Source: Planctomycetota bacterium
GTDB lineage: Bacteria; Planctomycetota; Brocadiia; SM23-32
Length of the DNA: 64,000 nt
Direction of reading: 5' to 3'
Assembly (NCBI GenBank): GCA_021161675.1
Contig: JAGHAF010000030.1
Coordinates: forward strand, 9,376-73,375
Part shown: piece after piece, positions 1 through 64,000 of the stretch
Layout: each line of letters opens with the position of its first letter
Numbering within the stretch: position 1 is the first letter of the stretch
The notes under the pieces: generated by a model
Told to the model about the DNA's origin: nothing
The model's input: only the letters and a program-made list of their open reading frames with translations
The model's database searches: none
Program-made: the position numbers and the translations under genes

Positions 1-263
1 TGCTGGCCTTCGCCGTACATGCCATTGGAGGGCTGCCGGAGTTCGGCGAACCCGTCATGGCTCGCGTGGCGGATGCGCCCGCCTCCTACTACCTGGAGAA
101 CGGGCTGAGCCAGACGGGATCGGCTAACATAGTGACCGCCGTGCTTCTGGACTTCCGCGGCTACGACACCCTTGGCGAGGCCACCGTGCTGTTCGGCGCG
201 ATTCTGGGCGCAATGACCTTGCTGCGCCGCAAGAGCAGAACTGACAAACCACGACAGGAGTAA
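1..263 (+). CDS. mrpA: Na+/H+ antiporter subunit MrpA/MnhA, C-terminal MnhB-like domain (partial; gene continues upstream of window)
   Basis: Open frame from nt 3 with no start in window. Motif GSANIVTAVLLDFRGYDTLGE is typical of the MnhB domain. Followed by mrpBCDEFG in canonical order. Confidence 0.7.
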   Translation, partial: LAFAVHAIGGLPEFGEPVMARVADAPASYYLENGLSQTGSANIVTAVLLDFRGYDTLGEATVLFGAILGAMTLLRRKSRTDKPRQE

Positions 264-269
264 CCGGCC

Positions 270-749
270 GTGAAAGAAACGAGCACAATAGTCAAGACCA
301 TTAGCCGGTGCGTGGTGGGGTTCATCTTCCTCTACGGCCTTTACATAGTCTGCTACGGTCATCTGACGCCGGGAGGAGGATTTACCGGCGGCGTGATCCT
401 GGCCTCGGCCTTTGTGCTCGAGATGCTGGCCTGGGGGAAGGAAGAGGCTCTGAAGAGTCTCCCCTTCAGACTGGCCAAGCCATTCGACAGCGCGGGCGCG
501 CTCGCTTTCCTCGTGCTGGGTCTGCTGGGGCTGCTGCTGGGTGGTGACTTCTTTGTGAACGTCATTCAGAAGGCTTACCCGGGCAAGCCGTTCTCCCTGT
601 TCAATGCCGGTATCATACCGCTGTGCAACATCGCCATTGCCATCAAGGTCTGCGCGTCGTTGTTCCTAGTAATACTGGTGCTCTCGGTGCTCCGGGTGGC
701 GGCCGGCGGCGGGACGGAAGATGACCTGACAACCCAGGAGGAGGAGTAA
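270..749 (+). CDS. mrpB: Na+/H+ antiporter subunit MrpB/MnhB
   Basis: GTG start with AGGAG 8 nt upstream. HLTPGGGFTGG motif and polytopic hydrophobic profile. Position in mrp operon. Confidence 0.75.
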   Translation: MKETSTIVKTISRCVVGFIFLYGLYIVCYGHLTPGGGFTGGVILASAFVLEMLAWGKEEALKSLPFRLAKPFDSAGALAFLVLGLLGLLLGGDFFVNVIQKAYPGKPFSLFNAGIIPLCNIAIAIKVCASLFLVILVLSVLRVAAGGGTEDDLTTQEEE

Positions 750-751
750 CT

Positions 752-1102
752 GTGCACTATTTCCTTTGCCTGCTGCTGCTGATGGTGGGACTTTTCGGGG
801 CACTGACGCAGAAGAACCTGATCAAGATCATACTCAGCGTCGCCATCATCGAGCACGCGGTGAATACGTTCCTCATCATGGTGGGATATCGCCATGATGG
901 AACGGCCCCGATCGTCGACCGGGCGCAGGTGGCAGGTTCCTCCTTTGCCTCCGGAGCGGTTGACCCACTGCCACAGGCGATGGTGCTGACGGCGATCGTC
1001 ATTAGCCTGGGCGTGCTGGCACTCATGGTGGCGGTGGCCATGCGGCTCTACCATACCTATGGCACTTACGATATCACGGAAATCCGAAAGCTGCGGGGAT
1101 AA
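752..1102 (+). CDS. mrpC: Na+/H+ antiporter subunit MrpC/MnhC (NuoK-like)
   Basis: GTG start after GGAGGAGGAG. 116 aa with three predicted TM helices. Synteny. Confidence 0.7.
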   Translation: MHYFLCLLLLMVGLFGALTQKNLIKIILSVAIIEHAVNTFLIMVGYRHDGTAPIVDRAQVAGSSFASGAVDPLPQAMVLTAIVISLGVLALMVAVAMRLYHTYGTYDITEIRKLRG

Positions 1103-1114
1103 GGAAGCGAGCCA

Positions 1115-2674
1115 ATGAAACTGTTGCCTTTAATGATTGCGATTCCACTCAGTGTGGCCTTCATCCTGCCACTGCTTCCGAAGAAGCGGCCCCGGATGGC
1201 CGACTGCCTGGCTGTCCTGGCCACGCTGGCCCTGCTCGCGCTGGCCGCCATGCTGATCGGCCAGAGCGGAGTTTACGCGCTTGGCGGCTGGCGCCCGCCG
1301 GTGGGCATCGTCCTGGTGCTGGACGGGCTCAGCTGGCTTGTGCTGATTACGGTGGCGCTGGTCAGCTTCCTCGTCACTGTGTTTTCGGCGCGCTACATGG
1401 AGCAGTACACCGCGCGGGGCCGATATTACGCGCTGTTCATGCTGATGGTGGCCGGTATGAACGGGGCTGTGCTGACGGGCGACATGTTCAACCTCTACGT
1501 TTTCATCGAGGTGGCCGCCGTGGCCTCCTACGCCCTGGTCGCCTTCGGCTGCCATGAGGAGGAGCTGGAGGCATCCTTCAAATACGCCGTGCTCGGATCC
1601 ATCGCATCCTCATTCATCCTCCTGGGGATTGCCCTGATGTACTGCCTGTTCGGCACAGTGAACATGGCCCACCTGGGGCAGAAAGTCAGCGCGTCCGGCC
1701 TGAACCGGGCGGCGATCTTCAGCCTCGTGTTATTCATAGCCGGCTTCGGCCTGAAGGCCGCGCTCGTGCCGTTCCACGCCTGGCTGCCGGACGCCCATCC
1801 CTCGGCGCCCGCGCCCATTTCCGCCATGCTCTCGGGCGTGCTGATTAAGGCCATCGGCGTTTACGCATTGATCAGAGTGCTTTTCAATGTGTTCGGCGTC
1901 ACGGCTCAGGTCGCCACGGCGTTGATGGTCCTTGGCACGATTTCCATGGTCGTAGCCATCTTGATGGCCCTCATCCAGTGGGACCTGAAGCGCCTGCTGG
2001 CCTACAGCAGCATCTCCCAGATCGGGTATGTCATGCTGGGCTTCGGCGTGGGAGGCGCTGTGCTGGCCGCCGGCGGCAGCCCGGTCATAGCTGCGCTGGG
2101 ATTCCTTGGCGCCCTGTTCCACCTGGTCAATCACGCCGTGTTCAAATCCCTGCTGTTCCTCAGCTCCGGCGCGCTCGAATACGCCACCGGCACCCGCCAG
2201 CTCAAGGAGATGGGCGGGCTCGGAAAAGAGATGCCGGTAACCGCCGGCGCGTCGCTGGTCGCCTCCTTGGCCATCGGAGGCGTGCCTCCGCTGAACGGCT
2301 TCTTCAGCAAGCTGATAATCATTCTGGCCTGCGTGAGCAGCGGACATTACGGCTTCGCTCTGGCGGCCGTGCTTGTCAGCATCTTCACCCTTGCCGTCTA
2401 CATGAAGGTGCAGAAATACGCGTTCCTGGGAAAACCGGCCGAAGGTCGGAAGTCCGTTCATGAAGTCCCCGCGGCAATGAGGATTCCAATGACATTGCTG
2501 GCCGTGCTGTGCCTGGGGATGAGCCTGATGCTGTTGCCAGGGCCGAAGAAGCGCGTCCTGGATCCGGCCGTGCAGGTCCTGATGGACCGCGACGCCTACA
2601 TTCAGAGCGTAATGGGCGTAGCGTCGGCTCTGGGCGCGGGGCAAGAGACGGACATGAAAATCGCGGAGAACTAA
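1115..2674 (+). CDS. mrpD: Na+/H+ antiporter subunit MrpD/MnhD (NuoL/M/N-family antiporter-like subunit)
   Basis: 519 aa. WLPDAHPSAPAPISAMLSGVLIKAIGVYALIR motif of the complex I antiporter-like family. Confidence 0.85.
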   Translation: MKLLPLMIAIPLSVAFILPLLPKKRPRMADCLAVLATLALLALAAMLIGQSGVYALGGWRPPVGIVLVLDGLSWLVLITVALVSFLVTVFSARYMEQYTARGRYYALFMLMVAGMNGAVLTGDMFNLYVFIEVAAVASYALVAFGCHEEELEASFKYAVLGSIASSFILLGIALMYCLFGTVNMAHLGQKVSASGLNRAAIFSLVLFIAGFGLKAALVPFHAWLPDAHPSAPAPISAMLSGVLIKAIGVYALIRVLFNVFGVTAQVATALMVLGTISMVVAILMALIQWDLKRLLAYSSISQIGYVMLGFGVGGAVLAAGGSPVIAALGFLGALFHLVNHAVFKSLLFLSSGALEYATGTRQLKEMGGLGKEMPVTAGASLVASLAIGGVPPLNGFFSKLIIILACVSSGHYGFALAAVLVSIFTLAVYMKVQKYAFLGKPAEGRKSVHEVPAAMRIPMTLLAVLCLGMSLMLLPGPKKRVLDPAVQVLMDRDAYIQSVMGVASALGAGQETDMKIAEN

Positions 2675-2676
2675 AA

Positions 2677-3186
2677 ATGCGTAAGATCTCCATGTTCGTG
2701 GTGTTGTACGTTGTCTGGTGCCTGCTGGTCTTCCCGTACGACCGGACAACGGGACAGTGGGACACCCAGAGCCTGCTGGTGGGACTGGTTGCCGCGCTGG
2801 TGGTGGTGGTGCTTTTCGGCAACGCGCTGCCCGATCGGTCCTGCTTTCTACTGGCCCCCCGGCGGTGGTTCTGGGCTCTGGTGTATATCCCGTTTTTCGC
2901 CTATTACTGCCTGAAGGCGAACCTCGAGGTGGCTTACCTTGTTCTTCATCCGGATATGCCCATCCGACCGGGCATTGTGAAAGTGCGCACCAGCCTGCGC
3001 ACCCGGGTTGCCATTACAGCCCTGGCTAACTCCATTACCCTGACGCCCGGCACCCTCACGGTGGATGCCGATGAAGATGGCACGCTGTACGTGCATTGGA
3101 TCGACGTGAAGTTCGCGGAAGACGACGAGGCCACGCGGGAGATCGTGAGCCGGTTCGAAGGCCATCTGCGCCGCATCTTCGAGTAA
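2677..3186 (+). CDS. mrpE: Na+/H+ antiporter subunit MrpE/MnhE
   Basis: ATG at 2677 three nt after the mrpD stop (the tracked ORF 2509.. is an upstream extension). 169 aa, N-terminal TM pair, synteny. Confidence 0.65.
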   Translation: MRKISMFVVLYVVWCLLVFPYDRTTGQWDTQSLLVGLVAALVVVVLFGNALPDRSCFLLAPRRWFWALVYIPFFAYYCLKANLEVAYLVLHPDMPIRPGIVKVRTSLRTRVAITALANSITLTPGTLTVDADEDGTLYVHWIDVKFAEDDEATREIVSRFEGHLRRIFE

Positions 3187-3210
3187 GAAAAAGAAGGCGA
3201 CAAATAGCTT

Positions 3211-3477
3211 ATGGAAGCATTTCTTTACACAGCGCTGGGTGTACTGGTAGCGACCTCCTACATGTGCCTCTACCGGATCGGAAGCGGGCCCACGGCGCCC
3301 GACCGCACCGTGGCCATTGACATCCTGGGAACGAGCCTGGTCGGCTTCTGCGCGCTGCTGTGCCTGCTAACCGGACGGGATTTCTACATGAACGTGGCCA
3401 TGGCGTGGGCGCTGCTCAGCTTCATCGGGACGATTGCGCTGGCCAAACACCTGGAAGGAATGGGATTCGATGAATGA
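3211..3477 (+). CDS. mrpF: Na+/H+ antiporter subunit MrpF/MnhF
   Basis: 88 aa, three TM helices, synteny. Confidence 0.65.
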   Translation: MEAFLYTALGVLVATSYMCLYRIGSGPTAPDRTVAIDILGTSLVGFCALLCLLTGRDFYMNVAMAWALLSFIGTIALAKHLEGMGFDE

Positions 3478-3811
3478 ATACATCGGCGTGGCTATAGTAA
3501 TCGTTGGGCTGGCGTTCGACGTGTTCGGGTGCGTCGGTCTGGTCAGGCTGCCGGATATCTACACGCGCCTTCAGGCAGCCACCAAGTGCGTTACCCTGGG
3601 CACTTGCATGATACTGATCGGGATAGCTATCTTGACGGGCCTGAACGCCACCGGGGTCAAGGCCCTGGTCTGCATGGCCTTCGTCCTGATAACCTCCCCC
3701 ACCGCCGCGCACGCCATCGCCCGTGGGGCCTACAAGTTCGGGGTCAAGCTGGAAGAACCGACCGTCGTTGACCGATATGCCGAGACCCAAACCGACGAGG
3801 GCAGGAGCTAA
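3470..3811 (+). CDS. mrpG: Na+/H+ antiporter subunit MrpG/MnhG
   Basis: Start MNEYIGV overlaps the mrpF stop. RLPDIYTRLQAATKCVTLG matches the MnhG signature. Confidence 0.7.
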   Translation: MNEYIGVAIVIVGLAFDVFGCVGLVRLPDIYTRLQAATKCVTLGTCMILIGIAILTGLNATGVKALVCMAFVLITSPTAAHAIARGAYKFGVKLEEPTVVDRYAETQTDEGRS

Positions 3812-3814
3812 CCG

Positions 3815-4408
3815 ATGCGCTTACCCAAACTGCGAGAACTCAAAGAAGCCATAACAGCCGTCCTGCGCGGCCCCTATACTGCCAGGTTCCCGGCGGAGCC
3901 CACCCCCCTGCCCGAGGCTTTTCGCGGCCAGCCCGTCTTCGACGAGGACGAGTGCGTCGGCTGCGGGGCCTGTTACGAAGCCTGCCCGCCAGATGCGATG
4001 GACCTGGTGGACGACGTCGAGGCCGGCGTACGCAGGATAACCATCCATCTGGACCGCTGCATCTTCTGCGGCCAGTGCGAGGCGAACTGCATCACGGAGA
4101 AAGGCATCAAGCTGAGCAACCATTACGATCTGGCCACCACCGACCGGGGCGAACTGCGCGAAAGCGTAGAAAAAGCGCTTTTGATCTGCGAGAGCTGCGG
4201 CGAGGTCATAGGACCGCGCGATCACGTCCGGTGGGTCGCCGAGCGGCTCGGGCCGTTGGGGTTCGCCAACCCCACGCTGCTGCTGACCGCGATGGAGGAC
4301 CTGGACGCGGCGGGTGGCGTTCCGACGCCCTCTGCCCACCTGCGCCGGGGCGACAAGCTGCGCATCACCTGCCCGAAGTGCCGCCAGGTTACATCCCTGC
4401 TCGCCTGA
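3815..4408 (+). CDS. NuoI/HycF/EchF-family 2x[4Fe-4S] ferredoxin-like subunit with extra C-terminal Cys pairs
   Basis: Two CxxCxxCxxxCP motifs (CVGCGACYEACP, CIFCGQCEANC). N-terminal RFPAEPTPLPEAFRG resembles the NuoI YPEEK..PRFRG loop. Extra CESCGEV...CPKCRQV near the C-terminus. Starts 4 nt after the mrpG stop. Confidence 0.8.
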   Translation: MRLPKLRELKEAITAVLRGPYTARFPAEPTPLPEAFRGQPVFDEDECVGCGACYEACPPDAMDLVDDVEAGVRRITIHLDRCIFCGQCEANCITEKGIKLSNHYDLATTDRGELRESVEKALLICESCGEVIGPRDHVRWVAERLGPLGFANPTLLLTAMEDLDAAGGVPTPSAHLRRGDKLRITCPKCRQVTSLLA

Positions 4409-4415
4409 GAGCTCG

Positions 4416-4934
4416 TCACCCCGATTCAGGAATCTTCAGCGCTTCAACGAGCGTCTCGACGGCCTTCTCCACCGCCCTGCTCACTTCATCGCTCATCTCA
4501 CTTCCCAGCGAGCAGTCGGCCGGCTCAGCCGCAAGCAGCAGGGGCCGGGCGCCGCACGCCGCCCGCAGGAACTCGGCCCCTACTGCGAGAGACGCCGAAT
4601 GAGTTGACATGTCGTCCTGGCGCAGCCGCTCCGGGCCCATGAGCCGAAGCGTGCCCGGCGGCCGGCCGCTGCGGACGGCGTCAACGAAGATGACGACCTC
4701 CGTGCCCAGCCTGGCAAGCCGTGGCAGTTCGTTCTCAGGAACGGCGCCGCCGTCCGCCACGAGGGCTCCGGTGCGACCGACAAGAGCCTGCGCCACGGAG
4801 GGGCCGAACCCGTCGTCGCCTCGCGCCACGTTGCCGACGCCGAGAATCGCGACGTGGCGCGGATCGGTCTTGCCGATCGCCTCGCGGAGCTGCGCAGCCA
4901 GCGATTTCGCTTCCATGCGGCGCGGCCTCCTCAT
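4416..4934 (-). CDS. [NiFe]-hydrogenase maturation endopeptidase (HycI/HyaD/HoxW family)
   Basis: ILGVGNVARGDDGFGPSVA motif, about 160 aa. Confidence 0.8.
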   Translation of the reverse strand: MRRPRRMEAKSLAAQLREAIGKTDPRHVAILGVGNVARGDDGFGPSVAQALVGRTGALVADGGAVPENELPRLARLGTEVVIFVDAVRSGRPPGTLRLMGPERLRQDDMSTHSASLAVGAEFLRAACGARPLLLAAEPADCSLGSEMSDEVSRAVEKAVETLVEALKIPESG

Positions 4935-5055
4935 GATGCGGGTTTAATAACTTACGGGAGAACTTCTACCACGGCGACACAACCAAGACAACGAAACGGC
5001 CCCGGCCGCCCGCCTTTGAAGGCGGGGGCCACCTGTAATAAACTGCACGTTTGCC

Positions 5056-5403
5056 ATGCATGAACTCAGCCTATCAGCGGGAATGCTCGACATCGCCCTT
5101 GAAGCCGCGAAGGCGCACGGCCACGCTTTGCGCGCGCTCAACATCAAGGTCGGCGCCCTGTCCAGCGCCAGCGCGGAGGCGCTCGACTTCTGCATGAAGA
5201 TGCTCCTCGATGAGAGAAGCATGGGGGATGTCGAGGTCCGAATCCGGGAGGCGCCGGCCCGGGCGCGCTGCGAATGCGGGTACGAAGGAGAGATCAAGAA
5301 CCTCTTTGAGGGGTGCCCGCGCTGCGGTGGCTTTCAGCGTGACATATTGGACGGCCAGGATGTCACTTTGGACACAATAGAGGTCGCAAATGACAAGGAT
5401 TAA
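5056..5403 (+). CDS. hypA: hydrogenase nickel incorporation protein HypA
   Basis: MHELSL start and C-terminal CxxC...CxxC zinc site. Confidence 0.9.
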   Translation: MHELSLSAGMLDIALEAAKAHGHALRALNIKVGALSSASAEALDFCMKMLLDERSMGDVEVRIREAPARARCECGYEGEIKNLFEGCPRCGGFQRDILDGQDVTLDTIEVANDKD

Positions 5404-6031
5404 GCTCAATCGGACAGCGCAAAGCCGGAACCAACCCGTCGCCGAGCAGAACCGGACCAAGTTCCAGGACGCCGGCGTGTTCGTGATGAACCTGATCGGC
5501 TCGCCCGGATGCGGCAAGACCACCATTCTAGAGTACACCGCGCGTCACTGTCCCGGCCAGTCAGCCGTAATCGTGGGCGACGTGAAGACCGCCCTCGACG
5601 CGGACCGTATCTTGCAGTGCGACATCCCGGCATACCCCATCGAGACCGGTGGCAGTTGCCACCTGTCGGCGCAGATGATCGCCGACACTATCGCCCGGCT
5701 CGATCTTGACCAGCTTGACTACCTGTTCATCGAGAACGTGGGCAACCTCGTCTGCCCCTCGACGATGGACCTGGGGGAGAACATCAAAGTCGGGGTTCTC
5801 AGCGTGCCCGAGGGCGACGAAAAAGTCCGGAAATATCCCGCCCTGTTCCTGCGGACCGAAGTGGTGTTCATCAACAAGGCCGACCTGCTCCCATACTGCC
5901 CATATGACGTAGAACGGGTCAAGGAAGACTGCCGCAAGGCAAGGCCGGACGTGAAGGTATTCGAGGTCAGCGCCGCGCAGGGGACCGGCTTTGGCCCGTG
6001 GATGGAGTTCCTGCGGCAACCTGACGTCTGA
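5390..6031 (+). CDS. hypB: hydrogenase nickel incorporation GTPase HypB
   Basis: GSPGCGKTT P-loop and G-domain length. No His-rich tract. Overlaps the hypA stop. Confidence 0.85.
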   Translation: MTRIKLNRTAQSRNQPVAEQNRTKFQDAGVFVMNLIGSPGCGKTTILEYTARHCPGQSAVIVGDVKTALDADRILQCDIPAYPIETGGSCHLSAQMIADTIARLDLDQLDYLFIENVGNLVCPSTMDLGENIKVGVLSVPEGDEKVRKYPALFLRTEVVFINKADLLPYCPYDVERVKEDCRKARPDVKVFEVSAAQGTGFGPWMEFLRQPDV

Positions 6032-6039
6032 GGGCAGGC

Positions 6040-8352
6040 GTGAATCATTCATCCGAAAGCACAGGCGCTTCACAGCGGCGAGTCCTGCTCAGGATCCGCG
6101 GCAGAGTGCAGGGCGTCGGCTTCCGCCCCACTATTTACCGGGTGGTCACGGCGCGCGGCTGCGCCGGCGCGATCCGCAACACGCCGCAGGGCGTCTTTCT
6201 CGATATCGAAGGCCCGGCAGGAGCCGTCACTGAGATCGTGGACGAGTTCCGGCGCATCATTCCCGAGCGCGCCCGTGTGGACGAACTCCTCATTGAAGAG
6301 GCCCAGCCGATGGGCCGCGATCGGTTCGTAATCGAGCCGAGCGCCACTTGCGGGGACAGCCTCCTGCCGATCCCACCGGACCTGGCCATGTGTCCGGCCT
6401 GCAAGGATGAACTGCATCAACCCGCTAACCGCCGGGCCGCCTATCCCTTCAACACCTGCACCGCGTGCGGCCCGCGTTTTAGCATCGCCCGGGCGGTGCC
6501 CTTCGACCGGCCGACAAGCGCCATGGACGAGTTCCCCCTCTGCGACGCCTGCCGCGCCGAGTATGAAGCCCCGGAGGACCGGCGTTTCCACGCGCAGACG
6601 ATGTCGTGTCCGCGTTGCGGTCCGTCCCTTACGTGGACGCCGAACCTGGACGAGTTGAAGTTCGAATCCTTGGCGCCGCTGGATGCCGCCCGCCGGGCGT
6701 TGGCGCGCGGGCGCATTGTGGCCGTCAAGGGCCTCGGCGGTTTCCATCTGGCCTGCGACGCCACGCGCGAGGAAGTCGTCGCAGAACTGCGCAAACGTAA
6801 GGAGCGCCCGCACAAGCCACTGGCTGTCATGACGCCGGACATCGAGAGCTGCCGCGGGTTGTGCATGGTAAGCCGGGGGGAGGAGGAGCTTCTGCGCTCC
6901 GCCTCCGCGCCTATTGTGCTCCTGAAGAAACGCCCTGCCGCGCCGCTTGCCGCAGGCGTCGCCCCGGGCCTCCGGCACGTCGGGGTTATGCTCGCCTATA
7001 CGCCGGTGCATCACATGCTTTTCGACGCGCCCGAGATGCCGCCCGCCCTCATTATGACCAGTTGCAACCGCGCGGACGAGCCCATCGCAATCAGCGCACA
7101 GGAAGTGCTCGAGAGGCTGGGCGACATCGCAGACGCCGTCCTCAGCAACGACCGGCCGATAATAAACCGCTGTGACGACTCCGTGTTCACCTTCCACGCG
7201 GGCGGCCCCGTCCCCATCCGGCGCAGCCGCGGATACGTGCCAGAGCCGATTCTTCTCGCCCGCGCGGGGCCTTCCGTTTTCGCCACCGGCGCCATGTGGA
7301 AGAACGCCTTCGCCCTGACCAGCGGCAGGCGCGCGTTCCTCAGCCAGCACATCGGGGACGTCTCCGACGCCGACAACGCCGCCCACTTCGAGGAAACGTT
7401 CCGCAGATTCTCCGCCCTGCTCAGGCTCGAGCCGGAGCTGATAGCCTGCGACCTGCACCCCGACTATCCGACCACGGCTTTCGCGCAACGCCTTGCCGAG
7501 GAACGCGGCCTACCGCTGGTCCAGGTCCAGCATCATCACGCCCACGTCGCCGCCACGCTCGCCGAACACCGCATCGAGGGGCGGGCAATCGGCGTGAGCA
7601 TGGACGGCGCCGGTCTCGGAGCGGACGGGGCGATATGGGGCGGTGAGTTCTTCATCGCGGACCAGGCCTCGTACGATCGGAAGTTCCACCTGCGCTACGT
7701 GCCCATGCCCGGCGGAGAGAAGGCCGTCCTCGAGCCCGACAGGATGGCCCTGGCGCACCTAACGGCGGCCGTCGGAGCCGACGAGGCCCGCGCCCGAATG
7801 CAACGATATCTCGGCCCTGAGAGGTGTGCCAGCCTGCTGGAGATCATGAAAAGGCGCCGCTACTCGCCGCCGACCTCAAGCTGCGGGCGCCTTTTCGACG
7901 CCGTCGCCGCGCTGCTGGACGTGCGCCACTCGATAACCTACGAAGGCCAGGCCGCCTGCGAGCTGGAGGCCATCACCGACGAAAGCGAACGCGGCAGCTA
8001 CGCCTTCTGCTACGATGGCGGCGAGATAGACTGCGCGCCGGTCTTCAGACTGGTCTGTGAAGACCTCGACGAGGGGACGAAGGCCCCTGTGATCGCCGCC
8101 CGATTCCACAACGCCGTGGTGGAGATGATCCGCGAGGGATGCCGCCGCCTGCGGGAGGAGACGGGAATCGTCCGGGTTGCCCTTTCCGGAGGGGTGATGC
8201 AAAACAGGCTCCTTGTCGACCGGACAGTGCCTGTCCTGCGCCAGGAGGGCTTCAACGTGCTGCTGCGCCGACGCGTGCCGCCTAACGACGGCGGCATCTG
8301 CCTCGGCCAGGCCGCCTGCGCCATAGCTCAACTTTCAACGACAGGGGGTTAG
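6040..8352 (+). CDS. hypF: carbamoyltransferase HypF
   Basis: 770 aa: acylphosphatase-like N-terminus, two CxxC zinc fingers (CPACK...CTACGPRF, CDACR...CPRCGP), YrdC-like and Kae1-like domains. Confidence 0.9.
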   Translation: MNHSSESTGASQRRVLLRIRGRVQGVGFRPTIYRVVTARGCAGAIRNTPQGVFLDIEGPAGAVTEIVDEFRRIIPERARVDELLIEEAQPMGRDRFVIEPSATCGDSLLPIPPDLAMCPACKDELHQPANRRAAYPFNTCTACGPRFSIARAVPFDRPTSAMDEFPLCDACRAEYEAPEDRRFHAQTMSCPRCGPSLTWTPNLDELKFESLAPLDAARRALARGRIVAVKGLGGFHLACDATREEVVAELRKRKERPHKPLAVMTPDIESCRGLCMVSRGEEELLRSASAPIVLLKKRPAAPLAAGVAPGLRHVGVMLAYTPVHHMLFDAPEMPPALIMTSCNRADEPIAISAQEVLERLGDIADAVLSNDRPIINRCDDSVFTFHAGGPVPIRRSRGYVPEPILLARAGPSVFATGAMWKNAFALTSGRRAFLSQHIGDVSDADNAAHFEETFRRFSALLRLEPELIACDLHPDYPTTAFAQRLAEERGLPLVQVQHHHAHVAATLAEHRIEGRAIGVSMDGAGLGADGAIWGGEFFIADQASYDRKFHLRYVPMPGGEKAVLEPDRMALAHLTAAVGADEARARMQRYLGPERCASLLEIMKRRRYSPPTSSCGRLFDAVAALLDVRHSITYEGQAACELEAITDESERGSYAFCYDGGEIDCAPVFRLVCEDLDEGTKAPVIAARFHNAVVEMIREGCRRLREETGIVRVALSGGVMQNRLLVDRTVPVLRQEGFNVLLRRRVPPNDGGICLGQAACAIAQLSTTGG

Positions 8353-8510
8353 GTATTTAGGCTATTAGACTATTAGTTACGGCAAAGCCAACGCTAAAGC
8401 CAACGGCAAAACTGTGGGCGGAAGCTTTCTTTTTCTGTTTTCATCCTTCATAATCTATCCTTCATCCTTCTGAAAGCGGTGCTGAGAGGTCCCTAAATAG
8501 CAGTTCACAA

Positions 8511-8724
8511 ACTTGCGACATCACATCTGGTGGGACCAGGCCGCCCGAGGCCGATCGGTACCCGTCCGCGTGGCCGGCCCGCCCACACACGGTAGGCGCG
8601 GCGTCCCCGCCGCGCCCGGGTCCGGCGGGGACGCCGGACCTACCGAAGGTGTTGGGTAAGCGCCGCGGGGCCGCGCTGCGGAGGCACTGAGCAGCATGTT
8701 GCATAATCATGAACTTGTATTTAG
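8511..8724 (+). promoter_or_regulatory. conserved element copy A upstream of hypC: conserved 5' block (ACTTGCGACATCACATCTGGTGGG), variable GC-rich hairpin interior, conserved 3' block (GCATGTTGCATAATCATGAACTTGTATTTAG)
   Basis: Termini nearly identical to copy B at 10153..10296. 5' TTGCGACAT can pair with 3' ATGTTGCAT as 8 bp with one G-U. Interior holds a strong hairpin GGCGTCCCCGCCG...CGGCGGGGACGCC. Confidence 0.5.
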
Positions 8725-8744
8725 ACGCTTAGAGTGAAAGAAAA

Positions 8745-8975
8745 ATGTGCCTGGCAATACCACTGAAGATAGTTGAAGTTGAGGGTCAAATCGGCAGAGT
8801 CAAACTGGATGCAACGACCCGCGAGGTGGGTCTCCAGTTACTTGACGACGCTCGCCCCGGCGATTACGTGCTTGTCCATGCCGGTTTCGCGATACAGAAG
8901 TTGGACGAGCAGGAGGCCGAGGAGACGTTGCGCCTGTGGGACGAGATGGCCCGCCTGGAATTGGGACAGCCATGA
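8745..8975 (+). CDS. hypC: hydrogenase assembly chaperone HypC
   Basis: MCLAIP N-terminus, 76 aa. Confidence 0.9.
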   Translation: MCLAIPLKIVEVEGQIGRVKLDATTREVGLQLLDDARPGDYVLVHAGFAIQKLDEQEAEETLRLWDEMARLELGQP

Positions 8976-10111
8976 GATTCATCGACGACTTCCGCAACGC
9001 GGAACATGTCAAGGCGCTCGCCGGGAGCATCGAGAGGCGTGCAGCGCAGGCGGGCAGGCCGTTGCGTTTCATGGAGGTCTGCGGCGGGCATACGATGGCC
9101 ATCCACCGATTCGGCCTTCCGCAACTGCTTCCCGAAAGCGTCGAACTGCTCAGCGGCCCCGGATGCCCCGTCTGTGTCACGCCGACCACGTATATTGATC
9201 GCGCAATTGAGCTGGGCCGCGATGGCGCCCTGCTGACCACGTTCGGCGACCTCTACCGCGTTCCCGGCAGCGAGCGCAGCGTGGAGGGAGCCTCCGCCGC
9301 GGGGCTTCTGGAGGCGCTGGTAGTCTATTCGCCGCGGGACGCCCTTCGCGCCGCTCAGGACAGCCACGACCGAGAGGTCGTGTTCCTCGCCATCGGATTC
9401 GAGACGACCGCGCCGACTGTCGCAGCGACGCTTCTAGAGGCGAAGCGCCTGGGCCTTCGGAACTTCCGCGTCCTGTCGGGACATAAGACCATGCCCCGCG
9501 CCCTCCGCGCTTTGTTAGAAGCGCCCGAGGTGGCGATAGACGGCTTCATTCTGCCGGGCCACGTCTGCACGATAACCGGCGCCAGGCCGTTTACCTTCAT
9601 TCCCGATGAGTTCGGCGTGCCCTGCTGCGTGACGGGGTTCGAACCGGCGGACATCCTGGCGAGCATAGAGAAGCTGACGGAGCTTTGTGGCCCGGGGCGG
9701 CGACCCGCCCTTGAGAACGCCTACCGCCGGGCTGTCCGGCCCGATGGCAACGAGAAGGCCCTCGCCCTACTGGAGCGCGTTATGGTCCCGGTCGACGCCC
9801 AATGGCGTGGGATCGGTCATATCCCGGGGAGCGGACTGGATTTGGGGCCGCAGTGGCTCGAGTTCCGCGTTGAGCCTCCCGACCCGGAGCGGCCCTCCGC
9901 GGAATATAGCGCCTGCCGCTGCGGGGATGTCCTTCGCGGGCTGATCAAGCCTGCGGAGTGTTCCCTCTTCGGCGAGGTCTGCACGCCGGACAGCCCCGTG
10001 GGGCCCTGCATGGTTTCGTCCGAAGGTTCCTGCGCGGCACACTTCAAATATGGTTCCCAAACATTCACCGCAGGGCTCGCAGAGATCGCAGAGAACGGCA
10101 AAGGATATTGA
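8972..10111 (+). CDS. hypD: hydrogenase maturation factor HypD
   Basis: Start MRFIDDFRN overlaps the hypC stop (ATGA). Motifs CGGHT, GPGCPVC and FEP-type C-terminus with CxxC. Confidence 0.9.
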   Translation: MRFIDDFRNAEHVKALAGSIERRAAQAGRPLRFMEVCGGHTMAIHRFGLPQLLPESVELLSGPGCPVCVTPTTYIDRAIELGRDGALLTTFGDLYRVPGSERSVEGASAAGLLEALVVYSPRDALRAAQDSHDREVVFLAIGFETTAPTVAATLLEAKRLGLRNFRVLSGHKTMPRALRALLEAPEVAIDGFILPGHVCTITGARPFTFIPDEFGVPCCVTGFEPADILASIEKLTELCGPGRRPALENAYRRAVRPDGNEKALALLERVMVPVDAQWRGIGHIPGSGLDLGPQWLEFRVEPPDPERPSAEYSACRCGDVLRGLIKPAECSLFGEVCTPDSPVGPCMVSSEGSCAAHFKYGSQTFTAGLAEIAENGKGY

Positions 10112-10152
10112 CTATTACGGCCGGTTTTTCAGTGTCTGAATAGGAGTTCAGG

Positions 10153-10296
10153 AAATTGCAACATCACATCTGGTGGGTCCGGTCCGCGCGAGACCGCTCA
10201 GCAGGCGCCCGCGTAGCCGGTCCCTCCTCACGGGCAGGCGCGGCGCACTCCAGAGGCAGTCAGCGGCATGTTGCATAATCATGAAGTTGTATTTAG
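10153..10296 (+). promoter_or_regulatory. conserved element copy B upstream of hypE (same conserved termini as copy A, shorter and different interior)
   Basis: AAATTGCAACATCACATCTGGTGGG ... GGCATGTTGCATAATCATGAAGTTGTATTTAG. 5' TTGCAACAT is fully complementary to 3' ATGTTGCA. Confidence 0.5.
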
Positions 10297-10373
10297 CGTG
10301 GCGTTAGTGTTCCCTGTGTCCTGAGTGCAGAGAGAAGCCTGAACTCTTACGATGAACCGGCAGAGGAACCAAT

Positions 10374-11384
10374 ATGACTGAAAAGACCATCAAACTGGGA
10401 CACGGCAGCGGCGGCAGCCTTACGCGCGCGCTGATCGAAGAGACTCTGCTGCGCTACTTCGACTCCCCCCTGCTGGCCGGCCTGCCGGACAGCGCGAAGG
10501 TTCAGCTCCAGGGCGTCCCCGCCGCTTTCACCACGGACACCTACGTGGTAGACCCGCTTTTCTTCCCGGGCGGCGACATCGGGAAGCTGGCCGTATACGG
10601 AACGGTCAACGACCTGGCCGTCGTAGGGGCCATCCCGCGCTTTATCTCCTGTGCGCTCATCATCGAGGAAGGGCTCCCGCAATCGGACCTGCGAACCATC
10701 CTGAGTTCCATGCGCCAGGCCGCAGATCACGCAGGCACGGAAGTGGTCACAGGCGATACGAAGGTCGTTCCACGAGGTAAAGCCGATTCGATCTTCATCA
10801 ATACCGCCGGCATTGGCGCGTTCCGCCCGGAGAGCGCCCTGCCCGATGCCGAGATGAAGGCGGGCGACGTCGTACTCGTCAGCGGCCCCATCGGGGACCA
10901 CGGCGCGGCTGTCCTATCGGCGCGAGAGGGCCTGAACCTGGACTCCGCCATCCTGAGCGATTGCGCCCCGGTGACAGAGGTGGCGCAGGCTATCCTCGCC
11001 GGCGCCAGGCGCACGTCGTTCCTGCGCGACGTCACCCGCGGGGGCCTTGTGACCATCCTGAACGAAGCCGTCGGCGGCGCCCCTCTCGGCCTCCTGCTCA
11101 GGGAACAGGACATACCGGTCCGCCCAGGGGTCCGCTCAATCTGCGAGCTATTGGGGCTCGACCCGTTCTACCTCGCCTGTGAGGGGCGGGTGGCGGCAGT
11201 GATTGACGCCGAAAGCGCCCCGATTGTGGTCGAGGCCGTCCGCAGAACCCCTGCAGGACAGGACGCGACGATCATCGGCGAGGCCACCGCAGAGTACGCG
11301 GGAGAAATAGTTATCGAGACGGCCTTCGGGACGCATCGCCTGGTGCAGATGCTCAGCGGGGAGCAACTGCCGCGCATTTGCTGA
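10374..11384 (+). CDS. hypE: carbamoyl dehydratase HypE
   Basis: PurM-like fold, HGSGG N-terminus, C-terminal PRIC. Confidence 0.9.
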   Translation: MTEKTIKLGHGSGGSLTRALIEETLLRYFDSPLLAGLPDSAKVQLQGVPAAFTTDTYVVDPLFFPGGDIGKLAVYGTVNDLAVVGAIPRFISCALIIEEGLPQSDLRTILSSMRQAADHAGTEVVTGDTKVVPRGKADSIFINTAGIGAFRPESALPDAEMKAGDVVLVSGPIGDHGAAVLSAREGLNLDSAILSDCAPVTEVAQAILAGARRTSFLRDVTRGGLVTILNEAVGGAPLGLLLREQDIPVRPGVRSICELLGLDPFYLACEGRVAAVIDAESAPIVVEAVRRTPAGQDATIIGEATAEYAGEIVIETAFGTHRLVQMLSGEQLPRIC

Positions 11385-11405
11385 GGATCGGACTCGAATG
11401 GTGGT

Positions 11406-11570
11406 TCATTTGCGCCGCAGCATTCCGCGCACGATCAGCTCCACGGCCTTGCTTTCGTCCATGCCCCGGCCCATGAGCGTCTGAAGCCGCCCGGAGTCCG
11501 CGCTTCCGATGGCGGCCTCGTGGGTCAGGCGCCAGGGAATAGCGCAGGTCGCTGGCTTTTGGAAGAGACA
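11406..11570 (-). pseudogene. remnant of a sufB/sufD-family Fe-S assembly gene (C-terminal ~40 codons only)
   Basis: Minus-strand frame reads ...LTHEAAIGSADSGRLQTLMGRGMDESKAVELIVRGMLRRK*. This matches the conserved SufB/SufD C-terminus (HEAxxxxIxxxQLFYLxxRGIxEExAxxMIVxGF). A stop lies immediately upstream in frame and there is no start. Confidence 0.4.
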
Positions 11571-11689
11571 TATTCATAGTCCTCATGTTTGACCTGGATA
11601 TAGCGCAAAAGTCAGAGTATAAACGCCCTCGGGCACAAAGCCACTTACAAACGGGAGGACATTTTCTCAACAAATCACTGCCGGGGCTC

Positions 11690-11718
11690 TTGACGAAAAC
11701 CCCCCTTTGCTTTACGTT
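11690..11718 (+). promoter_or_regulatory. candidate sigma-70 promoter for the hydrogenase structural genes (TTGACG-17 nt-TACGTT)
   Basis: Hexamers with 17-nt spacing about 100 nt upstream of the small-subunit ATG. GGGAGA RBS 7 nt before the ATG at 11821. Confidence 0.35.
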
Positions 11719-11820
11719 CATTGCCAGAGTTGCGCGACAGATGGCGACGAGCGCTTTTGTTGCCCTAATTCCTTCTTGCGCAGGGCCTTATCCCTATTCG
11801 TAAAGCTCCGGGAGAACCCC

Positions 11821-12675
11821 ATGGCATGTAATGAAGTTCCCGTTGTCTGGCTCCAGGGGGGCGGATGTTCGGGCTGCACCGTTTCCCTGGCGAACTCGCT
11901 GTTCCCGTCACTGCGAAACATCCTGCTCGATCAGCTCCTGCCTGGCACGCACCTGAGCCTTCTCTATCACCCCACCCTGATGGCCGGGCAAGGCGAGGGG
12001 GCCTTTTCAGTCCTGGACCGGCCGCTCGGTCAGGGCTACGTGCTCGCCATCGAGGGCGCCATTCCAGAGAACGATCAATTCTGCACCATCGGCGAGAAGA
12101 ACGGTCAGGAGGTGACGATTCTCTCCAAGTTCGTGGAACTGGCCTGCGACGCCTCGCTCGTGCTGGCCGTGGGAACGTGTTCTTCCTTCGGCGGGATACC
12201 CGCCGGCTCGCCCAATCCTGGCGGATTCGCTTCGGCCGGCCAGGTAGCGGCCAAATATGATATCACGACGCCGGTGGTGAACGTGCCGGGCTGCCCGGCT
12301 CACCCCGATTGGATAGTCACCGCCATAGCCGAATTCCTCTTGGCCGGCGCCGGGGGACTCAGGCTGGATGCGCTGGGACGGCCCATGTCCATTTACGGGC
12401 AACTGATACATGAGAACTGCCCCCGGCGCGCCTACTACGACGAGGGCAAATTCGCTGAGAAACCGGGCGACCCAGAGTGCCTCCACGAACTCGGCTGCAA
12501 GGGGCCGATCACATACGCGGACTGCCCACTTCGACGGTGGAACAACGCGACAAACTGGTGCGTCGGGGCCGGCGGGCCCTGCAACGGCTGCACTCAACCG
12601 GAGTACATTGACGAGACGACCCCCTTCTACCAGAAGCTGCCCGAGGACGCCCTGCCGAAGATCGGCCAGGCGTAA
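11821..12675 (+). CDS. [NiFe]-hydrogenase small subunit, cytoplasmic type (no Tat signal peptide)
   Basis: VVWLQGGGCSGC proximal-cluster motif. C-terminal CPRR..C / CLHELGCKGP / CPLRRWN..NWCVGAGGPCNGC medial and distal cluster ligands. Real start is the MACNEV ATG at 11821, not the tracked 11707. No RRxFxK motif. Confidence 0.9.
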   Translation: MACNEVPVVWLQGGGCSGCTVSLANSLFPSLRNILLDQLLPGTHLSLLYHPTLMAGQGEGAFSVLDRPLGQGYVLAIEGAIPENDQFCTIGEKNGQEVTILSKFVELACDASLVLAVGTCSSFGGIPAGSPNPGGFASAGQVAAKYDITTPVVNVPGCPAHPDWIVTAIAEFLLAGAGGLRLDALGRPMSIYGQLIHENCPRRAYYDEGKFAEKPGDPECLHELGCKGPITYADCPLRRWNNATNWCVGAGGPCNGCTQPEYIDETTPFYQKLPEDALPKIGQA

Positions 12676-12705
12676 TCGTTCACGCTGTTTCCACAGGAGA
12701 TAAGG

Positions 12706-14244
12706 ATGAGCAAAAGCACAATCACGATTGACCCCGTCACCCGGATCGAAGGTCATCTCGGGGTCCGCGTGGAGATGGAGGACGGCGTGATTACTGAGGC
12801 ACGGTGCTCGGGCACGCTTTTCCGGGGCCTGGAGATCATTCTGCGTGGAAGGGACCCTCGAGATGCCCCCATCCTGACTCAGCGCATCTGCGGAGTCTGC
12901 CCGCAGTCCCATGCGACCGCGTCTGCGCTGGCGCTTGATGAAGCATATGGCGTAACCGGCCGGATACCTCAGAACGGCCGCCTGCTGCGGGACATCATGT
13001 TGGGCGCTAATTTTCTCCAGTCGCACGTGCTGCACTTCTATCATCTGGCCGCGCTCGATTACGTGGACGTGACGGCAGTCCAGGGCTATACCGGGAGCGA
13101 TCCCGGCCTCCAATCGGTGAAGGGCTTTATCTCGCGCGGCCAACTGGCGCCGTTCGCGCCGCGCTACGAAGGGGATTATCGCCTCGAGCCCGATGAGAAC
13201 ATTGCGGCGACCAGACACTACATCGAGGCCCTCGACGTCCGGCGAAACGCCCACGAATTGGGGGCGCTGTTCGGCGGCAAAATGCCACATCAATGCACGG
13301 TCAACGTGGGGGGCGTGGGCACGGCGGTCAGCGCGGATAAGATCGTTCGGGCGCTGTCCTACGTCGAGAGTATCCTCGAGTTTATCGACAGCGCATATCT
13401 GCCGGACATCCTCCTCGTCGCCGGGCGTTATCCGGACTACTTCGATATCGGGAGGGGCTGCTCCCGGTTCCTCGCGTTCGGAGCCATGGAGTCAACCGGC
13501 ACGCCGCTTTTTGCTTCAGGCGTCCTCTCGCCCGATGGCCGGTTTTCGGATTTCGAGCGTGAGAATGTCAGTGAGGAAATCGCCACCTCTTACTACTCCG
13601 AGGAGTCGAAGGCCGACACGCCCTTTGACAGCACAACAGTGCCCAATGCGGAAAAGGACGGCGCCTATTCGTGGCTCAAGTCGCCGCGCTACGACGGAAA
13701 GCCCTGCGAGGTGGGGCCACTTGCGCGGATGATGGTCGGCCACGCCGCCGGCGACGAGCGCATTAGAACGGCTGTCGAAGCCCTGCTGGATCAAACCGGC
13801 CTCGACGCCTGCCGGCTCAACTCCACCCTCGGGAGGCACGCCGCCCGCGCGCTGGAGACCAAGCTGGTGGCCACCGCAATGCGAGAATGGATACTGGCCC
13901 TCAGGCCCGGCGAGCCGTGCACGCTGGCGCCGGAGGTCGTGGAATCCGGCCAGGGCGTCGGGCTGACCGAGGCCCCTCGCGGCGCGCTGAGCCACTGGGT
14001 CACGATTCAAGACGGCAAGCTAGCCAATTACCAGTGCGTGGTTCCCACGACGTGGAACGGCAGCCCTCGAGACAGTGAAGGCGTGCCGGGACCGATCGAA
14101 CAGGCGATTGAAGGCGAAGCCATCCGGGATTCGGACAATCCGTTCGAGATAGTGAGGATTATCCGCTCCTTTGATCCGTGCCTGGCGTGCGCCGTTCACC
14201 TGCAACGGCCCAGGGGCGAGTTACACATAGAGTTGCCCATATAG
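12706..14244 (+). CDS. [NiFe]-hydrogenase large subunit
   Basis: N-terminal L1 motif RICGVCPQSH. C-terminal L2 motif DPCLACAVH followed by a 14-aa extension (LQRPRGELHIELPI), the expected substrate of the maturation endopeptidase. 512 aa. Confidence 0.9.
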   Translation: MSKSTITIDPVTRIEGHLGVRVEMEDGVITEARCSGTLFRGLEIILRGRDPRDAPILTQRICGVCPQSHATASALALDEAYGVTGRIPQNGRLLRDIMLGANFLQSHVLHFYHLAALDYVDVTAVQGYTGSDPGLQSVKGFISRGQLAPFAPRYEGDYRLEPDENIAATRHYIEALDVRRNAHELGALFGGKMPHQCTVNVGGVGTAVSADKIVRALSYVESILEFIDSAYLPDILLVAGRYPDYFDIGRGCSRFLAFGAMESTGTPLFASGVLSPDGRFSDFERENVSEEIATSYYSEESKADTPFDSTTVPNAEKDGAYSWLKSPRYDGKPCEVGPLARMMVGHAAGDERIRTAVEALLDQTGLDACRLNSTLGRHAARALETKLVATAMREWILALRPGEPCTLAPEVVESGQGVGLTEAPRGALSHWVTIQDGKLANYQCVVPTTWNGSPRDSEGVPGPIEQAIEGEAIRDSDNPFEIVRIIRSFDPCLACAVHLQRPRGELHIELPI

Positions 14245-14269
14245 CATAAGAGAATCAAGGAGCTCGGCG

Positions 14270-14956
14270 ATGTTAGTGACCGAATTGAAGCCTCAAGATG
14301 AGATACTGGAGGGGCTTGCCGATGATTCCAGCGTCTTCCTTCTGGGCTGCGACGGGTGCGCAAGCGCCTGCGAAACCGGCGGGGCGGAGAACCTGCCCGC
14401 CCTGGCGGAAATGCTTCAGCAGGCAGGCAAGGAGCTGACCGGCCAGACCGCGGTTGACTACCTTTGCAACAAGTCTTTGATCCGCTCATACCTGCGCCCC
14501 TACGAGGCGCAAATAATGGACGCCGACAGCGTCCTGGTGGCCACGTGTGGGGTCGGCGTTCAATGTGTGGCCGACAGCGTCCTGAAGCGCGTCCGGACCG
14601 CTTGCAATACCGTCAACATGGGCGGCGTGAGCGGCGTGCAGATGTCGGGCGAACGCTGCGCCGAATGCGGCGACTGCCTGCTCAGCCAGACCGGCGGCAT
14701 CTGCCCCATCACCGCCTGCTCCAAGAGCATGGTCAACGGGCCGTGCGGCGGGACCTCCAGCGACGGGAAGTGCGAGGTGGACAACAAGCGCGACTGCGGC
14801 TGGTATCGGATCTATCAACGCCTGAAAGAACTCGACGCGCTCGACCAGATGAAGGTAATCATCCCGCCGAAACGACACGGCCTTTTCCTGCCCACTTACG
14901 AGACAATGACCGGCGAGTTCTGGGCCGTGGAAGGCCGGCCGGAGGGGGAGGCGTAA
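14270..14956 (+). CDS. cysteine-rich protein resembling MetV / methylene-THF reductase C-terminal-domain family (putative Fe-S or Zn electron-transfer partner)
   Basis: 228 aa. Motifs GCDGCASACETGG, ATCGVGVQCV, CAECGDCLLSQTGGICPITACSKSMVNGPCGGTSSDGKCEV, WYRIYQRL. Starts 26 nt after the large-subunit stop with an AGGAG RBS. Confidence 0.55.
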   Translation: MLVTELKPQDEILEGLADDSSVFLLGCDGCASACETGGAENLPALAEMLQQAGKELTGQTAVDYLCNKSLIRSYLRPYEAQIMDADSVLVATCGVGVQCVADSVLKRVRTACNTVNMGGVSGVQMSGERCAECGDCLLSQTGGICPITACSKSMVNGPCGGTSSDGKCEVDNKRDCGWYRIYQRLKELDALDQMKVIIPPKRHGLFLPTYETMTGEFWAVEGRPEGEA

Positions 14957-15004
14957 TCTGGCGAGAAGCGCGGGCGATAGACGTCCTGCCCGCCCCCTGC
15001 CGCC

Positions 15005-17077
15005 TCACCAGGACGGCGCCGCTTCGATCAGCTTCGCCGCCGCGTCGCTGTCGAGGGGCCTGGAGAAGAAGAAGCCCTGCGCATATTCGCACTCGAGTTC
15101 TCTGAGGCGGGCCAGGTGCTCAGCCGATTCTACGCCTTCCGCAACGACGGCCATGCCGAGGGAATGCGCCAACGTGATGATCGTGCGGACGATCTCGGCG
15201 TATTCCGCCTTCTTGTCCATGCCGCCGACGAAGCTGCTGTCTATCTTCAGCGTGCTTATGGGAAACTGGTGCAAGTAGCTGAGGGACGAATAACCCGTCC
15301 CGAAGTCATCCATCTCCAGCAGAACGCTCATAGCCTGGAGATCAAAGAGGATCCTGACCTGCTGTGGCGCGTTCTCCATTACCGTCGTCTCGGTAATCTC
15401 CAGCTTCAGGCACTCGGCGGCAAGGCCGGTTTCACGAAGAACGCGGCGCACGTGCGAGATAAGATCAGGCTCCGCAAACGTCTTGCTTGACAGGTTAACG
15501 TTCACTTCGAGGGGCCGCACAGAAGGAAACTGAGCCTGCCATTCGCAAGCCTGCTGGCAGGCTTCGTACATCACCCACTGGTCTATGGAAGCGATCTGGC
15601 CGCTATCTTCAGCGATAGGCAAGAACGCACCCGGCGCGATAACACCACGCTGCGGATGTTCCCAGCGCACAAGCGCCTCAAAGCCGGTGACCCTGCCGTC
15701 CTGGAGACGGATAATCGGTTGATACTGGATCGCCAGCTCGCGGCGATCCAAAGCCTTGCGCAGGTCCGCGTCTAATTGCAGGCGCAGGACCGCGTAATCG
15801 CGCATGTGCTGGTCAAAGATGCCGTAGCGCGCCTTGCCCTCGGCTTTGGCGTGGTACATGGCGGCGTCGGCATCGCGCAGCGCTTCCTCCGGGGTCTCGT
15901 ATACGCCGGCAGAGCCCAGTGCAATCCCGATGCTTGCGCTGACGAACACCTCTTGGCCCAGCACCTCAAGAGGCGGCGCAAGCCCTTCGAGCACCCGCTC
16001 AGCGATGGCGCCCGCGCCCCTGGCGTCGTGGACATCACCTGCCAGAATGGCGAACTCGTCCCCGCCAAGCCTTGCAACCATATCTATGGCGCGCATACAC
16101 TTCAGCAGCCTTCGGGAAGTCTCCATAAGCAGTCCATCGCCCGCCACGTGCCCAAGGCTGTCGTTGATAAACTTGAAATTATCCAGGTCCACAAGGAGCA
16201 CTGCGTAAACATAGCCGTCTTGCCGCCTGGCGCGTTGAATCGAATAACGCAGCCTCTCCATGAACAGAGCGCGATTCGGCAGGTCAGTCAGCCCGTCGTG
16301 GACTGCGCCGTACGCCAACTCCTCCTCCATGCGTTTGCGGCGGGTAACGTCACGGAGCAAGGCCAGGTGAGCCATTTGCCCCTTCCACTCCATTTCGGCC
16401 ACGCGCATTTCGGCCACTACCTGAGTTGCGTCGCCGCGAATGATCTGGAGTTCCTGCGTCCTTCCGCTCAGCACCGGAAAGCCGAAGGGCTCGTCAAGCA
16501 TGTCGGTGGCGCCCCGACCCATGAGCGCCTCACCGGCAGGATTGACAAGCTGCACAATGCCATCCTTGTTCACGATTATTATGCCATCGGCGCTTGTTCG
16601 GATGATGCTGCGAAAGCGGCCCTCGCTGGCCTTCAGCTCGTTCTCTCTCCGCTTATGCTCAAGGGCGGAACGCAGAACACGCTGGAGCATCCTGCCGCCA
16701 AAATCCCCCTTTACCAGGTAGTCGTCCGCATATCCGTAGCGGATTCCCTTCCGGACCACCTTGTTCAGAAGCTCGGTGAGCACGACAACAGGTATGTCCG
16801 GGGCCTTGCGGCGAAATTCCACAAGCGTATTGCGCCCTTTTGAATCCGGCAATTCAAGGTCCAGCAAGACCACGTCAATGCCGCCCTCGGCAATGCGCTT
16901 GAGTCCCGCGCGAAGGCAATCAGCCGATTCCAACGCAAAGGCGCTCTTTTGACCTTTCGCGAGCGCCGCCCGCACCAGTTCCACATCCCGAGGATTATGA
17001 TCGATAAGCAACACATTGATGGCGTCTGCGCTTATTCTACCGCCTCCGTGCATCGTCCACAGCAAGGATTGACTCAC
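15005..17077 (-). CDS. response regulator receiver-PAS-GGDEF-EAL protein (c-di-GMP turnover)
   Basis: N-terminal receiver domain with the phospho-acceptor Asp in VVLLDLELPD, a PAS domain, a GGDEF motif (RLGGDEF), and EAL-domain motifs (EVLVRW, DDFGTGYSSL). Confidence 0.85.
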   Translation of the reverse strand: MSQSLLWTMHGGGRISADAINVLLIDHNPRDVELVRAALAKGQKSAFALESADCLRAGLKRIAEGGIDVVLLDLELPDSKGRNTLVEFRRKAPDIPVVVLTELLNKVVRKGIRYGYADDYLVKGDFGGRMLQRVLRSALEHKRRENELKASEGRFRSIIRTSADGIIIVNKDGIVQLVNPAGEALMGRGATDMLDEPFGFPVLSGRTQELQIIRGDATQVVAEMRVAEMEWKGQMAHLALLRDVTRRKRMEEELAYGAVHDGLTDLPNRALFMERLRYSIQRARRQDGYVYAVLLVDLDNFKFINDSLGHVAGDGLLMETSRRLLKCMRAIDMVARLGGDEFAILAGDVHDARGAGAIAERVLEGLAPPLEVLGQEVFVSASIGIALGSAGVYETPEEALRDADAAMYHAKAEGKARYGIFDQHMRDYAVLRLQLDADLRKALDRRELAIQYQPIIRLQDGRVTGFEALVRWEHPQRGVIAPGAFLPIAEDSGQIASIDQWVMYEACQQACEWQAQFPSVRPLEVNVNLSSKTFAEPDLISHVRRVLRETGLAAECLKLEITETTVMENAPQQVRILFDLQAMSVLLEMDDFGTGYSSLSYLHQFPISTLKIDSSFVGGMDKKAEYAEIVRTIITLAHSLGMAVVAEGVESAEHLARLRELECEYAQGFFFSRPLDSDAAAKLIEAAPSW

Positions 17078-17292
17078 CGAAGTTATGATACGGACGCGCC
17101 GACCCCACTATCAAGAGGAACATGGCGATGGGATGGGGGATCACCGGCCAGGGCCGCCACGCCCGGCGTCAGGAACTCACAGCGGCCCGGGCCACTGAGT
17201 TGTCCCAGCCCGAGACGCAGTCTGAACGCGCAACCCGTGGGAGGCGCCAGGGCAGCGTTCAGCCCGCAATTGGCCGGGGACGATTCGCTTTG

Positions 17293-17766
17293 CTATGCCA
17301 ATGTCGCCACCCAATCGCCAAGCCAGCGGGTGATAACGATCACGACCACTGCAATCGCAATATGCTCTGATATAATCCCCCAGGGCGGCTTCTTCTGCGC
17401 CCTTGCGATTGCATAACTTAGGACGGTGAGAAGGCACAATCCGAAGGCAACGCTCACGATGATCGCAACAGAGAGCGGCAGGAGAAGCACCGGCACAACG
17501 AAAGTCATCGCGAACAGGAACTTCGCAAAGAAAGTCGCCGTTGTAGCGATCCAAATCTGTTTGGTAGTATGAGTGTTCTCCGATTCCTCTGAGATATGCA
17601 TACCAAGAGCATCAGAAAATGCGTCGGCAACTGCGATTGTAAGGATTGCACTGATGACGACCATCTTAGAGTGAGTGCCTGAATGCAGGCCGACCATCAC
17701 TCCAAGAGTCGTGATAATGGCCGAAGTAAGGCCAAAAGCAACGCCTTTGCGCAAATGATCCTTCAC
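17293..17766 (-). CDS. VIT1/CCC1-family (DUF125) membrane protein, putative iron/manganese transporter
   Basis: 157 aa, four predicted TM helices, GLxxGxxxxxAxxxGxxxA-like pattern. Weak assignment. Confidence 0.45.
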   Translation of the reverse strand: MKDHLRKGVAFGLTSAIITTLGVMVGLHSGTHSKMVVISAILTIAVADAFSDALGMHISEESENTHTTKQIWIATTATFFAKFLFAMTFVVPVLLLPLSVAIIVSVAFGLCLLTVLSYAIARAQKKPPWGIISEHIAIAVVVIVITRWLGDWVATLA

Positions 17767-18064
17767 GAATGCCCTCTACTATCTGGTTCACGGACAAGCC
17801 ACGTTACCGCTGCAACGGCATGATACCGAAACCAGAAGAGGGGCACAAGCACGCCACACGGACAGGGACGGCTGCGCAGTTATCGGCCCGCCACCCACAG
17901 GGGCTCGGCCTGTCGCCGTCCTTACGCCGACGCAGTTCGAAACGTTTTCCTGCCGAAACCGCCGGCGCCCGTTACTGCCTGAGCCTCGTATATGGGATAC
18001 AAGATGGAGAAGCTTGATGGCCGGCAGGGCATGCATTATGCTTTAGGCGCGACGTGCAATTAGC

Positions 18065-19747
18065 GTGAAAGTCCTGGTGCCCGATAAAATGAACGAAGAG
18101 CGCCTCAGCACAGCCGTGGACGGCCCGAACAGCCTCGCGGCCGGAGAGTTCGCCCCGGAGGGCCGGGAGGCGCTGGAACTGGCCATCCTCAGCGAGGTAA
18201 GCCGCACCATAGGCGACGCCCTCGAGCTGGAGAAGGTTTTCGAGGAGACAATGCGCGTCCTGGCAGGAAAGCTGCGGATGAAACGGGGCACGTTGGTGCT
18301 GCTGGACAGGACAGCTAATCGCCTAAAAATCGTAGCCGCTCATGGCCTGAGCCCCCAGGAAAAGCAACGAGGAAAATACCGGATAGGCGAAGGAGTTACT
18401 GGAAGGGTTGTGAAAACGGGGCAACCGGTCGCAATAGCAGATATCTGCAAGAACCCCTTATTCTTGAATCGCACTGGAGCCAGAGGCGCCGAGAAGGAGC
18501 GCGGCCACGTATCCTTCGTATGCGTCCCGCTGCGCGTGGACAACGAAGTCGTGGGCGCTATCAGCATAGACCGCGACTTCGTGGACGAGCAGACCCTCGC
18601 CAAGGACCAGCGCCTCCTCCATATAATCGGATCACTTATATCCCAAGCCATCAAGATAAACCGAATGGTGATGATAGACAGGCAACTGTTGCTCGATGAG
18701 AACGTCCGCCTGCGCAAGGACCTGACGTCCCGCTACAAGTTCGGCAGTATCGTGGCCGTCAGCGGCGCCATGAAGGACGTAGTCGCCACGGCGGCCACCG
18801 TCGCCAAGAGCGGCGCCACCGTCCTGATACGCGGCGAGACCGGCACGGGCAAGGAACTGATAGCAAGCGTGCTGCACTATAACAGCGACCGGGCGAAAGG
18901 CCCCTTTATAAAGGTCAATTGCAGCGCATTATCCGAAGGGCTGCTGGAGACCGAACTTTTCGGCCACGTCCGAGGCGCCTTCACCGGCGCCGTCGAGGAC
19001 CGCAAAGGCAGATTCGAGCTTGCCGACGGCGGCACGATATTCCTGGACGAAGTGGGCTCGATGAGCGAACAGCTCCAGGCAAAGCTTTTGCGCGTGCTCC
19101 AGGAGAGAGAATTCGAGCGGGTCGGCGGCGCCAAAACCATCGAGATTGACGTGCGAGTCGTTGCGGCGACAAACATGGACCTGGAGGAGCTTATGTCAGA
19201 AGGCGCCTTCAGGCAAGACCTGTTCTACCGCCTCAACGTGATACCCATCTTCATACCCCCCTTGCGAGAACGCCGGGAGGATATCCAGTTTCTGGTGCAG
19301 CATTTCCTGGACAAGTATAATGAACATTACGGCAAGGCCGTAGAGAAGATGTCTCGCCAGGTCATGGACGCGCTGCTGGAATATCCCTGGCCCGGCAACG
19401 TGCGTGAACTGGAAAGCTGCATCGAAAGGGCTGTCGTTCTCAGCCAGGACGGCGCCCTATCGATGAGTCTTCTGCCGATAAACATCCGCAGTTTCAGAGA
19501 ATCAGAAAGGCGCCCGGGGCCCATTCGGCAAGCTTCTGAGGATGTTCTGGCGCAGTTGATAAAGGGTCTACGCTCATCACACGTGTCAGGCGCGTCCGGT
19601 CTGCACACCACCGTTATATCACAGGTCGAGAAGGCGCTGCTAACAGAAATACTCGAAGCCAATGATCACGTGCAAACTCGAGCCGCCAGAGAGCTGGGCA
19701 TAACCCGTAACACTCTGCGCAAACGGATAAGAGAGTACGGACTTTAG
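18065..19747 (+). CDS. sigma-54-dependent transcriptional activator with N-terminal GAF domain (FhlA/HyfR/NifA-like)
   Basis: GAF region, AAA+ sigma-54 interaction domain (GETGTGKE Walker A, GAFTGA, ESELFGH, WPGNVREL), C-terminal Fis-type HTH. GTG start; alternative ATG at 18092. Confidence 0.85.
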   Translation: MKVLVPDKMNEERLSTAVDGPNSLAAGEFAPEGREALELAILSEVSRTIGDALELEKVFEETMRVLAGKLRMKRGTLVLLDRTANRLKIVAAHGLSPQEKQRGKYRIGEGVTGRVVKTGQPVAIADICKNPLFLNRTGARGAEKERGHVSFVCVPLRVDNEVVGAISIDRDFVDEQTLAKDQRLLHIIGSLISQAIKINRMVMIDRQLLLDENVRLRKDLTSRYKFGSIVAVSGAMKDVVATAATVAKSGATVLIRGETGTGKELIASVLHYNSDRAKGPFIKVNCSALSEGLLETELFGHVRGAFTGAVEDRKGRFELADGGTIFLDEVGSMSEQLQAKLLRVLQEREFERVGGAKTIEIDVRVVAATNMDLEELMSEGAFRQDLFYRLNVIPIFIPPLRERREDIQFLVQHFLDKYNEHYGKAVEKMSRQVMDALLEYPWPGNVRELESCIERAVVLSQDGALSMSLLPINIRSFRESERRPGPIRQASEDVLAQLIKGLRSSHVSGASGLHTTVISQVEKALLTEILEANDHVQTRAARELGITRNTLRKRIREYGL

Positions 19748-20009
19748 CCCGCTGGTTACGTTGTGCCCAGGTGGGCGCCTCGTAACCAGCGGCCCGTGTG
19801 TTCTCAGCAGCAGGGCCGATCTTTACCCCTCGGCGTATGTCCCTTTGCTGCGAGAGGTTGCGAGCAGCCCGGCGGTACTGCAGGCCTTCTCGCGGGTACT
19901 TTGGCACGAGGCTTGCTCTACTACTTCTCTCCTTATGTAGTCACAGAGCAAGCTTTGCTACGGTGCTCATCCCCCGAACCGGGAAACATAACCGAAGGAG
20001 TTTCTGAAC

Positions 20010-21257
20010 ATGGCGGATTTTAACGCGTTCGCCGTCGCACAGCAGCAGATCGATACGTGTGCACAGATTCTGGAGCTGCCCTCCAGCGTCCACGAAATGC
20101 TCCGCGCCCCCAAGCGGGAAATCCGTGTTTCCCTGCCCGTGAAGATGGACGACGGATCGGTGAAGGTCTTCCGGGGCTTTCGCGTCCAGTATAACGATGC
20201 GCTCGGTCCGACGAAGGGCGGCATCCGCTTCCACCCCGACGAGACCATCGACACTGTCCGGGCACTGGCGGCCTGGATGACATGGAAATGCGCGCTGGTT
20301 GACATCCCGCTCGGCGGCGCCAAGGGGGGCGTCATCTGCGATCCGAAGCAAATGTCCGCCGGCGAGTTGGAACGCCTCAGCCGGGCTTACATCCGTGCCA
20401 TGGCCCGTTTCATCGGACCGGAGACGGACATTCCGGCGCCCGATGTTTACACGACTCCGCAGATGATGGCCTGGATGATGGACGAATACTCCACGATCCG
20501 GCAGAAGAACCAGTTCGGCGTCATCACGGGCAAGCCGCTGCCTGTCGGGGGTTCGGCGGGCCGCGGCGACGCCACCGCACGCGGCGGCTGGTACGTCATA
20601 CGCGAGGCCGCCGAAGTGTGCGGCGTCGAGCTGGACGGCGCCATAGTAGCCATCCAGGGCTACGGGAACGCCGGAGCCTACGCGGCGAGACTCGCCACCG
20701 AAACCTATGGGTGCAAAGTTATCGCCGTCAGCGATAGCAAGGGCGGCATCACCAACCGCAACGGATTGGAGCCTGACGCCGTTGCACGCCACAAGGCGGA
20801 CACGGGCTCCGTGGTCGGCTTCCCGGGCTCAGAACCGGTTTCCAACGAGGCGCTGCTCGAGCTGGACGTTGACATTCTCATCCCGGCGGCACTCGAGAAC
20901 GTCATCACCGAAAGCAACGCCCCCAACGTGAAGGCGAAGATCGTCGGCGAGCTGGCCAACGGCCCGACGAGCCCCGAGGCGGACGATATACTTCATGCCG
21001 GCGGCGTGCACGTGCTGCCGGACTTCCTGTGTAACGCCGGCGGCGTGACCGTTTCCTACTTCGAGATGGTGCAGAACGCCTACATGTACTACTGGGACTT
21101 GGAGCAGGTCCACCGGCGGCTCGACGCCACGATGACGACGGCATACCGCGCCGTGCTCGACGTGGCCAGGGAGTATAACATTAACATGCGTCAGGCGGCC
21201 TACGTCGTAGCTGTCCGCCGCGTGACCGAAGCGATGCAACTGCGCGGTTGGGTCTGA
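20010..21257 (+). CDS. gdhA: glutamate dehydrogenase (Glu/Leu/Phe/Val dehydrogenase family)
   Basis: [12 protein letters not shown] and [10 protein letters not shown] motifs, 415 aa. Confidence 0.9.
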
Positions 21258-21370
21258 ATCCTTGCACAGCCAATTACGTTGACCTGTTCCACCGGCTGTG
21301 ATACTGTGAGCAAACACATGCGGGATCAAGCTCTGCCAAGCCATTTGCTCCGCGCACAAGGTGGATCACG

Positions 21371-22825
21371 ATGCGATTGGATCGACGTATGCCGTCCGGC
21401 GCCGGCGAGAAACCCCGCGAGGACTGTGGCATAATCGGAATATATGGCGTCCAGCGCGCCGCCGAACTCGTCTATGCCGGCCTGCACGCACTTCAACATC
21501 GTGGCCAGGAGTCCGCCGGGATAGTCGCCTCTGACGGTGCGCGCATTCATAGCAGAAAAGGGCTCGGCCTGCTATCGGAAGCCATTGACCGGCACGAACT
21601 CCATGACCTGTGCGGCCACATTGCCGTCGGGCACGTGCGTTACTCGACCACCGGCGCGAAGCGTGTTCAGAATATCCAGCCCCTTGTGACAGAATACTCA
21701 CGCGGCATCACCGTCATAGCGCACAATGGCAATCTGACGAACGCCCGGGCTCTGCGCCGGCTGTATCAATCGCACGGCTCTATATTCCAGACCTCCACCG
21801 ACAGCGAGATCATCGTTCACCTCCTGGCCGATCCTCAGCACGATAAGGCGCCCGACCCCCTTGCCAGCGCCCTCGGCCGCGTGGAGGGCGCTTACTCGCT
21901 GGTGCTTATGGACGCTTCCAATCTCGTGGCGGCTCGGGACCCGCATGGCTTCCGCCCGCTCTCCCTTGGCGCGCTGGAGGACGGTTACGTGGTCGCCAGC
22001 GAAACATGCGCCCTGGACCTTCTGGGCGCGGAGTTCATCCGGGACGTTGGGCCGGGCGAAATCATTGAGTTCGGAGAAGGCCGGCCGAATTCCAGGTATT
22101 TAGGCCGGCGCGACGGCAACCGGCTTGCGCACTGCATATTCGAGCACATTTACTTTGCCCGTCCGGACAGCGTGGTGTTCGGCGAGACCGTCCACAACGT
22201 CAGACGCAGACTCGGAGAAAACCTTGCAAGCGCCTGCCCCGTGGACGCTGACGTCGTTTGCCCCGTGCCGGACTCCGGCGACTGCGCTGCGCTCGGATAC
22301 TGCCATCGCTCCGGCATTCCGCTGGGCAGAGGGTTCGTGCGCAATCATTACATCGGGCGCACGTTCATCACACCGGCCGAAGAATCTCGTTCCTTCGGCG
22401 TGAAGATGAAGCTCAACGTGGTCCGGGACGTTGTTGCGGGGAAACGGGTCATCGTAGTGGACGACTCGATCGTGCGGGGCACCACCTGCAAGGCCCGAAT
22501 TCATACCCTTCGAGAAGCAGGCGCAAGGCAAGTGCATCTTCGTATCAGCGCTCCCCCTATCCGGTTCCCGTGTTTCTACGGGATTGACTTCCCCCACGCT
22601 GGCGAATTGATAGCCGCCGAGAAGTCCGTGGAAGAGATCCGCCGTTTTCTCGGGATTGACAGCCTTGGCTACCAGTCGGTCGAGGGGCTGCTCGCCGCCG
22701 TCCCGACTTCCAGAGACAGTTATTGTCTCGCATGCTTCACCGGTGAATACCCGGTCGAAGTCTCAGAGGACATGGGCAAGTACGCTATGGAGACGGGGCG
22801 CAGGGCTTACGACGAATCGAGATAG
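21371..22825 (+). CDS. purF: amidophosphoribosyltransferase
   Basis: CGIIGIYG N-terminal nucleophile region, PRTase motif VVDDSIVRGTT, C-terminal Cys ligands. Confidence 0.9.
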   Translation: MRLDRRMPSGAGEKPREDCGIIGIYGVQRAAELVYAGLHALQHRGQESAGIVASDGARIHSRKGLGLLSEAIDRHELHDLCGHIAVGHVRYSTTGAKRVQNIQPLVTEYSRGITVIAHNGNLTNARALRRLYQSHGSIFQTSTDSEIIVHLLADPQHDKAPDPLASALGRVEGAYSLVLMDASNLVAARDPHGFRPLSLGALEDGYVVASETCALDLLGAEFIRDVGPGEIIEFGEGRPNSRYLGRRDGNRLAHCIFEHIYFARPDSVVFGETVHNVRRRLGENLASACPVDADVVCPVPDSGDCAALGYCHRSGIPLGRGFVRNHYIGRTFITPAEESRSFGVKMKLNVVRDVVAGKRVIVVDDSIVRGTTCKARIHTLREAGARQVHLRISAPPIRFPCFYGIDFPHAGELIAAEKSVEEIRRFLGIDSLGYQSVEGLLAAVPTSRDSYCLACFTGEYPVEVSEDMGKYAMETGRRAYDESR

Positions 22826-22849
22826 TATTAGCAGGAGGTAGAGAACACG

Positions 22850-24184
22850 ATGGAGAATTCGGACGTGAAAGACATCCTGGCAAGAGCCCAGAAGGCCGGC
22901 GCAGAATTCGTCAGCTTATGGTTTACGGACATATTGGGCTTTCTGAAAAGCTTCGTGATAACAGCCAACGAGCTGGAGAACGCGCTTCGGGAAGGCATGG
23001 GCTTCGACGGCTCCTCCATAGAGGGTTTTGCCCGTATCGAGGAGTCCGACATGGTCGCCATGCCGGACCCCTCCACGTTTCAGATCCTGCCTTTGCAGCC
23101 AATTGACGGCGGCGCTACGGCCAGAATGTTCTGCAACATCCTCGAGCCTGACGGCTCTCCCTACGACGCCGACCCCAGGGCGCTTCTAAAGAAGCAGCTC
23201 AGCAAGGCCGAGAAGATGGGCTACACCTACTGCGTCGGACCTGAACTCGAATACTTTTACTTCAAGGGAACCGGGCCCATAACCGAGGGGTTGGACAAGT
23301 CCGGATACTTCGGCCTGACTCCACCCGACACGGGCTCAAGCATCAGGCGCCAGACGGTGCTGGCCCTCCAGAAAATGGGCATACCCGTCGAGTACATGCA
23401 CCACGAGGTGGCGCCGAGCCAGCACGAAATAGACCTCAGGTATACGGATGCGCTCAGGATGGCCGATCAGGTCATGACCTGCCGCCTTATCACAAAGGAA
23501 GTCGCCCAACGGCACGACACCTATGCCAGCTTCATGCCGAAGCCCGTTTTCGGCGAAAACGGGAGCGGAATGCACGTGCACCAGTCTTTGTTCTCAGACG
23601 GGCGCAACGCATTCTTCGACCCCGCAGACCCCCACCATCTTTCCGACGTAGCCAGACGCTTCATCGCCGGGCTCCTCAGGCATGCGCGTGATATCACCGC
23701 AGTCACCAACCAGTGGGTGAACTCGTACAAACGGCTCGTGCCGGGCTACGAGGCGCCGGTCTACGTCTCATGGGCGCGGCGCAATCGCTCTACCCTTGTG
23801 CGCGTTCCCATGTATAAACCAGGCAAGGAAAACTCCACTAGAATCGAGTACCGTTCTCCGGACCCGGCGTGTAATCCCTACCTGGTCTTCGCCGTTATGC
23901 TGGCAGCGGGCCTGGACGGCATCGAGCAAGACTATAGGCTGCCCGAACCAGTCGAGGAGAACATCTTTGAGATGAGCGCACAGCACCGCGCCGAAGTCGG
24001 CATCGACTCGCTGCCGGGGAACCTGTCCGAGGCGCTCCGGCTGGTGGAAGGTAGCCAGCTCGTTCAAGAGACCCTCGGCCAGCATGTATTTGAGAAATTC
24101 ATAGAAAACAAACGAATCGAATGGGACAGATACAAGATTCAGGTCAGCCGCTACGAACTGGAGGAGTATCTGCCAGTCTTGTAG
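22850..24184 (+). CDS. glnA: glutamine synthetase type I
   Basis: 444 aa with GS beta-grasp and catalytic domain motifs (MPKP, NGSGMH, ...SWARRNRS...). Confidence 0.9.
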   Translation: MENSDVKDILARAQKAGAEFVSLWFTDILGFLKSFVITANELENALREGMGFDGSSIEGFARIEESDMVAMPDPSTFQILPLQPIDGGATARMFCNILEPDGSPYDADPRALLKKQLSKAEKMGYTYCVGPELEYFYFKGTGPITEGLDKSGYFGLTPPDTGSSIRRQTVLALQKMGIPVEYMHHEVAPSQHEIDLRYTDALRMADQVMTCRLITKEVAQRHDTYASFMPKPVFGENGSGMHVHQSLFSDGRNAFFDPADPHHLSDVARRFIAGLLRHARDITAVTNQWVNSYKRLVPGYEAPVYVSWARRNRSTLVRVPMYKPGKENSTRIEYRSPDPACNPYLVFAVMLAAGLDGIEQDYRLPEPVEENIFEMSAQHRAEVGIDSLPGNLSEALRLVEGSQLVQETLGQHVFEKFIENKRIEWDRYKIQVSRYELEEYLPVL

Positions 24185-24272
24185 ACGCATCACACGTCCC
24201 GACGATCAGCGCGGACTTGATAACCGGGATAGCACGTACTCGTTTCCTCCACAAGTTCCTGGCCTGGCGACT

Positions 24273-25367
24273 ATGAGAGCGACAATCGCGCTCGAAGACG
24301 GCCGCATCTTTGAAGGTGAATCCTTCGGCGCGCCCGGCAAGCGCGCCGGAGAGGTCGTCTTCAACACCAGCATGACCGGCTACCAGGAAATCCTCACTGA
24401 CCCTTCCTATAAGGGCCAGATCGTCACCATGACCTACCCCCTGATCGGCAACTACGGCGTCAACCCCAAGGACGTCGAGTCGGCCGGGCCGAAAGTGGAG
24501 GGATTCCTGGTGCGCGAGCTCTGCCCCTTCCCCTCAAACCACGCTGCCACGGGTCCCCTGGCGGATTACCTGCTCCGGCATGGCGTAATCGCAATAACCG
24601 AGGTGGACACCCGCGCCCTGACCAGGCACATCCGGCTGGCCGGGGCGATGCGCTGCGTCATCGCCGTTGGCGAACACGCGCCTGACGACCTGGTGGCGGA
24701 GGCGCAGGCCGCCCCGGGACTCGTCGGCCGGGACATGGTCAAAGAGGTCACTTGCCCGGAAGGATATGAATTCTCCGATGGCTCGCAGCCCGCCGCCGGC
24801 GGCCCGCTGATAGTAGTCTACGACTTCGGAGTGAAGCGTAACATCCTGAGATCCCTGGCCGGGATGGGCTGCCGCGTGCGCGTCGTGCCGGCCTCCACGA
24901 GCGCCGATGATGCGCTGGCCCTGCAGCCCGCCGGCATACTGCTCTCGAACGGCCCCGGCGATCCTGCCGGGGCGCCTTACGCCGTCCGAGAGGTCAGGGG
25001 CCTGATCGGGCGCGCGCCTATCTTCGGCATATGCCTGGGGCATCAATTGCTGGGACTGGCGCTGGGCGGGAAAACCTACAAGCTCAAGTTCGGGCATCGC
25101 GGCTCGAACCACCCCGTCAAAGAACTCTCCACCGGGAAGATTGACATCACCTGCCAGAACCACGGTTTCTGCGTGGACATTGACTCCCTGGACCAGGACC
25201 AGGTGGAACTGACACACCTTAACCTCAACGACATGACCCTGGAGGGCATGCGGCACAAAGAGTTGCCCATCATGTCTGTCCAATACCACCCGGAAGCGTC
25301 CGCCGGGCCGCACGATGCCCGGCGTCTGTTCGGCTATTTCCTGCGGATGATAGAGATGGGGCGCTGA
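24273..25367 (+). CDS. carA: carbamoyl-phosphate synthase small (glutaminase) subunit
   Basis: GICLGHQLL triad region, 364 aa. Confidence 0.9.
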   Translation: MRATIALEDGRIFEGESFGAPGKRAGEVVFNTSMTGYQEILTDPSYKGQIVTMTYPLIGNYGVNPKDVESAGPKVEGFLVRELCPFPSNHAATGPLADYLLRHGVIAITEVDTRALTRHIRLAGAMRCVIAVGEHAPDDLVAEAQAAPGLVGRDMVKEVTCPEGYEFSDGSQPAAGGPLIVVYDFGVKRNILRSLAGMGCRVRVVPASTSADDALALQPAGILLSNGPGDPAGAPYAVREVRGLIGRAPIFGICLGHQLLGLALGGKTYKLKFGHRGSNHPVKELSTGKIDITCQNHGFCVDIDSLDQDQVELTHLNLNDMTLEGMRHKELPIMSVQYHPEASAGPHDARRLFGYFLRMIEMGR

Positions 25368-26905
25368 TGCGAGAGAGCGCAATAGTATTGGACTTCGGTT
25401 CGCAGTACAGTCAGCTAATTGCGCGGCGAGTGCGCGCCCTCGGCGTCTATTGCGAGATAGTCCCGCCCGGCGTTCTCATGGAAAAGCTGCGCAGAGACAA
25501 CGTGCGCGCCATCATCTTGTCCGGCGGGCCGGCCTCTGTCGTGACGGATGGAGCGCCGTCGCTCGACAAGGGCATCCTGGAGCTGGGCATCCCGCTCCTG
25601 GGGATTTGCTACGGCATGCAGCTTCTGGCGAAGCTTCTGGGTGGGACGGTTCGAGGCGCCGAATCTCGTGAATACGGCCCTGCGCTCCTCCACGTAGACG
25701 GCGCCAGGTGGCTGTTCGACGGGATGCCGGGCAAACTGGACGTCTGGATGAGCCACGGCGACCAGGTGGAGCGCCTGCCGGAAGGCTTTGAGCTTCTGGC
25801 TCACACGGCCAATTGCCCTGTGGCTGCCATGGGGCACAGCGAAAGGAAGATATACGGCGTGCAGTTCCACCCGGAGGTCGTCCATACTCCACGCGGCTCT
25901 GAGGTGCTCCGCAACTTCCTGTTCAACATCGCCGGCTGCAAGGGCGGATGGTCTATGGCCGGTTTCGTCGAGGAAGCCGTCGGCAAGATACGCGAGCGGG
26001 TTGGAAACGAGCGGGTATTGTGCGGCCTTTCCGGCGGCGTTGACTCCACGGTCACTGCCGCCTTGCTCGACCGCGCCATCGGGCGACGCTGCGTGGCCGT
26101 GTTTGTCGACAACGGGCTGCTGCGCATGGGCGAGGCGGAGGCCGTGCCGACGTTCTTCCGGGACGAATACCGGATCAACTTGCGAGTCGTGGACGCTCGG
26201 GAGCGATTCCTTGCCGCCCTGGAGGGCGTGACGGACCCCGAGCGGAAGCGGCACATAATAGGCCATATGTTCGTCGAGGTTTTCAAGGCGGAAGCGGACA
26301 AACTCGGCGACATCCCCTTCCTGGCTCAAGGGACGCTCTACCCGGACGTGATAGAAAGCACCTCTACCTTCGGCGGCCCATCCGCGCGGATCAAGAGTCA
26401 CCACAACGTGGGCGGGCTGCCGGACGACATAGATTTTGCGCTTGTGGAACCGCTCAGGGAGCTTTTCAAGGACGAAGTCCGTCAGCTCGGGCGCCGGCTC
26501 GGCCTGCCGGAGAAGGTGCTCACGCGTCAGCCTTTCCCCGGACCAGGACTGGCGGTTCGCATCATTGGCGAGGTGACCGATGAGCGCCTGCGAATGCTGC
26601 GCGAGGCCGACGCACGCGTGCAACAGGAGTTGGAAGACGAAGAGATATACGATCAGATCTGGCAGTCGTTCGCGCTCCTGCTGCCCGTCAAGAGTGTCGG
26701 CGTGATGGGCGATGAGCGCACCTACGGCAACGTCGTGGCCCTGCGCATCGTAAGCAGCGCGGACGGCATGACCTCCGACTGGGTCAAAGTGCCCTACGAA
26801 GTGCTGGGCCGCATATCCAGCCGCATTATCAACGAAGTGCGCGGCGTAGGTAGGGTCGTTTATGACATAAGCCCGAAACCCCCCAGCACAATCGAGTGGG
26901 AGTAA
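25367..26905 (+). CDS. guaA: GMP synthase (glutamine-hydrolysing)
   Basis: N-terminal class I GATase (GICYGMQ), SGGVDS PP-loop, C-terminal dimerisation domain. TGATG overlap with carA. Confidence 0.9.
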   Translation: MRESAIVLDFGSQYSQLIARRVRALGVYCEIVPPGVLMEKLRRDNVRAIILSGGPASVVTDGAPSLDKGILELGIPLLGICYGMQLLAKLLGGTVRGAESREYGPALLHVDGARWLFDGMPGKLDVWMSHGDQVERLPEGFELLAHTANCPVAAMGHSERKIYGVQFHPEVVHTPRGSEVLRNFLFNIAGCKGGWSMAGFVEEAVGKIRERVGNERVLCGLSGGVDSTVTAALLDRAIGRRCVAVFVDNGLLRMGEAEAVPTFFRDEYRINLRVVDARERFLAALEGVTDPERKRHIIGHMFVEVFKAEADKLGDIPFLAQGTLYPDVIESTSTFGGPSARIKSHHNVGGLPDDIDFALVEPLRELFKDEVRQLGRRLGLPEKVLTRQPFPGPGLAVRIIGEVTDERLRMLREADARVQQELEDEEIYDQIWQSFALLLPVKSVGVMGDERTYGNVVALRIVSSADGMTSDWVKVPYEVLGRISSRIINEVRGVGRVVYDISPKPPSTIEWE

Positions 26906-27510
26906 TGATTGCTGTCATCAGATACGGCGTCGGTAACGTCAAGAGTGTTCTCTGCGCCTTGCGTCATCTCGGCAGGGAGGCGATTCTCAGCTCCGACCCG
27001 GACGAGGTGGAAAGCGCCTCGGGCGTGATTCTCCCCGGCGTGGGCGCGTTTGCGACGGCCATGCAAAACTTGGAGCGTGACGGCCTGGACAGCGCCCTTT
27101 GCAGGATCAACAGCGCCGACAGACCGATCCTCGGCATCTGCCTCGGGTTGCAGCTTTTCTTCTCTGAAAGCGAGGAACATGGCTCCTACCGCGGGCTTGG
27201 ATTGCTGAGCGGGCGCGTGCGCAGATTCCCCCCCGGCGCCAAGGCGCCTCACATGGGATGGAACCAGGTCCGGCGGCAAAAGCCGTCTGCGCTCTTTGAC
27301 GGCATCCCGGACGATTCATTCTTTTACTTCGCGCACTCTTACTACGCACAGCCGGACGATACGGAGTCAATAATCGGCGTAACCGACTATGAGGGTTCTT
27401 TTGCATCCGCCGTTGCAAGGGAGAGCCTGTTCGGCGTGCAGTTCCACCCGGAAAAGAGCGGCCCCTGGGGCCTAAGAATGCTTGCTAACTTCTGCCACTT
27501 GTGTGAATAG
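26905..27510 (+). CDS. hisH: imidazole glycerol phosphate synthase glutaminase subunit HisH
   Basis: [15 protein letters not shown] start and GICLGLQ triad. Start chosen at the TAATG overlap with guaA; the tracked ORF begins 9 nt earlier. Confidence 0.85.
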
Positions 27511-27518
27511 GACATAGA

Positions 27519-28274
27519 ATGCTGGCAAAACGCATTATTCCATGCCTCGACGTAAAAAACGGCCGAGTCGTAAAAGGCGCCTCCTTCGTGTCCCTGCGTG
27601 ATGCCGGCGACCCGGTCGAAAGCGCGGCCCGCTATAGCGAAGCCGGCGCCGACGAACTGGTCTTCCTTGACATAACCGCCACCGTCGAGGCGCGCGCCAC
27701 CATTTGCGACCTGGTGGCGAGAGTGGCCGATGAGATTTCCATTCCGTTCACCGTAGGCGGTGGAATCGGCGCCACCAACCACATCAGCGACCTGCTGGAG
27801 GCCGGCGCGGACAAAGTCTCGATCAACACCGCCGCTGTGAAGAATAGACAGCTTATCACCCGCTCCGCGCAGACGTTCGGCTGCCAGTGCATAGTCGTGG
27901 CGATAGACGCAAAGCGGGCCGATGGATCATGGCTGGTTTCCATCGAATCGGGACGCACCCCTACGGACATCGATGCTATCGAATGGGCGCATCAGGTCGA
28001 AGGGCTCGGCGCCGGGGAAATCCTGCTTACATCAATAGATGCGGACGGCCACAAAACCGGCTACGACCTCGAGCTGACCGCAAAAGTCTCCGAAGCCGTG
28101 CGAATACCGGTAATCGCTTCCGGAGGCGCCGGAACTCCTCAGGACATATACAACGTGCTCACCGCAGGCAAGGCCGACGCAGCGCTGGCGGCCTCGATCT
28201 TCCATTATGGAAAGTTCAGCATAGCCGAGGTGAAACGCTATCTCGCCGAACGCTCCGTCCAGGTGCGCAGTTAG
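27519..28274 (+). CDS. hisF: imidazole glycerol phosphate synthase cyclase subunit HisF
   Basis: [21 protein letters not shown]-terminus, 251 aa TIM barrel. Confidence 0.9.
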
Positions 28275-28275
28275 A

Positions 28276-31200
28276 ATGCCAAAAAGAACCGACATCGAGA
28301 AGATACTCCTCATCGGCTCCGGACCGATCGTGATCGGCCAGGCCTGCGAATTCGATTATTCCGGCGCGCAAGCATGTAAGGCGCTCATCGAAGAGGGCTA
28401 CCAGGTCACGCTGCTCAACTCGAACCCGGCCACCATCATGACCGATCCGGTCATGGCCCATCGGACCTACATCGAACCGATAACGGCCGGCGTGCTGGCC
28501 AAAGTCATCGAGCGGGAGCGCCCGGACGCGCTGCTGGCTACGCTGGGCGGTCAGACCGCGCTGAACGTGGCCGTCCAGGCCTCTGAGGCGGGCGTGCTCG
28601 ACCGGTTCGCCGTGGAGATGATCGGCGCCAACGAGACGGCGATCAAATGCGCGGAGGACAGGCGTAAGTTCCGCGCGGCCCTTGAGGAAATCGGCGTGGA
28701 GATGCCCCGCAGCCGGGCCGTTTACTCGGTCCAAGAGGCGCGCGAGGCGGCCAGGGAGATCGGCTTTCCGCTGATAATACGCCCCAGCTTCACACTGGGC
28801 GGCACGGGGGCGTCCGTAGCGTATAACGTGGGGGAGTTTCAGACCGCCGCCGCGCGGGGCCTCGACGCGAGCATGATAGGCGAGGCGCTCATCGAGGAAT
28901 CCGTGATCGGCTGGAAGGAATACGAACTGGAGGTCATGCGCGACCGCAAGGATAACGTCGTCATAATTTGCTCGATCGAGAACATCGACGCCATGGGCGT
29001 CCACACGGGCGATTCGGTCACCGTAGCGCCGGCTCAGACGCTGACGGACAAACAGTACCAGAACATGCGCGACGCCGCCCTAGCCATTATCCGCAAGGTG
29101 GGCGTCGAGACGGGCGGCTCCAACATCCAGTTCGCCGTGCACCCGGACACGGGGCGGATGGTCGCCATTGAGATGAACCCCCGCGTGTCCCGCTCCTCGG
29201 CGCTCGCCAGCAAGGCCACCGGCTTCCCCATCGCCAAGATAGCCGCCAAGCTGGCGGTCGGCTACACACTCGACGAAATCCCCAACGACATCACCAGGGA
29301 GACGCCTGCCTGCTTTGAGCCCACTATTGACTACTGCGTCGTGAAGCTTCCGCGCTTCGCCTTCGAGAAGTTCCCCGACGCCGACGACACCCTCACTGTG
29401 TCCATGAAATCGGTCGGCGAAGCAATGGCGATCGGCCGCACCTTCAAGGAAGCTCTCCAGAAGGGCCTGCGGTCCCTTGAGACCGGCCTGAGCGGCCTGG
29501 ACAGGAAATGCGAAGCCAAAGTTGTCCCGGAGGACCTCCTCCCCATGCTCGCGCGACCGAACCCCTTGCGCCTGTTCTACGTCAAGCACGCCCTGAAGAA
29601 CAACATGCCCATCCAGCAGATAGCCGATCTGACACGCATTGACCCCTGGTTCCTTAACAACATCCGCCAGATCGTAGAGATGGAGCGGGAGCTCGGGTCC
29701 CTGAGCCCGGAGGAGTTACTCTCTGAGGAGTTCCTGCGAAAGGCAAAACGGACGGGCTTCTCCGACCGGCAGATCGCCGACCTCGGCGGCATGGACCCGG
29801 CGAAAGTCCGCCGCCGCAGAACCGACGTGGCAGTGCGCCCCGTCTACAGACTCGTTGACACCTGCGCAGCCGAGTTCGAGGCTTACACACCTTACTTCTA
29901 CTCCACCTACGAGTCCGAAGACGAAGCCCGGCCCGGCGCCAGAGAACGAGTCGTCATCATCGGCAGCGGCCCCAACCGAATCGGACAGGGCATCGAATTC
30001 GACTACTGCTGCGTCCACGCCGCGCTGGCCGCCCGCGAGGACGGTTACGATAGCATAATGATCAACTCCAACCCCGAAACGGTCTCCACGGACTACGACA
30101 CGGCCAACCGGCTCTACTTCGAGCCGCTCACCGCTGAGGACGTGCTGAACATCGTCGAGGCCGAGAAGCCCTACGGCGTGATACTCCAGTTCGGCGGCCA
30201 GACTCCGCTGAACATCTCAGCCGAGCTCGAGGCCAACGGCGTCCCTCTGCTGGGCACAAGCCCCCGGAGCATAGACCTGGCCGAAGACCGCGAACATTTC
30301 AGCCAGATTCTGCGCGAACTGGGCCTCAAACAGGCCCCCAGCGGCATTGCCACCACCTATGAAGCAGCATTGCAGCTTGCCAGGCGGATAGGCTACCCAG
30401 TGCTTGTGCGCCCCAGCTACGTATTGGGCGGACGGGCAATGGAGATCGTCTACGACGCCCAGGAACTGAAGCGCTTCATGCGCGAGGCCCTGAAGGCGTC
30501 CCCTGAGGGGTCCGTTCTGGTGGACAAGTTCCTGGAAGACGCCATCGAGGTTGACGTGGACGCCATAAGCGACGGACATCGCACCGTAATAGGCGCCATA
30601 ATGGAGCACATCGAGCAGGCAGGCGTTCACTCCGGCGACAGCGCGTGCGTCATCCCGCCGCAGACGCTCTCGCGACAGTTGCAGGACGAGATCGCCCGCC
30701 AGACAAGAGAACTTTCCAGCGCTCTCGATATCGTCGGCCTCATGAACATCCAGTTCGCCGTTCAGCAGGGCGAGGTATACGTCCTGGAGCTGAACCCGCG
30801 CGCCTCACGCACCATCCCATTCGTCTCGAAGGCCACCGGCGTGCCGCTGGCCAGGCTGGCGACAAAGGTGATGCTCGGCCGTTCCCTGGAGGAACTCGGA
30901 CTGACCGAGGAAGTCCGAATCAAGCACGTAGCCGTCAAGGAGGCCGTGTTCCCGTTCACCCGCTTCACCGGTATAGACACGCAGCTCGGCCCCGAGATGA
31001 AGTCCACGGGCGAGGTGATGGGCATCGCGGACGACTTTGGCATGGCGTTCGCCAAGGCACAGCTCGCGGCCGGACAGGACCTGTTGAAGGAAGGAGCGGT
31101 TTTCTTCAGCCTGTGCCAGCGGGATAAGACGTCTCTGTCCGCCGGTGTGGCTCGAAAGTTCTCGCAGATGGGGTTCGAGCTGGTAGCCACCGAGGGCACC

Positions 31201-31530
31201 GCCGCATTCTTGCGCGCTAGCGACATCCCCTGCCAACGCATAAACAAGGTGCGCGAAGGCAGGCCCCACGTGGTGGACGCAATGATCAACGGCGAGATCG
31301 GCCTGGTGATAAACACCCCAAGCGGCAAGAACCCGCGCCAGGACGAGATCGCCATACGCAGCACTGCCTGGGCGCGCAGGGTTCCCATCATCACCACCAT
31401 CCAGGGCGCGGTGGCCGCAGCGGAGGCCATCGCGGGGCTCAAGGAGCACTACCTCACCGTCAAGACCCTCCAGGAGTACATCATCGAAACCCACGGTGAA
31501 GCGCCGACGCCGCACGGAGCTCGTGTGTGA
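28276..31530 (+). CDS. carB: carbamoyl-phosphate synthase large subunit
   Basis: 1084 aa, duplicated ATP-grasp halves, MGS-like C-terminus. Confidence 0.95.
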
Positions 31531-31554
31531 CTTTCGCTATCCCCCTCCCCCCCG

Positions 31555-31583
31555 TTGACAGAATTGCTCCGATCCCATAGAAT
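31555..31583 (+). promoter_or_regulatory. candidate sigma-70 promoter TTGACA-17 nt-TAGAAT upstream of the arsR operon, followed by an AT-rich candidate operator (ATATCTAAATATATGAATA)
   Basis: Near-consensus hexamers at 31555..31560 and 31578..31583 with 17-nt spacing, about 100 nt before the arsR ATG, in a GC-rich genome. Confidence 0.45.
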
Positions 31584-31681
31584 ATCTAAATATATGAATA
31601 CTTCGATGATTCAAGAAACGCCCGCACTACGAAGCGCATTGCTGCCGTGAGCGCGAACACGCTTATGATGGGAGGCTTTGT

Positions 31682-31972
31682 ATGAGCGATGTTGAGCAAT
31701 ACTCCACAGTGTTCAAGGCGTTGTCGGCGCCCGTTCGGCTGCGCCTGCTGGGTATCCTGCCTGGAGACGACCGGGAAGGCGCCCTCTCCGTCTGCAATCT
31801 GGCCGAGAAACTGGGCATCTCCCAGCCTTGCCTGTCACACCACCTTAACATCCTGAGGTGCGCCGGCCTGGTGCGTTTCAAAAAGGACGGTTGCAGCACC
31901 TTCTATTTCGTAGACCGCAGCTACGTGGAGAGGCAGCTCGCCGGTTTCCGCAAGTGGATGGTGGAGCGATGA
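31682..31972 (+). CDS. ArsR/SmtB-family transcriptional regulator
   Basis: 96 aa, winged HTH (LSAPVRLRLLGIL...CNLAEKLGISQPCLSHHLNILRCAGLV). Confidence 0.75.
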   Translation: MSDVEQYSTVFKALSAPVRLRLLGILPGDDREGALSVCNLAEKLGISQPCLSHHLNILRCAGLVRFKKDGCSTFYFVDRSYVERQLAGFRKWMVER

Positions 31973-32925
31973 AGATCGCATTGATTTACGACGAGCCCTC
32001 CCCGCAGGGAGAAGGCGCCTGGGTGGAAGCGGAGTACGAGTCCCCCCGCACTATTGAGGCGCTGCTGGCGGCCATCGGCGCACACTGTGAGGAGGCGGTG
32101 CGCGTCCCGTTCGGTCCAGACCTGATCGAAAGGCTGCGGGCGGAAGGGCCGGACCTGGCTTTCAATATCGTCGAAGGCCGCGACGGGCCTTCGCGAGAGT
32201 CCATCGCGCCTGCCGTACTGGACTTTCTCGGGATACCCTACACAGGTTCCGACGGGGTTGCTCTCGGGATTTCGCTGAATAAGGCGCTGACCAAGCGCCT
32301 GGCATCCCAGCTCGGAATCCCGACTCCGGCGTTCTTTCTGGTTCACTCCGCACAGGAGGCCGTAGAGCGGGCCGCCGGGCTTGAATATCCAGTCCTGGTC
32401 AAGCCCAATTTCGGTGGTTCGAGCGTCGGGATTGGGCCGGAGAGCATCGTGCGATGCCCGGAGGCCCTTGCGCAAGTCGTCGAACGCGAACTCGCCCGTT
32501 ATAGTCAGCCCTGTCTGGTAGAGGCCTACGTAGAAGGCGAAGACCTTACGCTGGGCCTGCTCGGAAGCGATGATCTGGAAGCGCTGCCTGCCGGTAAGGT
32601 GATAACGCCCGGGGGAATCTACTCGGAGCTGGCGAAGAAGACGCACGAACGAGAAATCCTCTGTCCCTACGACGTCCCCCAGGAAGTCGAGGGAAAGCTG
32701 AGAGACTGGTCAGTGAAAATATTCCGGGCGATCGGCGCCCGCGACTTCGCCCGCGCGGACTACGTGCTGGGCGCCGATGGTCAACCGTGGTTTCTGGAGA
32801 TCAACCCCCTGCCGGGCCTGAGCCCCTACTATGGAGTGTTGCCCGTACTGGCCCAGGCCGCGGGATACACTCATTCGCAACTGATTGGGAGGATAATCAG
32901 CATTGTCCAGCAACGCCTTGCTTGA
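31969..32925 (+). CDS. ATP-grasp ligase of the D-alanine--D-alanine ligase family
   Basis: Start MKIALIYDE overlaps the arsR stop (ATGA). Ddl-like N-domain, ATP-grasp central domain (YPVLVKPNFGGSSVGI, FLEINPLPGL). Confidence 0.7.
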   Translation: MKIALIYDEPSPQGEGAWVEAEYESPRTIEALLAAIGAHCEEAVRVPFGPDLIERLRAEGPDLAFNIVEGRDGPSRESIAPAVLDFLGIPYTGSDGVALGISLNKALTKRLASQLGIPTPAFFLVHSAQEAVERAAGLEYPVLVKPNFGGSSVGIGPESIVRCPEALAQVVERELARYSQPCLVEAYVEGEDLTLGLLGSDDLEALPAGKVITPGGIYSELAKKTHEREILCPYDVPQEVEGKLRDWSVKIFRAIGARDFARADYVLGADGQPWFLEINPLPGLSPYYGVLPVLAQAAGYTHSQLIGRIISIVQQRLA

Positions 32926-34000
32926 CGGAGATAAGAGAACGGCCGCCGACTGGCGAGAAGAGCTGCAGAGCAGTGTTCGCACCCTTGAGCAGCTTGAGAA
33001 GTTCATCAACCTAACGCCGGAGGAACGCGAGGGGATAGAACAATGCCAGGGCGTCTTCAACTGGGGCATCAGCCCATACTATGCTTCGCTGATGGACCGG
33101 GACGACCCGGGCTGTCCCATTCGGCGTCAGGTGGTGCCGCGGATCGAGGAACTGCACGACCCGATCGGCGTCTGGGACCCGCTCAGAGAGCAGGATCACT
33201 CGCCTGTCGAGAACCTCATCCATGTCTATGAGGATCGGGTGGCCTTCTGCGTCAGCTCCCTCTGTCCGACGTTCTGCAGATTCTGTCTGCGCAAGCGGAT
33301 GGTGGACACGCTGGGCTGTCCGATCTCCGAAGACAACTTCGAAGAGGGCCTGGATTACATCCGTCGCACGCCGGCCATCCGCGACGTCCTGCTGACCGGT
33401 GGGGACCCTCTCCTGATGGAGGACGAACGGATCGAACGGATCGTAGCCAGGGTCCACGAGATACCTCACGTGGAACTGGTGCGCATCGGCAGCCGCTCCC
33501 CCTGCACGCTGCCCTCGCGCATAACGGAGGAACTGTGCGAGCGGCTTGCGCGACATCAGCCGTTCTGGATCAACACGCATTTCAATCACCCGAAGGAACT
33601 CACGCCGCAGGCCGTGGCCGCCTGCGGGCGGATCGTGGACCACGGCATCCCGTTGGGCAACCAGACCGTGCTGCTGAAGGGTATCAACGACGACGCGCGT
33701 ATCCTCAAGGAACTGGGTGAGCGCCTCGTCGCGGCGCGCGTGAGGCCGTACTACGTCTACCAGTGCCAGGTCCTTCAAGGAACGCATCACTTCCGCGTGC
33801 AAATCGAGGCAGGAGTGCGGATGATGCGAGACCTGCGCGGCAGGACGAGCGGCTTCGCAATACCACAGTACGTGCTTGACACCCCCTACGGGAAGGTCCC
33901 GCTCAATTATCAGTACATACGCGGCCGGGAAGGCAACGAGGTCATCCTGGAAACATTCTCGGGAAAGATATGGCGCGAACCGAACCCACAGTCATCGTGA
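32903..34000 (+). CDS. KamA-family radical SAM aminomutase (lysine 2,3-aminomutase-like)
   Basis: CPTFCRFCLRKRM (CxxxCxxC with the aminomutase context) plus PLP-binding region. 365 aa. Confidence 0.8.
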   Translation: MSSNALLDGDKRTAADWREELQSSVRTLEQLEKFINLTPEEREGIEQCQGVFNWGISPYYASLMDRDDPGCPIRRQVVPRIEELHDPIGVWDPLREQDHSPVENLIHVYEDRVAFCVSSLCPTFCRFCLRKRMVDTLGCPISEDNFEEGLDYIRRTPAIRDVLLTGGDPLLMEDERIERIVARVHEIPHVELVRIGSRSPCTLPSRITEELCERLARHQPFWINTHFNHPKELTPQAVAACGRIVDHGIPLGNQTVLLKGINDDARILKELGERLVAARVRPYYVYQCQVLQGTHHFRVQIEAGVRMMRDLRGRTSGFAIPQYVLDTPYGKVPLNYQYIRGREGNEVILETFSGKIWREPNPQSS

Positions 34001-35808
34001 TATGCCTGGGCAACCCGGGCGAGCGATTCGCCGGCAGCCGCCACAACGCCGGCTTTATTCTCGCCGATCACCTCGCCCAACGGAGGCAGTTCGGGCCCTT
34101 TCAGCCACTGGAAGGGACCGAGGCACTCGCCGCCGAAGGGACGCTTGCCAACATGCGCACCCTGCTGGTCAAGCCGACCACGGCAATGAATGACTGCGGC
34201 CGCGTAGTGTCCCCCCTCGCAAGGGACTACTCGTTCGACGAACACCTCTGGGTCGTCATCCATGACGACCTGGACCTGCCGCTGGGCAGCGTCAAAGGAC
34301 GTCAGAAAGGCGGCCATGGAGGCCATAACGGGGTGCGCTCTCTCCTGGAGGCCGCCGGCCGGCGGGACCTGGCGCGCGTGAAGCTGGGCGTGAGTTCTCG
34401 GCGGAAGGCCGACTACGAATCGGTAGCCGATTTCCTGCTCTCGAAATTCCACCCGGAGGAACTCCGCAGCCTACAGGAGGTCTTCCCTGACGCGGAGAAG
34501 GTATTGACGGATCAGATAAACTCCTTCGTGGTCGCCGCCACCGGACGAGACCGCCTCCAGGAGACTGCCCGGCGCTATCGCAAGGGCGCACTGGAAGAGG
34601 CGCGCACGGCCCTCGACGGGATTCCTGCGAGCTCACCATATCCCGTTATACTGCGTGGGCGCCAGATGCGCCGCGCCTTCGACGTCGTCACGGCGCTGGC
34701 AAAGCTGCTGAGAAAAGCCAGAGCGCTCGCCGCCAAGAACGGAGGGTTCAGGCGGCGCCTGGTCGAGTTTATACCGGACGAGCTGCGTCCGTTGCTGCCA
34801 CCATGCAACGGCTCGCAGCGGCTGTTCTTCGCAGCAGACCTCCACATTCTCGGGCAACGCTTGAAGGTCATAGAGCTTAACTGCGCCGTCGGCTACGGCC
34901 ATTATGCGGCGCTGGCTGACGAGGCGCTGTTCCCCATCGTGCGCCGGATAGCTGGCGAAGCTGAGCGGCCCAATGAATGGAACTTTGCCGCCTTCCTTCA
35001 CCGCCATGGGCTCAGGCCGTTGCACGAGTCCGGCGCCGGGGGCATTGCGTTCCTGCGTGGGTTCGGCGGCGAGGACATGTTCAACGTGGACGAGCTGGAG
35101 GGCGTGGCGAGGCGTATCGAGCGAGATACGGGCCTGCACGTGCCGCTGTGTCACGAGCGCGACCTGGCGCTGCGTAAAGACGGCCTCTACCTGGGCGGAA
35201 CCGGCCGAGTGGACCTGCTCTACGTGGAGGAGAACCTCTCGGAGTGGCCGGGCCCGGCCGACGACTCGCCGGTCCGGCGGGCCGTTGAGAGCGGCCTCGT
35301 GAGGACGTTTCCTGAGTTGGAGATGTTCCTTTACACCAGCAAGGGTTTTCTGTCTCTGCTCGCCGACCCCGAAGTGCAGGACATGCTTGGGCCCGACGAG
35401 GCGGAGCAGAAGGTTCTGCGCGAGAACATCCTCTGGTCGCACCCCCTTGACCGACACATCGAGCCAGCGGCCTACTACATGCTGGAGCAGGGGCTGCGAG
35501 TAGTGGTCAAGGACGCCCTGGGCGGGGGCGGCCGCGGGGTGACGGTGCTGCGGCCGGGCTCCTCCTCGCAACAGGCCGGGCACATCCTTCGCCGCCGTAT
35601 GGTGGAGGGTCGAAGCATCGTGCAGGGCTACTTCGAGGCCGGACGCTGGGCGGAAGATGACGACCTCAGGTTCGACGTTCGCGTGCTGTGCGCCGCCCAC
35701 GAGGGCGACATCACGATAGGACCGGTCTACGGGCGCATCTTCCGAGGGGCCAAGCTCAGCCTCTCCGGGCCCGACGCCGGCGTGGCGCCGGTTTATGCGC
35801 TCAGATAG
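33970..35808 (+). CDS. peptidyl-tRNA hydrolase (Pth) domain fused to a ~420-aa C-terminal domain of unknown function with ATP-grasp-like features
   Basis: N-terminal ~190 aa match the Pth family (TVIVICLGNPGERFAGSRHNAGF...HDDLDLPLGSVK...GGHGGHNGVRS). The C-terminal 420 aa lack Pth similarity and carry Gly-rich KDALGGGGRGVTV and FDVRVL motifs. One uninterrupted 612-codon frame. Confidence 0.6.
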   Translation: MARTEPTVIVICLGNPGERFAGSRHNAGFILADHLAQRRQFGPFQPLEGTEALAAEGTLANMRTLLVKPTTAMNDCGRVVSPLARDYSFDEHLWVVIHDDLDLPLGSVKGRQKGGHGGHNGVRSLLEAAGRRDLARVKLGVSSRRKADYESVADFLLSKFHPEELRSLQEVFPDAEKVLTDQINSFVVAATGRDRLQETARRYRKGALEEARTALDGIPASSPYPVILRGRQMRRAFDVVTALAKLLRKARALAAKNGGFRRRLVEFIPDELRPLLPPCNGSQRLFFAADLHILGQRLKVIELNCAVGYGHYAALADEALFPIVRRIAGEAERPNEWNFAAFLHRHGLRPLHESGAGGIAFLRGFGGEDMFNVDELEGVARRIERDTGLHVPLCHERDLALRKDGLYLGGTGRVDLLYVEENLSEWPGPADDSPVRRAVESGLVRTFPELEMFLYTSKGFLSLLADPEVQDMLGPDEAEQKVLRENILWSHPLDRHIEPAAYYMLEQGLRVVVKDALGGGGRGVTVLRPGSSSQQAGHILRRRMVEGRSIVQGYFEAGRWAEDDDLRFDVRVLCAAHEGDITIGPVYGRIFRGAKLSLSGPDAGVAPVYALR

Positions 35809-35834
35809 CCAGACAGCGGAACTCAAGGTGCGCT

Positions 35835-36443
35835 CTACTTGGGGGCCGCCTCCCTCGCTTCAAGCACGGAGACGGCCGTCGCAGCGAAAAGGTTCGCAGC
35901 AAACGCCGGCGCCGGCTTGTAGGCGGGCGTAAAATAGCGACTGTTCACGATGCGCATCCCGTTCTCCCGGCAGAAGCGCCGGAAATCCTTAACCGTCAGC
36001 ACACGAAGGTTCGGCGTGTCGTGCCACCTGTAAGGCAACGTCTTCGTGATCGGGGCGCGGCCCCCGAATAGCAGTTGCAGGCGGATGCGCCAGTGTCCGA
36101 AGTTCGGATAACTGATAATCGAACGCCGGCCCACGCGCAGCATCTCACGCGCCACTTGCGCCGGATTCAGAGCTTGCTGGAGGGTCTGGCTCAGGATAAC
36201 GCAGTCGAAGCTTCCGTCCCGGAACATGCTCATCCCTTCCAGCATGTCCCCGTGGTAGACGGGCACGCCCCGGCGTATGCACTCCCTGACCGCCTGCTCA
36301 TTGATCTCTATGCCACGCGCCTCAACCCCCTTGTCGCGGATTAGACGTTGCAGTAAGGCGCCGTCGCCGCAGCCGAGGTCGAGGACCCTGGCGCCTTGCG
36401 GGATATGCGCCTCGATGTATTCGTAGTCAATGCGAACGCCCAT
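35835..36443 (-). CDS. metW: methionine biosynthesis protein MetW (class I SAM-dependent methyltransferase fold)
   Basis: VLDLGCGDGALL motif, ~200 aa, immediately downstream of metX. Confidence 0.75.
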   Translation of the reverse strand: MGVRIDYEYIEAHIPQGARVLDLGCGDGALLQRLIRDKGVEARGIEINEQAVRECIRRGVPVYHGDMLEGMSMFRDGSFDCVILSQTLQQALNPAQVAREMLRVGRRSIISYPNFGHWRIRLQLLFGGRAPITKTLPYRWHDTPNLRVLTVKDFRRFCRENGMRIVNSRYFTPAYKPAPAFAANLFAATAVSVLEAREAAPK

Positions 36444-37618
36444 TAGCCGGTCGCCTCCTGTGCGTTCGCAAGAAAACTACGAATCACGTCCTCAAGCCCG
36501 GGATTCTCGAGCAAGAAAATATCGTGCCCGTATGGCGACTCCAGCTCGCAGAAGCTGACACGGACGCCATTTGCCTGCAGGGCGCGCACCAACTCGCGGG
36601 ATTGGTAAGTCGGAAATAGCCAGTCGCCGGTGAAGGAGACCACCAGGAAACGGCTCTTTACGCCGCGGAAGGCTTCGACGGCGCCGCCCAAATCGCTCGC
36701 CAGGTCGAAGTAATCCATCGCCTTTGTGATGTAGAGGTAGCTGTTGGCGTCGAAGCGTCCTACGAACTTGCCCCCCTGGTGGCGAAGGTAGCTTTCGACC
36801 TGAAAATCCGGCGGCCCGAAATCGTATCCAACGTCCTCCCTGTCCTGGAGGCGGCGACCGAACTTCTCGTGCATGGACTGATCGCTCAGGTAAGTGATAT
36901 GCCCGATCATGCGTGCCACGGCGAGCCCGCGTGCGGGCGGATTGCCACTGTAGTAGTCGCCGCCGTTCCAGTTCGGGTCGGCGTAGATAGCCTGCCGGCC
37001 TACTTCGTCGAAGGCGATCGCCTGGGCGCTGAGCCTGGTGGCGGTGGCAATTGGCACGACGCAGCGCACGATGTCCGGATAGTCGATCGCCCAGCGAAGC
37101 GCCTGCATCCCGCCGAATGAGCCGCCGATCACGCATAAGAGCTGGTCCAGCTCGAGATGCCGGCTCACGAGCGCGTGCTGCACCTTCACCATGTCTTCCA
37201 CCGTGACCATGGGAAAGTCCAGGCCGAAAGGCTCTCCCGTTTTGGGATTGACGGAAGACGGGCCGGTGCTCCCCTTACAGGCGCCGATGATGTTCGAGCA
37301 GATCACGAAGTACTTGCGGGTGTCTATGGGCTTGCCCGGGCCGACCATGATGTCCCACCAGCCGGGCTCCGGATCGTCTGGCGAGTACCTGCCGCACACG
37401 TGCGCGTCGCCTGAAAGCGCGTGGCATATCAAGATGGCGTTGTCGCGCTCGGGCGAGAGCGTCCCGCAGGTCTCGTAGGCCACGGTGATCGGGCCGAGCT
37501 TCGCGCCGCAACGCAGGGGCAGTTCGTTCGGCGGCTCCGCGAACTGCCAGTGCTTGGTCTCAACTATGTCGAACGATTGCTCGTCGTTCATTGCCGCTAC
37601 CCGCTCAGAGCCTGGCAC
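36443..37618 (-). CDS. metX: homoserine O-acetyltransferase MetX
   Basis: alpha/beta hydrolase with [10 protein letters not shown] nucleophile elbow, 391 aa. Confidence 0.85.
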
Positions 37619-38883
37619 AGGTCTTCTTTGATGTCTTCGATGTCCTCGATCCCGACCGAAAGGCGGATGAAGTCCTCGGTAACGCCCGTCTGCAACAGTT
37701 CCTCTGCGCTGAGTTGCTGGTGCGTCGTGCTGGCGGGATGAATGGCGAGCGTGCGGGCGTCGCCGATGTTGGCCAGGTGGCTTATCAGCCGGAGTCCGTC
37801 AATGAACTTCTTGCCGGCCTCCCGGCCGCCCTTGACTCCGAACCCGACCATGCCGCCGAAGCCGCCAGAGAGATAGCGGGTCGCCAGTTCATACGCCGGG
37901 TGATCCGGCAGGCCGGGGTAGTTCACCCAGCTCACCTTGGGATGCTCCTGCAGGAACCGGACGACTTCGAGAGCGTTCTCACAGTGTCTCGGCATGCGCA
38001 CGTGCAGCGTCTCGATGCCCTGGAGGATGAGAAAAGCGTTCATCGGGCTGATGCAGCCGCCCAGGTCCCGCAGCATCCGCACGCGGAGCCGGGCGACGTA
38101 CGCCGCTTCGCCGAAGGTTTCGAGGAAGCGCAGCCCATGGTAGGCGGGATCGGGCTCCAGCATCTCCGGGAACCGTCCGCTTCCGGCCCAATCGAACCCG
38201 CCTCCCCCGGCAATGAGTCCGCCGATGCTGTTGCCATGACCGCCCAGGTACTTGGTAAGCGAGTGCACGACAATGTCCGCCCCGTGCTCCAGAGGGCGGC
38301 ACAGATAGGGCGTCGCCATCGTATTGTCCACCATCACTGGTATTCCCTGTGCGTGTGCGACCTGGCAAATGGCCTGGAAATCAGGCACCGTCAGGCGCGG
38401 GTTCCCGATCGTCTCCAGAAAGATGAGCCTGGTGCGATCGGTGATGGCCGCCTCGAACTCGCGAGGGTCGTCCGTGTCGGTGAAGACGACGTCAATACCC
38501 ATCTTCTGCGGGAAGGTCTGGCTGAAGAGTGTGTACGTGCCTCCGTAGAGGCCGCTGGAGGAGACGATCTGGTCGCCCTTTCCAAGGATGGCCAGGCAGG
38601 CCGCGTTGGTTGCGCTCATCCCGCTGGAGAACGCCACGGCGCCGACTGCGCCCTCGAGCATCGCCACCCGCTTCTCCAGAACGTCCGTGGTGGGATTCAT
38701 GATGCGGGTGTAGATGTAGCCCGGCTCTTCCAGAGCGAAGAGCCGGGCGGCGTGGTCGCTGTTCTCGAAGACGTAGGAGGTGGTCTGGTAAATGGGGACG
38801 GCACGGGCATGTGTGTCGCTGTCCGGCACGTGCCCCCCGAGCAAGCAGGCAGTAGCGAACTTCAGTTCAGGCTTCTCGTTCAT
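37597..38883 (-). CDS. metY: O-acetylhomoserine aminocarboxypropyltransferase (sulfhydrylase) MetY
   Basis: PLP Cys/Met-metabolism family, 428 aa, [10 protein letters not shown] lysine motif. Confidence 0.85.
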
Positions 38884-38923
38884 CTCGTTCTCCCTGGTGC
38901 AAAAGGTGAAGGTGTACCAAGGG

Positions 38924-39313
38924 TTACGTCTTCCGGCCTACCTTCTCGCGGTAGTCCAGAACAGCGGCCTGAAGGGCCTCTTCCGCAAGGACGGAGCAAT
39001 GCCGCTTCCGGGCGGGCAGTCCGCCGAGCGCCTCGGTGACCGCCCTATTCGAGATTTCCAGCGCTTCCTCGACGGTTTTGCCCTTCACCATTTCCGTCAC
39101 GATGCTGCTGCTGGCGATAGCTGCCGCGCAGCCAAACGTCTGAAACTTCGCGTCCACGATGCGGCCGTCCTCCACCTTGATGAACAACTTCATAATGTCC
39201 CCACACACCGGGTTGCCCACCAGCCCCACGCCGTCCGCATTATCAATGACACCAATGTTGCGCGGATTCGTGAAGTAATCCATCACTTTCTCGCTGTAGC
39301 CATCCAACGCCAT
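38924..39313 (-). CDS. NifU/IscU-type Fe-S cluster assembly scaffold
   Basis: 129 aa with [16 protein letters not shown] and a third Cys spaced as in IscU scaffolds. Confidence 0.8.
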
Positions 39314-39368
39314 GATTCTACTCGATTCTGAAGCCCTGAGTGTAAATGTTCATCCTCTGGCCGAATGC

Positions 39369-40184
39369 CTATTCCTTGCGCAGCGGTTCATTCAGGCTCC
39401 CCGACCTGTAGCCCTGGAGGTCAAGCGTGACGTAGACAAACCCCAGGGCCTTGAATTCCTCCACCACCTTCGCGTTCACCTCCGGTTCGGCAAGCCGGTG
39501 GACACGGTCGGCCTCCACTTCTATGCGCGCCAGGGCGCCATGGCTCCTGACCCTGACCTGGCTGAATCCCATTTGCCTGAGCAGCTTCTCGGCCTGCTCC
39601 ACGCGGGCGAGTTTCTCAGCCGTTATCGCCTCCCCGTAGGGGAAGCGCGAGGCCAGGCACGCCATCGAGGGACGGTCCCAGGTTGGCAGACCCATTTCCT
39701 TGGACAGCGCTCGGATGTCGGCCTTCGTGAGGCTGGCCTCCACGAGGGGGCTCTTCACCCCCGCCTCCTTGGCGGCTTTCGTGCCGGGCCGGAAGTCCGA
39801 GCAGTCGTCGAGGTTGGTCGCATCGAGCACAAAGGCGATGCCTTCGCGCTGCGCAATGTCCAGCAGCCTTCGGAACAACTCCCTTTTGCAGTAGTAGCAG
39901 CGCTGGGGCGGGTTCGCTGAGAAGTCCTCGTCAGCCAACTCATCTGTGGAGATCGTCTCATGTCTCACGCCCAGCGAACGCGCTATCCGGCGCGCCTCCT
40001 GGAGTTCCTCCTGCGGATAGATCGCAGAGGCAGCCGTAACGGCGAGGACTTTGCCGTTCAACACGTCGGCCGCGACTTTGAGCAGGAACGTGCTGTCAAC
40101 GCCGCCGGAGTACGCTATCAGGGCGCTGGCCATGCGGCCGAGTGTCGCGCGCAGGCTCTGGAGTTTTTTTTGTGTCGCGATCAT
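39369..40184 (-). CDS. PP-loop ATP pyrophosphatase (TIGR00268/LarE-like putative sulfur transferase)
   Basis: AYSGGVDST PP-loop and conserved CYYCK motif. Confidence 0.65.
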   Translation of the reverse strand: MIATQKKLQSLRATLGRMASALIAYSGGVDSTFLLKVAADVLNGKVLAVTAASAIYPQEELQEARRIARSLGVRHETISTDELADEDFSANPPQRCYYCKRELFRRLLDIAQREGIAFVLDATNLDDCSDFRPGTKAAKEAGVKSPLVEASLTKADIRALSKEMGLPTWDRPSMACLASRFPYGEAITAEKLARVEQAEKLLRQMGFSQVRVRSHGALARIEVEADRVHRLAEPEVNAKVVEEFKALGFVYVTLDLQGYRSGSLNEPLRKE

Positions 40185-41257
40185 TCCACAATCCCTCCGC
40201 CCAGAACGGTGTCGCCGTCGTAGAAAACCGCCGATTGCCCGGAGGCGACCGCCGCCTGCGGCGCCTGAAACGCCACCTCCGCGCAGCCGTCCCCATCTGG
40301 GGCGACGAGAGCCGGGACCTCCGGCTGGCGGTAACGGACCTTTACCGTGACATTCAGCGGGCCTTCCGGCCTCTCGAAAGCAATCCAGTTCATATTCGTG
40401 ACACGCAGCCTGGAGAGCATCAGTTCCTTCCGTGCGCCAACAACGACCGTTCTGAGCGCCGGCTGGACGGCGAGAACGTACAGGGCCTCAGCGGCCGCAA
40501 TGCCCAGGCCCTTGCGCTGGCCCACGGTGTAGAAGGCGACCCCGCTGTGCTCGCCCAGCACGTCGCCGCGCGTGTTCACTATGGGTCCGGGCTGGAGTGA
40601 CTCCGAGAATCTTTCCGCCAGGAACCGCCGGTAGTCTCCGTCCGCGACAAAGCAGACGTCCTGGCTTGCAGGCCTGTCATGAACCGCCAGCCCAAAGGAC
40701 TTCGCCCGTTTTCGTGTCTCCTCTTTGGTCATCTCACCCAACGGGAACATGGCGCGTGAAAGCTGCTCTTGGGAAAGCGAATAAAGGAAGTAAGACTGGT
40801 CTTTAGCGGCGTCCAGCCCCTTTTTCAGCAGATACCTGCCCGTGCGCCTGTCGCGGCAGAGCCTGGCGTAATGGCCCGTCGCTACGCCAGCGGCGCCGAG
40901 GGAATCCGCAAAGTCGAGAAGCCGCCCGAACTTCACGGCGCGATTGCACTCCACGCATGGGTTCGGCGTCCTCCCCGCCAGGTAGGCGCGGCAGAAATAA
41001 TCAACGACCGTTTCCTCAAAGAACTCCACGTAATCGAGCGCGTAGAACGGGATGCCGATGACGGAGGCCGCGCGGCGCGCCACGTCCGCTCCTGCGACCC
41101 CGCAGCAGCCACGCCGGCCTTCCCCGGGCGAGCCCGGATTCGCCAGCTTCAGCGTGACGCCTATCGCCTCACACTCCTGCGCCTTGAGCAACGCGGCGGC
41201 GGTCGAAGAGTCCACCCCGCCGGACATCGCTACCAGTATTGGCTTTTGAGCCGTCAT
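40181..41257 (-). CDS. mnmA: tRNA-specific 2-thiouridylase MnmA
   Basis: VAMSGGVDSS PP-loop, 358 aa with catalytic Cys positions. Confidence 0.85.
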   Translation of the reverse strand: MTAQKPILVAMSGGVDSSTAAALLKAQECEAIGVTLKLANPGSPGEGRRGCCGVAGADVARRAASVIGIPFYALDYVEFFEETVVDYFCRAYLAGRTPNPCVECNRAVKFGRLLDFADSLGAAGVATGHYARLCRDRRTGRYLLKKGLDAAKDQSYFLYSLSQEQLSRAMFPLGEMTKEETRKRAKSFGLAVHDRPASQDVCFVADGDYRRFLAERFSESLQPGPIVNTRGDVLGEHSGVAFYTVGQRKGLGIAAAEALYVLAVQPALRTVVVGARKELMLSRLRVTNMNWIAFERPEGPLNVTVKVRYRQPEVPALVAPDGDGCAEVAFQAPQAAVASGQSAVFYDGDTVLGGGIVE

Positions 41258-41259
41258 CT

Positions 41260-42174
41260 CTACGCCTTCACTGTTTCCACCATTCTATCAACGGCCGCGG
41301 CGGCCCTTGCCCTGACGGCCTCCGGCACTCGCACCTCGTGCTTCATCTCCTCCAGAGACCACAGGACATTCTGGAGGTCTATTCGTTTCATGTTCGGACA
41401 GACTGCGGCTTCCGACGCGGGGTAAAATCGTTTCCCGGGGTTCTCCTTTCGCAGACGATGCAGCAAGCCGACCTCCGTGCCCATGATCAGCTCCTCGCTC
41501 GAGCATTCCCGAGCATAACGGCACATACCGCCGGTGGAAAGGGTGCGGTCGGCCAATGCGACCACCTCCGCAGTGCATTCCGGGTGAACCATCACCTCGG
41601 CCCCTGGATGTTCCTGCTTCAGGCGCAGGATATCCGCCGCGAGAATCCTGACGTGGGTGGGGCAGTAGCCGTCGTAAAGGATCAGGCTCCGGCCGGTTTG
41701 GGACGCCACGTAGGAGCCCAGGTATTTGTCGGGAAAGAAGATTATCTCCGTTTCGGCTTCTATGGACTCCACGACGTCCACGGCGTTCGCTGAAGTGCAG
41801 CAGTAGTCGCTCTCTGCTTTCACCGCAGCGCTGGAGTTCACGTAGCTCACAACGACGGCTCCGGGGCGGCGAGCTTTCATCTCCAGCAGGCGCTCCACGG
41901 GCGCCATGTCTACCATCGGGCAGCCGGCGCGGACGTCCGGGATCAGAACGCTCTTATCGGGGCACAGGATCGAGGCCGTCTCGGCCATGAAGTAGACCCC
42001 GCAAAAGACAATTACGCCGGCCTCGCTCGCGGCAGCCTTCCGGCTCAAGCCCAGCGAATCGCCGACGTAGTCGGCAATATCCTGCACCTCCGGCAACTGG
42101 TAGTTGTGCGCCAGGATAATGGCGCCCCTCCGCTCCTTGAGCGCCCTGATTCGTTCAGTGATGGACTTTCTCAA
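41260..42174 (-). CDS. nadA: quinolinate synthase NadA
   Basis: 304 aa, ILAHNYQ motif and three conserved Cys. Confidence 0.85.
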   Translation of the reverse strand: MRKSITERIRALKERRGAIILAHNYQLPEVQDIADYVGDSLGLSRKAAASEAGVIVFCGVYFMAETASILCPDKSVLIPDVRAGCPMVDMAPVERLLEMKARRPGAVVVSYVNSSAAVKAESDYCCTSANAVDVVESIEAETEIIFFPDKYLGSYVASQTGRSLILYDGYCPTHVRILAADILRLKQEHPGAEVMVHPECTAEVVALADRTLSTGGMCRYARECSSEELIMGTEVGLLHRLRKENPGKRFYPASEAAVCPNMKRIDLQNVLWSLEEMKHEVRVPEAVRARAAAAVDRMVETVKA

Positions 42175-43370
42175 CTCTCTACCCCCCCCGCTTCTTGCGC
42201 ATACAGGGGAGACATCTGACGGAGACGCTGGACGATCTCAATCAGCGACTCCACCACAAAGTCCATTTCCTCCTCGGTGTTATCACGGCCGAGTGAGAAC
42301 CGCAGGCTTCCCTGCGCCAGGGACGGCTCCACACCCATTGCGGCCAGGACGTGCGACGGCTCAAGCGTTCCAGACGTACACGCGGAGCCCGTTGACACGG
42401 CAATCCCACGCATGTCCAGGTTGAGAAGCAGCGACTCACCCTCGATGAAGGCGAAGCTCATGTTCAGCACGTTCGGAAGCCTTCTCTCCGGGGGGCCGTT
42501 CAGATGTACGTGTGCTATTTTCTCTCGTATTCCGCGTTCAAGGCGATCCCTGAGCGCGGCCAACCGGGGGGCGACGCAAGGTATTTCCCCTGTTGCGAGT
42601 TGCACGGCCTTTGCAAGGCCCACGATCGAAGCGACGTTTTCAGTTCCGGCGCGCCGATGGCCTTCATGATGTCCGCCATGGATTATCGGGTCGAATCGCG
42701 AGCCGCTGCGAACGTAGAGCGCGCCGATGCCCTTGGGAGCGTATATCTTATGCCCGGAGAGCGTGAGCAAGTCAACGCCCAATTCTTCCACGTCCACTGG
42801 AATCTTTCCAAGGGCCTGCACCGCATCCGTATGCAGCAGAACGCCCCTCTCTTTCGTAATCTCCGCGATTTCCGCAAGGGGCTCAATCGTTCCGGTTTCG
42901 TTGTTCGCCAGCATTATGGTCACAAGCGTCGTGTCCGGCCGGATCGCATCTTCGAGGACCGCCGGCTCAACGATCCCGAAACGGTCAACCGGCAGATACG
43001 TCACCTCGTAGCCTTCACCCTCGAGGAACTTACAGGAATTCAGGACGGCGTGATGCTCGATCTGCGAGGTGATCAGGCGCTTTCCTTTCTTGCGGTTTGC
43101 ATGCGCTACGCCTTTGATGGCAAGGTTATCCCCCTCGGTGCCGCCGCCGGTGAAGTATATCTCCTTCGCCTTGGCCCCGAGGCAAGCGGCGACGGCTTCC
43201 CTTGCGTCCTCGAGCGCTTTCTTTGCGCTTTGCCCGAACCTGTGAATGCTAGAGGCGTTCCCGAAGGTCTCCGAGAAATAGGGCAGCATCGCCTCCAGGA
43301 CTTCCTGGCGCACGGGCGTCGTCGCAGAATGATCCAGATAAATCGGCTTCATGTTCCTATATCCCCGCAC
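42171..43370 (-). CDS. cysteine desulfurase (NifS/IscS family)
   Basis: PLP fold-type [11 protein letters not shown] lysine motif, C-terminal active-site Cys loop (STGSACTSG). Confidence 0.85.
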
Positions 43371-44070
43371 CGTCCTGCAAGGCCATTGAATGCCGCAGGA
43401 CTACAGATGGTTGTTCACGCCAACACTCGGCCGCAGCGCCCTGCTCAACTGTGGCAAGGCGCTCGTTGATCCGTTCCTGTTCCGCTTCGATTTTGCCAAA
43501 CATCTCCAACACGGGGTCCGGCAGGTTAGCGTGCTCCAGCGCCGCGGAAGCCCCGCGCTTCTCCCGTATGTCCCGCCCCGGAACACCCACTACGGTGGCC
43601 CCGGGCGAGACTGACCTGATGACAACAGATCCGGCGCCTATCCGCGCCTTCTCCCCGACGACGATCGGCCCCAGCAGCACCGCTCCCGCACCGATCACAA
43701 CGCCGTCCTGGACAGTGGGGTGCCGCTTTTTTTTCTCCAGCGACGTCCCGCCCAGAACCACCCCCTGGTACATCAGCACGTCGGCTCCTATCTCAGCCGT
43801 CTCTCCTATCACCACCCCCATGCCGTGATCAATAAAGAACCTCCTGCCTATCCTCGCGCCGGGATGTATCTCAATGCCCGTCAGGAAACGGCTCACGTGA
43901 GATAGCAGCCGCCCAAACAGCCGCAGCTTGTGCGTCCAGAGCCAATGCGCCGCCCGATGCAACCATGTCGCGTGAAGCCCCGGGTAGCATAGAAGCACCT
44001 CGAGGACGCCCCTCGCGGCGGGGTCCTCCCGAAAGACCGTTCTGATGTCTTCTCTTATCCGGCTCAACAA
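43357..44070 (-). CDS. cysE: serine O-acetyltransferase
   Basis: Left-handed beta-helix hexapeptide repeats, 237 aa. Confidence 0.8.
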
Positions 44071-44086
44071 TGTCCGCTCTCCTCGA

Positions 44087-45013
44087 CTATTGCTGGAACA
44101 GCCAGGTAGTCAGGTATCGTTCGCCCGTATCGGGCAGGATCGCCACGATCAGCTTCCCCGCGTTCTCCTCACGCTGCGCCAGATGGACGGCCGCGTGCGC
44201 CGCGGCGCCCGAAGATATCCCCGCCAGGATGCCTTCCTCCTTTGCCAACCGCCGGGCCATTTCACCGGCTTGAGCGCTCGAAACCTGGATCACCTCATCC
44301 ACCAGCTCCATTCGCAGCACATCAGGGACGAAGCCCGCCCCGATGCCCTGTATCTTGTGGGGCCCCGGCTTCCCGCCGGAAAGCGCCGGCGAGTCCTGCG
44401 GCTCCACCGCGACCGCCAGGAACCCGGGCTTACGCGGCTTGATCGCCTCGGCGATGCCGGTTATCGTCCCGCCGGTCCCGACGCCCGAAACGAGGATGTC
44501 AACCTCGCCGTCGGTGTCTTTCCAGATTTCCTCGGCCGTCGTCTCGCGATGCACAGCCGGATTGGCCGGGTTCTTGAACTGCTGCGGCATGTAAGCGTGC
44601 GGGGTTGCGCGCAACAGTTGCCCGGCCTTCTCGATGGCGCCGGGCATGCCTTCTGCGCCGGGGGTCAGCACAAGCTCGGCTCCCAGGACCTGCAGCAGTT
44701 GGCGCCGTTCCACGCTCATGGTGTCCGGCATCGTCAGGGTCAGCCTGTAGCCCCGGGCGGCGCACACGAACGCCAGGGCAATGCCCGTATTGCCACTTGT
44801 CGGTTCGATGATCACCGTGTCCCGCCCTATCAGCCCGCGCTGCTCGGCGTCATCTATCATGCTGAGCGCGATCCTGTCCTTGACGCTGCCGCACGGGTTG
44901 AAGGACTCAAGCTTGCCCACGACCCGGGCGCCGGCGTCTTGAGCAATCCGAGCAAGGCGCACGAGCGGCGTGCCACCGACGGTTTCCGTAATGTCCTGGT
45001 AGATTCTTGCCAT
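44087..45013 (-). CDS. cysK: cysteine synthase A (O-acetylserine sulfhydrylase)
   Basis: PLP fold-type II, KDR lysine motif (SVKDRIA), GTGGT loop. Confidence 0.85.
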
Positions 45014-45049
45014 TCAATCGTCCCTCCAGGTTGGTTTCAAGTTCTTCAT

Positions 45050-45493
45050 TCAGATGTGATACATCAGGCAGTGCGGACCAACCTTCTGCCCCTTCCTTTC
45101 GACCAGGTCTTGAAGGCTCGTGTTCTGGAGAACGTTCTCGATGGACTCCTTCAGTTCCACCCACGTATCGCGGGTCGGGCAAACGTTCTTCATGGGACAC
45201 GCGCCCGGCTCATCCACGCAATCCGTCGGCGCGGTGTCCCCCTCGAGAACATGGTAGATATCATTGAGGCTAATGCTTGCCGGCGGCCTTGCCAGGGAGT
45301 AGCCGCCCTGCACACCACGGTGGGCCACTATCAGGCCCGCCGCCTTCAGCCTGGACACAATCTGCTCCAGATACTTAGCGGAAACGCCCTCCCTCTGCGC
45401 TATGTCTCGCACTGAGACCGTGCCGTCAGGGAAAGCCACGCCAAGATCGACCATGGCCCTCGCTCCGTAGCGCACTCTTGTGGAAAGCTTCAT
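45050..45493 (-). CDS. Rrf2-family transcriptional regulator, IscR-like (three Cys)
   Basis: MKLSTRVRYG N-terminus, wHTH, and CxxxxxCxxxxC cysteines (CVDEPGACPMKNVC). Confidence 0.8.
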   Translation of the reverse strand: MKLSTRVRYGARAMVDLGVAFPDGTVSVRDIAQREGVSAKYLEQIVSRLKAAGLIVAHRGVQGGYSLARPPASISLNDIYHVLEGDTAPTDCVDEPGACPMKNVCPTRDTWVELKESIENVLQNTSLQDLVERKGQKVGPHCLMYHI

Positions 45494-45706
45494 AAGACGC
45501 CTCTCGCATCAAGTATTCCTACCGACACGCTATGATTTTACCAACTCCAGCTACCCGTGTCAAGACATTGCAGAAAATCTGAGAGAATCGCCCCTGTTTC
45601 GCGACGCGGACTTCGAAGCTGAGGCCGCGTAAAGGCGCCCCCGCCCTTTTCCTACTCTTCTACGGGCCGCTGCGACAGAATCCTTGTCACGCAAGGCGCC
45701 CCTCGT

Positions 45707-46564
45707 TCATTGTTCTGTCGAATCGGACTCGGCCGACTTGCTCTCCTGGATGGCCCACTCCAGTTGCTCCTCCAATTCTTCCAGCTCTATCAGCATGGAA
45801 GCGCGCACGGAATGGGCCGGCAGGCGGCTCTTGAGGTCTTCTATTCTCCTCCTCAATTCGTCCGCCTGGCTCGGAGCGGGTCTGCTGGCGTATATGTGCG
45901 AGCAGTCGTCGAGGCTGGTCTCGGCGTCGAGGTTTTCGACCTGAAGGGGCCGAACGTCGTAGCCAATTCCTGTCAGCAAAGTTGTGACATCGTCCGCTGA
46001 GTGCCCGAGCTCTTTGAGATACTCACGATGGAGTTCACAGAATATCTGTGGCCCCTGCTCCTCGAGAATTCGCTTCGCGCCCCGGAGAACGAGCAGCTCG
46101 CTGCCTTCGCAGTCCAGGTATAGAAGGTCGACTCTGTCGATCTTGTGCTCCGCCACAAAGTCAGCTATGTTCGTAGCTTCCACCCGCAACATCTCTGCGT
46201 CTTCCGCCGGCGTTATGCCGCTTTCTCCGCCACGCTTGTAGAGCTCGATGCGCCCTGGCTGGTTGCTCAGGGCAAGCTGGTGGGCGCTCACGTTCTGCGC
46301 GTCATTACGCACGAGGCTCGCCTTCAGCTCTTCATAGAACTCGGGCACGGGTTCGAAGGTGTACAGGCGCCCTTCACTGCCAATCTCTCTGGCTATGGCA
46401 ACGGCAGTCACGCCCCGGTTGGCGCCTGCCTCGATGACGTGCATGCCCGGCCTCAGAACAGAGCGCAGAAACTCCACCTCTCCTGCCTCGTGCGGGCTGT
46501 TCTGCAGTTCGCGCCGGAACTCCTCAGACTCAAGGACGAATTCATTCATCCGCTTTCTTTCCAC
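45707..46564 (-). CDS. FkbM-family methyltransferase
   Basis: VIEAGANRG, LYTFEP and DLLYLDCEGSE motifs. Confidence 0.6.
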   Translation of the reverse strand: MERKRMNEFVLESEEFRRELQNSPHEAGEVEFLRSVLRPGMHVIEAGANRGVTAVAIAREIGSEGRLYTFEPVPEFYEELKASLVRNDAQNVSAHQLALSNQPGRIELYKRGGESGITPAEDAEMLRVEATNIADFVAEHKIDRVDLLYLDCEGSELLVLRGAKRILEEQGPQIFCELHREYLKELGHSADDVTTLLTGIGYDVRPLQVENLDAETSLDDCSHIYASRPAPSQADELRRRIEDLKSRLPAHSVRASMLIELEELEEQLEWAIQESKSAESDSTEQ

Positions 46565-47114
46565 CGACTTTCAGAGGGTATTCTTTCTCCCCTGCGCGAA
46601 TGGAGACCTCGAGCCAGTTCTCCGGGGGGACGAACGGGCATGCGTAGTCTTCGCTGTATGCGCACCACGGATTATAGGCGGCATTCAGATCGAGGATCCA
46701 TTTGCCTTCCTTCGTGAGGTGCTCATATGGCTTCAGGTCCAAATATCTGCCTGCTCCGTAGCTCTCCGCGCCGCTTGTTGCGTCCTTGAATGGTACGAAA
46801 AGTCCCTCTTCATTAGGATCGCTCTTGTAGGCTTGAAGGACATATCGCTGACCGGCCACATCGAAAGCAAATGCCCCCCAACGCAACAGTTCTCTTACGC
46901 GGCCAGCGGTATCGCCTACGTGGAGGATCTGCTTTTCTTTGTGCTCGTCCATCTTGATCTCGTTGCGATACGCTGGATCGGGCGGCCAGTAGGCCAGCCC
47001 CCGGAAGATACGGCGGTCCTCCGCAGATAAGGGCGATTGCGGATGAGAAGCGAAGAAAATATCCTTGCGCCTTCTTTCCGCCTCAACCCGTTTTTTCCAT
47101 GTGTCTACGTCCAT
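46542..47114 (-). CDS. DUF1684-family protein
   Basis: Conserved YxLNPWCAY...YACPFVPPENWL pattern, 190 aa. Confidence 0.55.
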   Translation of the reverse strand: MDVDTWKKRVEAERRRKDIFFASHPQSPLSAEDRRIFRGLAYWPPDPAYRNEIKMDEHKEKQILHVGDTAGRVRELLRWGAFAFDVAGQRYVLQAYKSDPNEEGLFVPFKDATSGAESYGAGRYLDLKPYEHLTKEGKWILDLNAAYNPWCAYSEDYACPFVPPENWLEVSIRAGEKEYPLKVGGKKADE

Positions 47115-47147
47115 TGCCTTCTCCGTTCGTCCCTCTTAGCGCCTCTG

Positions 47148-47321
47148 CTATTCGGGGAGCGAGAGAGCGTTGTTCGGACATGCTTCAACGCACCTACCAC
47201 ACTCCGTGCACAGCTCAGCGCTCACTACCGCCACATCCGCGACGCTGATCGCTCCCTGAGGGCATTCATCCTCGCAAATACCACATGCCACGCATTTGTC
47301 TCCGTCAACGATCGCAGCCAT
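47148..47321 (-). CDS. small 2x[4Fe-4S] ferredoxin (57 aa; not in the ORF track)
   Basis: Minus-strand translation MAAIVDGDKCVACGICEDECPQGAISVADVAVVSAELCTECGRCVEACPNNALSLPE* carries two CxxCxxCxxxCP motifs. AGGAGA RBS 7 nt upstream. Confidence 0.75.
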   Translation of the reverse strand: MAAIVDGDKCVACGICEDECPQGAISVADVAVVSAELCTECGRCVEACPNNALSLPE

Positions 47322-47363
47322 TTCAATTCTCCTGCTATTTGCTGTATTCAGCCGCCTTTCTGC

Positions 47364-47585
47364 TCAGTGGCGTTCCTTACTCGCTGGAGCAGTGGCGCGC
47401 TTTTCCACGGTGACCACAGATTCCATGAAATCAACGCTTAGGATTTCCGCATCCAGTTCGGCGGTATTGCCGAACAGATCAATTATTCGCAGCCCTCCGG
47501 CTGTGCGCTCGATCCGGGCGACATCGCCGAAGACATCCGGTCCCTGTTCTTCCACACCAGCAAACTCTATTCGCGCCAGGCACAT
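47364..47585 (-). CDS. CooT-like small nickel-binding protein
   Basis: 73 aa starting MC (Cys2 is the Ni ligand in CooT). Gly/Asp/Val pattern resembles the CooT beta-barrel. Located next to cooC. Confidence 0.5.
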   Translation of the reverse strand: MCLARIEFAGVEEQGPDVFGDVARIERTAGGLRIIDLFGNTAELDAEILSVDFMESVVTVEKRATAPASKERH

Positions 47586-47787
47586 GATCGTGCTCCCATG
47601 AAGTGAGCCGTGTCAAGACAAAAATTCGAGGCTTCGGTGCGTGGAGTCGACCAATCTCCCATTCGCGCTCGTCCACGCCATTGCGGGGCCGCACACTAAG
47701 CTGGTCCTGTCTGGAGGGGACGCCCATTCTCCTTTTCGCGCCTGCCCTTACGGGCGGCGAGGTAGTGGACATGCGGGCTCCTTTCGC

Positions 47788-48597
47788 TCAATTGCCTTTT
47801 GGGGCCTCAGCGACGGCCAGGATGGAATCCACGAACGATCGGACTTCATCTGCAACCGGTTCCACATTCAGCGCCTTCCCCTCCAGCCCGCCCAGCAGGA
47901 ACTCCTGGCGGAAGGGTATCGCCGAAAGCGCCTGAACGCCCCGCCGCTCGAGGGCCCCTCGGAGCTGGGCCCCAATCTTTTCACTGCTGACTTTGTTCAG
48001 AACCGCTCCCGCGAATCTGGCCCCCGCTTGCGAGGCCAGCGCTTTGATCCGTTCGGCCAAAGTGACAGACTCCAGAGACGGCTCGGCAACCACCATCACT
48101 GCATCGACGCTCGTCTCTACGCCACGGCCGAAATGCTCCACGCCGGCTTCCATGTCCACGACCACAACCTCGTCGTCATCTGTGCGCACCTTCTTGAGAA
48201 ACTCCCGGCTCAGCACACCCATCGGACATGCGCATCCCTCCAGGGCCTGATGGATCTTCCCGATGCACACCAGCCCGACGCCGTCCGCCCATTGCACGTA
48301 GGCGTCTGGCAGCTCGTCCGTGCGGAACTCGTCGCGCGCCAACACAGACTTCTCCCGGTCATCAGCGTCCTCCGTGAAGCCTGTGCGCAGGACGCGCTGA
48401 ATGCTCTTTTTCCCGCCAGCCAGTTCCATCAAGGGGTTGGGCGGCTCGTCGAGGCCGAGCATCCAGTAAAGCCCCGCATTCGATTCGTCTGAATCGACCA
48501 CCAGCACCCGTTTCCCTCTCCTTTGGAGTTCCGCCGCCAGAAGGGCGACCACAGTGCTCTTGCCGCTGCCGCCTTTCCCACAGATACATATCTTCAT
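47788..48597 (-). CDS. cooC: CooC/AcsF-family nickel-insertion ATPase (MinD/ParA fold)
   Basis: Start MKICICGKGGSGKST (deviant Walker A). Internal GCAC motif matches the CooC CxC Ni site. The tracked ORF extends 24 codons upstream. Confidence 0.7.
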   Translation of the reverse strand: MKICICGKGGSGKSTVVALLAAELQRRGKRVLVVDSDESNAGLYWMLGLDEPPNPLMELAGGKKSIQRVLRTGFTEDADDREKSVLARDEFRTDELPDAYVQWADGVGLVCIGKIHQALEGCACPMGVLSREFLKKVRTDDDEVVVVDMEAGVEHFGRGVETSVDAVMVVAEPSLESVTLAERIKALASQAGARFAGAVLNKVSSEKIGAQLRGALERRGVQALSAIPFRQEFLLGGLEGKALNVEPVADEVRSFVDSILAVAEAPKGN

Positions 48598-49235
48598 GCC
48601 ATTTCCTTCCCTGCCGGGCCCTTGCGCCCTTCGGCCCAGATGAGCTGGCCCTGTGCGATAAGCCTGCACTCGACGTCCGTAAAGCCCGCCTTCCTCAGCA
48701 GTTCCACGACTTCGGTTGGTGTCAAATAGCTTTCATTCCACAGCCGCTGCGCCAGCGAGTCACGTGGGAAGTCCACCACCAGAATCTCGCCCCCACTACG
48801 CAGAACCCGCCGGGCTTCTCTGAGCACTTCCAGCGGTTCCTGCATCTCGTGAAGGGCGTGTGCGCTCAGCGCAGCATCGACCGAATCGTCGTAGATGAAT
48901 TCAAGCCTCCGCGCATCGGCTTCGCGGCACTCAACACTGCCCTGCCCGCCGGGCTCTTCCGAGAAGCCACTGCCGTAGATGTCCACTCCGACCACGTGCT
49001 GGGCATTCTCGCGGGCCAGAAAACGGGCGAGTTCACAAGAACCGCAGCCGAGGTCGACAACGTGATGGGCGAAACTCAGCCTGGCTGCAATGCGTGCCCG
49101 GATGTCGTGCTCAATTCGCTCGTAGAAATCCTCCGGTACGTCGAGGCTCTCAACTTGATTCTTCTCAGCAGGCATTGATGGCCACTCCACTAGGATAAGG
49201 GCCCGCCCGGGTTCTGCCGGGGGGGGGGGAACCAT
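48594..49235 (-). CDS. class I SAM-dependent methyltransferase
   Basis: VDLGCGSCELARFLA motif I, ~210 aa. Confidence 0.6.
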   Translation of the reverse strand: MVPPPPAEPGRALILVEWPSMPAEKNQVESLDVPEDFYERIEHDIRARIAARLSFAHHVVDLGCGSCELARFLARENAQHVVGVDIYGSGFSEEPGGQGSVECREADARRLEFIYDDSVDAALSAHALHEMQEPLEVLREARRVLRSGGEILVVDFPRDSLAQRLWNESYLTPTEVVELLRKAGFTDVECRLIAQGQLIWAEGRKGPAGKEMA

Positions 49236-49238
49236 CGC

Positions 49239-49877
49239 TCACTTGTGCGCCTCCAGTAGCCGCAGGTAGCCGCGGTAGAAGGGGTAAGACCTGAAGTCTG
49301 CGAATCCAGCCGATCGCAACATCCCCTCCAGGTCCAATTCAAGAAACTCAAGGGCCAACTCGCACTCCACGCGAGTAAAAGCCCAACGCAAGGGGCGCCA
49401 CACCTTTCCCAGATCGAATTCGCTGTAATCCAAAATCCACAGAGCGCCTCCTGGCTTCAACGCCTTGTAAGCGTTCGCAATTATCTGCTCTTTGCTGTCA
49501 TTCTCGAACCCGTGAAAGACAAAAAAGAGGCACGCCTTGTCAAACTCGGCGTCAAGATTGAGAGGGCGTTCAATCCGAGCCTTTAGAAAGCCGACCTGCG
49601 GGTATCCTCGGCAGCGGGATCGCGATTGCCGAAGCATTTCCTCGCCGGTGTCAACACCGAGCACGCGCCCGGTGGGCCCGACCATTTTTGTCATCAGGCA
49701 CGCGTTGCGCCCAGTCCCCGACCCAAGGTCCAGTACGCCATCCCCCAGCTTTAACTCCATCCTGGCCAGGACAGCCCGTAGGAAATGGCGATACGTTCCC
49801 AGGAAAAGAAGGTCCATTACCAGATCGTAATGCCGGGCAAAGAAACCGTGCACCTCCACTTTGCTCCGTCGTGTCAT
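49239..49877 (-). CDS. class I SAM-dependent methyltransferase (UbiE/COQ5-like)
   Basis: LDLGSGTGRNA motif I and VGPTGRVLGVD motif. Confidence 0.6.
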   Translation of the reverse strand: MTRRSKVEVHGFFARHYDLVMDLLFLGTYRHFLRAVLARMELKLGDGVLDLGSGTGRNACLMTKMVGPTGRVLGVDTGEEMLRQSRSRCRGYPQVGFLKARIERPLNLDAEFDKACLFFVFHGFENDSKEQIIANAYKALKPGGALWILDYSEFDLGKVWRPLRWAFTRVECELALEFLELDLEGMLRSAGFADFRSYPFYRGYLRLLEAHK

Positions 49878-49879
49878 CT

Positions 49880-50197
49880 TTAAATCAGGGATAAAACTAA
49901 ACGCAGGCTCGCGTGATCGCTGTTATTGGTGTAATGGAACAGAAACCCGAAATATGCCGCTTTACCAAGGAGCAAAGGCTTGAACTGCCAATCAGGATAA
50001 AATGTCCAATCCACCTGCACCCCCTTATGCGCCAGGTTGCGGGCCTGGACGGACCTGCTCGCCACAACCGGTGTTGAGACATGCACACTTCGCCCCTGCG
50101 ATAACCGCAGAAGGAAAAGACCGGCGCGCCAGGGCAGCAAGACCACTACCAACCCGATGAGCACAGTTCCGAATCGAGATGAGATCGAACCTTTCAT
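49880..50197 (-). CDS. hypothetical small membrane protein
   Basis: 105 aa with an N-terminal TM segment. Its stop abuts the start of the downstream methyltransferase. Lower GC than surroundings. Weak. Confidence 0.3.
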   Translation of the reverse strand: MKGSISSRFGTVLIGLVVVLLPWRAGLFLLRLSQGRSVHVSTPVVASRSVQARNLAHKGVQVDWTFYPDWQFKPLLLGKAAYFGFLFHYTNNSDHASLRLVLSLI

Positions 50198-50270
50198 TGT
50201 CTTGGCGTCCTGGATTCTCTGGCAACAGAAAGGAATTCTGACGGCCTGCCCTCAAAGAATGGAAACGGCA

Positions 50271-50894
50271 CTACCGACAACATGTCCTTAAGCTGAACCA
50301 ACCCGATCCCCTTTGTGTTTCATTAGAAAACCAGCCTGCATCTACTGACTCGTCGGGTAGGGGCGCGTCCGTTGGTGTGCCCGTTTTTTCAGGTACAAAT
50401 GTAGCCTCTATGTTGTCCGCCGTATTCCCCCTGGCCCTACCCATCAATTCATAAAGGACACCTTTCTCTTTATCTACGGCATACACCCGTCCTTGGGGAC
50501 CGACTACCCTGGCAAGAATTAGACTGTAGTCCCCATTGCCGCATCCGAAATCCATTACTGTCTGACCTTCCCTCACACCAACCCGTCTCAATAGGTCCGG
50601 CCCATCGCGCTCCAGAAACCTCGCAACGGAAATGATCGCCCTGGCTATAAGAAAACTCTTTATCCACCTGGTGTATGGCTCTGAAGGGCTACGTTTATTG
50701 TCACTCCTGCGGTACCAATTCCCATAGGCGCCCACAGGGATTCCCACTTCATCTGCGGTGGCCGATCGCGACAAACCTTCGCCGCGCCGCCATTCCTCCA
50801 ATTTCTTCAAGTATAGCTCGATAGGTGTGCTGCTCATTTGGACTTCCTCATCCAGAGCGTACAGAAGCGAGCGGGAGACCATGCGCCGACACAC
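50271..50894 (-). CDS. class I SAM-dependent methyltransferase
   Basis: VMDFGCGNGDYS motif I and VGPQGRVYAVD motif. Resembles the methyltransferase at 49239..49877. Confidence 0.6.
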   Translation of the reverse strand: MCRRMVSRSLLYALDEEVQMSSTPIELYLKKLEEWRRGEGLSRSATADEVGIPVGAYGNWYRRSDNKRSPSEPYTRWIKSFLIARAIISVARFLERDGPDLLRRVGVREGQTVMDFGCGNGDYSLILARVVGPQGRVYAVDKEKGVLYELMGRARGNTADNIEATFVPEKTGTPTDAPLPDESVDAGWFSNETQRGSGWFSLRTCCR

Positions 50895-51756
50895 CCACCC
50901 GGTCTTCCTGGCTCACCATGTCTGTGAAACGCCCGCCTGACTGAACCAGCCAACGTGATGACGGGGAATGTAGCAGCCAGGCTGAGGCCAAACAGGTAAC
51001 CGTGAGAGGCTTCGATGGTCTGAGCGAACTTCATGAGGAAAACAACCAGGAGCGCGGTGGGCGCTATCCCGATCATAATAGTTGAAGCCCGCCGCGCGGG
51101 TGCTATATGTTTCTAGAAATAACGATGCCAAACTGCGGCTCCAGCAAAAAGGAAATTTAACACACCTACCCCAAGGGCTACCATTCAGATAACGAAAAGC
51201 GCCGGCGCCAGCCGCGTATCTGCCAAGTACACATCCATGGACCACGCTCCGAGCACGGGTATTATCAGGTCAGAGACGGGCCGAATGAACCAGGGGAGTT
51301 GGCGTGTTCCAGAGCAGCATTTTTCTTGAGGAACTGGGGGCGGATGATCAGAAAGCCAAAGGTAAAGATCCCCGCTGCCCCGATGAAGAAGAATATTGCT
51401 CCCAGATAGTACGCAACAGTCGGCCCGAACAGAAGCGGCCCCAGTTTTCTCGTCCCTGTGCCGGCAAGAATGAAGCTGATCGGAACGGTCGGGAAGAAGT
51501 TCCCCCGCACGCGATCAGCCAGGTCCTTCTTCACCTCGTCGGGATACCAGAAGAACCGGAGCGCCCAGGGCGCCAGCACCCCAACGAACATCAAGCTCGC
51601 CACCAGGTAGTACCCCAACCCGATGTAGAGCGCTGGAGAAAACGGCCGTGCTACCTCTGGGGACACCTGCATGGTGATCATTATCGCCGCCGTTCCCATC
51701 ACCCCCGCGGCCCATTCGGGCCCAAAATGCCACACAATTCGCCTGATCATCCTCAT
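50834..51756 (-). pseudogene. probable disrupted TDT-family (TehA/Mae1-like) transporter gene
   Basis: 51265..51756 encodes a 163-aa N-terminal fragment with the GPEWAAGVMGTAAI signature and five TM helices. A further hydrophobic fragment lies in another frame (50834..51076). No single intact frame spans the region. Confidence 0.3.
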
Positions 51757-52234
51757 TCTCGCTCATGCACGGAGACTCGTCGCCTGGCGCCAATCACCGC
51801 CGGTCGCTACCACTGCGTTTCTGCTCCCAATCGCACCTTCCGTTTGCATCGCATAGAGAACACCAAACGGCCCTAACACTCTCGCCACCCCACTATCGAG
51901 TTGCCCCGGTCTCCAGTTAGGCCGGCTCGGTGTTCAACATATCGAACATGGTAGCATACCTCGAAGACTATGTCAAAGTAAGAACTCGAAAACTTCGCCT
52001 ATGGCCAAACTCAACGGCCGGTTTGGCGAAAGGAGCAGCGGCAAAACGCTCAGAGGTCGCCCCGCTCGCGCAGAAGTGCTTCGTGGTCTGCGCAACACAC
52101 AAATTCTTCACCAGGAGCGCTGGATTTGGCCATGCCACTGCCTGAAGACTCTGTGTTCCGCTGGCGTTGGTAATTCAGCGGCGCTTCATGCCGCCCCTTC
52201 TTGCCCTGGTCGTCGTATGCGGCTCCCCCGCGGC

Positions 52235-53110
52235 TCATCCGTAGAGCGCCACCACCACCAGTCCGGCCACTATCGCCACAGCCGCCGGCAGGCGCACGGC
52301 CAGTCCACGTTCGCGGTAAATCCTGAACGCCAGCGCCACCCCGATCAGGATGCTGAATTGGCGAAAGGCCAGCAGGTAGCTGGTCTGCGGCGCCATCTGG
52401 AAAGCCCATAGCACCAGCGCATAACCTGAAAAACCTAATACGGCGCCGATAGCCGGCAGTCCCCAGCCGACCTCCCCGGCGCGCTCTTTCTGCGTCGCAA
52501 AGAGCGCATGGATTGTGAGGTAGCTGAGGCACGACATGATGTGGAACAAGCCGCAGTATATGACCGCGCTGGCCAGCCCCGGCCGAACGGTCTCCGCCCC
52601 GATCTTGTCGAGCATGGTGTAGCCGACGATCGTCGCCGCCGTGAGCAGTATCCACAGGATCGACCTGGCGCGGTAGCGCTTGAGGGCGAAGTCACCGTAG
52701 GATTCCTGCGGAGCCAGAACGCACCCCCCCACAACCATCAACAGGCCAACCCAGCCCAGCCCGGTCGGATGACGACCGCGCAGCATGTCCAGCAATGCCA
52801 CTATTAGCACCGGCGTCGCCCTGGCCACCGGGTAGACGACGGTGAAGTCCGACATGCTGTACGCCAGTCCGAGGAACCGGTAGTAAAGCCCGACTATCAC
52901 GCCCGAGGCCGCCACGCAGAAACACGCCTTCAGAGGAAAGGAATAAGGAAAGCGCGTGGCAATGCCGATGGCCGCCAGGCCGATAGGGATCGAGAGAATT
53001 AGCATGTGGCGGAAGAAAAGGAGCTCCCGCCGCCCGCGCCGGGCCAGCAGATTCCACCCCGCGTGCATGAAACACGAGATGAGGATCAGGACAATGGGCA
53101 ACAGGGACAT
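52235..53110 (-). CDS. EamA/DMT-superfamily permease
   Basis: About 10 predicted TM helices, duplicated EamA-like halves, YPVARATPVL motif. Confidence 0.5.
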   Translation of the reverse strand: MSLLPIVLILISCFMHAGWNLLARRGRRELLFFRHMLILSIPIGLAAIGIATRFPYSFPLKACFCVAASGVIVGLYYRFLGLAYSMSDFTVVYPVARATPVLIVALLDMLRGRHPTGLGWVGLLMVVGGCVLAPQESYGDFALKRYRARSILWILLTAATIVGYTMLDKIGAETVRPGLASAVIYCGLFHIMSCLSYLTIHALFATQKERAGEVGWGLPAIGAVLGFSGYALVLWAFQMAPQTSYLLAFRQFSILIGVALAFRIYRERGLAVRLPAAVAIVAGLVVVALYG

Positions 53111-53308
53111 TGCCGGCTCCAACTGGCACAGGGCGTGCGGGAAACGAGTCGGCATTATAGCGCCAATGCTTCTGTCCGCAACGGCGGCGGAACGGGCATC
53201 TCACGAGCCGCGCGGCAATGACTTGACAACACCCCCACCCAGTGCGCATACTGACGGATAGCGCTACTTGCCGCTCTACTCCGACGATATAGACACAGGT
53301 CGCCACCT

Positions 53309-54457
53309 ATGGACACCCGCGAGAAACTCGCGGTTCTCGCTGACGATTCGCGCTACGATCTGTCGTGCGCGTGTGGCACGAAGAAAGGGGTTGATCGTCG
53401 CCAACGCGGCGAGGACGGCATGTGGCTCTACCCGGTCTCGCTGCCACGCGGCGGGACATCGGTGCTGCTGAAGACACTGCTCTCGAACGCCTGCGACAAT
53501 GATTGCCGCTACTGCCCGCTTCGCAGCGCCGGCGATTTCCGCCGCTGCGCCATCGCCCCGGAAGACTTGGCGCGGGCATTTATGGGGTACCTGCGGCAGA
53601 AGAAAGTCTTCGGCCTCTTTCTCAGCTCCGCAGTTATCCGAGACCCCGACTACACGATGGACCGCATGATCGCCGCCGTAAGGACGCTGCGCGCCAGATA
53701 CAAGTATCGCGGTTACGTTCACCTGAAGATCATTCCCGGCGCCTCGGACGCCGCCATCGAGGAAGCCATCAGCCTGGCCACCACGGTTTCTTTAAACGTG
53801 GAGGCGCCGACCCGCGCCGCCTTTCGGACGCTGACAAGCTCGAAGGATTACGACCGCGACATCGTGCGACCGATTCGCCTGATAAGCCGCCTGACGGCCC
53901 GGGGCGGGCCGCATGACCGCGTCAAGCAGACGACCCAGTTCATAGTCGGCGCCGCCGGTGAAAGCGACGCGGACATCGTTGACGCCTCCTTCGGCCTTTA
54001 CAAACGCCTCGGCCTCAGTCGCGTGTATTTCAGCGCTTACCAACGCGGGCTGGGCGAGCCCGACCTGCCCGGCGAAAGGCATCCGCCAGCGCGGCCCCAG
54101 GACGCGTTGACGCGCGAACATCGCCTGTATCAGGTCGACTGGCTGATTCGCAAATACGGTTTCTCCGCAGAGGAGATACCCTTCGGAACGGACGGGAATC
54201 TTTCGCTCGAGGCGGATCCAAAGCAGATATGGGCGGAACGCCATCCCGAACGCTTCCCGGTAGACATCAACAAGGCGGACAAACTCGAACTGCTCCGCGT
54301 GCCGGGCGTTGGAGAAATCACCGCCGGGCGCATCCTTGAGATACGCAAAGGCGGAGGGAGGATAAGGTCAATCAGCCAGCTCGGCAGGCCCGGGAAGCGC
54401 CTGCGAAAGGCGGAGGGGTACATCAAGTTCGGCTACAAGCGCCGGCGGACAGGCTGA
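53309..54457 (+). CDS. radical SAM protein with C-terminal helix-hairpin-helix (ComEA-like) DNA-binding domain
   Basis: CDNDCRYC (CxxxCxxC) and a C-terminal VDINKADKLELLRVPGVGEITAGRILEIRK HhH motif. Confidence 0.7.
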   Translation: MDTREKLAVLADDSRYDLSCACGTKKGVDRRQRGEDGMWLYPVSLPRGGTSVLLKTLLSNACDNDCRYCPLRSAGDFRRCAIAPEDLARAFMGYLRQKKVFGLFLSSAVIRDPDYTMDRMIAAVRTLRARYKYRGYVHLKIIPGASDAAIEEAISLATTVSLNVEAPTRAAFRTLTSSKDYDRDIVRPIRLISRLTARGGPHDRVKQTTQFIVGAAGESDADIVDASFGLYKRLGLSRVYFSAYQRGLGEPDLPGERHPPARPQDALTREHRLYQVDWLIRKYGFSAEEIPFGTDGNLSLEADPKQIWAERHPERFPVDINKADKLELLRVPGVGEITAGRILEIRKGGGRIRSISQLGRPGKRLRKAEGYIKFGYKRRRTG

Positions 54458-54674
54458 TGTTTGGGCTCAGGCGGGGAGCAGACGCAGAGGATATGCCCTC
54501 CATTAGAGGCCATGTCCTTCCGCAACTTTTCCATTGGTTTCATTTACAGAACCGGTTATCCTGGAGATCAGGACGGCGGCTATTGGCGGCAACACCCTTG
54601 TGACATCCAGGCGCCTGATTCACGATGGCACTGCGAAATGATCGCGCGCGCATAGGGCGCGAAGCGCTAACTTT

Positions 54675-55727
<1,053 letters not shown>

Positions 55728-55764
55728 CTTAGATGCTATCAATTCGGCGCGTCTCTGAACCTCG

Positions 55765-56700
55765 ATGGAGCGCCCACATGGATGCTCTGCGGAGGGCTTT
55801 CCGATGAGAGCTGCGCGCAAGTATCTCGATCCGGTCTTGTTGAGCAAGCTGGGAAACATGGAGCTTGTGGCGCGCTGTGTAATGGAGGGTTTCTACACAG
55901 GACTGCATCCGAGCCCGTTTCACGGGTTCAGCGTCGAATACAGCGACCACAGGCCATATCAGCCCGGCGATGAACTGAGGTACCTTGACTGGAAGGTATT
56001 GGGCAGGAGTGACAAGCTTTACATCAAGCAGTTCCACCAGGAGACCAACCTGTCGGCCTACATCCTTCTCGACAGCAGCAAGAGCATGTCGTTTGCGGGC
56101 GAAGGAGCGGTCAGCAAAGTGGACTACGGCTCGTTCCTCTGCGCAGGGCTCGCCTACCTGATGTTGCGCCAGGGGGACAGGGTGGGCCTGACGCTGTTCA
56201 GCGACCGGATCACAAACTGGATTCCGGCCAGGTCAACACGCGCTCACCTCCACACCATCCTCGCCGCGCTGCAACACAACGAGGTGTCCGGGAAGACCAA
56301 TATCGCGGACACGCTTCACAGCGTCGCCGACATGGCGCATCAGCGGGGACTTTTCATAGTCATCTCCGACCTCATTGACGACGTCGAGGAACTATACAAC
56401 GGACTTGCCCACCTGAGCTATCTGCGCCACGACGTGGTCTTGTTCCACGTGCTGGATCACCAGGAACTGGCGCTCGACTATGAGGGGCTTATCGAGTTCG
56501 AGGATGTCGAGTCGGGAAGCAGGATTAGGACCTTCCCGCAGTCGCTGCGGGACTCCTACCGGCAGCGTGTTCAGCGCTTCGTTGACGACGTGGCGAGGAC
56601 GGCGGGCGAGCATCGCATAGACTACTGCCTTCTCGACACGTCGGAGCCTTTGGATCGGGCGCTGATTGTCTACCTGGCGAAAAGAAAGGCACTGATGTGA
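55765..56700 (+). CDS. DUF58-family protein (vWA-like, MoxR partner)
   Basis: Conserved YxPGDxxRxIDW-like motif (YQPGDELRYLDWKV), 311 aa, adjacent to moxR. Confidence 0.7.
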   Translation: MERPHGCSAEGFPMRAARKYLDPVLLSKLGNMELVARCVMEGFYTGLHPSPFHGFSVEYSDHRPYQPGDELRYLDWKVLGRSDKLYIKQFHQETNLSAYILLDSSKSMSFAGEGAVSKVDYGSFLCAGLAYLMLRQGDRVGLTLFSDRITNWIPARSTRAHLHTILAALQHNEVSGKTNIADTLHSVADMAHQRGLFIVISDLIDDVEELYNGLAHLSYLRHDVVLFHVLDHQELALDYEGLIEFEDVESGSRIRTFPQSLRDSYRQRVQRFVDDVARTAGEHRIDYCLLDTSEPLDRALIVYLAKRKALM

Positions 56701-58754
56701 GTTTTGCGCAGGCGATATTCCTGATGGGTTCGGTTGCGGTTCTGGCCCCTGTGCTTGCGCATCTTTTTGCGCGGCCCCGCTTCCGGCGCCTGCCCTTCAC
56801 GCTGCTTCGTTTCTTGCGCGCCGGCCAGAAGGACGTCCAGGCCAGAAGGAAGCTGCGCGACCTGCTGCTCCTACTGCTGCGATGCGCGATAATAGTGCTG
56901 ATTGCCATGCTCTTCGCCGGCCCCAGGTTGCTGGCGCGCTCACCAGGCAGCAACGCGCGTGACCTTTACTTCCTCGGCCTGGATAATTCGCTCTCCATGG
57001 CCTATAGCGACGGCCCGCAGAGCTACTTCCAAAGCATGCTCGATGCGGCCGCCGATTACATCCGCTCGGCGCCCTCGGGCTCCCTGTTCAACCTGTATGC
57101 GCTGGCCTCCGGCGAGCGCGGCGCCAACCTGAGCAGTGAGCAGGCGCTTGCCTTCCTTCGGCAGCTTGCCGTCGTGCCCTCCGTCTCCGAGCCGGACGGA
57201 TTTATCGGCGCCCTTCGCAGCGCCCAGCAGCGCCGCCATCCGGACGACAGGATCAGTTCGCTGCTGCTCAGCGATTTCACGCCGAAGATGATGGAGCGCC
57301 TGGGCGAACTGAGCGGCCCTGTCCTCGTTGACGACGCCCGCTATAAGATGATCTCCTCTGAGGGGCCGATCCATAACGCCGCACCGGTTGATGCGCACGT
57401 CACGGATCTGGCGCAGGGCAAGCTGCACGTCAGCGCTACGGTCGCCAACTACGGATCAGTCACAAAGCCCCGCGCTCTGGAGGCGCGCCTGGGCGGCAAG
57501 AAGGCCGCCGCCGTGCAAGTCGCTGCCGCAGCCACTCAGAATTACCGCCTCGCCATCCCGGTTGAGGGCGCGCGGCAGGCCGAGTCGTGCCTTCCGATAG
57601 AGCTTTCCCTCTCCGGCGGAGACGGCCTGCGGGAGGATGATACGTTCTACCTGGCGGCCATCCTGCCCGAGGAAAGCAAGAGGCAGGTCGTACTGATAGG
57701 AAGCGACAGGCGGGAACTGTTCCTGCTGAGAACGGCTCTGAACTCACTCTCGCTGATGAACGCTTATGAGACGGTGAGTGTGAAGGAGGCAACATTCGCG
57801 GCGTCTCACGGCGAGGCCCTGGCCGGCGCCGACGTGGCCGTCTTCGCGGGCATGCCAGATGCGCTCAGCGATGGGGCTGACGAGATAAGCTCCTTTGTTC
57901 AGAACGGCGGAAGGGCCGTTTTCTTCCTGACCAGGGACCTTAGCGCCGATGCGCTCGACAGGCTGTGGCGCGCGGACGTTCTGCCCGCCCTCCCCCGCCG
58001 CTACCACGAGGGGGCGACCCACGTGGCGCCGAGCAACGTCTACACCGACGCGTTGAGCCCCGACGGCAAAGCCATCAAAGCCCTGTGTAATTACAAAATC
58101 GAGACGATCCTCTTCCTCGGCTCCTTTGACTGCGAGCAGTCGCCGGCAGGCGCATGTCTGTGGCGATTGCAGAACGGCAACGGTTTTGTCTATTTCAAAC
58201 ACCATGGCAACGGCAGCGCAGTATTGATCAACACGAGCGCCGATGATTCACTTGGCGCCCTGACCAGGTCCAGGGCGGCCGTTGCGTTCTGCAGATATCT
58301 GCTGGGCCCATCCACTGCGCCCCTTCAGAACAGCTTCGCCTCTGACGAGACCATAGTTCTGGCCCTGCCGCAATCCGAATCGGAAGACGCCGCCCAAGAG
58401 CGCCGGCTCTACGTGATGACGCCCTCCGGAGAGCCGTGCGCCGCCCAGGTGTCTGGTTCGACCGCATCGGTGCAGTGCCCGCATCAGATCGGATGGGTCA
58501 AGACGCTGACAAGGCCCGCCAGCTACGCCGGGGTGAACCCGCCCAGGGGCGAGACGGACATGCAGGCGCCCGCCAAGGAGGTCGTCGCCGACCTGATGGG
58601 ACGTATCTTCCCCGTCGCGGAGGGGAAGGATATGGCCGCGGCGTCCCGGAATGGGCTCGACAAAGACAACCGACCGATCTGGCGCTTCTTTGCGTGGCTC
58701 ATCATTGGACTAGTCCTGTTCGAATCATTCGTCGCCAATAAGGTGAAACGATAA
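56697..58754 (+). CDS. BatA-type N-terminal double-TM domain protein with large extracytoplasmic region
   Basis: Two N-terminal TM helices with the aerotolerance-operon N-domain pattern (LLRFLRAG...RKLRDLLLLLLR), a C-terminal TM, 685 aa. Confidence 0.5.
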   Translation: MSFAQAIFLMGSVAVLAPVLAHLFARPRFRRLPFTLLRFLRAGQKDVQARRKLRDLLLLLLRCAIIVLIAMLFAGPRLLARSPGSNARDLYFLGLDNSLSMAYSDGPQSYFQSMLDAAADYIRSAPSGSLFNLYALASGERGANLSSEQALAFLRQLAVVPSVSEPDGFIGALRSAQQRRHPDDRISSLLLSDFTPKMMERLGELSGPVLVDDARYKMISSEGPIHNAAPVDAHVTDLAQGKLHVSATVANYGSVTKPRALEARLGGKKAAAVQVAAAATQNYRLAIPVEGARQAESCLPIELSLSGGDGLREDDTFYLAAILPEESKRQVVLIGSDRRELFLLRTALNSLSLMNAYETVSVKEATFAASHGEALAGADVAVFAGMPDALSDGADEISSFVQNGGRAVFFLTRDLSADALDRLWRADVLPALPRRYHEGATHVAPSNVYTDALSPDGKAIKALCNYKIETILFLGSFDCEQSPAGACLWRLQNGNGFVYFKHHGNGSAVLINTSADDSLGALTRSRAAVAFCRYLLGPSTAPLQNSFASDETIVLALPQSESEDAAQERRLYVMTPSGEPCAAQVSGSTASVQCPHQIGWVKTLTRPASYAGVNPPRGETDMQAPAKEVVADLMGRIFPVAEGKDMAAASRNGLDKDNRPIWRFFAWLIIGLVLFESFVANKVKR

Positions 58755-61700
58755 TGGCCCCCGCGGCGGAAGAAGCGCTCAGACATCTTGTCATGCGGGT
58801 CAAAGAGGTAAGGCGCTGGCTGGTCGCCCTCTCAGCGCTGAAGGTGGCCGCGCTGCTCTTTCTGTTCGTGACGGTGTACGTAGCCGTCTTCGCCTATGCG
58901 GACCATCACCTGCACATGGGGCTCACGGCGCGGCTTGCGGCGCTCTGCCTGCTGATCGCCGGGTCGTGTGGGGCGCTCTATGCGCTCGCCAGGTCACTGA
59001 TTTCTCACGTATCGTGCAGCCGCGCGGCGAATCACATCGAGAGCAAGATCAGCTTCCGCCAGCAGCTCGTTACGGCCATCGAGTACGACGAGAATAAGGC
59101 AGACTACCTCTATTCCGAGGCGCTGGCCGACTGCGTGGTGCAGCGGGTCTTTGAAGCCAGCGCGGACATAGATTTCAAGACCACCGTCGCCAGGCGTAAT
59201 GCCTACCTGTTTTCTGTAATGATAGCCCTCGGTATGTGCGGCGTGCTCTTTTTCGCGCACAACCACTATGTATTCTTCTCCACTTACCTGGCGCGGCTGA
59301 CACGGCCGCTTGAGCAAGTCGAGCCGATTCCAACCACCGAGCTGATAGCCCTGACGGGAGACATCGTTACCGAACCTGACGTGAAAATCCGCCTGGCAGC
59401 GGAAATCAGAGGGCGCATCCCCAAGAAGGGCCTGCTGGTAATCGAGGACACGCGGCCCGCCCCGCCCTACGGCCATCCGCAGGTCATAGAGACCCAACCC
59501 CGCGCCGATGGTGAGGGGCCGCCGCGCCTGGAGGAAGAGCTTTCGCTGAAACGCGGCGACTACCGCTACCGGTTCGAGGCCGGAAAAGCCGCCAGTTACC
59601 GGCACAAGATACACGTTTCATCCGTGCCTAAGATAGCAAGCATGACGGCGCGTGTCACCCTGCCCGGGGACACTGCGATCCAGCCGTATGTCGAGGACGT
59701 GCAGGACTTTACCCTGAGCGTTATCGAAGGTTCTGAGATCGAACTCACCGTCAGGGCGACCGAGAAACTGAGCAAAGCCCTTGTGACGGGCTTGAACGGG
59801 CAAGTAGTCGAAGCGCAGCCCGAGATGAACGGCTCGTTCATAATGCCCTTCAAAGCTGACAGGGAAGGCGAGTTGAAGTTGGAACTTGTGGGCGAAGAGA
59901 ACGTTGCGAACCGGGACATCCCGCCCTTGAGGATTGAGTTCCGAGAGCTCTCCTCCCCTCGGATAGAGCTGGTTTCGCCCGAGCGCGACTATATGGCCAC
60001 AAACGTCGCGAGCGTGCCCGTGACATTCCAACTCTATGATGACTTCGGCTTGCAGAAAGCCGCAATCTATTTCGAGTTCCCCAACGGGGAGCGCAGACAG
60101 ATAGGAATGCCGCTCGAGCGCGGCGTCCGAAGCGCAACGGACACTTACACGCTGGAGCTGGAAGACTACGACCTGAGCGTGGGCGATGCCATCGTGTTCC
60201 ACGCGGAGGCGAGCGGCATCCGGATCGCAACTCCGAAACCGCAGAACCGCGCATCGAAGAGCAATATCTACTTCGTCGAGATCATTCCATACAGGTCCTG
60301 GTGGCAGGCGAGCCAGGATTTAGATATAGGAGGCGAGCTCTACGTAATTGAGACGCTCAAAGATATCCTGGAATACACCCGCGCCATACTCAAGAAAACC
60401 TGGGCCCTGACTGACAAAGAGGAGTTGACAGCGCAGGACAAGTCGCAGCTCGATTCCATCAACGAAGACGTCACTTACAGCGCCGAGCATCTGCGAACTG
60501 TCCGCGACAGCCCGGTCTTTCAGTTTACGCCGGCCGAGATCGCTGCGATCAACGGCGTCCTGGCCGATTTCGACGAAGCAAGCGCCCAGCTTGCGGGCTA
60601 CGACCCCGCTTCCGCGCTGCCCCCCGAGGACAAGGCATATCGAACGCTCCGCAAGCTGGTTGGCGAAAAATGGAAGGAGCCGCCCGCCCACGGGCCAGGC
60701 TTCACCCCACCCAGCAAGCCTAAGCCTGACACGATTGAAGTCGTCAAGAATACCTACCTGCGCAAGTACGACAGCGAAGCGATCGCCCAAATGTTTGACA
60801 CGCTGACTCGCAAACTCGCCGCGGCGACCTACCACGAGGAAAACCTGAAGAAAGAGTTCGACCGTTTCCTTGCCGAACAGCGAGAGCCTCCCATCCACAG
60901 AGGCAGCCCGGAAACACCTGAGTCCGGCGCAGGAGACCAAAGCGGCGAGGGCGAGGGCGAAGGTTCGGGGCAACGAAGCAGCCAACAGGAGCAAGGCCAA
61001 GAGTCGGAGGCGGGGCAGGCCCAAGCCCCTGGCGAGAGCGACAACACACAGGCTCAAGGGCAGGAACCCGGAGCCGGCGAGGGCGAAGGCCAGGGGCAGG
61101 CGAGCAGCGCACAGGCCCGGCAGGCGCCCTCTGGCGCCGCCCCTGCCGAGGGAGGCGGCGCGGAGCCCGCCCAGCCCCCACCGGACCAGCCGGGAGTCGA
61201 GGGCCAGGGAGAAGGCGAGGGTCAAAGTGAAAGCGCACAGCCGCAAGCCCAGGAACCCGCGCCGGGCCAGCGCGGCGCCCCCGGTCACGGAGGCGCATCA
61301 GAAGGGCAGGCCCAACAGTCGGCTCCAGACCAAGGTGAGGGTCAGAAAGGCAGCCCACAGTCGGAAACCCGGGAACCGACCTCAACCCAGGGCGGCGCTG
61401 CCGGTCCGGGAGTCGGATCAGGAGCTAAGACCGAAGAATCGGCTTCGCCAGGCGGCCAGGGCCACGGAGGCGCATCGGGAGCGGATGCCGAAGAAACGGG
61501 TTCGGGCGAGGGCCTGGGCCAGGGAGGCCCACGAAGGGCAGGAAGCCGGCAGTTTCGCTCGAACGGAGGCGAAGCCCACGGAGGCGCATCAGGAACGGAA
61601 GCCGAAAAATCAGGTTCGGGCGGTTTCTCCGGCAAGACCGCCCACCGTGAGGGCGCTCAGTCCGGCGGCAGCCAGGGCAAAAGCGAGGACGAGGGAGGCG

Positions 61701-62641
61701 CATCAGGAACGGAAACCGAAAAATCGAGTACGGGGGCCTCCTCTGACAAATCCGGCGCCCGGCAGCGAGACCAGGCCGGCGGCGCTCAGGGAAAGGGCAA
61801 AGCCAGGGGCCACGGAGGCGTATCAGGCGCGCAAGCCGGAGAGTCGGGATCGAGCGGCTCTTCCGGCAGGGCGAGCTCACAGGAACGTATGCAAATGTTT
61901 CAGGCCAAACAGGCGGCTCTGCGAGAAGCGGCCTCGCAGATGAAAGCCGACCTCGCGCGGTTGCCTTCCGACGTAGGCACGCGCGAGGACGATGGGCAGA
62001 AAGGCACACCAAAGGCGGATGCCGACAAGCACCTGGCCCGCGCAATCACGAGCATGGAGGAGTTTGACGAGAAGATGCACGAGGCGCAGTTCAAAAGCCT
62101 TGCGAGTGACAAATCCGCCGCCGAGGGTTTGCGGAAGGCTCTCCAGAAAGCGTCTGAGGAGCTTGCGCTTGCCAGCAGTGCTCTCCGCAAGAAGTTGAGC
62201 GACACCCGGGAAGAGCTGGCTTCATATTACCAGGACCGCGCAGAGAAACTCTTCCAGTTGGCGCAGACCCTTGAAAAGCGCCTCACGCCCGCCCAGGAGA
62301 AGCGGATAATGGCACAGCTCCTGGAGGCGAAGGAACTCCTTGATAACGCCGCAAAGTCGCAGCCGAGCGCGAACTCATCTGCAGCGCCGAGCGATCTCGC
62401 CGCGCGTGCGCAGGCCGGCCCCGGCCATCTCCTCAACGATCAAGAGCTCTGGCGAGTCAACCCCAAAGCAGAAGAAGCGCGCCTGCTGGCGCGCCAATTC
62501 CTGGCTCTCGCCATCCGGACGGCGAAAAAGCAGAGCAAGCTAATTGAACAGGAAGTGTCTGATGCGGACTTCCACGAGATGGAAAGTAAATTCTTCGAGA
62601 ACGCGGCCAGGTACGACAGCCGCGAGACGGATGGCGAATGA
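58754..62641 (+). CDS. large membrane-anchored hypothetical protein with a ~400-aa acidic Gly/Ser/Gln/Glu-rich disordered region of ~38-aa tandem repeats and a C-terminal coiled-coil region
   Basis: One uninterrupted 1295-codon frame. N-terminal TM helices. Repeats HGGASG(A/T)(D/E)AE(E/K)(T/S)GSG between about aa 900 and 1050. ATGA overlap with the next gene. Confidence 0.5.
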   Translation: MAPAAEEALRHLVMRVKEVRRWLVALSALKVAALLFLFVTVYVAVFAYADHHLHMGLTARLAALCLLIAGSCGALYALARSLISHVSCSRAANHIESKISFRQQLVTAIEYDENKADYLYSEALADCVVQRVFEASADIDFKTTVARRNAYLFSVMIALGMCGVLFFAHNHYVFFSTYLARLTRPLEQVEPIPTTELIALTGDIVTEPDVKIRLAAEIRGRIPKKGLLVIEDTRPAPPYGHPQVIETQPRADGEGPPRLEEELSLKRGDYRYRFEAGKAASYRHKIHVSSVPKIASMTARVTLPGDTAIQPYVEDVQDFTLSVIEGSEIELTVRATEKLSKALVTGLNGQVVEAQPEMNGSFIMPFKADREGELKLELVGEENVANRDIPPLRIEFRELSSPRIELVSPERDYMATNVASVPVTFQLYDDFGLQKAAIYFEFPNGERRQIGMPLERGVRSATDTYTLELEDYDLSVGDAIVFHAEASGIRIATPKPQNRASKSNIYFVEIIPYRSWWQASQDLDIGGELYVIETLKDILEYTRAILKKTWALTDKEELTAQDKSQLDSINEDVTYSAEHLRTVRDSPVFQFTPAEIAAINGVLADFDEASAQLAGYDPASALPPEDKAYRTLRKLVGEKWKEPPAHGPGFTPPSKPKPDTIEVVKNTYLRKYDSEAIAQMFDTLTRKLAAATYHEENLKKEFDRFLAEQREPPIHRGSPETPESGAGDQSGEGEGEGSGQRSSQQEQGQESEAGQAQAPGESDNTQAQGQEPGAGEGEGQGQASSAQARQAPSGAAPAEGGGAEPAQPPPDQPGVEGQGEGEGQSESAQPQAQEPAPGQRGAPGHGGASEGQAQQSAPDQGEGQKGSPQSETREPTSTQGGAAGPGVGSGAKTEESASPGGQGHGGASGADAEETGSGEGLGQGGPRRAGSRQFRSNGGEAHGGASGTEAEKSGSGGFSGKTAHREGAQSGGSQGKSEDEGGASGTETEKSSTGASSDKSGARQRDQAGGAQGKGKARGHGGVSGAQAGESGSSGSSGRASSQERMQMFQAKQAALREAASQMKADLARLPSDVGTREDDGQKGTPKADADKHLARAITSMEEFDEKMHEAQFKSLASDKSAAEGLRKALQKASEELALASSALRKKLSDTREELASYYQDRAEKLFQLAQTLEKRLTPAQEKRIMAQLLEAKELLDNAAKSQPSANSSAAPSDLAARAQAGPGHLLNDQELWRVNPKAEEARLLARQFLALAIRTAKKQSKLIEQEVSDADFHEMESKFFENAARYDSRETDGE
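61440..61900 (+). repeat. four degenerate tandem DNA repeats of ~110-118 nt inside the giant ORF
   Basis: Recurring ggccacggaggcgcatcaggaacggaagccgaaaaatc...ggttcgggcgg units starting near 61467, 61575, 61693 and 61810. Confidence 0.6.
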
Positions 62642-64000
62642 TCCTTGCTGACTACCCCGGTCATCTTATCGCAGCGGCGCTGCTGGCTGTCGTGGCGGCT
62701 CTTCTGGCGCTTACTTATCGCGCGGAGGGCGCCCGCTATGCTGGCCGATGGCGTTGGATACTCGGCGGCCTGCGCTACGTCGCTCTGGCGGCCTTGCTTG
62801 TCGTAATCTGGAACCCGTCCCGCATCTTGAAGACTGAGACCACCGCTCGCAATACCGTCCTGGTGGTCTTCGACACCAGCGAGAGCATGTCAATCGCGGA
62901 CTGCGATGGCAGAAGCCGTCTGGACGAGGCGATTCGCATATTCCGAGAATCCCTGAGGCCGGGCAGCCCTGAGAGACCGCGTTACAGGGTTTACGGATTT
63001 GACACCTCATACTACGAAAGCGGTGTGCTGGAGGCCCTTCACAGGTGGGGACCGCGAACGAACCTGCGCGCCGCGTGCGCCTTGCTCAGCAACCGCCCGC
63101 ACAGCGCCAGCGGCGGCAAGACCAGCGGGGTAGTCGTCTTCACTGATGGTCAGGCCGAACAGAAACTGGTGGACTCCTACCTGCGGCCGACCGACAAGGA
63201 AACAAGGTTCGCCCTTATAGGCGTCGGCTCGCCGGAGTTGCATGACAACCTGGCGATCACCTCCATAGAGGCGCCGCCCAGAGCAACGATTGACACCGCG
63301 TATGACGTGCAGGTGCAGGTCAGCGCCACGTGTTCAGAACCGATGAACGCCGCAATCACGCTCTTAAAGGATGAATCAGTTATAGGCGTTCGGCAGCTGC
63401 GCGTCGCGGGCGGCGGCAGTGACGTTACAGTCGCTTTTCGCGTCCTGGCCGACCGGCTGGGCGAGCAGTGCTTCGAGGCGCGGATTGAGCTTTCCGAGGG
63501 CGAGGTCAATCTGGCCGACAACGTGCGACGGACAACGGTCCAGGTGATCGAGCCGCCCTTTCTAAAAGCGCTGCTGTATTCGCAAGTCCTGAACTCTGAT
63601 ATTGGGAAGGTGCGGTCGGCCCTCGCAAGGGACAAGAGGGTCCGGCTTGATGTGGCCTTGGACGTCATAAAGGGCTCTGCCCTGTCCGACATGGCCGGCG
63701 CCGCGTCCGGTTACGCCAGCCTGCCGCGGGATGCCGCCGGTTTCCGCAAGTACGACGCTATCATCCTGGGGCCTTGCTCCATGGACTCGTTTTCCGCAAC
63801 TCAGATCGAGGGCCTGTACAGTTTCGTCGCCGAGAGGGGCGGCGGCCTTATTCTGCTGCCCGGGCGCGGCCAGTACAGCATGTCAAATTCAAGCAACAAA
63901 TTGATCAGGGCATTGATCCCGGCGGAGTTCCTGCTCGCCGCCCGGGGATACCCGGTCAGTGCGGAAAACTCTCTTCAATTGACGGCGGATGGCATCGCGC
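62638..64000 (+). CDS. BatA-like von Willebrand factor A domain membrane protein (partial; continues past window end)
   Basis: Open frame to the window end. N-terminal TM helices and vWA MIDAS start VLVVFDTSESM. Confidence 0.65.
   Translation, partial: MILADYPGHLIAAALLAVVAALLALTYRAEGARYAGRWRWILGGLRYVALAALLVVIWNPSRILKTETTARNTVLVVFDTSESMSIADCDGRSRLDEAIRIFRESLRPGSPERPRYRVYGFDTSYYESGVLEALHRWGPRTNLRAACALLSNRPHSASGGKTSGVVVFTDGQAEQKLVDSYLRPTDKETRFALIGVGSPELHDNLAITSIEAPPRATIDTAYDVQVQVSATCSEPMNAAITLLKDESVIGVRQLRVAGGGSDVTVAFRVLADRLGEQCFEARIELSEGEVNLADNVRRTTVQVIEPPFLKALLYSQVLNSDIGKVRSALARDKRVRLDVALDVIKGSALSDMAGAASGYASLPRDAAGFRKYDAIILGPCSMDSFSATQIEGLYSFVAERGGGLILLPGRGQYSMSNSSNKLIRALIPAEFLLAARGYPVSAENSLQLTADGIA

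Follow-up and report, generated by a model that had tools for sequence, protein, structure and literature searches.

Two copies of a non-coding repeat, here called A and B, sit among the hydrogenase-maturation (hyp) genes of an uncultured Planctomycetota bacterium, and the locus raises the question of whether they serve those genes or arrived there as insertions. A preliminary description of the sequence proposed three candidates: a metal- or redox-responsive cis-regulatory leader RNA, a regulator-binding module, and a small mobile element whose ends pair. Its observation is partly confirmed and its interpretation partly supported. The mobile element fits best of the three: with a probability of roughly 0.55, a MITE-like palindromic repeat with imperfect terminal inverted repeats (TIRs) of ~29 nt and a REP-like GC-rich core was inserted at the hypF-hypC and hypD-hypE junctions, leaving A and B as its old, diverged copies.

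Two homologous copies between hyp genes

There are exactly two occurrences of the 5' block TTGCRACATCACATCTGGTGGG (8513-8534 and 10156-10177) and two of the 3' block GCATGTTGCATAATCATGAASTTGTATTTAG (8694-8724 and 10266-10296); zero matches are expected for either from shuffles, so the pair of shared blocks noticed at the outset is secure. Five assemblies carry the same sequences, so the copies are no assembly artefact. The 3' ends of the copies stand as first described, but both starts lie ~18 nt further upstream, at 8493 and 10136 (CTRAATAG...). The interiors had been called divergent; in fact A and B are homologous over their full length, with a core 75-77% identical (77% over ~111 nt, 85% across the final 60 nt) and 30/31 identities in the 3' block, and their difference in length comes down to one indel of ~70 nt (~8603-8673 of A, missing in B). 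The shared island reported within the interiors exists and reads AGGCGCGGCG, but A has TAGG (within GGTAG) where B has CAGG. The direct repeats TTGCAT-N10-TTGTAT are present in the 3' block, and each copy closely precedes a hyp start codon, A ending 20 nt before hypC and B 77 nt before hypE. The coordinates of these and the other features are collected in Table 1.

Table 1. Features of the hyp region. Positions are counted from the first letter of the window, the whole 64-kb stretch of DNA that was analysed.
Feature	Position	Strand	Remarks
hypF	6040..8352	+	Pfam families on the identical gene in L001
AT-rich filler, hypF stop to element A	8353..8492	+	short tandem repeats (8-, 12- and 7-nt); no homology to flanks of B or L004
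Element copy A	8493..8724	+	232 nt, hypF-hypC gap; homology to B and L004 from ~8493-8497 to 8724
5' TIR arm of A	8493..8521	+	CTAAATAGCAGTTCACAAACTTGCGACAT; 21/29 complementary to 8696-8724
Conserved 5' block of A	8513..8534	+	TTGCGACATCACATCTGGTGGG; 21/22 identical to B
GTAG-tagged REP-like hairpin unit 1	8591..8615	+	GGTAG GCGCGGCG TCCC CGCCGCGC
REP-like hairpin unit 2, inverted	8620..8644	-	with unit 1, 56-nt palindrome 8590-8645, REPIN-like doublet
3' TIR arm of A	8696..8724	+	ATGTTGCATAATCATGAACTTGTATTTAG; 28/29 identical to 3' arm of B; contains -10-like CATAAT (8702-8707) and uORF ATG
Candidate uORF in A	8696..8737	+	MLHNHELVFRRLE, then stop; 13 codons; stop 7 nt before hypC ATG; GGAGG 11 nt upstream; speculative
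hypC	8745..8975	+	
hypD	8972..10111	+	379 aa; relatives 362 aa
Filler left of B	10061..10135	+	contains 9-nt tandem repeat
Element copy B	10136..10296	+	161 nt, hypD-hypE gap; deletion derivative, ~70 nt of core gone
5' TIR arm of B	10136..10164	+	CTGAATAGGAGTTCAGGAAATTGCAACAT
3' TIR arm of B	10268..10296	+	ATGTTGCATAATCATGAAGTTGTATTTAG
Candidate uORF in B	10268..10324	+	MLHNHEVVFSVALVFPVS, then stop; speculative
hypE	10374..11384	+	

Nested in the core of A are 25-nt GC-rich hairpins, each with a stem of 8-9 bp, a 4-nt loop and GTAG ahead of it. GTAG REPs are defined as GC-rich palindromes of 20-40 bp that leave a GTAG unpaired at one end and are often arranged as inverted doublets (PMC3733652), and the two units of A have the shape of such a REP and, together, of a REPIN. 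Copy B keeps only GGCAGGCGCGGCG as a remnant of unit 1, and the copy in the related locus L004 has a third unit, so that unit number differs between genomes. Further copies of the units were found neither in the window nor in any non-orthologous locus fetched, and no RAYT gene was seen.

Terminal arms and the RNA-helix argument

The 5' TTGCRACAT is indeed complementary to the 3' ATGTTGCA, as had been stated, and this pairing is the inner part of a longer imperfect inverted repeat with 29-nt arms, of which 21 positions are Watson-Crick in A and likewise in B; in 2000 shuffles, no 29-nt window reached 21. No other TIR match with up to 3 mismatches lies in the window. The predicted RNA fold of A has -124.9 kcal/mol (z -5.6), with the terminal arms closing it, and that of B -63.6 kcal/mol (z -2.4).

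A single G/A difference between the copies had been taken as the mark of a conserved RNA helix. The switch between G-U and A-U at that pair is real, but over the whole stem no strand-consistent pattern emerges: among the 29 positions, A has one wobble on the + strand and three on the - strand, and B has two and none, respectively. The differences between the two stems amount to two Watson-Crick-to-wobble switches, two gains, one loss and two mismatch-to-mismatch changes, none of them compensatory on both sides, and a further pair is lost in one strain variant of B. The covariation term of RNAalifold is +1.12 kcal/mol, a penalty, with 1 of 51 pairs altered on both sides; since only three independent versions exist, the power of this test is low. 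Rfam gave 0 matches at gathering thresholds over the whole window and nothing meaningful at E<=10 over 8300-10450 (best E-value in the region, 1.9). The argument for a conserved RNA helix therefore fails on wobble, compensation, covariation and Rfam membership alike.

Origin of the copies and competing explanations

In three relatives (L017, L019 and L049), which share 66-71% HypD identity, hypF-C-D-E is compact, the genes at both junctions overlapping or standing 1-4 nt apart; A and B are thus probably lineage-specific insertions. All close strains have both copies. The module is absent from those three relatives, and L020 and L050 have unrelated sequences at the two junctions. A leader RNA conserved upstream of hyp genes is contradicted by the compact relatives, which leave no room for it.

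Bacterial MITEs are 70-300 bp long, with TIRs of 15-30 bp and no coding capacity (PMC3733652), and A and B fall within these limits in both length and arms. They are non-coding: the 70-nt and smaller indels disrupt all frames, and a six-frame pseudo-protein search, aimed at mis-called ORFs on other copies, gave no match. The outside flanks of A, B and L004 are unrelated, and homology ends at the arms. On the hypD side, the 48 nt at 10061-10108 encode a C-terminal tail of 16 aa on HypD, TFTAGLAEIAENGKGY, that relatives do not have. The copy in L004 has a mosaic make-up: the first 108 nt from its 5' end match A at 87% identity, and its 3' remainder equals A except for one additional REP-like unit. 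It and the adjoining hypCD lie next to a different, kinase-like upstream gene, on a single 1.9-kb metagenome contig; mosaic and changed neighbour imply recombination with a third paralogue. The MITE-like reading thus rests on a homologous pair in the same orientation, on its arms, size and lack of coding capacity, on the compact relatives, the HypD tail, the sharp ends of homology, the L004 mosaic and the variable hairpin units, and on the unrelated junction hairpins of relatives together with the absence of an Rfam family, covariation or strand-consistent wobble.

Several features count against it. The 3' arm is conserved at 28/29 positions between copies and the 5' arm at 22/29, which is not what simple decay of a TIR predicts. 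Unrelated filler separates the upstream genes from the elements; the 12-nt filler repeat left of A varies in copy number among strains. The two copies found in the 64 kb and in ~35 kb of strain contigs both lie in the hyp run and in the same orientation, which is unexpected for a sparse, randomly inserting repeat. No target-site duplication is evident, the flanks CTAA...TTAG, CTGA...TTAG and ATCC...TTAG containing no direct repeat, a weak negative since the copies are old.

The search for further copies, which the preliminary description had suggested, recovered the orthologous mosaic in L004 and nothing else. Searching ~400 kb of window and fetched loci with an nhmmer profile built from A, B and L004 turned up only the known copies. 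Exact-word scans of 185,579 species genomes gave 0 matches to the 5'-arm pattern and 20 to TTGCRACATCACATCTGG, none element-like beyond the word; a 19-mer of the 3' block had 13 matches in JGI metagenomes, L004 alone being real. BLAST against plasmids returned no homologue, and an exact-word scan of viral contigs none, aside from two 18-mer matches. No parent IS or cognate transposase appeared in the exact-word species-genome, metagenome, plasmid and viral scans. The sister strain L041 has no element copy downstream of its kinase-like gene, and a 1295-aa ORF used to extend the contig encodes a protein absent from the records. Some apparent leads were set aside: a 22-nt match in L015 sits in unrelated AT-rich DNA; GTATTTAG/AGTTCA at 22032-22103 lies within a coding ORF and is a chance match; 21-nt matches in two Acidoferrum MAGs only abut tRNA-Thr, at chance level; and a tRNA or tRNA-like origin of CTGGTGGG was discarded, as ARAGORN found no tRNA in the window. 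By eye, dif/Xer sites, integron attC, IS26-like inverted repeats and retron msr/msd each miss required motifs, spacing or neighbours.

Other explanations take the near-invariant 3' block as their starting point. Correia elements and IS ends are known to create outward promoters, and the 3' arm, possibly with the 5' block, might act as DNA, as an internal promoter and/or operator through which hypCD and hypE would again be transcribed once the operon had been split. The strong conservation of this block (30/31) relative to the rest of the element (72-77%), the shared orientation and position of the copies shortly before start codons, and an invariant -10-like CATAAT (at 10274-10279 in B) are consistent with this, and the arms, 103-174 bp apart, could be paired binding sites. 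Against it, a sigma-70-type consensus scan of both strands gave no promoter, and no -35 element stands 16-18 nt upstream of CATAAT (over 8300-10450, neither a sigma-70 promoter nor an intrinsic terminator was found), though this negative is weak since promoter rules in Planctomycetota are poorly known. The spacing is also wrong for sigma-54: GGCAC and TTGCA stand 11 nt apart in both copies (GGCAC-N11-TTGCA), and a sigma-54 promoter needs TGGCAC-N5-TTGC (GG-N10-GC), a pattern that the window matches perfectly only at 19902. Nor is there any evident palindromic operator, and we consider this explanation unlikely.

The same arm would, in RNA, place the AUG of a short uORF (MLHNHE[L/V]VF) inside the ATGTTGCA half of the stem, and one can model a hyp-specific leader in which the long-range helix hides that AUG until translation or a trans-acting factor remodels the fold, controlling HypC and HypE synthesis. 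GGAGG or AGAGG stands 11 nt upstream of the uORF in both copies, the shared codons differ by a single, conservative substitution (L to V), the uORF of A stops just ahead of the hypC ATG, the + strand folds stably in both copies, and both are limited to the hyp run. Set against these points, no relative has such a leader, its junctions being either compact or occupied by unrelated hairpins; copy A pairs better on the - strand than on the +; the peptides differ in sequence and length beyond codon 9; and in a strain variant F is replaced by Y and a stem pair is broken. The shared codons span 15-40 nt, too short to test coding selection, and the helix lacks covariation and an Rfam family. Such a leader is quite improbable. 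Equally improbable is that the repeat was co-opted as a hyp-specific control module, its near-invariant 3' arm providing a promoter or the 9-codon uORF with its AUG in the terminal helix, and the expression of hypCD and hypE thereby being separated from that of hypABF; the clade would then recurrently recruit unrelated hairpins to both junctions, decoupling being advantageous.

Finally, the copies could be the boundaries of a cassette, or a recombination scar, with hypCD exchanged or re-inserted between them and the pair born of one local duplication. They do bracket hypC-hypD exactly as direct repeats, copies elsewhere are few, and in L004 a mosaic element and hypCD stand beside a different gene. 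Yet A and B are merely 75-87% identical, so any duplication must be old; relatives have the hypFCDE order already, without repeats; no recombinase or integrase adjoins the cluster in the gene table; and the L004 case is that one short contig. We regard this origin as very improbable.

Under the MITE-like reading, an element would have inserted, in this planctomycete lineage, into two once-tight junctions, and the base-pair-compatible termini would be its inverted-repeat arms. Both copies are probably read through within the hyp mRNA, since neither terminator nor promoter was detected. In that RNA the arms are predicted to zip into an interrupted stem of ~21 bp closing the multi-hairpin core, which could serve as a nuclease barrier or RNase III target by analogy with REP/BIME, Correia/NEMIS and ERIC. 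Translation of each downstream gene would be uncoupled from the gene upstream, and whatever this does to hyp expression would have arisen as a by-product or by secondary co-option, with no dedicated sensor.

In annotation, it would be wrong to label the blocks ahead of hypC and hypE a leader RNA that senses metal or redox state; palindromic insertions that split a compact operon and left HypD 16 residues longer are the best reading. Should the element prove dispersed genome-wide, Planctomycetota would have a MITE-like family not described before, which, together with the unrelated junction hairpins of related contigs, would show how such elements remodel operon junctions in the phylum. The element would bear on the regulation of hydrogenase maturation genes only if the 3' arm drives or gates expression.

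Comparison with known repeats

The nearest likeness is to Correia/NEMIS, ERIC/IRU, RUP and Nezha, which are 100-300 bp, non-coding, have TIRs of ~26-30 nt and lie beside or between co-directional genes. Correia/NEMIS elements of Neisseria are co-transcribed and form long hairpins with effects on how the mRNA is processed and how stable it is, and some have outward promoters. A and B differ from MITEs of this type in having no recognisable TA or other target duplication and no known parent transposase, in numbering two copies and one inferred, in their unequally conserved arms and in their GC-rich core of REP-like hairpins; in sequence they resemble no described family. With GTAG REPs and REPINs (Di Nocera et al., 2013, PMC3733652; Bertels and Rainey, 2011) they share GTAG-preceded hairpins, an inverted doublet folding up as one larger hairpin, and a variable number of units. 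REPs, however, normally exceed 100 copies per genome, whereas the units of A are unrepeated in the 64 kb and the non-orthologous loci, and are nested in a larger TIR-bounded repeat, never free-standing.

Repeats in hyp operons have a precedent in Nostoc PCC 7120, whose extended hyp operon contains short genome-wide repeats, some hairpin-forming, in intergenic positions, hypF-hypC among them; these repeats, of no known function, were proposed as relics of transposition (PMC2408588). Those repeats are 11-23 nt long and present in 11-79 copies per genome, whereas A and B are low-copy, of 161-232 nt and bounded by TIRs; the Nostoc repeats also come from a different phylum and are not similar to A or B in sequence. 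In L050, four unrelated hairpin elements occur within 9 kb at comparable junctions. The junction hairpins of L050 and L020 resemble A and B in their AT-rich arms, GC-rich loops, location at hypF-hypC and hypD-hypE and right after stop codons, and occurrence in at least two local copies, but their arms are tandem 8-12-mers of near-perfect complementarity, with no similarity to A or B.

Paired elements with inverted ends

Two copies of a conserved 5' and 3' block had been reported in the preliminary description, and each block indeed occurs exactly twice in the window (0 expected by chance), with no third occurrence at three or fewer mismatches. Both copies extend further, and resemble each other more closely, than first described. 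A (232 nt, in the hypF-hypC gap) and B (161 nt, in the hypD-hypE gap) are 77% identical over the initial ~111 nt and 85% over the final 60 nt, and are separated by a single indel of ~70 nt, carried by A alone. The complementarity noted between TTGCRACAT and ATGTTGCA exists, but it is the inner third of a longer, imperfect 29-nt terminal inverted repeat (TIR), in which CTAAATAGCAGTTCACAAACTTGCGACAT pairs with ATGTTGCATAATCATGAACTTGTATTTAG. The arms show 21/29 Watson-Crick matches in A and B alike, a number reached by a 29-nt window in none of 2000 shuffled element ends. Between the copies, the 3' arm is conserved at 28/29 positions and the 5' arm at only 22/29. A and B contain the only strong local inverted repeats within the window. 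Their sequences agree across five assemblies, which differ in just a few SNPs and, upstream of A, in the copy number of a 12-nt repeat. No direct target duplication is recognisable beside them.

The A-specific 56-nt palindrome consists of two 25-nt hairpins forming an inverted pair, with GTAG before each, an architecture found in GTAG-tagged REPs and their doublets (PMC3733652). B retains just GGCAGGCGCGGCG at the homologous place, so it may most simply be regarded as a deletion derivative. The orthologous element in L004, a metagenome contig, has a third REP-like unit; neither the window nor the non-orthologous loci contain further copies of the unit.

Features of the hyp locus, related contigs and other parts of the window (window coordinates unless a contig is named)
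Feature	Position	Strand	Remarks
hypA, hypB	upstream in cluster, preceding hypF	+	hydrogenase-maturation cluster
hypF	6040-8352	+	hydrogenase-maturation gene
hypF-hypC gap	between 8352 and 8745		392 nt
Filler tandem repeats	8383-8415 (12-nt unit), 8357-8376, 8440-8470, 10069-10094		units 8, 12, 7, 9 nt
Element A	8493-8724		homology span
A palindrome	8590-8645
REP-like unit	in A palindrome	+	GGTAG-GCGCGGCG-TCCC-CGCCGCGC
REP-like unit	in A palindrome	-	GGTAG-GTCCGGCG-TCCC-CGCCGGAC
hypC	8745-8975	+	hydrogenase-maturation gene
hypD	8972-10111	+	hydrogenase-maturation gene
HypD C-terminal tail	10061-10108
hypD-hypE gap	between 10111 and 10374		262 nt
Element B	10136-10296		homology span
hypE	10374-11384	+	then NiFe hydrogenase subunits
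GAF/sigma-54-activator/HTH_8 gene	18089-19747
Hairpin	19749-19792		21 bp
Sigma-54 consensus	19902-19917	+	TGGCACGAGGCTTGCT
Glutamate dehydrogenase ORF	20010-21257
Repeat-containing ORF	58754-62641		1295 aa
Periodic repeats	60943-61856
Compared region with end of kinase-like gene, L004	1-570		...GKRNTSAE*
Compared region with end of kinase-like gene, L041	8876-9760		...GKQ*
Junction hairpins, L050	996-1108, 3594-3731, 5294-5390, 6460-6605
Junction hairpins, L020	11082-11348, 18592-18677

Insertion at the hyp junctions

In three related loci (L017, L019, L049; HypD 66-71% identical), hypF, hypC, hypD and hypE overlap or sit 1-4 nt apart; judged by this gene spacing, A and B are insertions. HypD is 379 aa long in the window vs 362 aa in relatives, and its final 16 residues (TFTAGLAEIAENGKGY) have no counterpart beyond the conserved ...KYGSQ end of the latter; this tail is encoded by inserted repeat DNA. 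The left flanks outside the arms of A, B and the L004 element are mutually non-homologous, and the segment bounded by the TIRs is therefore what is repeated. Extra filler of short tandem repeats lies between each upstream gene and its element. Strain assemblies vary by one unit in the 12-nt GCAAAGCCAACG-type repeat (12 nt more in L002), inside which contig L044 terminates. Four metagenome contigs (L043, L045 and L046 at their starts, L042 at its end; three samples, three independent assemblies) break no more than ~55 nt from the 3' end of B, equivalent to window 10289-10350. Strain SNPs concentrate there (CTGAACTCTTACG vs CTGAAGTCCTACG), and the breaks likely come from strain heterogeneity, not repeat collapse.

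Proteins exactly matching the locus are recorded as MCD6415508-MCD6415511 from a Planctomycetota MAG, and near-identical contigs exist in several assemblies (ENA, JGI, Logan). The nearest non-self HypD match is 71% identical, and the matches with names are Planctomycetota MAGs. No more element copies were found in the 64-kb window (blastn-short, profile), in ~400 kb of fetched loci including ~35 kb of extra sister-strain sequence, in two exact-pattern scans across 185,579 species-representative genomes, or in plasmids and viral contigs.

L004 is the sole true match in the JGI metagenomes. It covers the region upstream of a hypC that is 98-99% identical, and the gene upstream of its element is a kinase-like ORF, not hypF. 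The element matches A at only 94 of its initial 108 nt (87%) and is identical to it, save the one added unit, across the stretch between the REP-like units and the 3' end. Such an abrupt change is as recombination with another paralogous copy would yield, judging from one 1.9-kb contig. In the sister-strain contig L041, no element lies downstream of the kinase gene. The last codons of this gene are replaced in L004 (one JGI sample), which points to rearrangement of a sister strain at the element or close to it, or else to a chimeric contig.

Junctions are also expanded in two other related contigs, L020 and L050, with hairpins unrelated to A and B in sequence. The hypD-hypE gap of L020 holds a hairpin with AGTGAATAGTGAGAAGT-type arms (2 copies). 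In L050, the hypF-hypC gap holds a perfect 36-bp hairpin whose arms are tandem AACTTTATCCTS 12-mers, a family also found downstream of both the preceding gene and hypE, and the hypD-hypE gap a hairpin of GTGACTCG repeats, giving four junction hairpins within 9 kb. Hairpin-forming repeats thus seem commonly to invade co-directional gene junctions in this clade. The long hairpins of both contigs have arms of tandem 8-12-nt repeats and GC-rich loops, and stand directly 3' of stop codons at co-directional junctions, including hypF-hypC and hypD-hypE; no description of this type was found in the literature searched.

The terminal stem as RNA or DNA

A G-U wobble distinguishing the copies had been taken as a sign of a conserved RNA helix, a reading that the whole stem does not sustain. 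A folds at -124.9 kcal/mol (z -5.6) on the + strand and -123.8 kcal/mol (z -4.8) on the - strand, and B at -63.6 (z -2.4) and -56.7 kcal/mol (z -1.6), respectively; the predicted structures are closed by the arms on both strands. G-U pairs show no strand consistency (A 1 on +, 3 on -; B 2 on +, 0 on -). Stem differences between A and B comprise two Watson-Crick-to-wobble switches, two pair gains, one loss and two mismatch-to-mismatch changes, none compensatory on both sides, and one B strain variant loses one more pair. The RNAalifold covariation term is positive, i.e., penalising, with both-side changes in 1/51 pairs, among three independent versions that give little power. Nothing in these three versions favours a selected RNA helix. 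The element matches no Rfam family and no tRNA was found.

Interpretation and comparison with known repeats

Because of the TIRs, size, non-coding character, insertion relative to relatives, mosaic third version and REP-like units, A and B are best read as MITE-like palindromic repeats of a new, low-copy family (probability roughly 55%). The elements would be transcribed along with the hyp genes, their RNA would fold as a long interrupted hairpin, and mRNA processing, stability or translational coupling might be altered as by REP or Correia elements. The MITE-like reading does not explain why both copies share one orientation and a place in the hyp run, the unequal arm conservation, the lack of a recognisable target duplication, or the unrelated filler, and because of these four observations other explanations stay alive.

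It is possible, though improbable, that the better conserved 3' arm is an internal promoter or operator; consensus scanning found neither a sigma-70-type promoter nor an intrinsic terminator in 8300-10450. A sigma-54 promoter in the 3' block was rejected, as GGCAC...TTGCA is wrongly spaced; the sole perfect site of the window lies directly after the GAF/sigma-54-activator/HTH_8 gene, which ends in a hairpin, and ~90 nt upstream of the glutamate dehydrogenase ORF. These two genes seem to pair an enhancer-binding protein with its target. Slightly more doubtful is a leader that acts through a uORF or by sequestering a start codon (MLHNHE[L/V]VF, GGAGG 11 nt upstream). About as improbable is that the repeat was co-opted as a hyp control module, or that selection repeatedly brought hairpins to the hypF-hypC and hypD-hypE junctions. 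Least probable is a scar flanking hypCD, left by recombination or by a cassette. Elsewhere in the window, periodic 114-126-nt repeats (at least 6 copies, 66-83% identical) inside the 1295-aa ORF suggest a repeat-domain protein, which has no exact record in the collection.

A and B share size, TIRs and non-coding character with MITEs but lack a recognisable target duplication. The internal units of A fall short of GTAG REPs in abundance but conform to their structural definition. In mode of working, A and B would resemble Correia/NEMIS, ERIC and REP/BIME elements.

Follow-up and report, generated by a model that had tools for sequence, protein, structure and literature searches.

A probable relic of the Fe-S scaffold gene smsB between hypE and the [NiFe] hydrogenase genes of a Planctomycetota bacterium

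In the 64,000-nt stretch of Planctomycetota DNA analysed here (the window), hypE is separated from the structural genes of a [NiFe] hydrogenase by 436 bases, and within this gap lies a fragment of a reading frame on the opposite strand. The locus raises the questions of which gene the fragment stems from, whether it still has a function and how the two functionally related gene sets came to lie side by side. The original prediction had taken the fragment for the last ~40 codons of a SufB/SufD-type gene for Fe-S assembly that has otherwise decayed, and this was borne out. We refine the parent to SmsB, a SufB/SufD-like scaffold protein that works together with the ATPase SmsC in the two-gene SMS system of Fe-S cluster assembly. 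In our main reading, which we give a probability of roughly 85%, the sequence is a non-functional relic of smsB that a deletion or rearrangement brought next to non-coding DNA ahead of the hydrogenase operon. The features of the locus, in window coordinates, are the following.

10374..11384, plus strand: hypE (Pfam AIRS and AIRS_C, HypE homologues), left neighbour, convergent with the relic
11406..11408, minus strand: original smsB stop codon (TGA), at the point where proteins of the family naturally end; in the alignment, full-length relatives stop at this position too
11409..11531, minus strand: smsB relic, last 41 codons (RLTHEAAIGS...GMLRRK) of a gene of the SmsB/SufBD family
11532..11573, minus strand: 14 extra open codons, ICLFQKPATCAIPW, without significant homology to the family
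11574..11576, minus strand: in-frame upstream stop codon (TGA) closing the relic frame, from translation of the three minus-strand frames
11577..11820, no strand: rest of the spacer, 51% GC, non-coding, with a GGAGA ribosome-binding site before the ATG at 11821
11821..12675, plus strand: [NiFe] hydrogenase small subunit (Pfam Oxidored_q6 and NiFe_hyd_SSU_C), right neighbour

On the minus strand, positions 11415..11531 read RLTHEAAIGSADSGRLQTLMGRGMDESKAVELIVRGMLR, followed by RK and the stop at 11406..11408, which lies 21 nt from the stop codon of the convergent hypE. Translation confirmed the peptide and stop that had been quoted for 11406..11528, namely LTHEAAIGSADSGRLQTLMGRGMDESKAVELIVRGMLRRK from 11409..11528 with its stop at 11406..11408. 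The C-terminus of a full-length relative (P0157) reads ...GILRRK, that of the relic ...GMLRRK. The complete open frame comprises 55 codons (11409..11573), with family homology from residue 15 onwards (R, 11529..11531). As predicted, it lacks a start: none of the codons ATG, GTG and TTG occurs ahead of the internal Met (residue 33). The upstream stop had been placed immediately before the quoted peptide, which was inaccurate, the TGA at 11574..11576 being 15 codons away. The only Shine-Dalgarno-like element, GAGGA at 11580..11584, stands before an ATG of another frame, leaving the relic frame with neither a canonical start nor an in-frame ribosome-binding site. NCBI nevertheless holds a protein record for the frame, a 55-aa "SufD family" protein with its CDS start at the ATA at 11571..11573; this entry (P0001) is the relic frame with I changed to M. 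The SufD-family label is hence already known from public annotation.

The resemblance to the SufB/SufD C-terminus was recovered with Pfam, NCBIfam, phmmer and PDB. Pfam SUFBD_core (PF01458) matched the relic at profile positions 197-231 of 232 (E=2.4e-4), and with 35 of 232 positions present the score of 21.1 bits does not reach the gathering cut-off of 27 bits; full-length relatives score 60-85 bits. By these sequence comparisons the relic derives from the SufB/SufD superfamily but is no member protein. The NCBIfam E-values were 2.3e-6 for SmsB, 1.7e-4 for SufB and 4.9e-4 for SufD. Against the SmsB model NF052511 the relic reached 26.9 bits, below the curated cut-off of 650 bits; the full-length relatives also remain below it at just 58-85 bits, which indicates that this model is narrower than the bacterial subfamily. 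An exhaustive phmmer search (1.84e9 proteins, E<=1e-3) returned 91 matches, two of them repeat-driven artefacts and one the frame itself; the genuine matches numbered 89 and always lay at the extreme C-terminus. In a tblastn search with ten full-length family members against the window and 97 loci, this site and its same-species copies were the only hits, and significant ones (E 3e-10 to 2e-8), as the original prediction had anticipated. An HMM of the family, made from eight full-length representatives, aligned 39 relic codons (11415..11531) to its final 39 positions (277-315 of 315) with 55.2 bits. The best PDB match was Methanocaldococcus jannaschii SmsB MJ0034 (residues 276-313 of 316, E=8.4e-10), followed by 4dn7 (E=9.4e-5). 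GC at the three codon positions of 40 relic codons is 0.70/0.475/0.875, like that of real genes here, and this gene-like composition agrees independently with the homology. When the 55-aa frame was used in a word-indexed protein search, nothing but its own NCBI entry came up, and an exact-sequence contig look-up for that entry gave no match. A gapped tblastn extension to 11561 (an 'AIP' tripeptide, implying an internal deletion of 8 codons) was not significant alone and was not adopted.

Judged by sequence, the parent is of the short SmsB type (MJ0034-like, ~316 aa, with an SmsC partner) and not a classical SufB or SufD. SmsB is closer to the relic than either by both PDB and NCBIfam E-values, and the full-length relatives are SUFBD_core proteins of 307-320 aa that align end to end with MJ0034 (E=8e-71). 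In the SmsC2B2 scaffold of the SUF-like minimal system (SMS), known from MJ0034 (PDB 9H78, 9H7Y, 9HBL; PMC12192291), SmsB ends right after the ...G-x-L motif, and the relic stop stands in the same register, with ~276 codons missing from the ~316-aa length. In the SMS operon, smsC, coding for an ABC-type ATPase, is located immediately upstream of smsB (PMC12192291); the full-length relatives likewise directly follow a gene for an SmsC-type ABC ATPase. The relic itself corresponds to the last ~12% of the protein, without smsC, start codon or Cys ligand. Its host is a bacterium (Planctomycetes), whereas Archaea are described as the organisms in which SMS has mostly been retained (PMC12192291). 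Candidate cluster ligands of Tk-SmsB are C357, H385 and E386 (PMC12442378). The relic keeps the His-Glu of this set (THEAAIG), while the Cys, expected in the GHVDC motif of the family ~30 residues upstream, would have been in the deleted part. Classical SufB and SufD of the SufBC2D scaffold (TIGR01980, TIGR01981, PF01458) belong to the same superfamily and have the C-terminal motif in common with the relic, its His-Glu pair being equivalent to Ec-SufD H360 and Ec-SufB E434 (PMC12442378). They are, however, longer (profiles of 423-484 positions), run 15-20 residues past the point where the SmsB family and the relic stop (in model coordinates) and match the relic more weakly.

How might the fragment have arisen? 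An intact smsC-smsB operon would once have been located on the minus strand, tail-to-tail with hypE at a distance of 21 nt. Judging from what is missing, a deletion or rearrangement would have taken away smsC together with some 276 codons from the start of smsB, with a breakpoint at about 11531/11532, at or just upstream of the end of the relic homology. Left behind would be the last 39-41 codons with the original stop, now abutting ~290 nt of non-coding, AT-richer sequence that runs up to the hydrogenase operon. None of the relatives showed hypE convergent with intact smsB-smsC, the arrangement presumed to be ancestral, so we infer the pre-deletion state rather than observe it.

Beyond the relic homology GC drops from 0.68 to 0.56 (11532..11573), and the family HMM found no further SufBD/SmsB signal in any of the six frames of the spacer. 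A 122-aa alternative-frame ORF (11353..11721, minus strand) was rejected as spurious, having no family match and being Arg-rich like out-of-frame GC-rich DNA. Positions 11577..11820 presumably contain the promoter of the hydrogenase operon and its leader; neither a sigma-70 promoter or intrinsic terminator consensus nor a sigma-54 -24/-12 element was found in or near the spacer, and within it there were no Rfam families and no repeats. When the proximal spacer was aligned with the regions upstream of the hydrogenase in relatives, the ribosome-binding site alone was conserved. Six independently assembled contigs carry the spacer identically except for three SNP sites, all outside the frame, which shows that it is not an assembly artefact.

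Neither smsC or an SmsC-like sequence nor a second or parental SmsB/SufBD copy was found anywhere in the window, although an smsC-like ATPase gene is located directly upstream of smsB in 63 of 64 related loci. Among 80 metagenome loci, nearly all matches uncut by a contig edge were the C-terminus of ORFs of 306-381 aa. In another lineage, an intact smsCB is embedded in a hydrogenase/hyp cluster: in L118, L109 and L111, which are ~87% identical and were counted as one lineage, smsC-smsB sits between the [NiFe] large subunit gene and hycI. The L118-type cluster is tightly packed on one strand and also contains MvhD, DUF5981 and hypF-C-D-E-B, the same list of parts as in the window.

From this lineage an alternative can be drawn, in which the relic is what remains of a dedicated smsCB that supplied Fe-S clusters to the hydrogenase. 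An ancestral hyp - smsCB - hydrogenase supercluster would have lost smsC and most of smsB by a single deletion of ~1.6 kb (estimated from ~0.7 kb for smsC plus 276 smsB codons), without insertion of a block; a single deletion is the most parsimonious way of arriving at what is seen today. The precedent is, however, one lineage, and around the remaining 77 smsB loci neither hyp nor [NiFe] hydrogenase genes occur within 10 kb. Moreover, the relic is on the strand opposite to hyp and hydrogenase, unlike in L118, is no closer to the L118 SmsB (62% identity) than to the unlinked SmsB of L098 (70%), and relatives of neither the hyp side nor the hydrogenase side carry smsCB. We regard this alternative as rather unlikely. 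The broader proposition, that smsCB is integral to [NiFe]-hydrogenase/hyp clusters in some anaerobic bacteria and that the relic marks the loss of a hydrogenase-dedicated SmsCB scaffold from a linkage since dispensed with, appears doubtful.

The neighbourhoods of the relatives point to rearrangement. In the four closest hypE relatives (67-73% identical), hypE is followed by pfkB in three and by an antitoxin gene in the other, never by hydrogenase or smsB; a scan of GTDB genomes with HypE yielded relatives at 65% identity or less, none with the same junction, and L001 is arranged differently. None of the closest relatives on the hydrogenase side (75-80% identical) has hyp genes in the vicinity, and what lies upstream differs from one to the next. 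Where the sequence was long enough (L087/L088, L089), their operon reads hynS-hynL-hycI-DUF5981-MTHFR, while that of the window is without hycI and MTHFR. The spacer occurs in same-species contigs only (99.3-99.8% identical); no relative carries it. In our main reading, the adjacency of hypE and hydrogenase is derived and lineage-specific, a product of local genome remodelling and not of recent foreign import.

The original prediction had considered that one of the blocks was inserted or rearranged here, possibly by horizontal acquisition of the hydrogenase. The synteny comparison upholds the rearrangement. An incoming hydrogenase block that inserted into smsB and truncated it would fit the lack of linkage to hyp and the varying upstream neighbour in all sampled relatives, and the incomplete operon might be expected of a transplanted fragment. 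Yet the composition is uniform: with a GC of 0.63 the hydrogenase genes match the hyp and housekeeping genes, and GC3 is indistinguishable between hyp (0.77-0.82; short hypC 0.66), hydrogenase (0.76-0.82) and housekeeping genes (0.70-0.83), so that the proposed GC3 comparison revealed no deviation in either block. The nearest small subunits (68-80%) are annotated as Planctomycetes/Brocadiia, like the host; that of the window has no Tat signal region, its NCBIfam alignment beginning at model position 38-49. There is no tRNA gene in 1..24000 and no mobile-element end, terminal repeat or MITE copy at the junction or in the spacer. Among the genes called in 1820..22675, neither an integrase nor a transposase was noted. 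Because of the uniform composition and the origin of the closest hydrogenases, horizontal acquisition is not supported, and an intragenomic rearrangement explains the same facts; we consider the insertion scenario improbable.

Does the relic still do anything? In our main reading it does nothing: it lacks a canonical start, the beta-helix core, the conserved Cys ligand and an SmsC partner, and it is beginning to gain substitutions at positions conserved in intact family members. Six of its 39 aligned positions carry residues seen in less than 5% of 63 intact members, compared with 0-4 in any intact member. The frame is free of frameshifts and internal stops and preserves the invariant core. 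Purifying selection would fit this pattern too, but over 120 nt a young relic fits it just as well. No SNP between the six contigs of the species falls inside the frame, which at 0.2-0.7% divergence is uninformative, the SNPs being too few to test constraint.

That the 55 codons yield a small protein, which would correspond to the helical C-terminal segment of SmsB and might bind or titrate an SmsC encoded elsewhere, is very hard to credit. The NCBI annotation, the open frame with its intact motif and gene-like codons, and the many short SmsB C-terminal ORFs in public data would suit such a protein. These other ORFs, however, have unrelated N-termini and variable breakpoints, as expected of independent truncations rather than of a conserved microprotein family; the frame has an ATA start, a sole Shine-Dalgarno-like element that serves an out-of-frame ATG and an excess of atypical residues; the gene callers of the six assemblies called no gene here; and Cys ligand, dimerising core and local smsC are all missing. 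Clustering of truncation breakpoints among the library matches was rejected as evidence for a hotspot, as 50%-identity clustering and a query restricted to the last 39 residues bias the sample.

Finally, a chance match in GC-rich non-coding DNA, for which the length of 39 residues and the sub-threshold generic Pfam score could be cited, is practically excluded by the phmmer, tblastn, family HMM and PDB results, the HMM match ending exactly at the model end, together with a stop in register with the family C-terminus and a frame-specific GC3 of 0.875.

The sequence is almost certainly an ordinary, inert pseudogene fragment. Like other bacterial gene relics left by deletion, it is short, in register, startless and in possession of its original stop and a residual codon bias, in an otherwise AT-richer spacer; it is unusual only by its position between two functionally related gene sets. 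In itself it matters little, and the public 55-aa SufD-family entry should be taken for a pseudogene fragment of smsB rather than for a functional protein. Along with the absence of hycI and MTHFR, the relic shows that the hyp-hydrogenase adjacency arose by local remodelling in this Planctomycetes lineage, which is relevant where the function or regulation of the hydrogenase is deduced from operon structure here. The smsCB in the hydrogenase/hyp cluster of L118 is a modest lead to the question of whether an SMS scaffold may in some cases be reserved for the maturation of hydrogenases, a route that the SMS papers PMC12192291 and PMC12442378 do not mention. If true, a hydrogenase-dedicated SMS would suggest that the small subunits of hydrogenases are supplied with Fe-S clusters by a specialised route.

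On the minus strand, the spacer between hypE and the hydrogenase genes carries the remnant of an Fe-S scaffold gene. The features of this region are:

Left of the spacer: a Mrp/group-4-type cluster, then hycI (minus strand), then hypA, B, F, C, D, E
10374..11384, plus strand: hypE, left neighbour of the spacer
11385..11820: hypE-hydrogenase spacer, 436 nt
11406..11408, minus strand: TGA stop after the relic peptide (translation)
11409..11528, minus strand: peptide of the original prediction (translation)
11574..11576, minus strand: in-frame TGA upstream of the relic, closing the frame
11821..12675, plus strand: [NiFe] hydrogenase small-subunit gene, right neighbour of the spacer

The relic frame is open for 15 codons further upstream (ICLFQKPATCAIPWR...), as far as the TGA at 11574..11576; the stop had wrongly been placed immediately upstream of the peptide. 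No ATG, GTG or TTG occurs in the frame ahead of an internal Met at residue 33, and the ATG belonging to the sole Shine-Dalgarno-like site (GAGGA, 11580..11584) lies in another frame. The spacer is without gene calls in six metagenome assemblies, while the NCBI pipeline annotates a 55-aa 'SufD family Fe-S cluster assembly protein' (P0001) starting at an ATA codon. A 122-aa Arg-rich ORF in another frame (11353..11721, minus strand) spans the relic and overlaps the hypE 3′ end, with an internal ATG (11569..11571) preceded by the GAGGA at a distance of 8 nt. It has no family match and was called by no metagenome gene caller, and is therefore probably spurious.

Apart from SNPs, the spacer is identical in six same-species contigs from different samples (99.3–99.8% identical overall), hence the locus is no assembly artefact. 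The only SNPs within the spacer are at 11402, 11404 and 11722, two of them within the 21 nt that separate the convergent stops of hypE and the relic, and none in the 55-codon frame.

Generic profiles gave modest scores for the relic. Pfam SUFBD_core matched with E=2.4e-4 and 21.1 bits (profile positions 197–231 of 232), below its cut-off of 27 bits, and the NCBIfam E-values were 2.3e-6 for SmsB, 1.7e-4 for SufB and 4.9e-4 for SufD. The homology is settled by stronger tests. When 1.84 billion representative proteins were searched exhaustively with phmmer, 91 matched at E<=1e-3. Among them is the NCBI entry of the frame itself, and the others align query residues ~15–53, except P0122 and P0131, which were rejected as repeat-driven artefacts. 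The full-length matches have 307–320 aa and score 60–77 bits on SUFBD_core, above the Pfam cut-off. The relic alignment reaches their final residues (269–307 of 307 in P0140, 280–318 of 318 in P0145), and the C-terminus of P0157 is ...GILRRK. tblastn with ten full-length relatives against the window and 97 fetched loci (~1.5 Mb) found no site other than 11409..11531 and the copies of it in same-species contigs, with E-values of 3e-10 to 2e-8. A profile HMM made from eight full-length members scored the relic at 55.2 bits over model positions 277–315 of 315, RLTHEAAIGSADSGRLQTLMGRGMDESKAVELIVRGMLR, and detected no further SmsB-type signal in any frame of the spacer. Codon composition is independent support for a former gene: the 40 relic codons have GC1/2/3 of 0.70/0.475/0.875, similar to the genome's real genes (GC3 0.70–0.83), and GC falls to ~0.51 in the remaining spacer, with the transition near 11530–11540.

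The SMS machinery, a minimal SUF-like system, has two components whose genes form an smsCB operon (PMC12192291). M. jannaschii MJ0034 is the SmsB subunit of the SmsC2B2 structures 9H78, 9H7Y and 9HBL. P0145, one of the full-length relatives, aligns with MJ0034 over its whole length (E=8e-71), and the relic itself matches MJ0034 residues 276–313 of 316 (E=8.4e-10), a far better score than for any other structure. A metagenome scan with the C-terminal alignment yielded 80 loci at 59–70% identity; leaving aside matches truncated at the end of a contig, almost every one forms the C-terminus of a 306–381-aa ORF. Of the 64 smsB loci having enough upstream sequence, 63 have a gene for an SmsC-like ABC ATPase immediately before smsB in the same orientation. 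Because of the MJ0034 match, the C-terminal position and the upstream smsC in relatives, the relic is assigned by homology to the tail of an smsB gene. The SufB/SufD-superfamily identification was thus correct, and its parent can be named more narrowly. The residues regarded as candidate cluster ligands in Tk-SmsB, C357, H385 and E386, correspond to Ec-SufB C405, Ec-SufD H360 and Ec-SufB E434 (PMC12442378). The relic retains the His-Glu pair within THEAAIG but lacks the Cys, which in the family belongs to a GHVDC motif ~30 residues upstream.

The invariant core is kept and there is no frameshift, yet 6 of the 39 aligned positions carry residues present in <5% of 63 intact members, which themselves have 0–4 such positions (median 1–2). 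They include R where the family always has Q/E, A for V/I and G for A/S. One of these six, M for L, may be subgroup-specific since it is shared with the closest fragments, P0123 and P0124. We interpret the pattern as that of a rather young relic free of constraint.

What survives, in register and 21 nt away from the hypE stop, is the last 39–41 smsB codons with their stop codon. Nothing of the gene before model position 277 is left, and smsC is missing too; the window holds neither smsC nor a second SmsB-like sequence. An intact smsC-smsB operon would formerly have been convergent with hypE, and about 1.6 kb or more would have been lost through a deletion or rearrangement that had one of its ends at ~11531/11532. 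This may have been either a simple deletion within a pre-existing hyp-smsCB-hydrogenase neighbourhood, or the relic edge may be the breakpoint of the event that placed the hydrogenase block beside hyp. From 11532 to 11820, alignment to hydrogenase relatives is limited to the ribosome-binding site.

Shortened SmsB sequences occur elsewhere. In 56 of the 88 genuine matches (P0123–P0211), an unrelated N-terminus precedes what is left of SmsB, its final ~35–130 positions; an in-frame SmsC N-terminus (Walker A) is joined to an SmsB C-terminus in P0134, P0147, P0163, P0153 and P0174, and locus L119 has another internal 75-codon SmsB stub. It looks as if deletions within smsCB recur; as 50% clustering and the short query strongly bias this sample, no truncation hotspot is claimed.

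Relatives of both blocks are arranged differently from the window. The four closest HypE relatives (67–73% identical) carry hypF-C-D-E, only hypD-hypE being visible on the short contig L094. Their hypE is followed by pfkB in three (with URO-D in two of these) and by an antitoxin gene in the other, never by smsB or a hydrogenase. None of the closest hydrogenase relatives (L087–L092, small subunit 75–80% identical) has hyp genes nearby, and the upstream gene differs each time: a radical-SAM gene, an 840-aa unknown or a 309-aa unknown without SufBD or SufC domain. The adjacency of hypE and hydrogenase is accordingly derived and the region remodelled, which supports the predicted rearrangement at the junction. 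L089 (hydrogenase) and L096 (hyp), separate 150–200-kb contigs of one metagenome with GC of 0.666 and 0.661, would be compatible with unlinked sets in a relative if both come from one organism.

The operon itself also differs. Relatives with sufficient sequence (L087/L088 and L089, small subunit 75–77% identical) have the order hynS-hynL-hycI-DUF5981-MTHFR. DNA comparison of window 11821..14956 with L087 10001..14492 and L089 10001..14515 showed that in the window the large subunit passes directly to DUF5981, where the operon ends, without the hycI protease and MTHFR (metF-like) genes. No MTHFR occurs in the window, and its sole HycI resembles the L001 group-4-cluster protease (36% identity, E=5e-24), with a weaker match to the L087 operon protease (29%, E=1e-5). 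The relatives' operon points to coupling between the hydrogenase and methylene-THF reductase, a link that appears broken in the window. The small subunit has the N-terminus MACNEVPVVWLQGGGCSGC and its top matches are NiFeSe/group-1-like models. The lack of a twin-arginine signal region and NCBIfam alignments starting only at position 38–49 indicate a predicted cytoplasmic enzyme.

Two copies of a MITE-like repeat lie in the hypF-hypC (8493..8724) and hypD-hypE (10136..10296) spacers, and none elsewhere in the window, including the hypE-hydrogenase spacer. Their ends are 77–87% identical with inverted termini CTAAATAGCAGTTCA...TGAACTTGTATTTAG, and the first copy holds an additional internal 28-nt palindrome (8590..8645). 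In L096 (1..7694), hypF is split from hypC by an insertion of ~5 kb that carries genes for a 527-aa unknown, an NTP_transf_2/HepT toxin-antitoxin pair, DUF6882 and an N_methyl protein. Judging from this insert, spacers within the hyp cluster may often receive insertions in the group, consistent with the window's MITE copies.

The relic might descend from a hydrogenase-dedicated SMS system. In locus L118 (5669..19242; also L109 and L111, ~87% identical), intact smsC-smsB lies inside a tightly packed [NiFe] hydrogenase maturation cluster, on a single strand with overlapping or near-abutting gene ends: small subunit, large subunit, smsC, smsB, hycI, MvhD, Fer4-MvhD, DUF5981, hypF, Fer4, hypC, hypD, hypE, hypB. 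The same set of parts surrounds the relic, and the SMS reports (PMC12192291, PMC12442378) make no mention of such linkage. However, this is one lineage among 80 loci, the relic is oriented differently and it is not especially close to the L118 SmsB, which makes this descent unlikely. Horizontal acquisition of the hydrogenase, also proposed, found no support: the hyp, hydrogenase and housekeeping genes are alike in GC and GC3, annotation places the nearest hydrogenases in Planctomycetes/Brocadiia, and neither a tRNA gene nor a repeat or the end of a mobile element lies at the junction.

The gene relic is genuine but of an ordinary kind, and public annotation has already flagged it. Through the NCBI entry its SufD-type similarity is public, though the record labels the frame as a protein and not as the pseudogene of an SmsB scaffold.

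Follow-up and report, generated by a model that had tools for sequence, protein, structure and literature searches.

Which redox partner takes up the electrons of a [NiFe]-hydrogenase whose only other co-encoded protein appears to be cysteine-rich and MetV-like? The question was raised by a 64,000-nucleotide stretch of DNA from a Planctomycetota bacterium (GCA_021161675.1, JAGHAF010000030.1:9376-73375), hereafter the window, in which a first-pass annotation had described three consecutive genes as an uncommon arrangement with MetV as the sole partner. All three open reading frames were confirmed where that annotation had placed them (Table 1). The genes are separated by gaps of 30 nt (small to large subunit) and 25 nt (large subunit to metV) with ribosome-binding sites, and the trio looks tightly linked; the second gap had been given as 26 nt, whereas the ribosome-binding site reported there was found (AAGGAG, 7 nt before the ATG). 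Three contigs that were assembled independently, from two datasets, all carry the genes in this order. We give a probability of roughly 0.65 to the reading that these genes would supply the hydrogenase half of a cytoplasmic H2:methylene-tetrahydrofolate (methylene-THF) oxidoreductase made up of four proteins, with the rest encoded elsewhere in the genome.

Table 1 Features in and around the hydrogenase cluster of the window
Feature	Coordinates	Strand	Basis
Divergent HycI-type endopeptidase	4416..4916	-	PF01750, E 2e-13
hypA	5083-5403	+	Pfam + NCBIfam; source-contig gene calls
hypB	5390-6031	+	Pfam + NCBIfam; source-contig gene calls
hypF	6040-8352	+	Pfam + NCBIfam; source-contig gene calls
hypC	8745-8975	+	Pfam + NCBIfam; source-contig gene calls
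hypD	8972-10111	+	Pfam + NCBIfam; source-contig gene calls
hypE	10374-11384	+	Pfam + NCBIfam; source-contig gene calls
Intergenic hypE-small subunit, presumed promoter region	11385..11820	+	Sequence read
[NiFe]-hydrogenase small subunit (HydS/HysB-like)	11821..12675	+	284 aa; PF01058 + PF14720 matches
[NiFe]-hydrogenase large subunit, group-1a-like	12706..14244	+	512 aa; PF00374, E 6e-153
MetV, iron-sulfur subunit of MetVF-type methylene-THF reductase	14270..14956	+	228 aa; PF12225, E 1.5e-31

The small subunit opens with MACNEVPVVWLQGGGCSGC, starting 15 residues ahead of the proximal CxxC. The proximal (C16/C19/C120/C158), medial (C235/C247/C254/C257) and distal (H197/C200/C220/C226) cluster ligands noted in the first-pass annotation were located, 12 in all, and these are kept in 41-46 of the 46 MetVF-linked homologues. 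Since the medial site has four cysteines, it is predicted to bind a [4Fe-4S] cluster as in NiFeSe-type enzymes, which would give the subunit three [4Fe-4S] clusters. The twin-arginine (Tat) signal is absent, as had been claimed, with neither an RRxF motif nor an h-region present. An in-frame upstream extension containing 'FLRRALSLF' was considered as a hidden Tat signal and rejected, because only ~6 hydrophobic residues follow the motif, which lies ~28 residues from the CxxC versus ~46 in Tat-bearing relatives; stop codons occur at the position of this extension in close relatives. The lack of a Tat signal indicates a cytoplasmic hydrogenase, in agreement with the original proposal, and no transmembrane helix was predicted in any of the three subunits.

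The large subunit scores 646 bits against NCBIfam NF033181 (cut-off 600) and carries the Ni-Fe motifs RICGVC (C62/C65) and SFDPCLACAVH (C492/C495), the latter followed by a 14-residue C-terminal tail, LQRPRGELHIELPI, for endopeptidase processing; both motifs and the tail had been noted correctly. Its closest solved structures are those of periplasmic [NiFeSe] hydrogenases (E 1e-122 by PDB sequence comparison), and the active site has Cys, not Sec. The L1/L2 motifs and the similarity to group 1a are thus those of a group 1 enzyme, whereas the Tat signal is missing and the long ORFs scanned across the window include neither a c3- or b-type cytochrome nor a membrane anchor as partner.

The third gene (MCD6415515) encodes a true MetV. 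The Pfam comparison proposed for it by the first-pass annotation returned PF12225 at 108 bits (cut-off 23), and the motifs GCDGCASAC and ICPITACSKSMVNGPCGG were both found, although the protein has 15 cysteines rather than about 20. Eleven of these are invariant in the family (C27, C30, C66, C130, C133, C136, C145, C150, C159, C168 and C176), C34 and C93 are conserved in 85% and 96% of members, respectively, and all 47 invariant family positions are retained. Of the 120 PF12225 proteins listed, nearly all align with it over 96% or more of the length at 50-82% identity, with the homologues at 70-82% residing in small-large-HycI-MetV-MetF operons. An AF2 model is confident for an alpha/beta N-domain (residues 1-116) and of low confidence for the Cys-rich region. 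No PDB entry matched MetV by sequence, and a Foldseek search with the model gave nothing significant (best E 0.007, generic Rossmann-like half-domains; no MvhD-like match). MetV is very probably the electron-transfer partner of the hydrogenase, and it is predicted to be an adaptor linking the distal cluster of the small subunit to MetF.

Relatives were defined as the best 80 loci from GTDB species genomes, and censuses were based on tblastn because greedy ORF calling in high-GC loci gave spurious antisense ORFs and was not relied on. The order small-large-(HycI)-MetV-MetF was present in 45 of the 80 loci, usually with HycI between the large subunit and MetV, and in every complete related locus MetV was followed by MetF. 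MetV is therefore not the only co-encoded partner in this family. Linkage to MetVF and the lack of a Tat signal go together (Fisher p 7.8e-12): the scorable loci comprised 45 with MetVF and no Tat signal, none with both, 17 with a Tat signal and no MetVF, and five with neither. Genes of the Wood-Ljungdahl pathway (FolD, Fhs, FchA, AcsB, CdhD, CooS or RACo) were found within 10 kb in 20 of the 45 loci, and in some, for example L054, the small subunit is immediately preceded by FolD (L004 is another case); none of the Brocadiia-clade loci adjoins other Wood-Ljungdahl genes. The arrangement is not uncommon either, as it spans at least 12 phylum-level labels, and in a metagenome sample collected by MetV a hydrogenase lay upstream in 37 of the 53 loci with enough upstream sequence, including all of those with a MetV identity of at least 46%. 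The hydrogenase-MetVF module is widespread across lineages.

MetV co-evolves with the two hydrogenase subunits as tightly as these do with each other, based on pairwise-distance correlations (r) of 0.89 for MetV-small, 0.83 for MetV-large and 0.87 for small-large. In a crude neighbour-joining tree the large subunit, small subunit and MetV of the window all fall inside the MetVF-linked, Tat-less cluster; a Tat-bearing clade of Gemmatimonadota and Phycisphaerae (L020, L030-32) appears nested within this cluster. The nearest neighbours of all three proteins are L016 and L001 (70-79% identity), both full operons, so the third gene sought in the closest relatives was found there together with MetF.

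The window itself holds small-large-MetV alone in place of the five-gene order, with no metF (PF02219) adjacent to metV, and tblastn detected no MetF or Wood-Ljungdahl genes elsewhere in its 64 kb. The missing genes were found on scaffold_1144 (L089), which comes from the same assembly and JGI sample, in the order chorismate-binding gene, aminotransferase, HycI, MetF (MCD6416887; L089 6970-7851), Usp, TsaD and PPDK. This HycI is the orthologue of the operon-type protein. Three related loci (L008, L009 and L015) share the flanks of L089, yet still hold the small subunit, large subunit and MetV. Read from gene order, the ancestral small-large-hycI-metV-metF operon is split, with hycI and metF apparently left at the ancestral site on L089. 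The losses at the two loci are clean and mirror one another, and the five genes are each left in exactly a single copy. We infer that the window (on scaffold_91) and L089 belong to one genome from the assembly name, the proximity of accessions, composition (tetranucleotide correlation 0.985) and complementary gene content; judged by that content, the five-gene set is complete in the genome and its order is not kept. The lone-partner reading had been offered on the proviso that no canonical partner is consistently encoded outside the window, and HycI-MetF on L089 is such a partner. The nearest relatives of the L089 MetF belong to the L006 group, whereas the window trio is closest to L016 and L001; the two halves thus differ in history and might not be a matched pair.

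Directly upstream of the small subunit lies the hyp set (5083..11384) for NiFe cofactor maturation, and the trio is placed behind this cluster and a group 4 membrane hydrogenase of Mbh/Mrp type. The divergent HycI-type endopeptidase in the window is only ~30% identical to operon-type HycI and more likely serves the upstream group 4 hydrogenase than HydSL. Among the long ORFs of the window, Pfam scans turned up neither cytochrome b nor a HoxEFU or Hdr gene, as the first reading of the sequence had stated, and no match to PF02662 (MvhD). Neither a sigma-70-type nor a sigma-54-type consensus was seen between hypE and the small subunit, and promoter and terminator consensus scans over 11300-15200 were uninformative.

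In the proposed four-protein enzyme, the large subunit would oxidise H2 at its Ni-Fe site, and electrons would then travel through the small subunit by way of its proximal, medial and His-ligated distal clusters into the clusters of MetV, which comprise a Cx2Cx2Cx8CP site, another site of four Cys and, in the N-domain, a Cx2Cx3C...C...C site. The redox potentials are -414 mV for H2 and about -200 mV for CH2-THF/CH3-THF. From these values, H2-driven methylene-THF reduction is exergonic by ~41 kJ/mol and favourable at environmental H2 levels. Through this module, electrons from H2 probably enter the Wood-Ljungdahl pathway of CO2 fixation directly; the physical complex, the catalytic direction and H2 as sole donor are features that we infer from sequence and gene context. 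The same inference was drawn for HysAB-MetVF in Ca. Bipolaricaulia (PMC11287216).

Among characterised enzymes, the best large-subunit match is to the group 1a HysAB hydrogenases of Desulfovibrio vulgaris Hildenborough and Desulfomicrobium baculatum (5jsu, 2wpn and 1cc1; E 1e-122), which share the L1/L2 motifs and a four-Cys medial site in the small subunit. The window enzyme differs from HysAB in being Tat-less, in having Cys instead of Sec and in lacking cytochrome c3/b, with MetV-MetF as its partner. The MetVF proteins of the acetogens C. ljungdahlii and T. kivui likewise combine a PF12225 MetV with a PF02219 MetF flavoprotein, and metV and metF are adjacent in relatives of the window as they are there, but apart in this genome. 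Other types are MetVF-RnfC2 (A. woodii) and MetFV-HdrABC-MvhD (M. thermoacetica). Unlike these systems, the present one would take its input from a two-subunit [NiFe]-hydrogenase rather than from ferredoxin, RnfC2/NADH or HdrABC-MvhD. Cytoplasmic [NiFe]-hydrogenases with dedicated partners are also represented by MvhAGD-HdrABC (group 3c) and the putative sensory enzymes of group 2c; group 3c MvhA matches only residues 6-120 of the large subunit (E 1e-35) and the window has no MvhD/Hdr, while group 2c differs in L2 motif and genetic linkage. The hydrogen-dependent CO2 reductase HDCR of Acetobacterium woodii and Thermoanaerobacter kivui, a [FeFe]-hydrogenase plus formate dehydrogenase, is hard-wired via iron-sulfur subunits to a Wood-Ljungdahl reductase and uses H2 without a soluble carrier. 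Its analogy to the present system is in function only, with no sequence relation; HDCR is named in PMC10472528.

The literature search recovered hydrogenase-MetVF adjacency in PMC11287216 only, and the works read on Omnitrophota, marine Chloroflexi, Acetothermia, ANME, anammox and flavin-based bifurcation do not mention it; the search found no biochemistry on the HydSL-MetVF module. That 2024 study reported HysAB-MetVF in Ca. Bipolaricaulia MAGs from Great Salt Lake in one sentence covering two OTUs, with HydDB placing such MetVF-adjacent enzymes of HysAB type in group 1a; the account is without Tat analysis, distribution, co-evolution, a split operon or Brocadiia (PMC11287216).

The same complex might instead run in reverse, oxidising methyl-THF to methylene-THF and releasing electrons as H2 while the Wood-Ljungdahl pathway runs oxidatively, as in syntrophic oxidation of acetate or methyl groups. 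The module does occur in sediment MAGs of Dehalococcoidia, Anaerolineae and Desulfobacteraceae, for which oxidative Wood-Ljungdahl metabolism is discussed, and the closest solved relatives are of the [NiFeSe] type, whose members are good H2 producers. We regard this direction as unlikely, given a cost of ~41 kJ/mol under standard conditions, a calculated requirement (from standard potentials) for H2 below ~1 Pa even at a favourable methyl/methylene ratio, and an operon that holds nothing for energy input. Methyl-THF oxidation is a known thermodynamic bottleneck of syntrophic acetate oxidisers, and the known ones have been proposed to require reverse electron transport at this step (PMC10689502). 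A still less probable reading is that hydrogenase and MetV work without MetF, with MetV as a general ferredoxin-like output subunit to some other acceptor. MetF and operon-type HycI are indeed missing from the operon and the whole window, the three remaining genes are closely spaced, and the phylogenetic affinity of the cassette is unlike that of the genome's MetF. Against this stand the invariable MetV-MetF succession in complete relatives, the intact MetF and HycI at the ancestral site, which exactly complement the window, the full retention of invariant MetV positions and the lack of any other acceptor gene nearby.

That the trio is a decaying remnant, left functionless when the operon broke up, is improbable: compared with those of all relatives its operon is broken up, but the three ORFs are full-length with every metal ligand and invariant residue intact, the arrangement recurs identically in the independent assemblies, and the reciprocal deletions left one copy per gene. 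Least probable of all is an H2-sensing regulatory hydrogenase (group 2b/2c-like) signalling through a response-regulator-PAS-GGDEF-EAL protein and/or a sigma-54 activator. The gene for the former ends 48 nt downstream of metV and is followed by a NifA-like activator; it is convergent, however, and missing from all related loci. Sensory hydrogenases have large subunits without a C-terminal tail, which the window enzyme possesses, and its nearest relatives are group 1a. Its L2 motif, SFDPCLACAVH, differs from the group 2c consensus SFDxCLVCTVH (PMC4853749). On motif, tail, orientation and non-conservation, a group 2c sensory hydrogenase tied to the GGDEF-EAL protein was rejected. Control by the NifA-like activator was also rejected, as the sole perfect sigma-54 promoter (19902-19917) lies upstream of a GDH gene and not ahead of the hydrogenase. 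Both neighbouring regulatory genes appear unrelated to the hydrogenase.

Returning to the H2:methylene-THF oxidoreductase, the source of electrons for MetVF-type methylene-THF reductases is a standing problem of Wood-Ljungdahl bioenergetics; for acetogen MetVF the physiological donor is debated and ferredoxin is still called a hypothesis (PMC8760232). A hydrogenase hard-wired to MetVF would provide a direct, testable answer for many uncultured anaerobes and would define a further MTHFR architecture. We tentatively suggest, at somewhat less than even odds, that HydSL-MetV-MetF may represent a fifth methylene-THF reductase class, an HDCR-like 'hydrogen-dependent MTHFR' that is widely used, routinely mis-scored in MAG surveys as a periplasmic respiratory 'group 1a' enzyme and, in this organism, possibly involved in intracellular H2 cycling. 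If so, its users would be uncultured Wood-Ljungdahl anaerobes, including Brocadiia relatives, Anaerolineae, Dehalococcoidia, Omnitrophota, Armatimonadota, Hebobacteria and others. With a group 4 Mbh/Mrp-type hydrogenase adjacent, the most exergonic Wood-Ljungdahl step could couple to energy conservation, whereby ferredoxin-driven, ion-pumping H2 production by the group 4 enzyme would be followed by cytoplasmic recapture of H2 for methylene-THF reduction. The split operon is a natural experiment in which the hydrogenase-MetV and HycI-MetF halves have unlike evolutionary histories. Classifiers place these enzymes in 'group 1a', which is read as periplasmic respiratory H2 uptake (sulfate or organohalide respiration); should the MetVF-linked members without a Tat signal be cytoplasmic enzymes of carbon fixation, they are given the wrong role in many metabolic reconstructions from sediment MAGs.

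The three-gene set hydSL-metV comprises a [NiFe]-hydrogenase small and large subunit followed by MetV, the iron-sulfur subunit of MetVF-type methylene-tetrahydrofolate (methylene-THF) reductases (MTHFR). Judged by comparative genomics, it probably (probability roughly 0.65) represents the hydrogenase half of an H2-dependent methylene-THF reductase, with the flavoprotein subunit MetF and the maturation endopeptidase HycI encoded elsewhere. The first-pass annotation had placed all three open reading frames exactly. The order small-large-MetV, then a convergent GGDEF/EAL gene not kept in relatives, recurs in two independently assembled JGI contigs and is therefore not an assembly artefact; the window corresponds to positions ~11952-75951 of the 92.6-kb SPET22-1_SAMN18353073_METAG-scaffold_91, which carries the NCBI annotation of a Planctomycetes/Planctomycetota MAG.

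Features of the hydrogenase region, in window coordinates unless L172 (the source contig including sequence upstream of the window) is named
Feature	Position	Strand	Remarks
Small subunit	11821-12675	+	284 aa; matches PF01058 and PF14720
Large subunit	12706-14244	+	512 aa; PF00374, E 6e-153
MetV	14270-14956	+	228 aa; PF12225, E 1.5e-31
Second, divergent HycI-type endopeptidase	4416-4916	-	~30% identical to operon-type HycI (that of MetVF-linked loci); between group 4 cluster and hypA
Group 4 Mbh/Mrp-type cluster	window 270-4408, continuing upstream (L172 1376-13294)	+	complete; window part is the tail
GAF-sigma54 NifA-like activator	18065-19747		just before the sigma-54 promoter
Sigma-54 promoter, perfect consensus TGGCACGAGGCTTGCT	19902-19917	+	~90 nt upstream of GDH-led gene run

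The small subunit starts with MACNEVPVVWLQGGGCSGC, 15 residues ahead of the proximal-cluster CxxC, and, as annotated, it lacks a twin-arginine (Tat) signal and retains the ligands of the proximal (C16/C19/C120/C158), medial (C235/C247/C254/C257) and distal (H197/C200/C220/C226) clusters. A four-cysteine medial site is a trait of NiFeSe-type hydrogenases, and its presence predicts three [4Fe-4S] clusters in this subunit. An in-frame extension at 11707-11820 (+), FLRRALSLFVKLRENP, containing FLRRALSLF, was rejected as a Tat signal because it has no h-region and the CxxC lies too near; the upstream in-frame stretch has stop codons in close relatives. Its resemblance to a twin-arginine motif is probably superficial and due to chance; alternatively, it may be what is left of a former signal peptide. 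The large subunit passes NCBIfam NF033181 (646 bits, cut-off 600) and contains the expected RICGVC and SFDPCLACAVH motifs, the latter followed by a 14-residue tail, LQRPRGELHIELPI. Among solved structures, the best matches are to the [NiFeSe] and [NiFe] enzymes of Desulfovibrio and Desulfomicrobium (E 1e-122 to 1e-110), which are periplasmic, whereas the window enzyme has no Tat signal; similarity to group 3 hydrogenases is confined to the first ~120 residues. By sequence comparison the enzyme is thus group-1a-like, yet departs from the Tat/periplasmic criterion of group 1. HydDB likewise scores metVF-adjacent hydrogenases as group 1a (PMC11287216). No transmembrane helix was predicted in any of the three subunits, and Pfam scans of long ORFs across the window agreed with the annotation in finding no cytochrome b, diaphorase or Hdr.

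The Pfam match confirms the third protein as MetV-like. It has 15 cysteines, not the ~20 first counted, and its gene begins 25 rather than 26 nt past the large subunit, behind the ribosome-binding site already noted (AAGGAG). The cysteines include a ferredoxin-type site (C130x2C133x2C136x8C145P), a second four-cysteine set (C150/C159/C168/C176) and an N-domain set (C27/C30/C34/C66/C93). PMC8760232 gives about 15 Fe for the C. ljungdahlii (MetVF)2 enzyme, a content that points to roughly two [4Fe-4S] clusters in each MetV. The AF2 model comprises a confident alpha/beta N-domain (residues 1-116) and a Cys-rich part of low confidence, as expected without cofactors; no solved homologue or fold match was found by PDB sequence search or AF2-model fold search.

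Close MetV homologues (67-82% identity) are located in small-large-HycI-MetV-MetF operons. The large subunit was scanned against one genome per GTDB species, and gene content of the 80 closest loci was determined by tblastn. MetV had been described as the sole co-encoded partner in an uncommon arrangement; neither view survives, since small-large-(HycI)-MetV-MetF was found in 45 of the 80 loci. These MetVF-linked loci carry many lineage labels (Brocadiia and other Planctomycetota, Anaerolineae, Dehalococcoidia, Desulfobacteraceae, Armatimonadota, Hebobacteria, Aerophobetes, Omnitrophota, Ratteibacteria, Elusimicrobiota and Bacillota), and all 45 are from MAGs, with no cultured isolate among them. 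Every one has a Tat-less small subunit, and MetVF was present in 0 of 17 assessable Tat-bearing loci (MetVF linkage versus Tat absence, Fisher p = 7.8e-12). Five loci have neither, namely one 40%-identical Peptococcaceae and four 33%-identical Rhodocyclales enzymes. The MetVF-linked enzymes, including that of the window, form one large cluster in a rough NJ tree.

In that tree, a Tat-bearing Gemmatimonadota/Phycisphaerae clade is nested within this Tat-less cluster, which may reflect re-export of the enzyme or an artefact of the tree. Its hydrogenases (L020, L030, L031, L032, L040 and L051) are ~54% identical to the window large subunit, and have the inverted order large-HycI-small and no MetVF; a clear Tat signal is present in all but L040, for which the N-terminus of the small subunit was not recovered. 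Two different MetV and/or MetF copies flank the hydrogenase in eight Anaerolineae and Dehalococcoidia loci (L019, L022, L023, L025, L026, L038, L039 and L096); the second MetV copies are 35-45% identical to that of the window, and in some loci a cNMP-binding histidine kinase separates the hydrogenase from one MetF (L019 11633-13516, L025 15319-16506).

JGI metagenome contigs were also scanned with a MetV alignment, keeping the best 80 of 587 relatives, 53 of which were assessable (2.5 kb or more of sequence upstream). The hydrogenase lay upstream of MetV in 37 of these 53, including every locus whose MetV is at least 46% identical to that of the window. Across the 45 operons, pairwise distances correlated at r 0.89 for MetV-small, 0.83 for MetV-large and 0.87 for small-large, and less strongly for MetF (0.47-0.69). 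The MetV-hydrogenase correlation is thus similar to that between the two hydrogenase subunits, and MetV behaves as a hydrogenase subunit.

Flanking ORFs were clustered and representatives scanned against Pfam. Recurrent neighbours were FolD (immediately 5' of the small subunit in some loci, e.g. L054), formate-THF ligase, FchA-type cyclohydrolase, CdhD/AcsD, AcsB, CooS and RACo, and at least one such Wood-Ljungdahl gene lay within 10 kb of 20 of the 45 MetVF-linked loci. Among loci without MetVF, one was found only in L050 (truncated contig, FolD) and L072 (Tat-less, CooS), and none within 10 kb of Tat-bearing loci. The order in L004, a Deltaproteobacteria MAG locus (CP070817.1), is folD-cooC-acsE-cdh-...-hydrogenase-metV-metF-hycI-hypAB. 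The large subunit preceding metV-metF is represented there by a called fragment of only 253 aa (7224-7985), and the cluster yielded no small subunit; decay, a frameshift or faulty assembly could be the cause.

No MetF was found in the window. With the MetF of L016, the closest relative, as query, P0167 was recovered; its sources are exactly those of the window MetV, and it lies on scaffold_1144 (L089) of the same assembly and JGI sample. The NCBI accessions (MetV MCD6415515, MetF MCD6416887) are 1,372 apart, the window has a GC content of 61.6% and L089 one of 63.4%, and their tetranucleotide correlation of 0.985 was the highest among all loci compared. L089 has the order chorismate-binding enzyme, class IV aminotransferase, HycI, MetF, CSD, DUF2007, Usp, TsaD, x, PPDK. 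Both flanks are common to the Brocadiia-clade loci L008 and L009, and the upstream flank only to L015; in all three, small-large-HycI-MetV-MetF is intact between the aminotransferase and downstream genes, indicating that precisely small, large and MetV are gone from the ancestral site at L089. Those are precisely the three present in the window, and the two loci together contain each of the five module genes once. The L089 HycI is the orthologue of the operon-type protein and the divergent copy is the sole HycI-like gene of the window, giving the genome two maturation proteases. L016 and L001 are the nearest relatives of the window small, large and MetV (70-79%). For the L089 MetF it is the L006 group (80-83%), identity to the L016 MetF being just 71%. 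We infer that acquisition or duplication produced a second cassette, with reciprocal loss afterwards.

Described MTHFR types are MetF alone, MetVF, MetVF-RnfC2 and MetFV-HdrABC-MvhD, and a hydrogenase-linked form is absent among those in the MTHFR literature surveyed. The idea is not unprecedented, as one sentence on Ca. Bipolaricaulia MAGs remarks that group 1a HysAB next to metVF may supply electrons (PMC11287216, 2024). The literature surveyed yielded no description of the module's breadth, its exact match with Tat loss, MetV-hydrogenase co-evolution or the split arrangement of this genome.

In the proposed H2-dependent reductase, the Ni-Fe site would oxidise H2, and electrons would pass via the small subunit's proximal, medial and distal clusters into the MetV clusters and on to the MetF flavin, reducing methylene-THF to methyl-THF; we infer the physical complex, catalytic direction and donor specificity. 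From textbook E0' values (H2, -414 mV; methylene/methyl-THF, about -200 mV), H2-driven reduction is calculated to be exergonic by about 41 kJ/mol. A methionine biosynthesis cluster (MetW, MetX-like alpha/beta hydrolase, O-acetylhomoserine sulfhydrylase-like PLP enzyme) lies at 35835-38883 (-); methionine synthesis consumes methyl-THF, the MetF product, but nothing points to a functional tie between this cluster and the hydrogenase. Elsewhere in the window, a MoxR AAA ATPase, DUF58/VWA, BatA 'aerotolerance'-type operon (54675-62641, +) ends in a 1,295-aa ORF (58754-62641) without a Pfam match. The NifA-like activator was rejected as a regulator of the hydrogenase, since the perfect sigma-54 promoter precedes a glutamate dehydrogenase (GDH), class-II glutamine amidotransferase, glutamine synthetase and carbamoyl-phosphate synthase run and not the hydrogenase genes; the whole resembles a regulon for nitrogen assimilation.

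A complete group 4 Mbh/Mrp-type membrane [NiFe]-hydrogenase lies directly 5' of the window start on the scaffold, its tail extending into the window. Its core (NuoH-like, NuoB-like small, 30-kDa and 393-aa large subunits) is accompanied by two antiporter-M subunits, MbhD/E, MnhB, MnhE, MrpF, MnhG and Fer4 proteins, and preceded by Fer4_22 and FAD/NAD-binding proteins. Past the tail follow the divergent HycI, hypA-B-F-C-D-E and hydSL-metV. No hyp genes adjoin the operon in Brocadiia-clade relatives, so the cassette must have been added to a hydrogenase island that already existed. The position of a cytoplasmic HydSL-MetV within this island makes intracellular H2 cycling a possibility.

Follow-up and report, generated by a model that had tools for sequence, protein, structure and literature searches.

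What product is made by an operon in which an ArsR/SmtB-family regulator is followed by an ATP-grasp ligase, an amino-acid aminomutase and a fusion protein with a peptidyl-tRNA hydrolase (Pth) domain? Such an operon is located in the window analysed here, a 64,000-nucleotide stretch of DNA from an uncultured member of the Planctomycetota (Table 1). The first-pass annotation had described a four-gene operon behind a near-consensus promoter, with three enzymes of the Ddl ATP-grasp, KamA and Pth families and a regulator of the ArsR family. The family assignments were confirmed, and the operon was borne out by overlapping genes on the + strand and by the promoter upstream. Successive genes overlap: arsR and ddl share 4 nt (ATGA), ddl and kamA 23 nt, and kamA and pth 31 nt. 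A purine-rich stretch resembling a Shine-Dalgarno sequence lies before every start codon in the operon. Within the operon no convincing terminator was detected on the + strand, and the number of terminator-like sites on both strands was 6, as against 3.4 +/- 1.9 in shuffled sequences. Among the PADLOC models of anti-phage defence, none matched the three enzymes, and ArsR matched a generic HTH only.

Table 1. Features of the operon in the window (positions are those of the window).
Feature	Position	Strand	Description
sigma-70-type promoter TTGACA-17-TAGAAT	31555-31583	+	11/12 consensus positions
AT-rich box TAGAATATCTAAATATATGAATACTTCGATGA	31578-31609	+	about 30 bp, overlapping the -10 hexamer and the leader start; candidate ArsR operator
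arsR	31682-31972	+	ArsR/SmtB-family winged-helix regulator, 96 aa
Ddl-like gene	31969-32925	+	Ddl-family ATP-grasp ligase, 318 aa
KamA-like gene	32903-34000	+	radical-SAM/PLP amino-acid 2,3-aminomutase family, 365 aa, TTG start
Pth fusion gene	33970-35808	+	Pth plus circularly permuted ATP-grasp, 612 aa, single ORF
Pth (PTH1) domain	33994-34521	+	residues 9-184; PF01195, 152.8 bits
circularly permuted ATP-grasp carboxylate-amine ligase domain	34540-35805	+	residues 191-612; eukaryotic GS/GspS/YgiC type

The neighbourhood search proposed in the first-pass annotation recovered the triad, with arsR upstream and in the same order, in five other metagenome-assembled genomes of Brocadiia/Planctomycetota (GTDB genomes L001-L005). 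The identity to the window proteins was 57-63% for ArsR, 58-69% for Ddl, 77-83% for KamA and 58-69% for the fusion. The flanks of these five loci are unrelated to those of the window, and carB, metW and metX, which flank the operon in the window, were absent beside the operon in all five. The window genes near the operon include those for Cys, Met and Fe-S. Two outcomes had been named beforehand as contrary to the first reading, a triad unconserved elsewhere or divided into separate transcripts, and an ordinary EpmB with epmA/efp nearby; both were looked for, and neither was observed.

The promoter is the sole TTGACA-17-TAGAAT site within 31000-36600 (5.6 kb). Shuffled sequence yields a mean of 1.0 such site, and the match by itself is thus not significant. 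A promoter of the form TTGAC(A/G)-N17-TAnAAT is, however, kept together with the AT-rich box in L001, L003, L004 and L005 within surrounding GC-rich DNA that is unconserved, and the -35 and -10 hexamers of the window align with their counterparts in L001, L004 and L005. The AT-rich box, with 15 invariant columns across the window and the same four loci, is inferred to be a candidate operator for ArsR. In L003 it forms the perfect dyad AGTATCT-N8-AGATACT; a search of the window box with a 6-nt seed gave no exact inverted repeat. The regulator itself matched Pfam HTH_5 at 9.5e-12 and passed NF033788, the NCBIfam model of ArsR/SmtB metalloregulators (69.7 bits versus a cut-off of 55), and its orthologues lie upstream of the module in L001-L005, L010, L019 and L096. 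Most orthologues carry the full CVC motif of helix alpha3 (L002-L005 among them), while the window protein has SVC, keeping a single Cys at this position, and L001 has CVG. Across the clade, the QPC and GCS motifs keep their Cys residues. The proposed control of metalloregulator type therefore holds only at the level of the ArsR/SmtB family, and the metal-binding CVC motif is incomplete in the window protein.

The Pth fusion was found at full length in about 25 clusters of 607-625 aa from independent sources. Its Pth domain passes the equivalog model TIGR00447 (152.4 bits versus a cut-off of 100) and carries the motifs GNPG, RHNAG, MNxxG, HDDLD and GHNG. In E. coli numbering, the catalytic residues of PTH1 are His20, Asp93, Asn10, Asn68 and Asn114, and its tRNA clamp is Lys105/Arg133. 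Across 28 fusions the positions of His20, Asn68, Asp93 and Arg131 are invariant (His25, Asn74, Asp99/100 and Arg136 in the window), as are His119 and Gly121 of GHNG, and the positions of Asn114, Lys105 and Arg133 are near-invariant (Asn120, Arg111 and Lys138 in the window). The domain thus resembles canonical PTH1 both in passing the model and in keeping the catalytic and tRNA 5'-phosphate clamp positions. It differs in being fused to a 420-residue ligase, in being acidic rather than basic (pI 6.66 in the window; median 5.55 over 24 fusions versus 9.10 for standalone Pth) and in its place within a repressor-controlled biosynthetic operon. As it is acidic, at most 46% identical to a standalone Pth (36-46% for the nearest ones found) and under an ArsR-type repressor, the fused Pth appears to be specialised rather than housekeeping. 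A second subfamily of fusions (P0033, P0035 and P0037) has an overall identity of 24-26%, yet keeps the Pth catalytic and 5'-phosphate clamp residues; it sits in a different gene context without KamA.

The C-terminal portion of about 420 residues was identified as a second ATP-grasp ligase from a fold match and from the permuted order of its ExN and Lys/Gly-loop motifs. The first-pass annotation had named the protein a Pth fusion without recognising this ligase, nor had it recognised the widespread Ddl/KamA module described below. With Pfam, no match at E <= 0.01 was obtained past residue 184 of the window fusion (PF03738, PF04174 and PF14403 included). The AF2 model of the full-length fusion gave pLDDT 90.7 and pTM 0.76, and the ligase domain modelled alone gave pTM 0.89; these models accordingly do not predict with confidence how the two domains are oriented to each other. 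In orthologues the ligase domain is acidic (pI about 5), and the linker helix of residues 170-270 is basic (pI 11). The domain is only 12-16% identical to the enzymes of the matched fold group, which are eukaryotic glutathione synthetase (GS), homoglutathione synthetase (which adds beta-alanine), GspS, trypanothione synthetase, YgiC and Cp1B, all with free small-molecule substrates (PMC12568646). It differs from the GS/GspS group also in its fusion to Pth, in having a Ddl-type instead of a GshA-type ligase as partner, and in the lack of a Pfam match to GSP_synth or CP_ATPgrasp_1/2.

All sequences came from metagenome-assembled genomes, and P0031, a related cluster representative, is plainly chimeric, carrying a piece of cytochrome bd. 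We therefore considered whether unrelated genes had come to lie side by side by chance, or whether the 612-aa ORF arose from faulty assembly or annotation. Such a reading is effectively refuted by the recurrence of the four genes in one order, their junctions overlapping, in six independent assemblies whose flanks differ, and by the about 25 independent full-length fusion clusters; the conserved promoter and operator box likewise argue against it, and we regard its probability as negligible.

The Ddl-like protein matched Pfam Dala_Dala_lig_C (PF07478) with 125.4 bits versus a cut-off of 24. Like Ddl and Ddl-like amino-acid ligases, it has an ATP-grasp domain at its C-terminus, and its Mg/ATP motifs RxD and ExN could be aligned with those of DdlB. 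Its ATG start is backed by the N-termini of homologues, MKIALIYD being common to 11 of them. A true D-Ala-D-Ala ligase was rejected (170 versus 243 for NF002378 and 157.4 versus 245.65 for TIGR01205), and all NCBIfam models of Ddl, VanA and VanG were failed, the Van-type scores being far under the cut-off. In the N-terminal region this family has an AEYES...T motif in place of GGxSxExEVS, the corresponding motif of Ddl, and it is tied genomically to KamA and not to mur genes.

The KamA-like protein passes TIGR00238 (312.8 bits versus a cut-off of 199.2) and matches the structure of lysine 2,3-aminomutase (LAM; 2A5H) with E = 6.7e-108. In LAM numbering, it keeps CxxxCxxC (Cys125, Cys129 and Cys132), Arg134 for the alpha-carboxylate and the PLP-binding Lys337. 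In the substrate pocket Asp330 is kept, but position 293, Asp in LAM, is Gln. Asp293 and Asp330 of LAM bind the epsilon-amino group of lysine. Because Gln replaces Asp293, the substrate is probably not lysine, or is bound differently from lysine in LAM. This Gln is invariant in the clade of the window, which includes L001-L005, L008, L010, L012, L014-L017, L021, L023, L024, L053 and L096-L098; a distant clade of 42 loci has Asp/Asp at positions 293/330. Four assignments were rejected for the window protein: AblA (TIGR03820, 410.1 versus 525.4 bits; Gln at 293; an operon without GNAT), EpmB (TIGR03821, 234.3 versus 369.3 bits), glutamate 2,3-aminomutase (TIGR04368, 400.3 versus 650 bits) and arginine 2,3-aminomutase (TIGR04468, 402.8 versus 600 bits). 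Among about 50 ORFs scanned in the window, none was efp, epmA, an ablB-type GNAT or a second pth. The failure of the EpmB and AblA models and the lack of these partner genes among the ORFs scanned agree with the original proposal that this KamA context is unlike the EF-P and AblB systems.

The association of the two genes extends beyond the six loci. In a search with the Ddl-like profile and with flanks of up to 7 kb fetched per side, the 80 best loci from metagenomes included 60 with a KamA-like gene, usually adjacent to its Ddl-like partner or one gene removed from it, and the two are fused as one ORF in L024 and L027. A tandem second paralogue of the Ddl-like gene was present in 36 of the 80. 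Only the third gene beside the pair differs between loci; it can be a second Ddl-like ligase, a PF09924 protein or the Pth-ligase fusion, and in L008, L012 and L098, all with Gln293, no third gene is present. The PF09924 protein occupies the same position in a sister clade (L010/L011, L021, L096 and L097; mutual identity 48-55%). PF09924 is the C-terminal domain of MprF, characterised as transferring aminoacyl groups from aminoacyl-tRNA. The pair also adjoins gshB and a GCS2 ligase in L014 and catalase in L015; some clusters of the distant clade include GNAT, and a YchF-like gene comes after one distant cluster (L047). The Ddl-like/KamA-like pair thus appears to be a functional unit, and a second ligation would be a general feature of the module.

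With AblA/AblB, the operon shares the pattern of a KamA-family aminomutase and then an acylating or capping enzyme for the beta-amino acid, and AblA is the top-scoring curated model; it differs in an aminomutase that falls under the AblA cut-off with Asp293 changed to Gln, and in ATP-grasp ligases where an AblB-type GNAT would be. A compatible-solute pathway of this kind, in which ATP-dependent ligation caps the beta-amino acid to give a zwitterionic or neutral osmolyte, might be suggested by this nearest model (410 bits), by the Asp/Asp-clade protein that nearly reaches the AblA cut-off (520.9 versus 525.4), by the clusters with GNAT and by source metagenomes of which several, judged from contig names, may be saline or sediment. 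We consider it improbable, as the module has no linked transporter or osmoregulatory element, regulators of the ArsR/SmtB type are atypical as osmotic switches, two successive ATP-dependent ligations with a Pth domain would be expensive for a bulk solute, and the lysine-binding Asp293 is lost in the window clade.

The EpmB/EpmA/EF-P system likewise has a KamA-family enzyme, and Pth offers a possible link to translation; here the difference lies in the failed EpmB model and in epmA and efp, not found among the window ORFs scanned. Transfer of the beta-amino acid onto a translation factor or ribosomal protein, as in EF-P beta-lysylation or RimK-type tailing, with Pth rescuing stalled translation, is a very remote prospect, even though EpmB acts in EF-P modification, Pth and EF-P both handle consequences of ribosome stalling, and the YchF-like gene follows one cluster. 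Besides the EpmB score (234 versus 369 bits) and the missing partners, the flanks of the six loci share no conserved candidate for a target protein, and both matched ligase families are small-molecule ligases.

A beta-amino-acid peptide or an aminoacyl-tRNA-linked product, as the first-pass annotation had suggested, would be consistent with all of these findings. Our leading reading, which we hold tentatively and at less than even odds, is an autoregulated operon under ArsR/SmtB control for the ribosome-independent assembly of a small beta-amino-acid peptide or amide, the final ligation perhaps proceeding via aminoacyl-tRNA. First, as family membership suggests, the KamA-family enzyme would relocate the amino group of a free amino acid from the alpha carbon to C3. 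Via an acyl-phosphate intermediate, the Ddl-type ligase would then couple this beta-amino acid to another amino acid. Finally, the GS/GspS-type domain of the fusion would activate a carboxylate for coupling to an amine delivered as aminoacyl-tRNA, forming an N-acyl-aminoacyl-tRNA, and the Pth domain would cleave the ester to release the product and recycle the tRNA. N-acyl-aminoacyl-tRNA is the substrate class of Pth, and delivery of the amine as aminoacyl-tRNA is the most economical reading because a catalytically intact-looking Pth is permanently fused to the ligase.

Two lines of evidence point to the tRNA link. One is the conservation of the Pth catalytic and clamp residues across the fusions, including the subfamily with 24-26% identity; the other is the aminoacyl-tRNA transferase family PF09924 at the third-gene position in the sister clade. 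The latter supports a role for tRNA without supporting the precise reaction, because PF09924 uses aminoacyl-tRNA as acyl donor and the proposed step uses it as amine. Against a tRNA step stands the acidity of both the Pth and the ligase domains, unexpected for proteins that hold tRNA; as a speculation, the basic linker helix might offset it. Moreover, the pair can work without a tRNA-linked partner, since three loci have no third gene.

By analogy, the final step may follow the logic established experimentally for the PEARLs (peptide aminoacyl-tRNA ligases such as TglB, BhaB and AmmB), in which ATP phosphorylates a C-terminal carboxylate, aminoacyl-tRNA attacks and the tRNA ester is then hydrolysed (bioRxiv 10.1101/2024.03.12.584671). 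The chemistry proposed here would be identical, and the PEARLs are reported to be similar to GspS and GS, with an origin in the same GS/GspS-like ATP-grasp fold group (bioRxiv 10.1101/2024.03.12.584671). As to membership in the PEARL/LanB-type enzymes, which is marked by a LanB-like glutamylation-type domain, a scaffold peptide and dependence on ATP and aminoacyl-tRNA, the window ligase was rejected.

The same two-ligase beta-amino-acid pathway could instead run from free building blocks, as glutathione, homoglutathione and glutathionylspermidine are made, tRNA being no substrate and Pth a safeguard or a passenger, an alternative that we take seriously but judge unlikely. As a safeguard, Pth might clear tRNAs blocked by the beta-amino acid or acylated derivatives (peptidyl-tRNA that has stalled or dropped off, or aminoacyl-tRNA that has become N-acylated); as a passenger, it would simply be the lineage's own Pth fused to a ligase. 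This agrees with the free small-molecule substrates of all characterised members of the matched fold group, with the acidity of both domains and with the score of the window-clade Pth in the model of genuine Pth (152 versus 100 bits). The persistence of the fusion down to about 25% identity and in a context without KamA, however, argues for direct mechanistic coupling and not for protection from a beta-amino acid, and it would be odd for a stress repressor to control an essential housekeeping Pth. The product from free building blocks might be a thiol or a metal-protective peptide, as hinted by the CVC and other conserved Cys residues of the ArsR orthologues, by gshB, GCS2 and catalase beside the pair, and by the Cys, Met and Fe-S genes around the window operon; the gshB, catalase and Cys-gene neighbourhoods were, however, seen once each and are unconserved.

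Under the tRNA-dependent reading, the fusion of Pth to a circularly permuted ATP-grasp domain would represent a separate origin of non-ribosomal peptide-bond formation that depends on tRNA, an ordinary GS/GspS-type ATP-grasp taking aminoacyl-tRNA as its amine nucleophile and finishing a beta-amino-acid peptide with a dedicated and co-evolving Pth, a proposal that is on present evidence doubtful. If it is true, the product may be a protective thiol resembling glutathione and controlled by ArsR, and the enzyme class would extend to the KamA-independent subfamily of P0033, P0035 and P0037. In this conserved operon of uncultured Planctomycetota, the combination of a putative beta-amino-acid-forming enzyme with two ATP-dependent ligases suggests an undescribed small-peptide pathway.

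When one genome per GTDB species was scanned, arsR, the ddl-like gene, the kamA-like gene and the Pth fusion gene were found together at five further loci (L001-L005), all in metagenome-assembled genomes of Brocadiia/Planctomycetota; the five assemblies are CAZEAP01, JAUVVP01, CAYQXJ01, JAWODG01 and CAZZNQ01. The gene order and the presence of overlapping junctions were common to all five, and none shared the flanking genes of the window. In the window itself the overlaps are, in operon order, 4 nt (ATGA), 23 nt and 31 nt. The ddl-kamA-pth-fusion triad recognized in the first-pass annotation is thus kept elsewhere as a unit. Since the full fusion of 607-625 aa was present in approximately 25 independent protein clusters, the 612-aa ORF is not an artefact. 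The flanks of the six loci yielded no additional conserved accessory gene; a gene for a Gfo/Idh/MocA oxidoreductase lies downstream on the opposite strand in three of them. An anti-phage defence system was rejected, as PADLOC gave no match for any operon enzyme.

Features of the operon and its immediate flanks, in window coordinates
Feature	Position	Strand	Remark
carB	28276-31530	+	upstream flank of operon
Promoter TTGACA-17-TAGAAT	31555-31583	+	hexamers recur in orthologous loci
AT-rich box	31578-31609		candidate ArsR operator
arsR	31682-31972	+	96 aa
Ddl-family ATP-grasp gene	31969-32925	+	318 aa
KamA-family radical-SAM gene	32903-34000	+	365 aa
Pth fusion ORF	33970-35808	+	612 aa; residues 1-184, PTH1 peptidyl-tRNA hydrolase
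metW-metX-metY block	35835-38883	-	convergent to operon, downstream flank

Members of the window clade, and several sister-clade loci too, have an ArsR-family gene upstream of the module. Although shuffled sequence likewise yields a single match of the TTGACA-17-TAGAAT type, the promoter is believable because its hexamers recur in orthologous loci and because the adjacent 30-bp AT-rich box is kept (15 invariant columns) amid unconserved GC-rich DNA. This box suggests itself as the candidate ArsR operator; an exact inverted repeat with a 6-nt seed was not found within it in the window. A riboswitch or leader RNA in the 5' leader of about 100 nt was rejected, since no Rfam family matched at E <= 1 in 31500-31750. 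Neither an Rfam family at gathering thresholds nor a tRNA gene was found in the whole window.

Elsewhere in the window, positions 20010-31530 (+) hold a nitrogen/glutamine-amidotransferase run of glutamate dehydrogenase, class-II GATase, glutamine synthetase, carA, guaA, hisH-like, hisF and carB. The opposite flank, 35835-45493 (-), is a sulfur/Fe-S block of metW, metX, O-acetylhomoserine sulfhydrylase-like, iscU/nifU-like, PP-loop (QueC-like), mnmA and nadA genes, together with a class-V aminotransferase (cysteine desulfurase-like), a hexapeptide transferase (cysE-like), a PALP enzyme (cysK-like) and an Rrf2 regulator. Positions 1-14244 encode Mrp/complex-I-like antiporter subunits, both small and large subunits of a NiFe hydrogenase, and the maturation genes hycI-like, hypB, hypF, hypD and hypE-like. 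The segment 46000-52000 has a lower G+C (0.555-0.59; about 0.62 elsewhere) and may have been acquired horizontally or be in decay; it carries three small SAM-methyltransferases, a CbiA/ParA-type ATPase, a DUF1684 gene and a short SLAC1/TehA-like ORF (163 aa, model positions 1-136 of 331).

The most unusual component is the fusion protein. Its Pth domain passed the Pth equivalog model with all catalytic motifs present. Across the 28 aligned fusions there was no variation at the equivalents of E. coli His20, Asn68, Asp93 and Arg131, or at the neighbouring GHNG-motif residues His119 and Gly121, which are numbered as in the window protein. Nearly invariant, even in a subfamily of 25% identity, were the equivalents of Asn114 and of Lys105/Arg133, which clamp the tRNA 5'-phosphate (window Asn120, Arg111 and Lys138). 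In this divergent second subfamily (P0033, P0035 and P0037), Asn10 and Asn114 were replaced in two of the three proteins (Asn114 is kept in P0037), while His20 and Asp93 were kept. The fused Pth domains (window 33970-34539 and homologues P0002-P0025) were acidic: their median pI was 5.55 (24 fusions), while that of standalone Pths was 9.10 (115 proteins). A basic helical linker (residues 170-270, pI 11) connects the Pth domain to the ligase domain. The closest standalone Pths were only 36-46% identical to the fused domain, and no other pth was found within the window. Taken together, the intact chemistry, the atypical charge, the deep persistence of the fusion and its control by a repressor suggest that the domain is a specialised paralogue and not the housekeeping enzyme.

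For residues 191-612 of the fusion, neither a Pfam match nor a PDB sequence match was found. An AlphaFold model of this region, made from 30 homologues, was confident (pLDDT 88.7, pTM 0.89), and its fold grouped with eukaryotic-type glutathione/homoglutathione synthetases, YgiC, glutathionylspermidine/trypanothione synthetases and Cp1B, the ligase of the E-64 pathway. By this model the domain belongs with the circularly permuted (CP) ATP-grasp carboxylate-amine ligases, and the sequence motifs concur: a Mg-binding ExN motif (E302/N304) precedes a Lys/Gly-rich ATP loop (K514, GGGGRG), both invariant. The model of the full-length fusion reached a pTM of 0.76, too low for a confident placement of the two domains relative to each other. 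Very few proteins belong to the family, as only four of 1.84 billion cluster representatives scored below 1e-30 in an exhaustive profile search. Next in rank came P0033, P0035 and P0037 (620-638 aa), followed by ordinary CP_ATPgrasp/GSP_synth proteins. As each of these three begins with a Pth domain, there are two subfamilies with the Pth/CP-ATP-grasp architecture, between which identity is only 24-26%. The second (L006:406-3589, L007:6761-9863, L094:2091-5209) always follows and overlaps a conserved protein of approximately 412-433 aa without Pfam/NCBIfam match, lies near an S9 peptidase (L006, L094) or AstE/AspA-like and ArgRS genes (L007), and has no KamA or Ddl gene at its loci. A relative of the ligase domain without Pth, P0030 (427 aa, on a 2.4-kb contig), shares its MARTEP N-terminus with the full fusion, and could be a natural in-frame Pth deletion or an assembly artefact.

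The KamA homologue passed the KamA-family model but none of the four equivalog models, which are those for AblA, EpmB and the Arg and Glu aminomutases. Its only solved relative is Clostridium lysine 2,3-aminomutase (LAM) 2A5H (E = 6.7e-108), and alignment with it indicated that the CxxxCxxC cluster, the carboxylate-binding Arg134 and the PLP-binding Lys337 are kept. Of the two residues that hold the epsilon-amino group of lysine in LAM, Asp293 and Asp330, the latter is kept and the former is replaced by Gln. This Gln293 was invariant across all members of the window clade examined, whereas more distant KamA-like genes beside Ddl-like genes encode Asp/Asp in 42 of 42 loci (one such protein scored 520.9 against the AblA cut-off of 525.4); the window enzyme therefore falls in a distinct specificity class. 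An ordinary AblA, or the ordinary EpmB already doubted in the first-pass annotation, was ruled out by the curated score cut-offs, by position 293 and by the missing partner genes (epmA/efp among the window ORFs scanned). A protein-modification role of the EF-P type is unlikely. The Gln293 clade represents a candidate amino-acid 2,3-aminomutase of hitherto undescribed specificity.

The Ddl-like ligase passed Pfam Dala_Dala_lig_C and failed every curated Ddl/Van model; a true Ddl for peptidoglycan was ruled out by these cut-offs and by the conserved pairing with KamA. One metagenome scan with the family profile gave at least 578 relatives, and among the best 80 of these a KamA-like gene was within the fetched flanks in 60, mostly adjacent or one gene off, a second, tandem Ddl-like paralogue in 36 and a GNAT in 9. 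Furthermore, the Ddl-like ATP-grasp and KamA-like radical-SAM/LAM_C domains are fused in single ORFs of 697 and 817 aa (L024:456-2549, L027:6632-9085), one of Gln293 and the other of Asp293 type. From this co-occurrence and these fusions, the Ddl-like and KamA-like genes form one functional unit, and a second step of amide formation is common. Within the Gln293 clade, the third gene is the Pth/CP-ATP-grasp fusion in the window, L001-L005, L017 and L023, a PF09924 gene at the same position in L010/L011, L021, L096 and L097 (mutually 48-55% identical), and absent from L008, L012 and L098. Widespread in metagenomes (L029-L092, e.g. L047:6992-10167 and L066:5584-9392) are two tandem Ddl-like ligases with an AblA-like (Asp293/Asp330) KamA and sometimes a GNAT, which implies a beta-lysine-containing product.

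The anatomy of the module is solid and conserved, and we infer all of its functions. The aminomutase would supply a beta-amino acid, the Ddl-type ligase would join it into a dipeptide, and the glutathione/glutathionylspermidine synthetase-type ligase domain would form a second amide bond, a skeleton formally parallel to the synthesis of glutathione, homoglutathione and glutathionylspermidine. If the ATP-grasp domain used aminoacyl-tRNA as the amine, an N-blocked aminoacyl-tRNA would result, of which the ester then needs cleavage; as this is exactly the substrate class of Pth, the fused Pth would be accounted for. For peptide aminoacyl-tRNA ligases (PEARLs), it is established experimentally that an acyl-phosphate is formed, aminoacyl-tRNA attacks and the tRNA is then hydrolysed, and these enzymes reportedly resemble glutathionylspermidine synthase and glutathione synthetase (bioRxiv 10.1101/2024.03.12.584671). 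We tentatively favour a last step that depends on tRNA as in PEARLs, the scheme as a whole being possible but somewhat short of probable. The PF09924 protein at the position of the fusion in the sister clade points in the same direction, as PF09924 is the domain of MprF that carries out aminoacyl-tRNA-dependent transfer. In PF09924 enzymes, however, the tRNA ester is the acyl donor and not the amine, so that the bond formed would differ between the two alternative third genes. Further caveats to the tRNA-dependent step are that the ligase and Pth domains are both acidic, the charge analysis if anything making it less likely that the ligase domain binds tRNA strongly, and that some relatives have no third gene at all.

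As to the product, hints of a thiol or stress role, each weak or single-instance, came from the CVC motif and extra conserved Cys residues of the ArsR orthologues, from the Cys/Met/Fe-S genes adjoining the window operon, from one locus where prokaryotic gshB and a GCS2-type glutamate-cysteine ligase gene adjoin a Gln293-type Ddl-KamA pair (L014:2330-4683), and from another with catalase upstream and a C69 dipeptidase downstream of the pair (L015:61-1089, 5010-6335). A second obvious reading is that of a compatible solute, as made by AblAB.

All parts of the operon fall in known superfamilies, and the conserved Pth-ligase fusion is the distinctly unusual element. To our knowledge, Pth has been described elsewhere only in housekeeping rescue and, in an inactive form, as the splicing factor CRS2. 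The literature searched, outside the 2009 Aravind-group amidoligase survey, described neither this gene set nor a Pth/ATP-grasp fusion, and yielded no relevant paper on the Pth, ATP-grasp and aminomutase combination or on kamA with a D-alanine-ligase-like gene. The operon is an entry point to an uncharacterised, widespread Ddl-like/KamA-like module, of which the predicted product is a beta-amino-acid peptide. The Pth-ligase fusion could be a new mechanism of tRNA-dependent ligation; if so, it would be the first biosynthetic role for Pth, and ATP-grasp ligases would have come to use aminoacyl-tRNA in the manner of PEARLs on more than one occasion, also outside RiPP pathways. A stress-regulated beta-peptide or thiol, if true, would be new physiology for the uncultured Brocadiia-class Planctomycetota.
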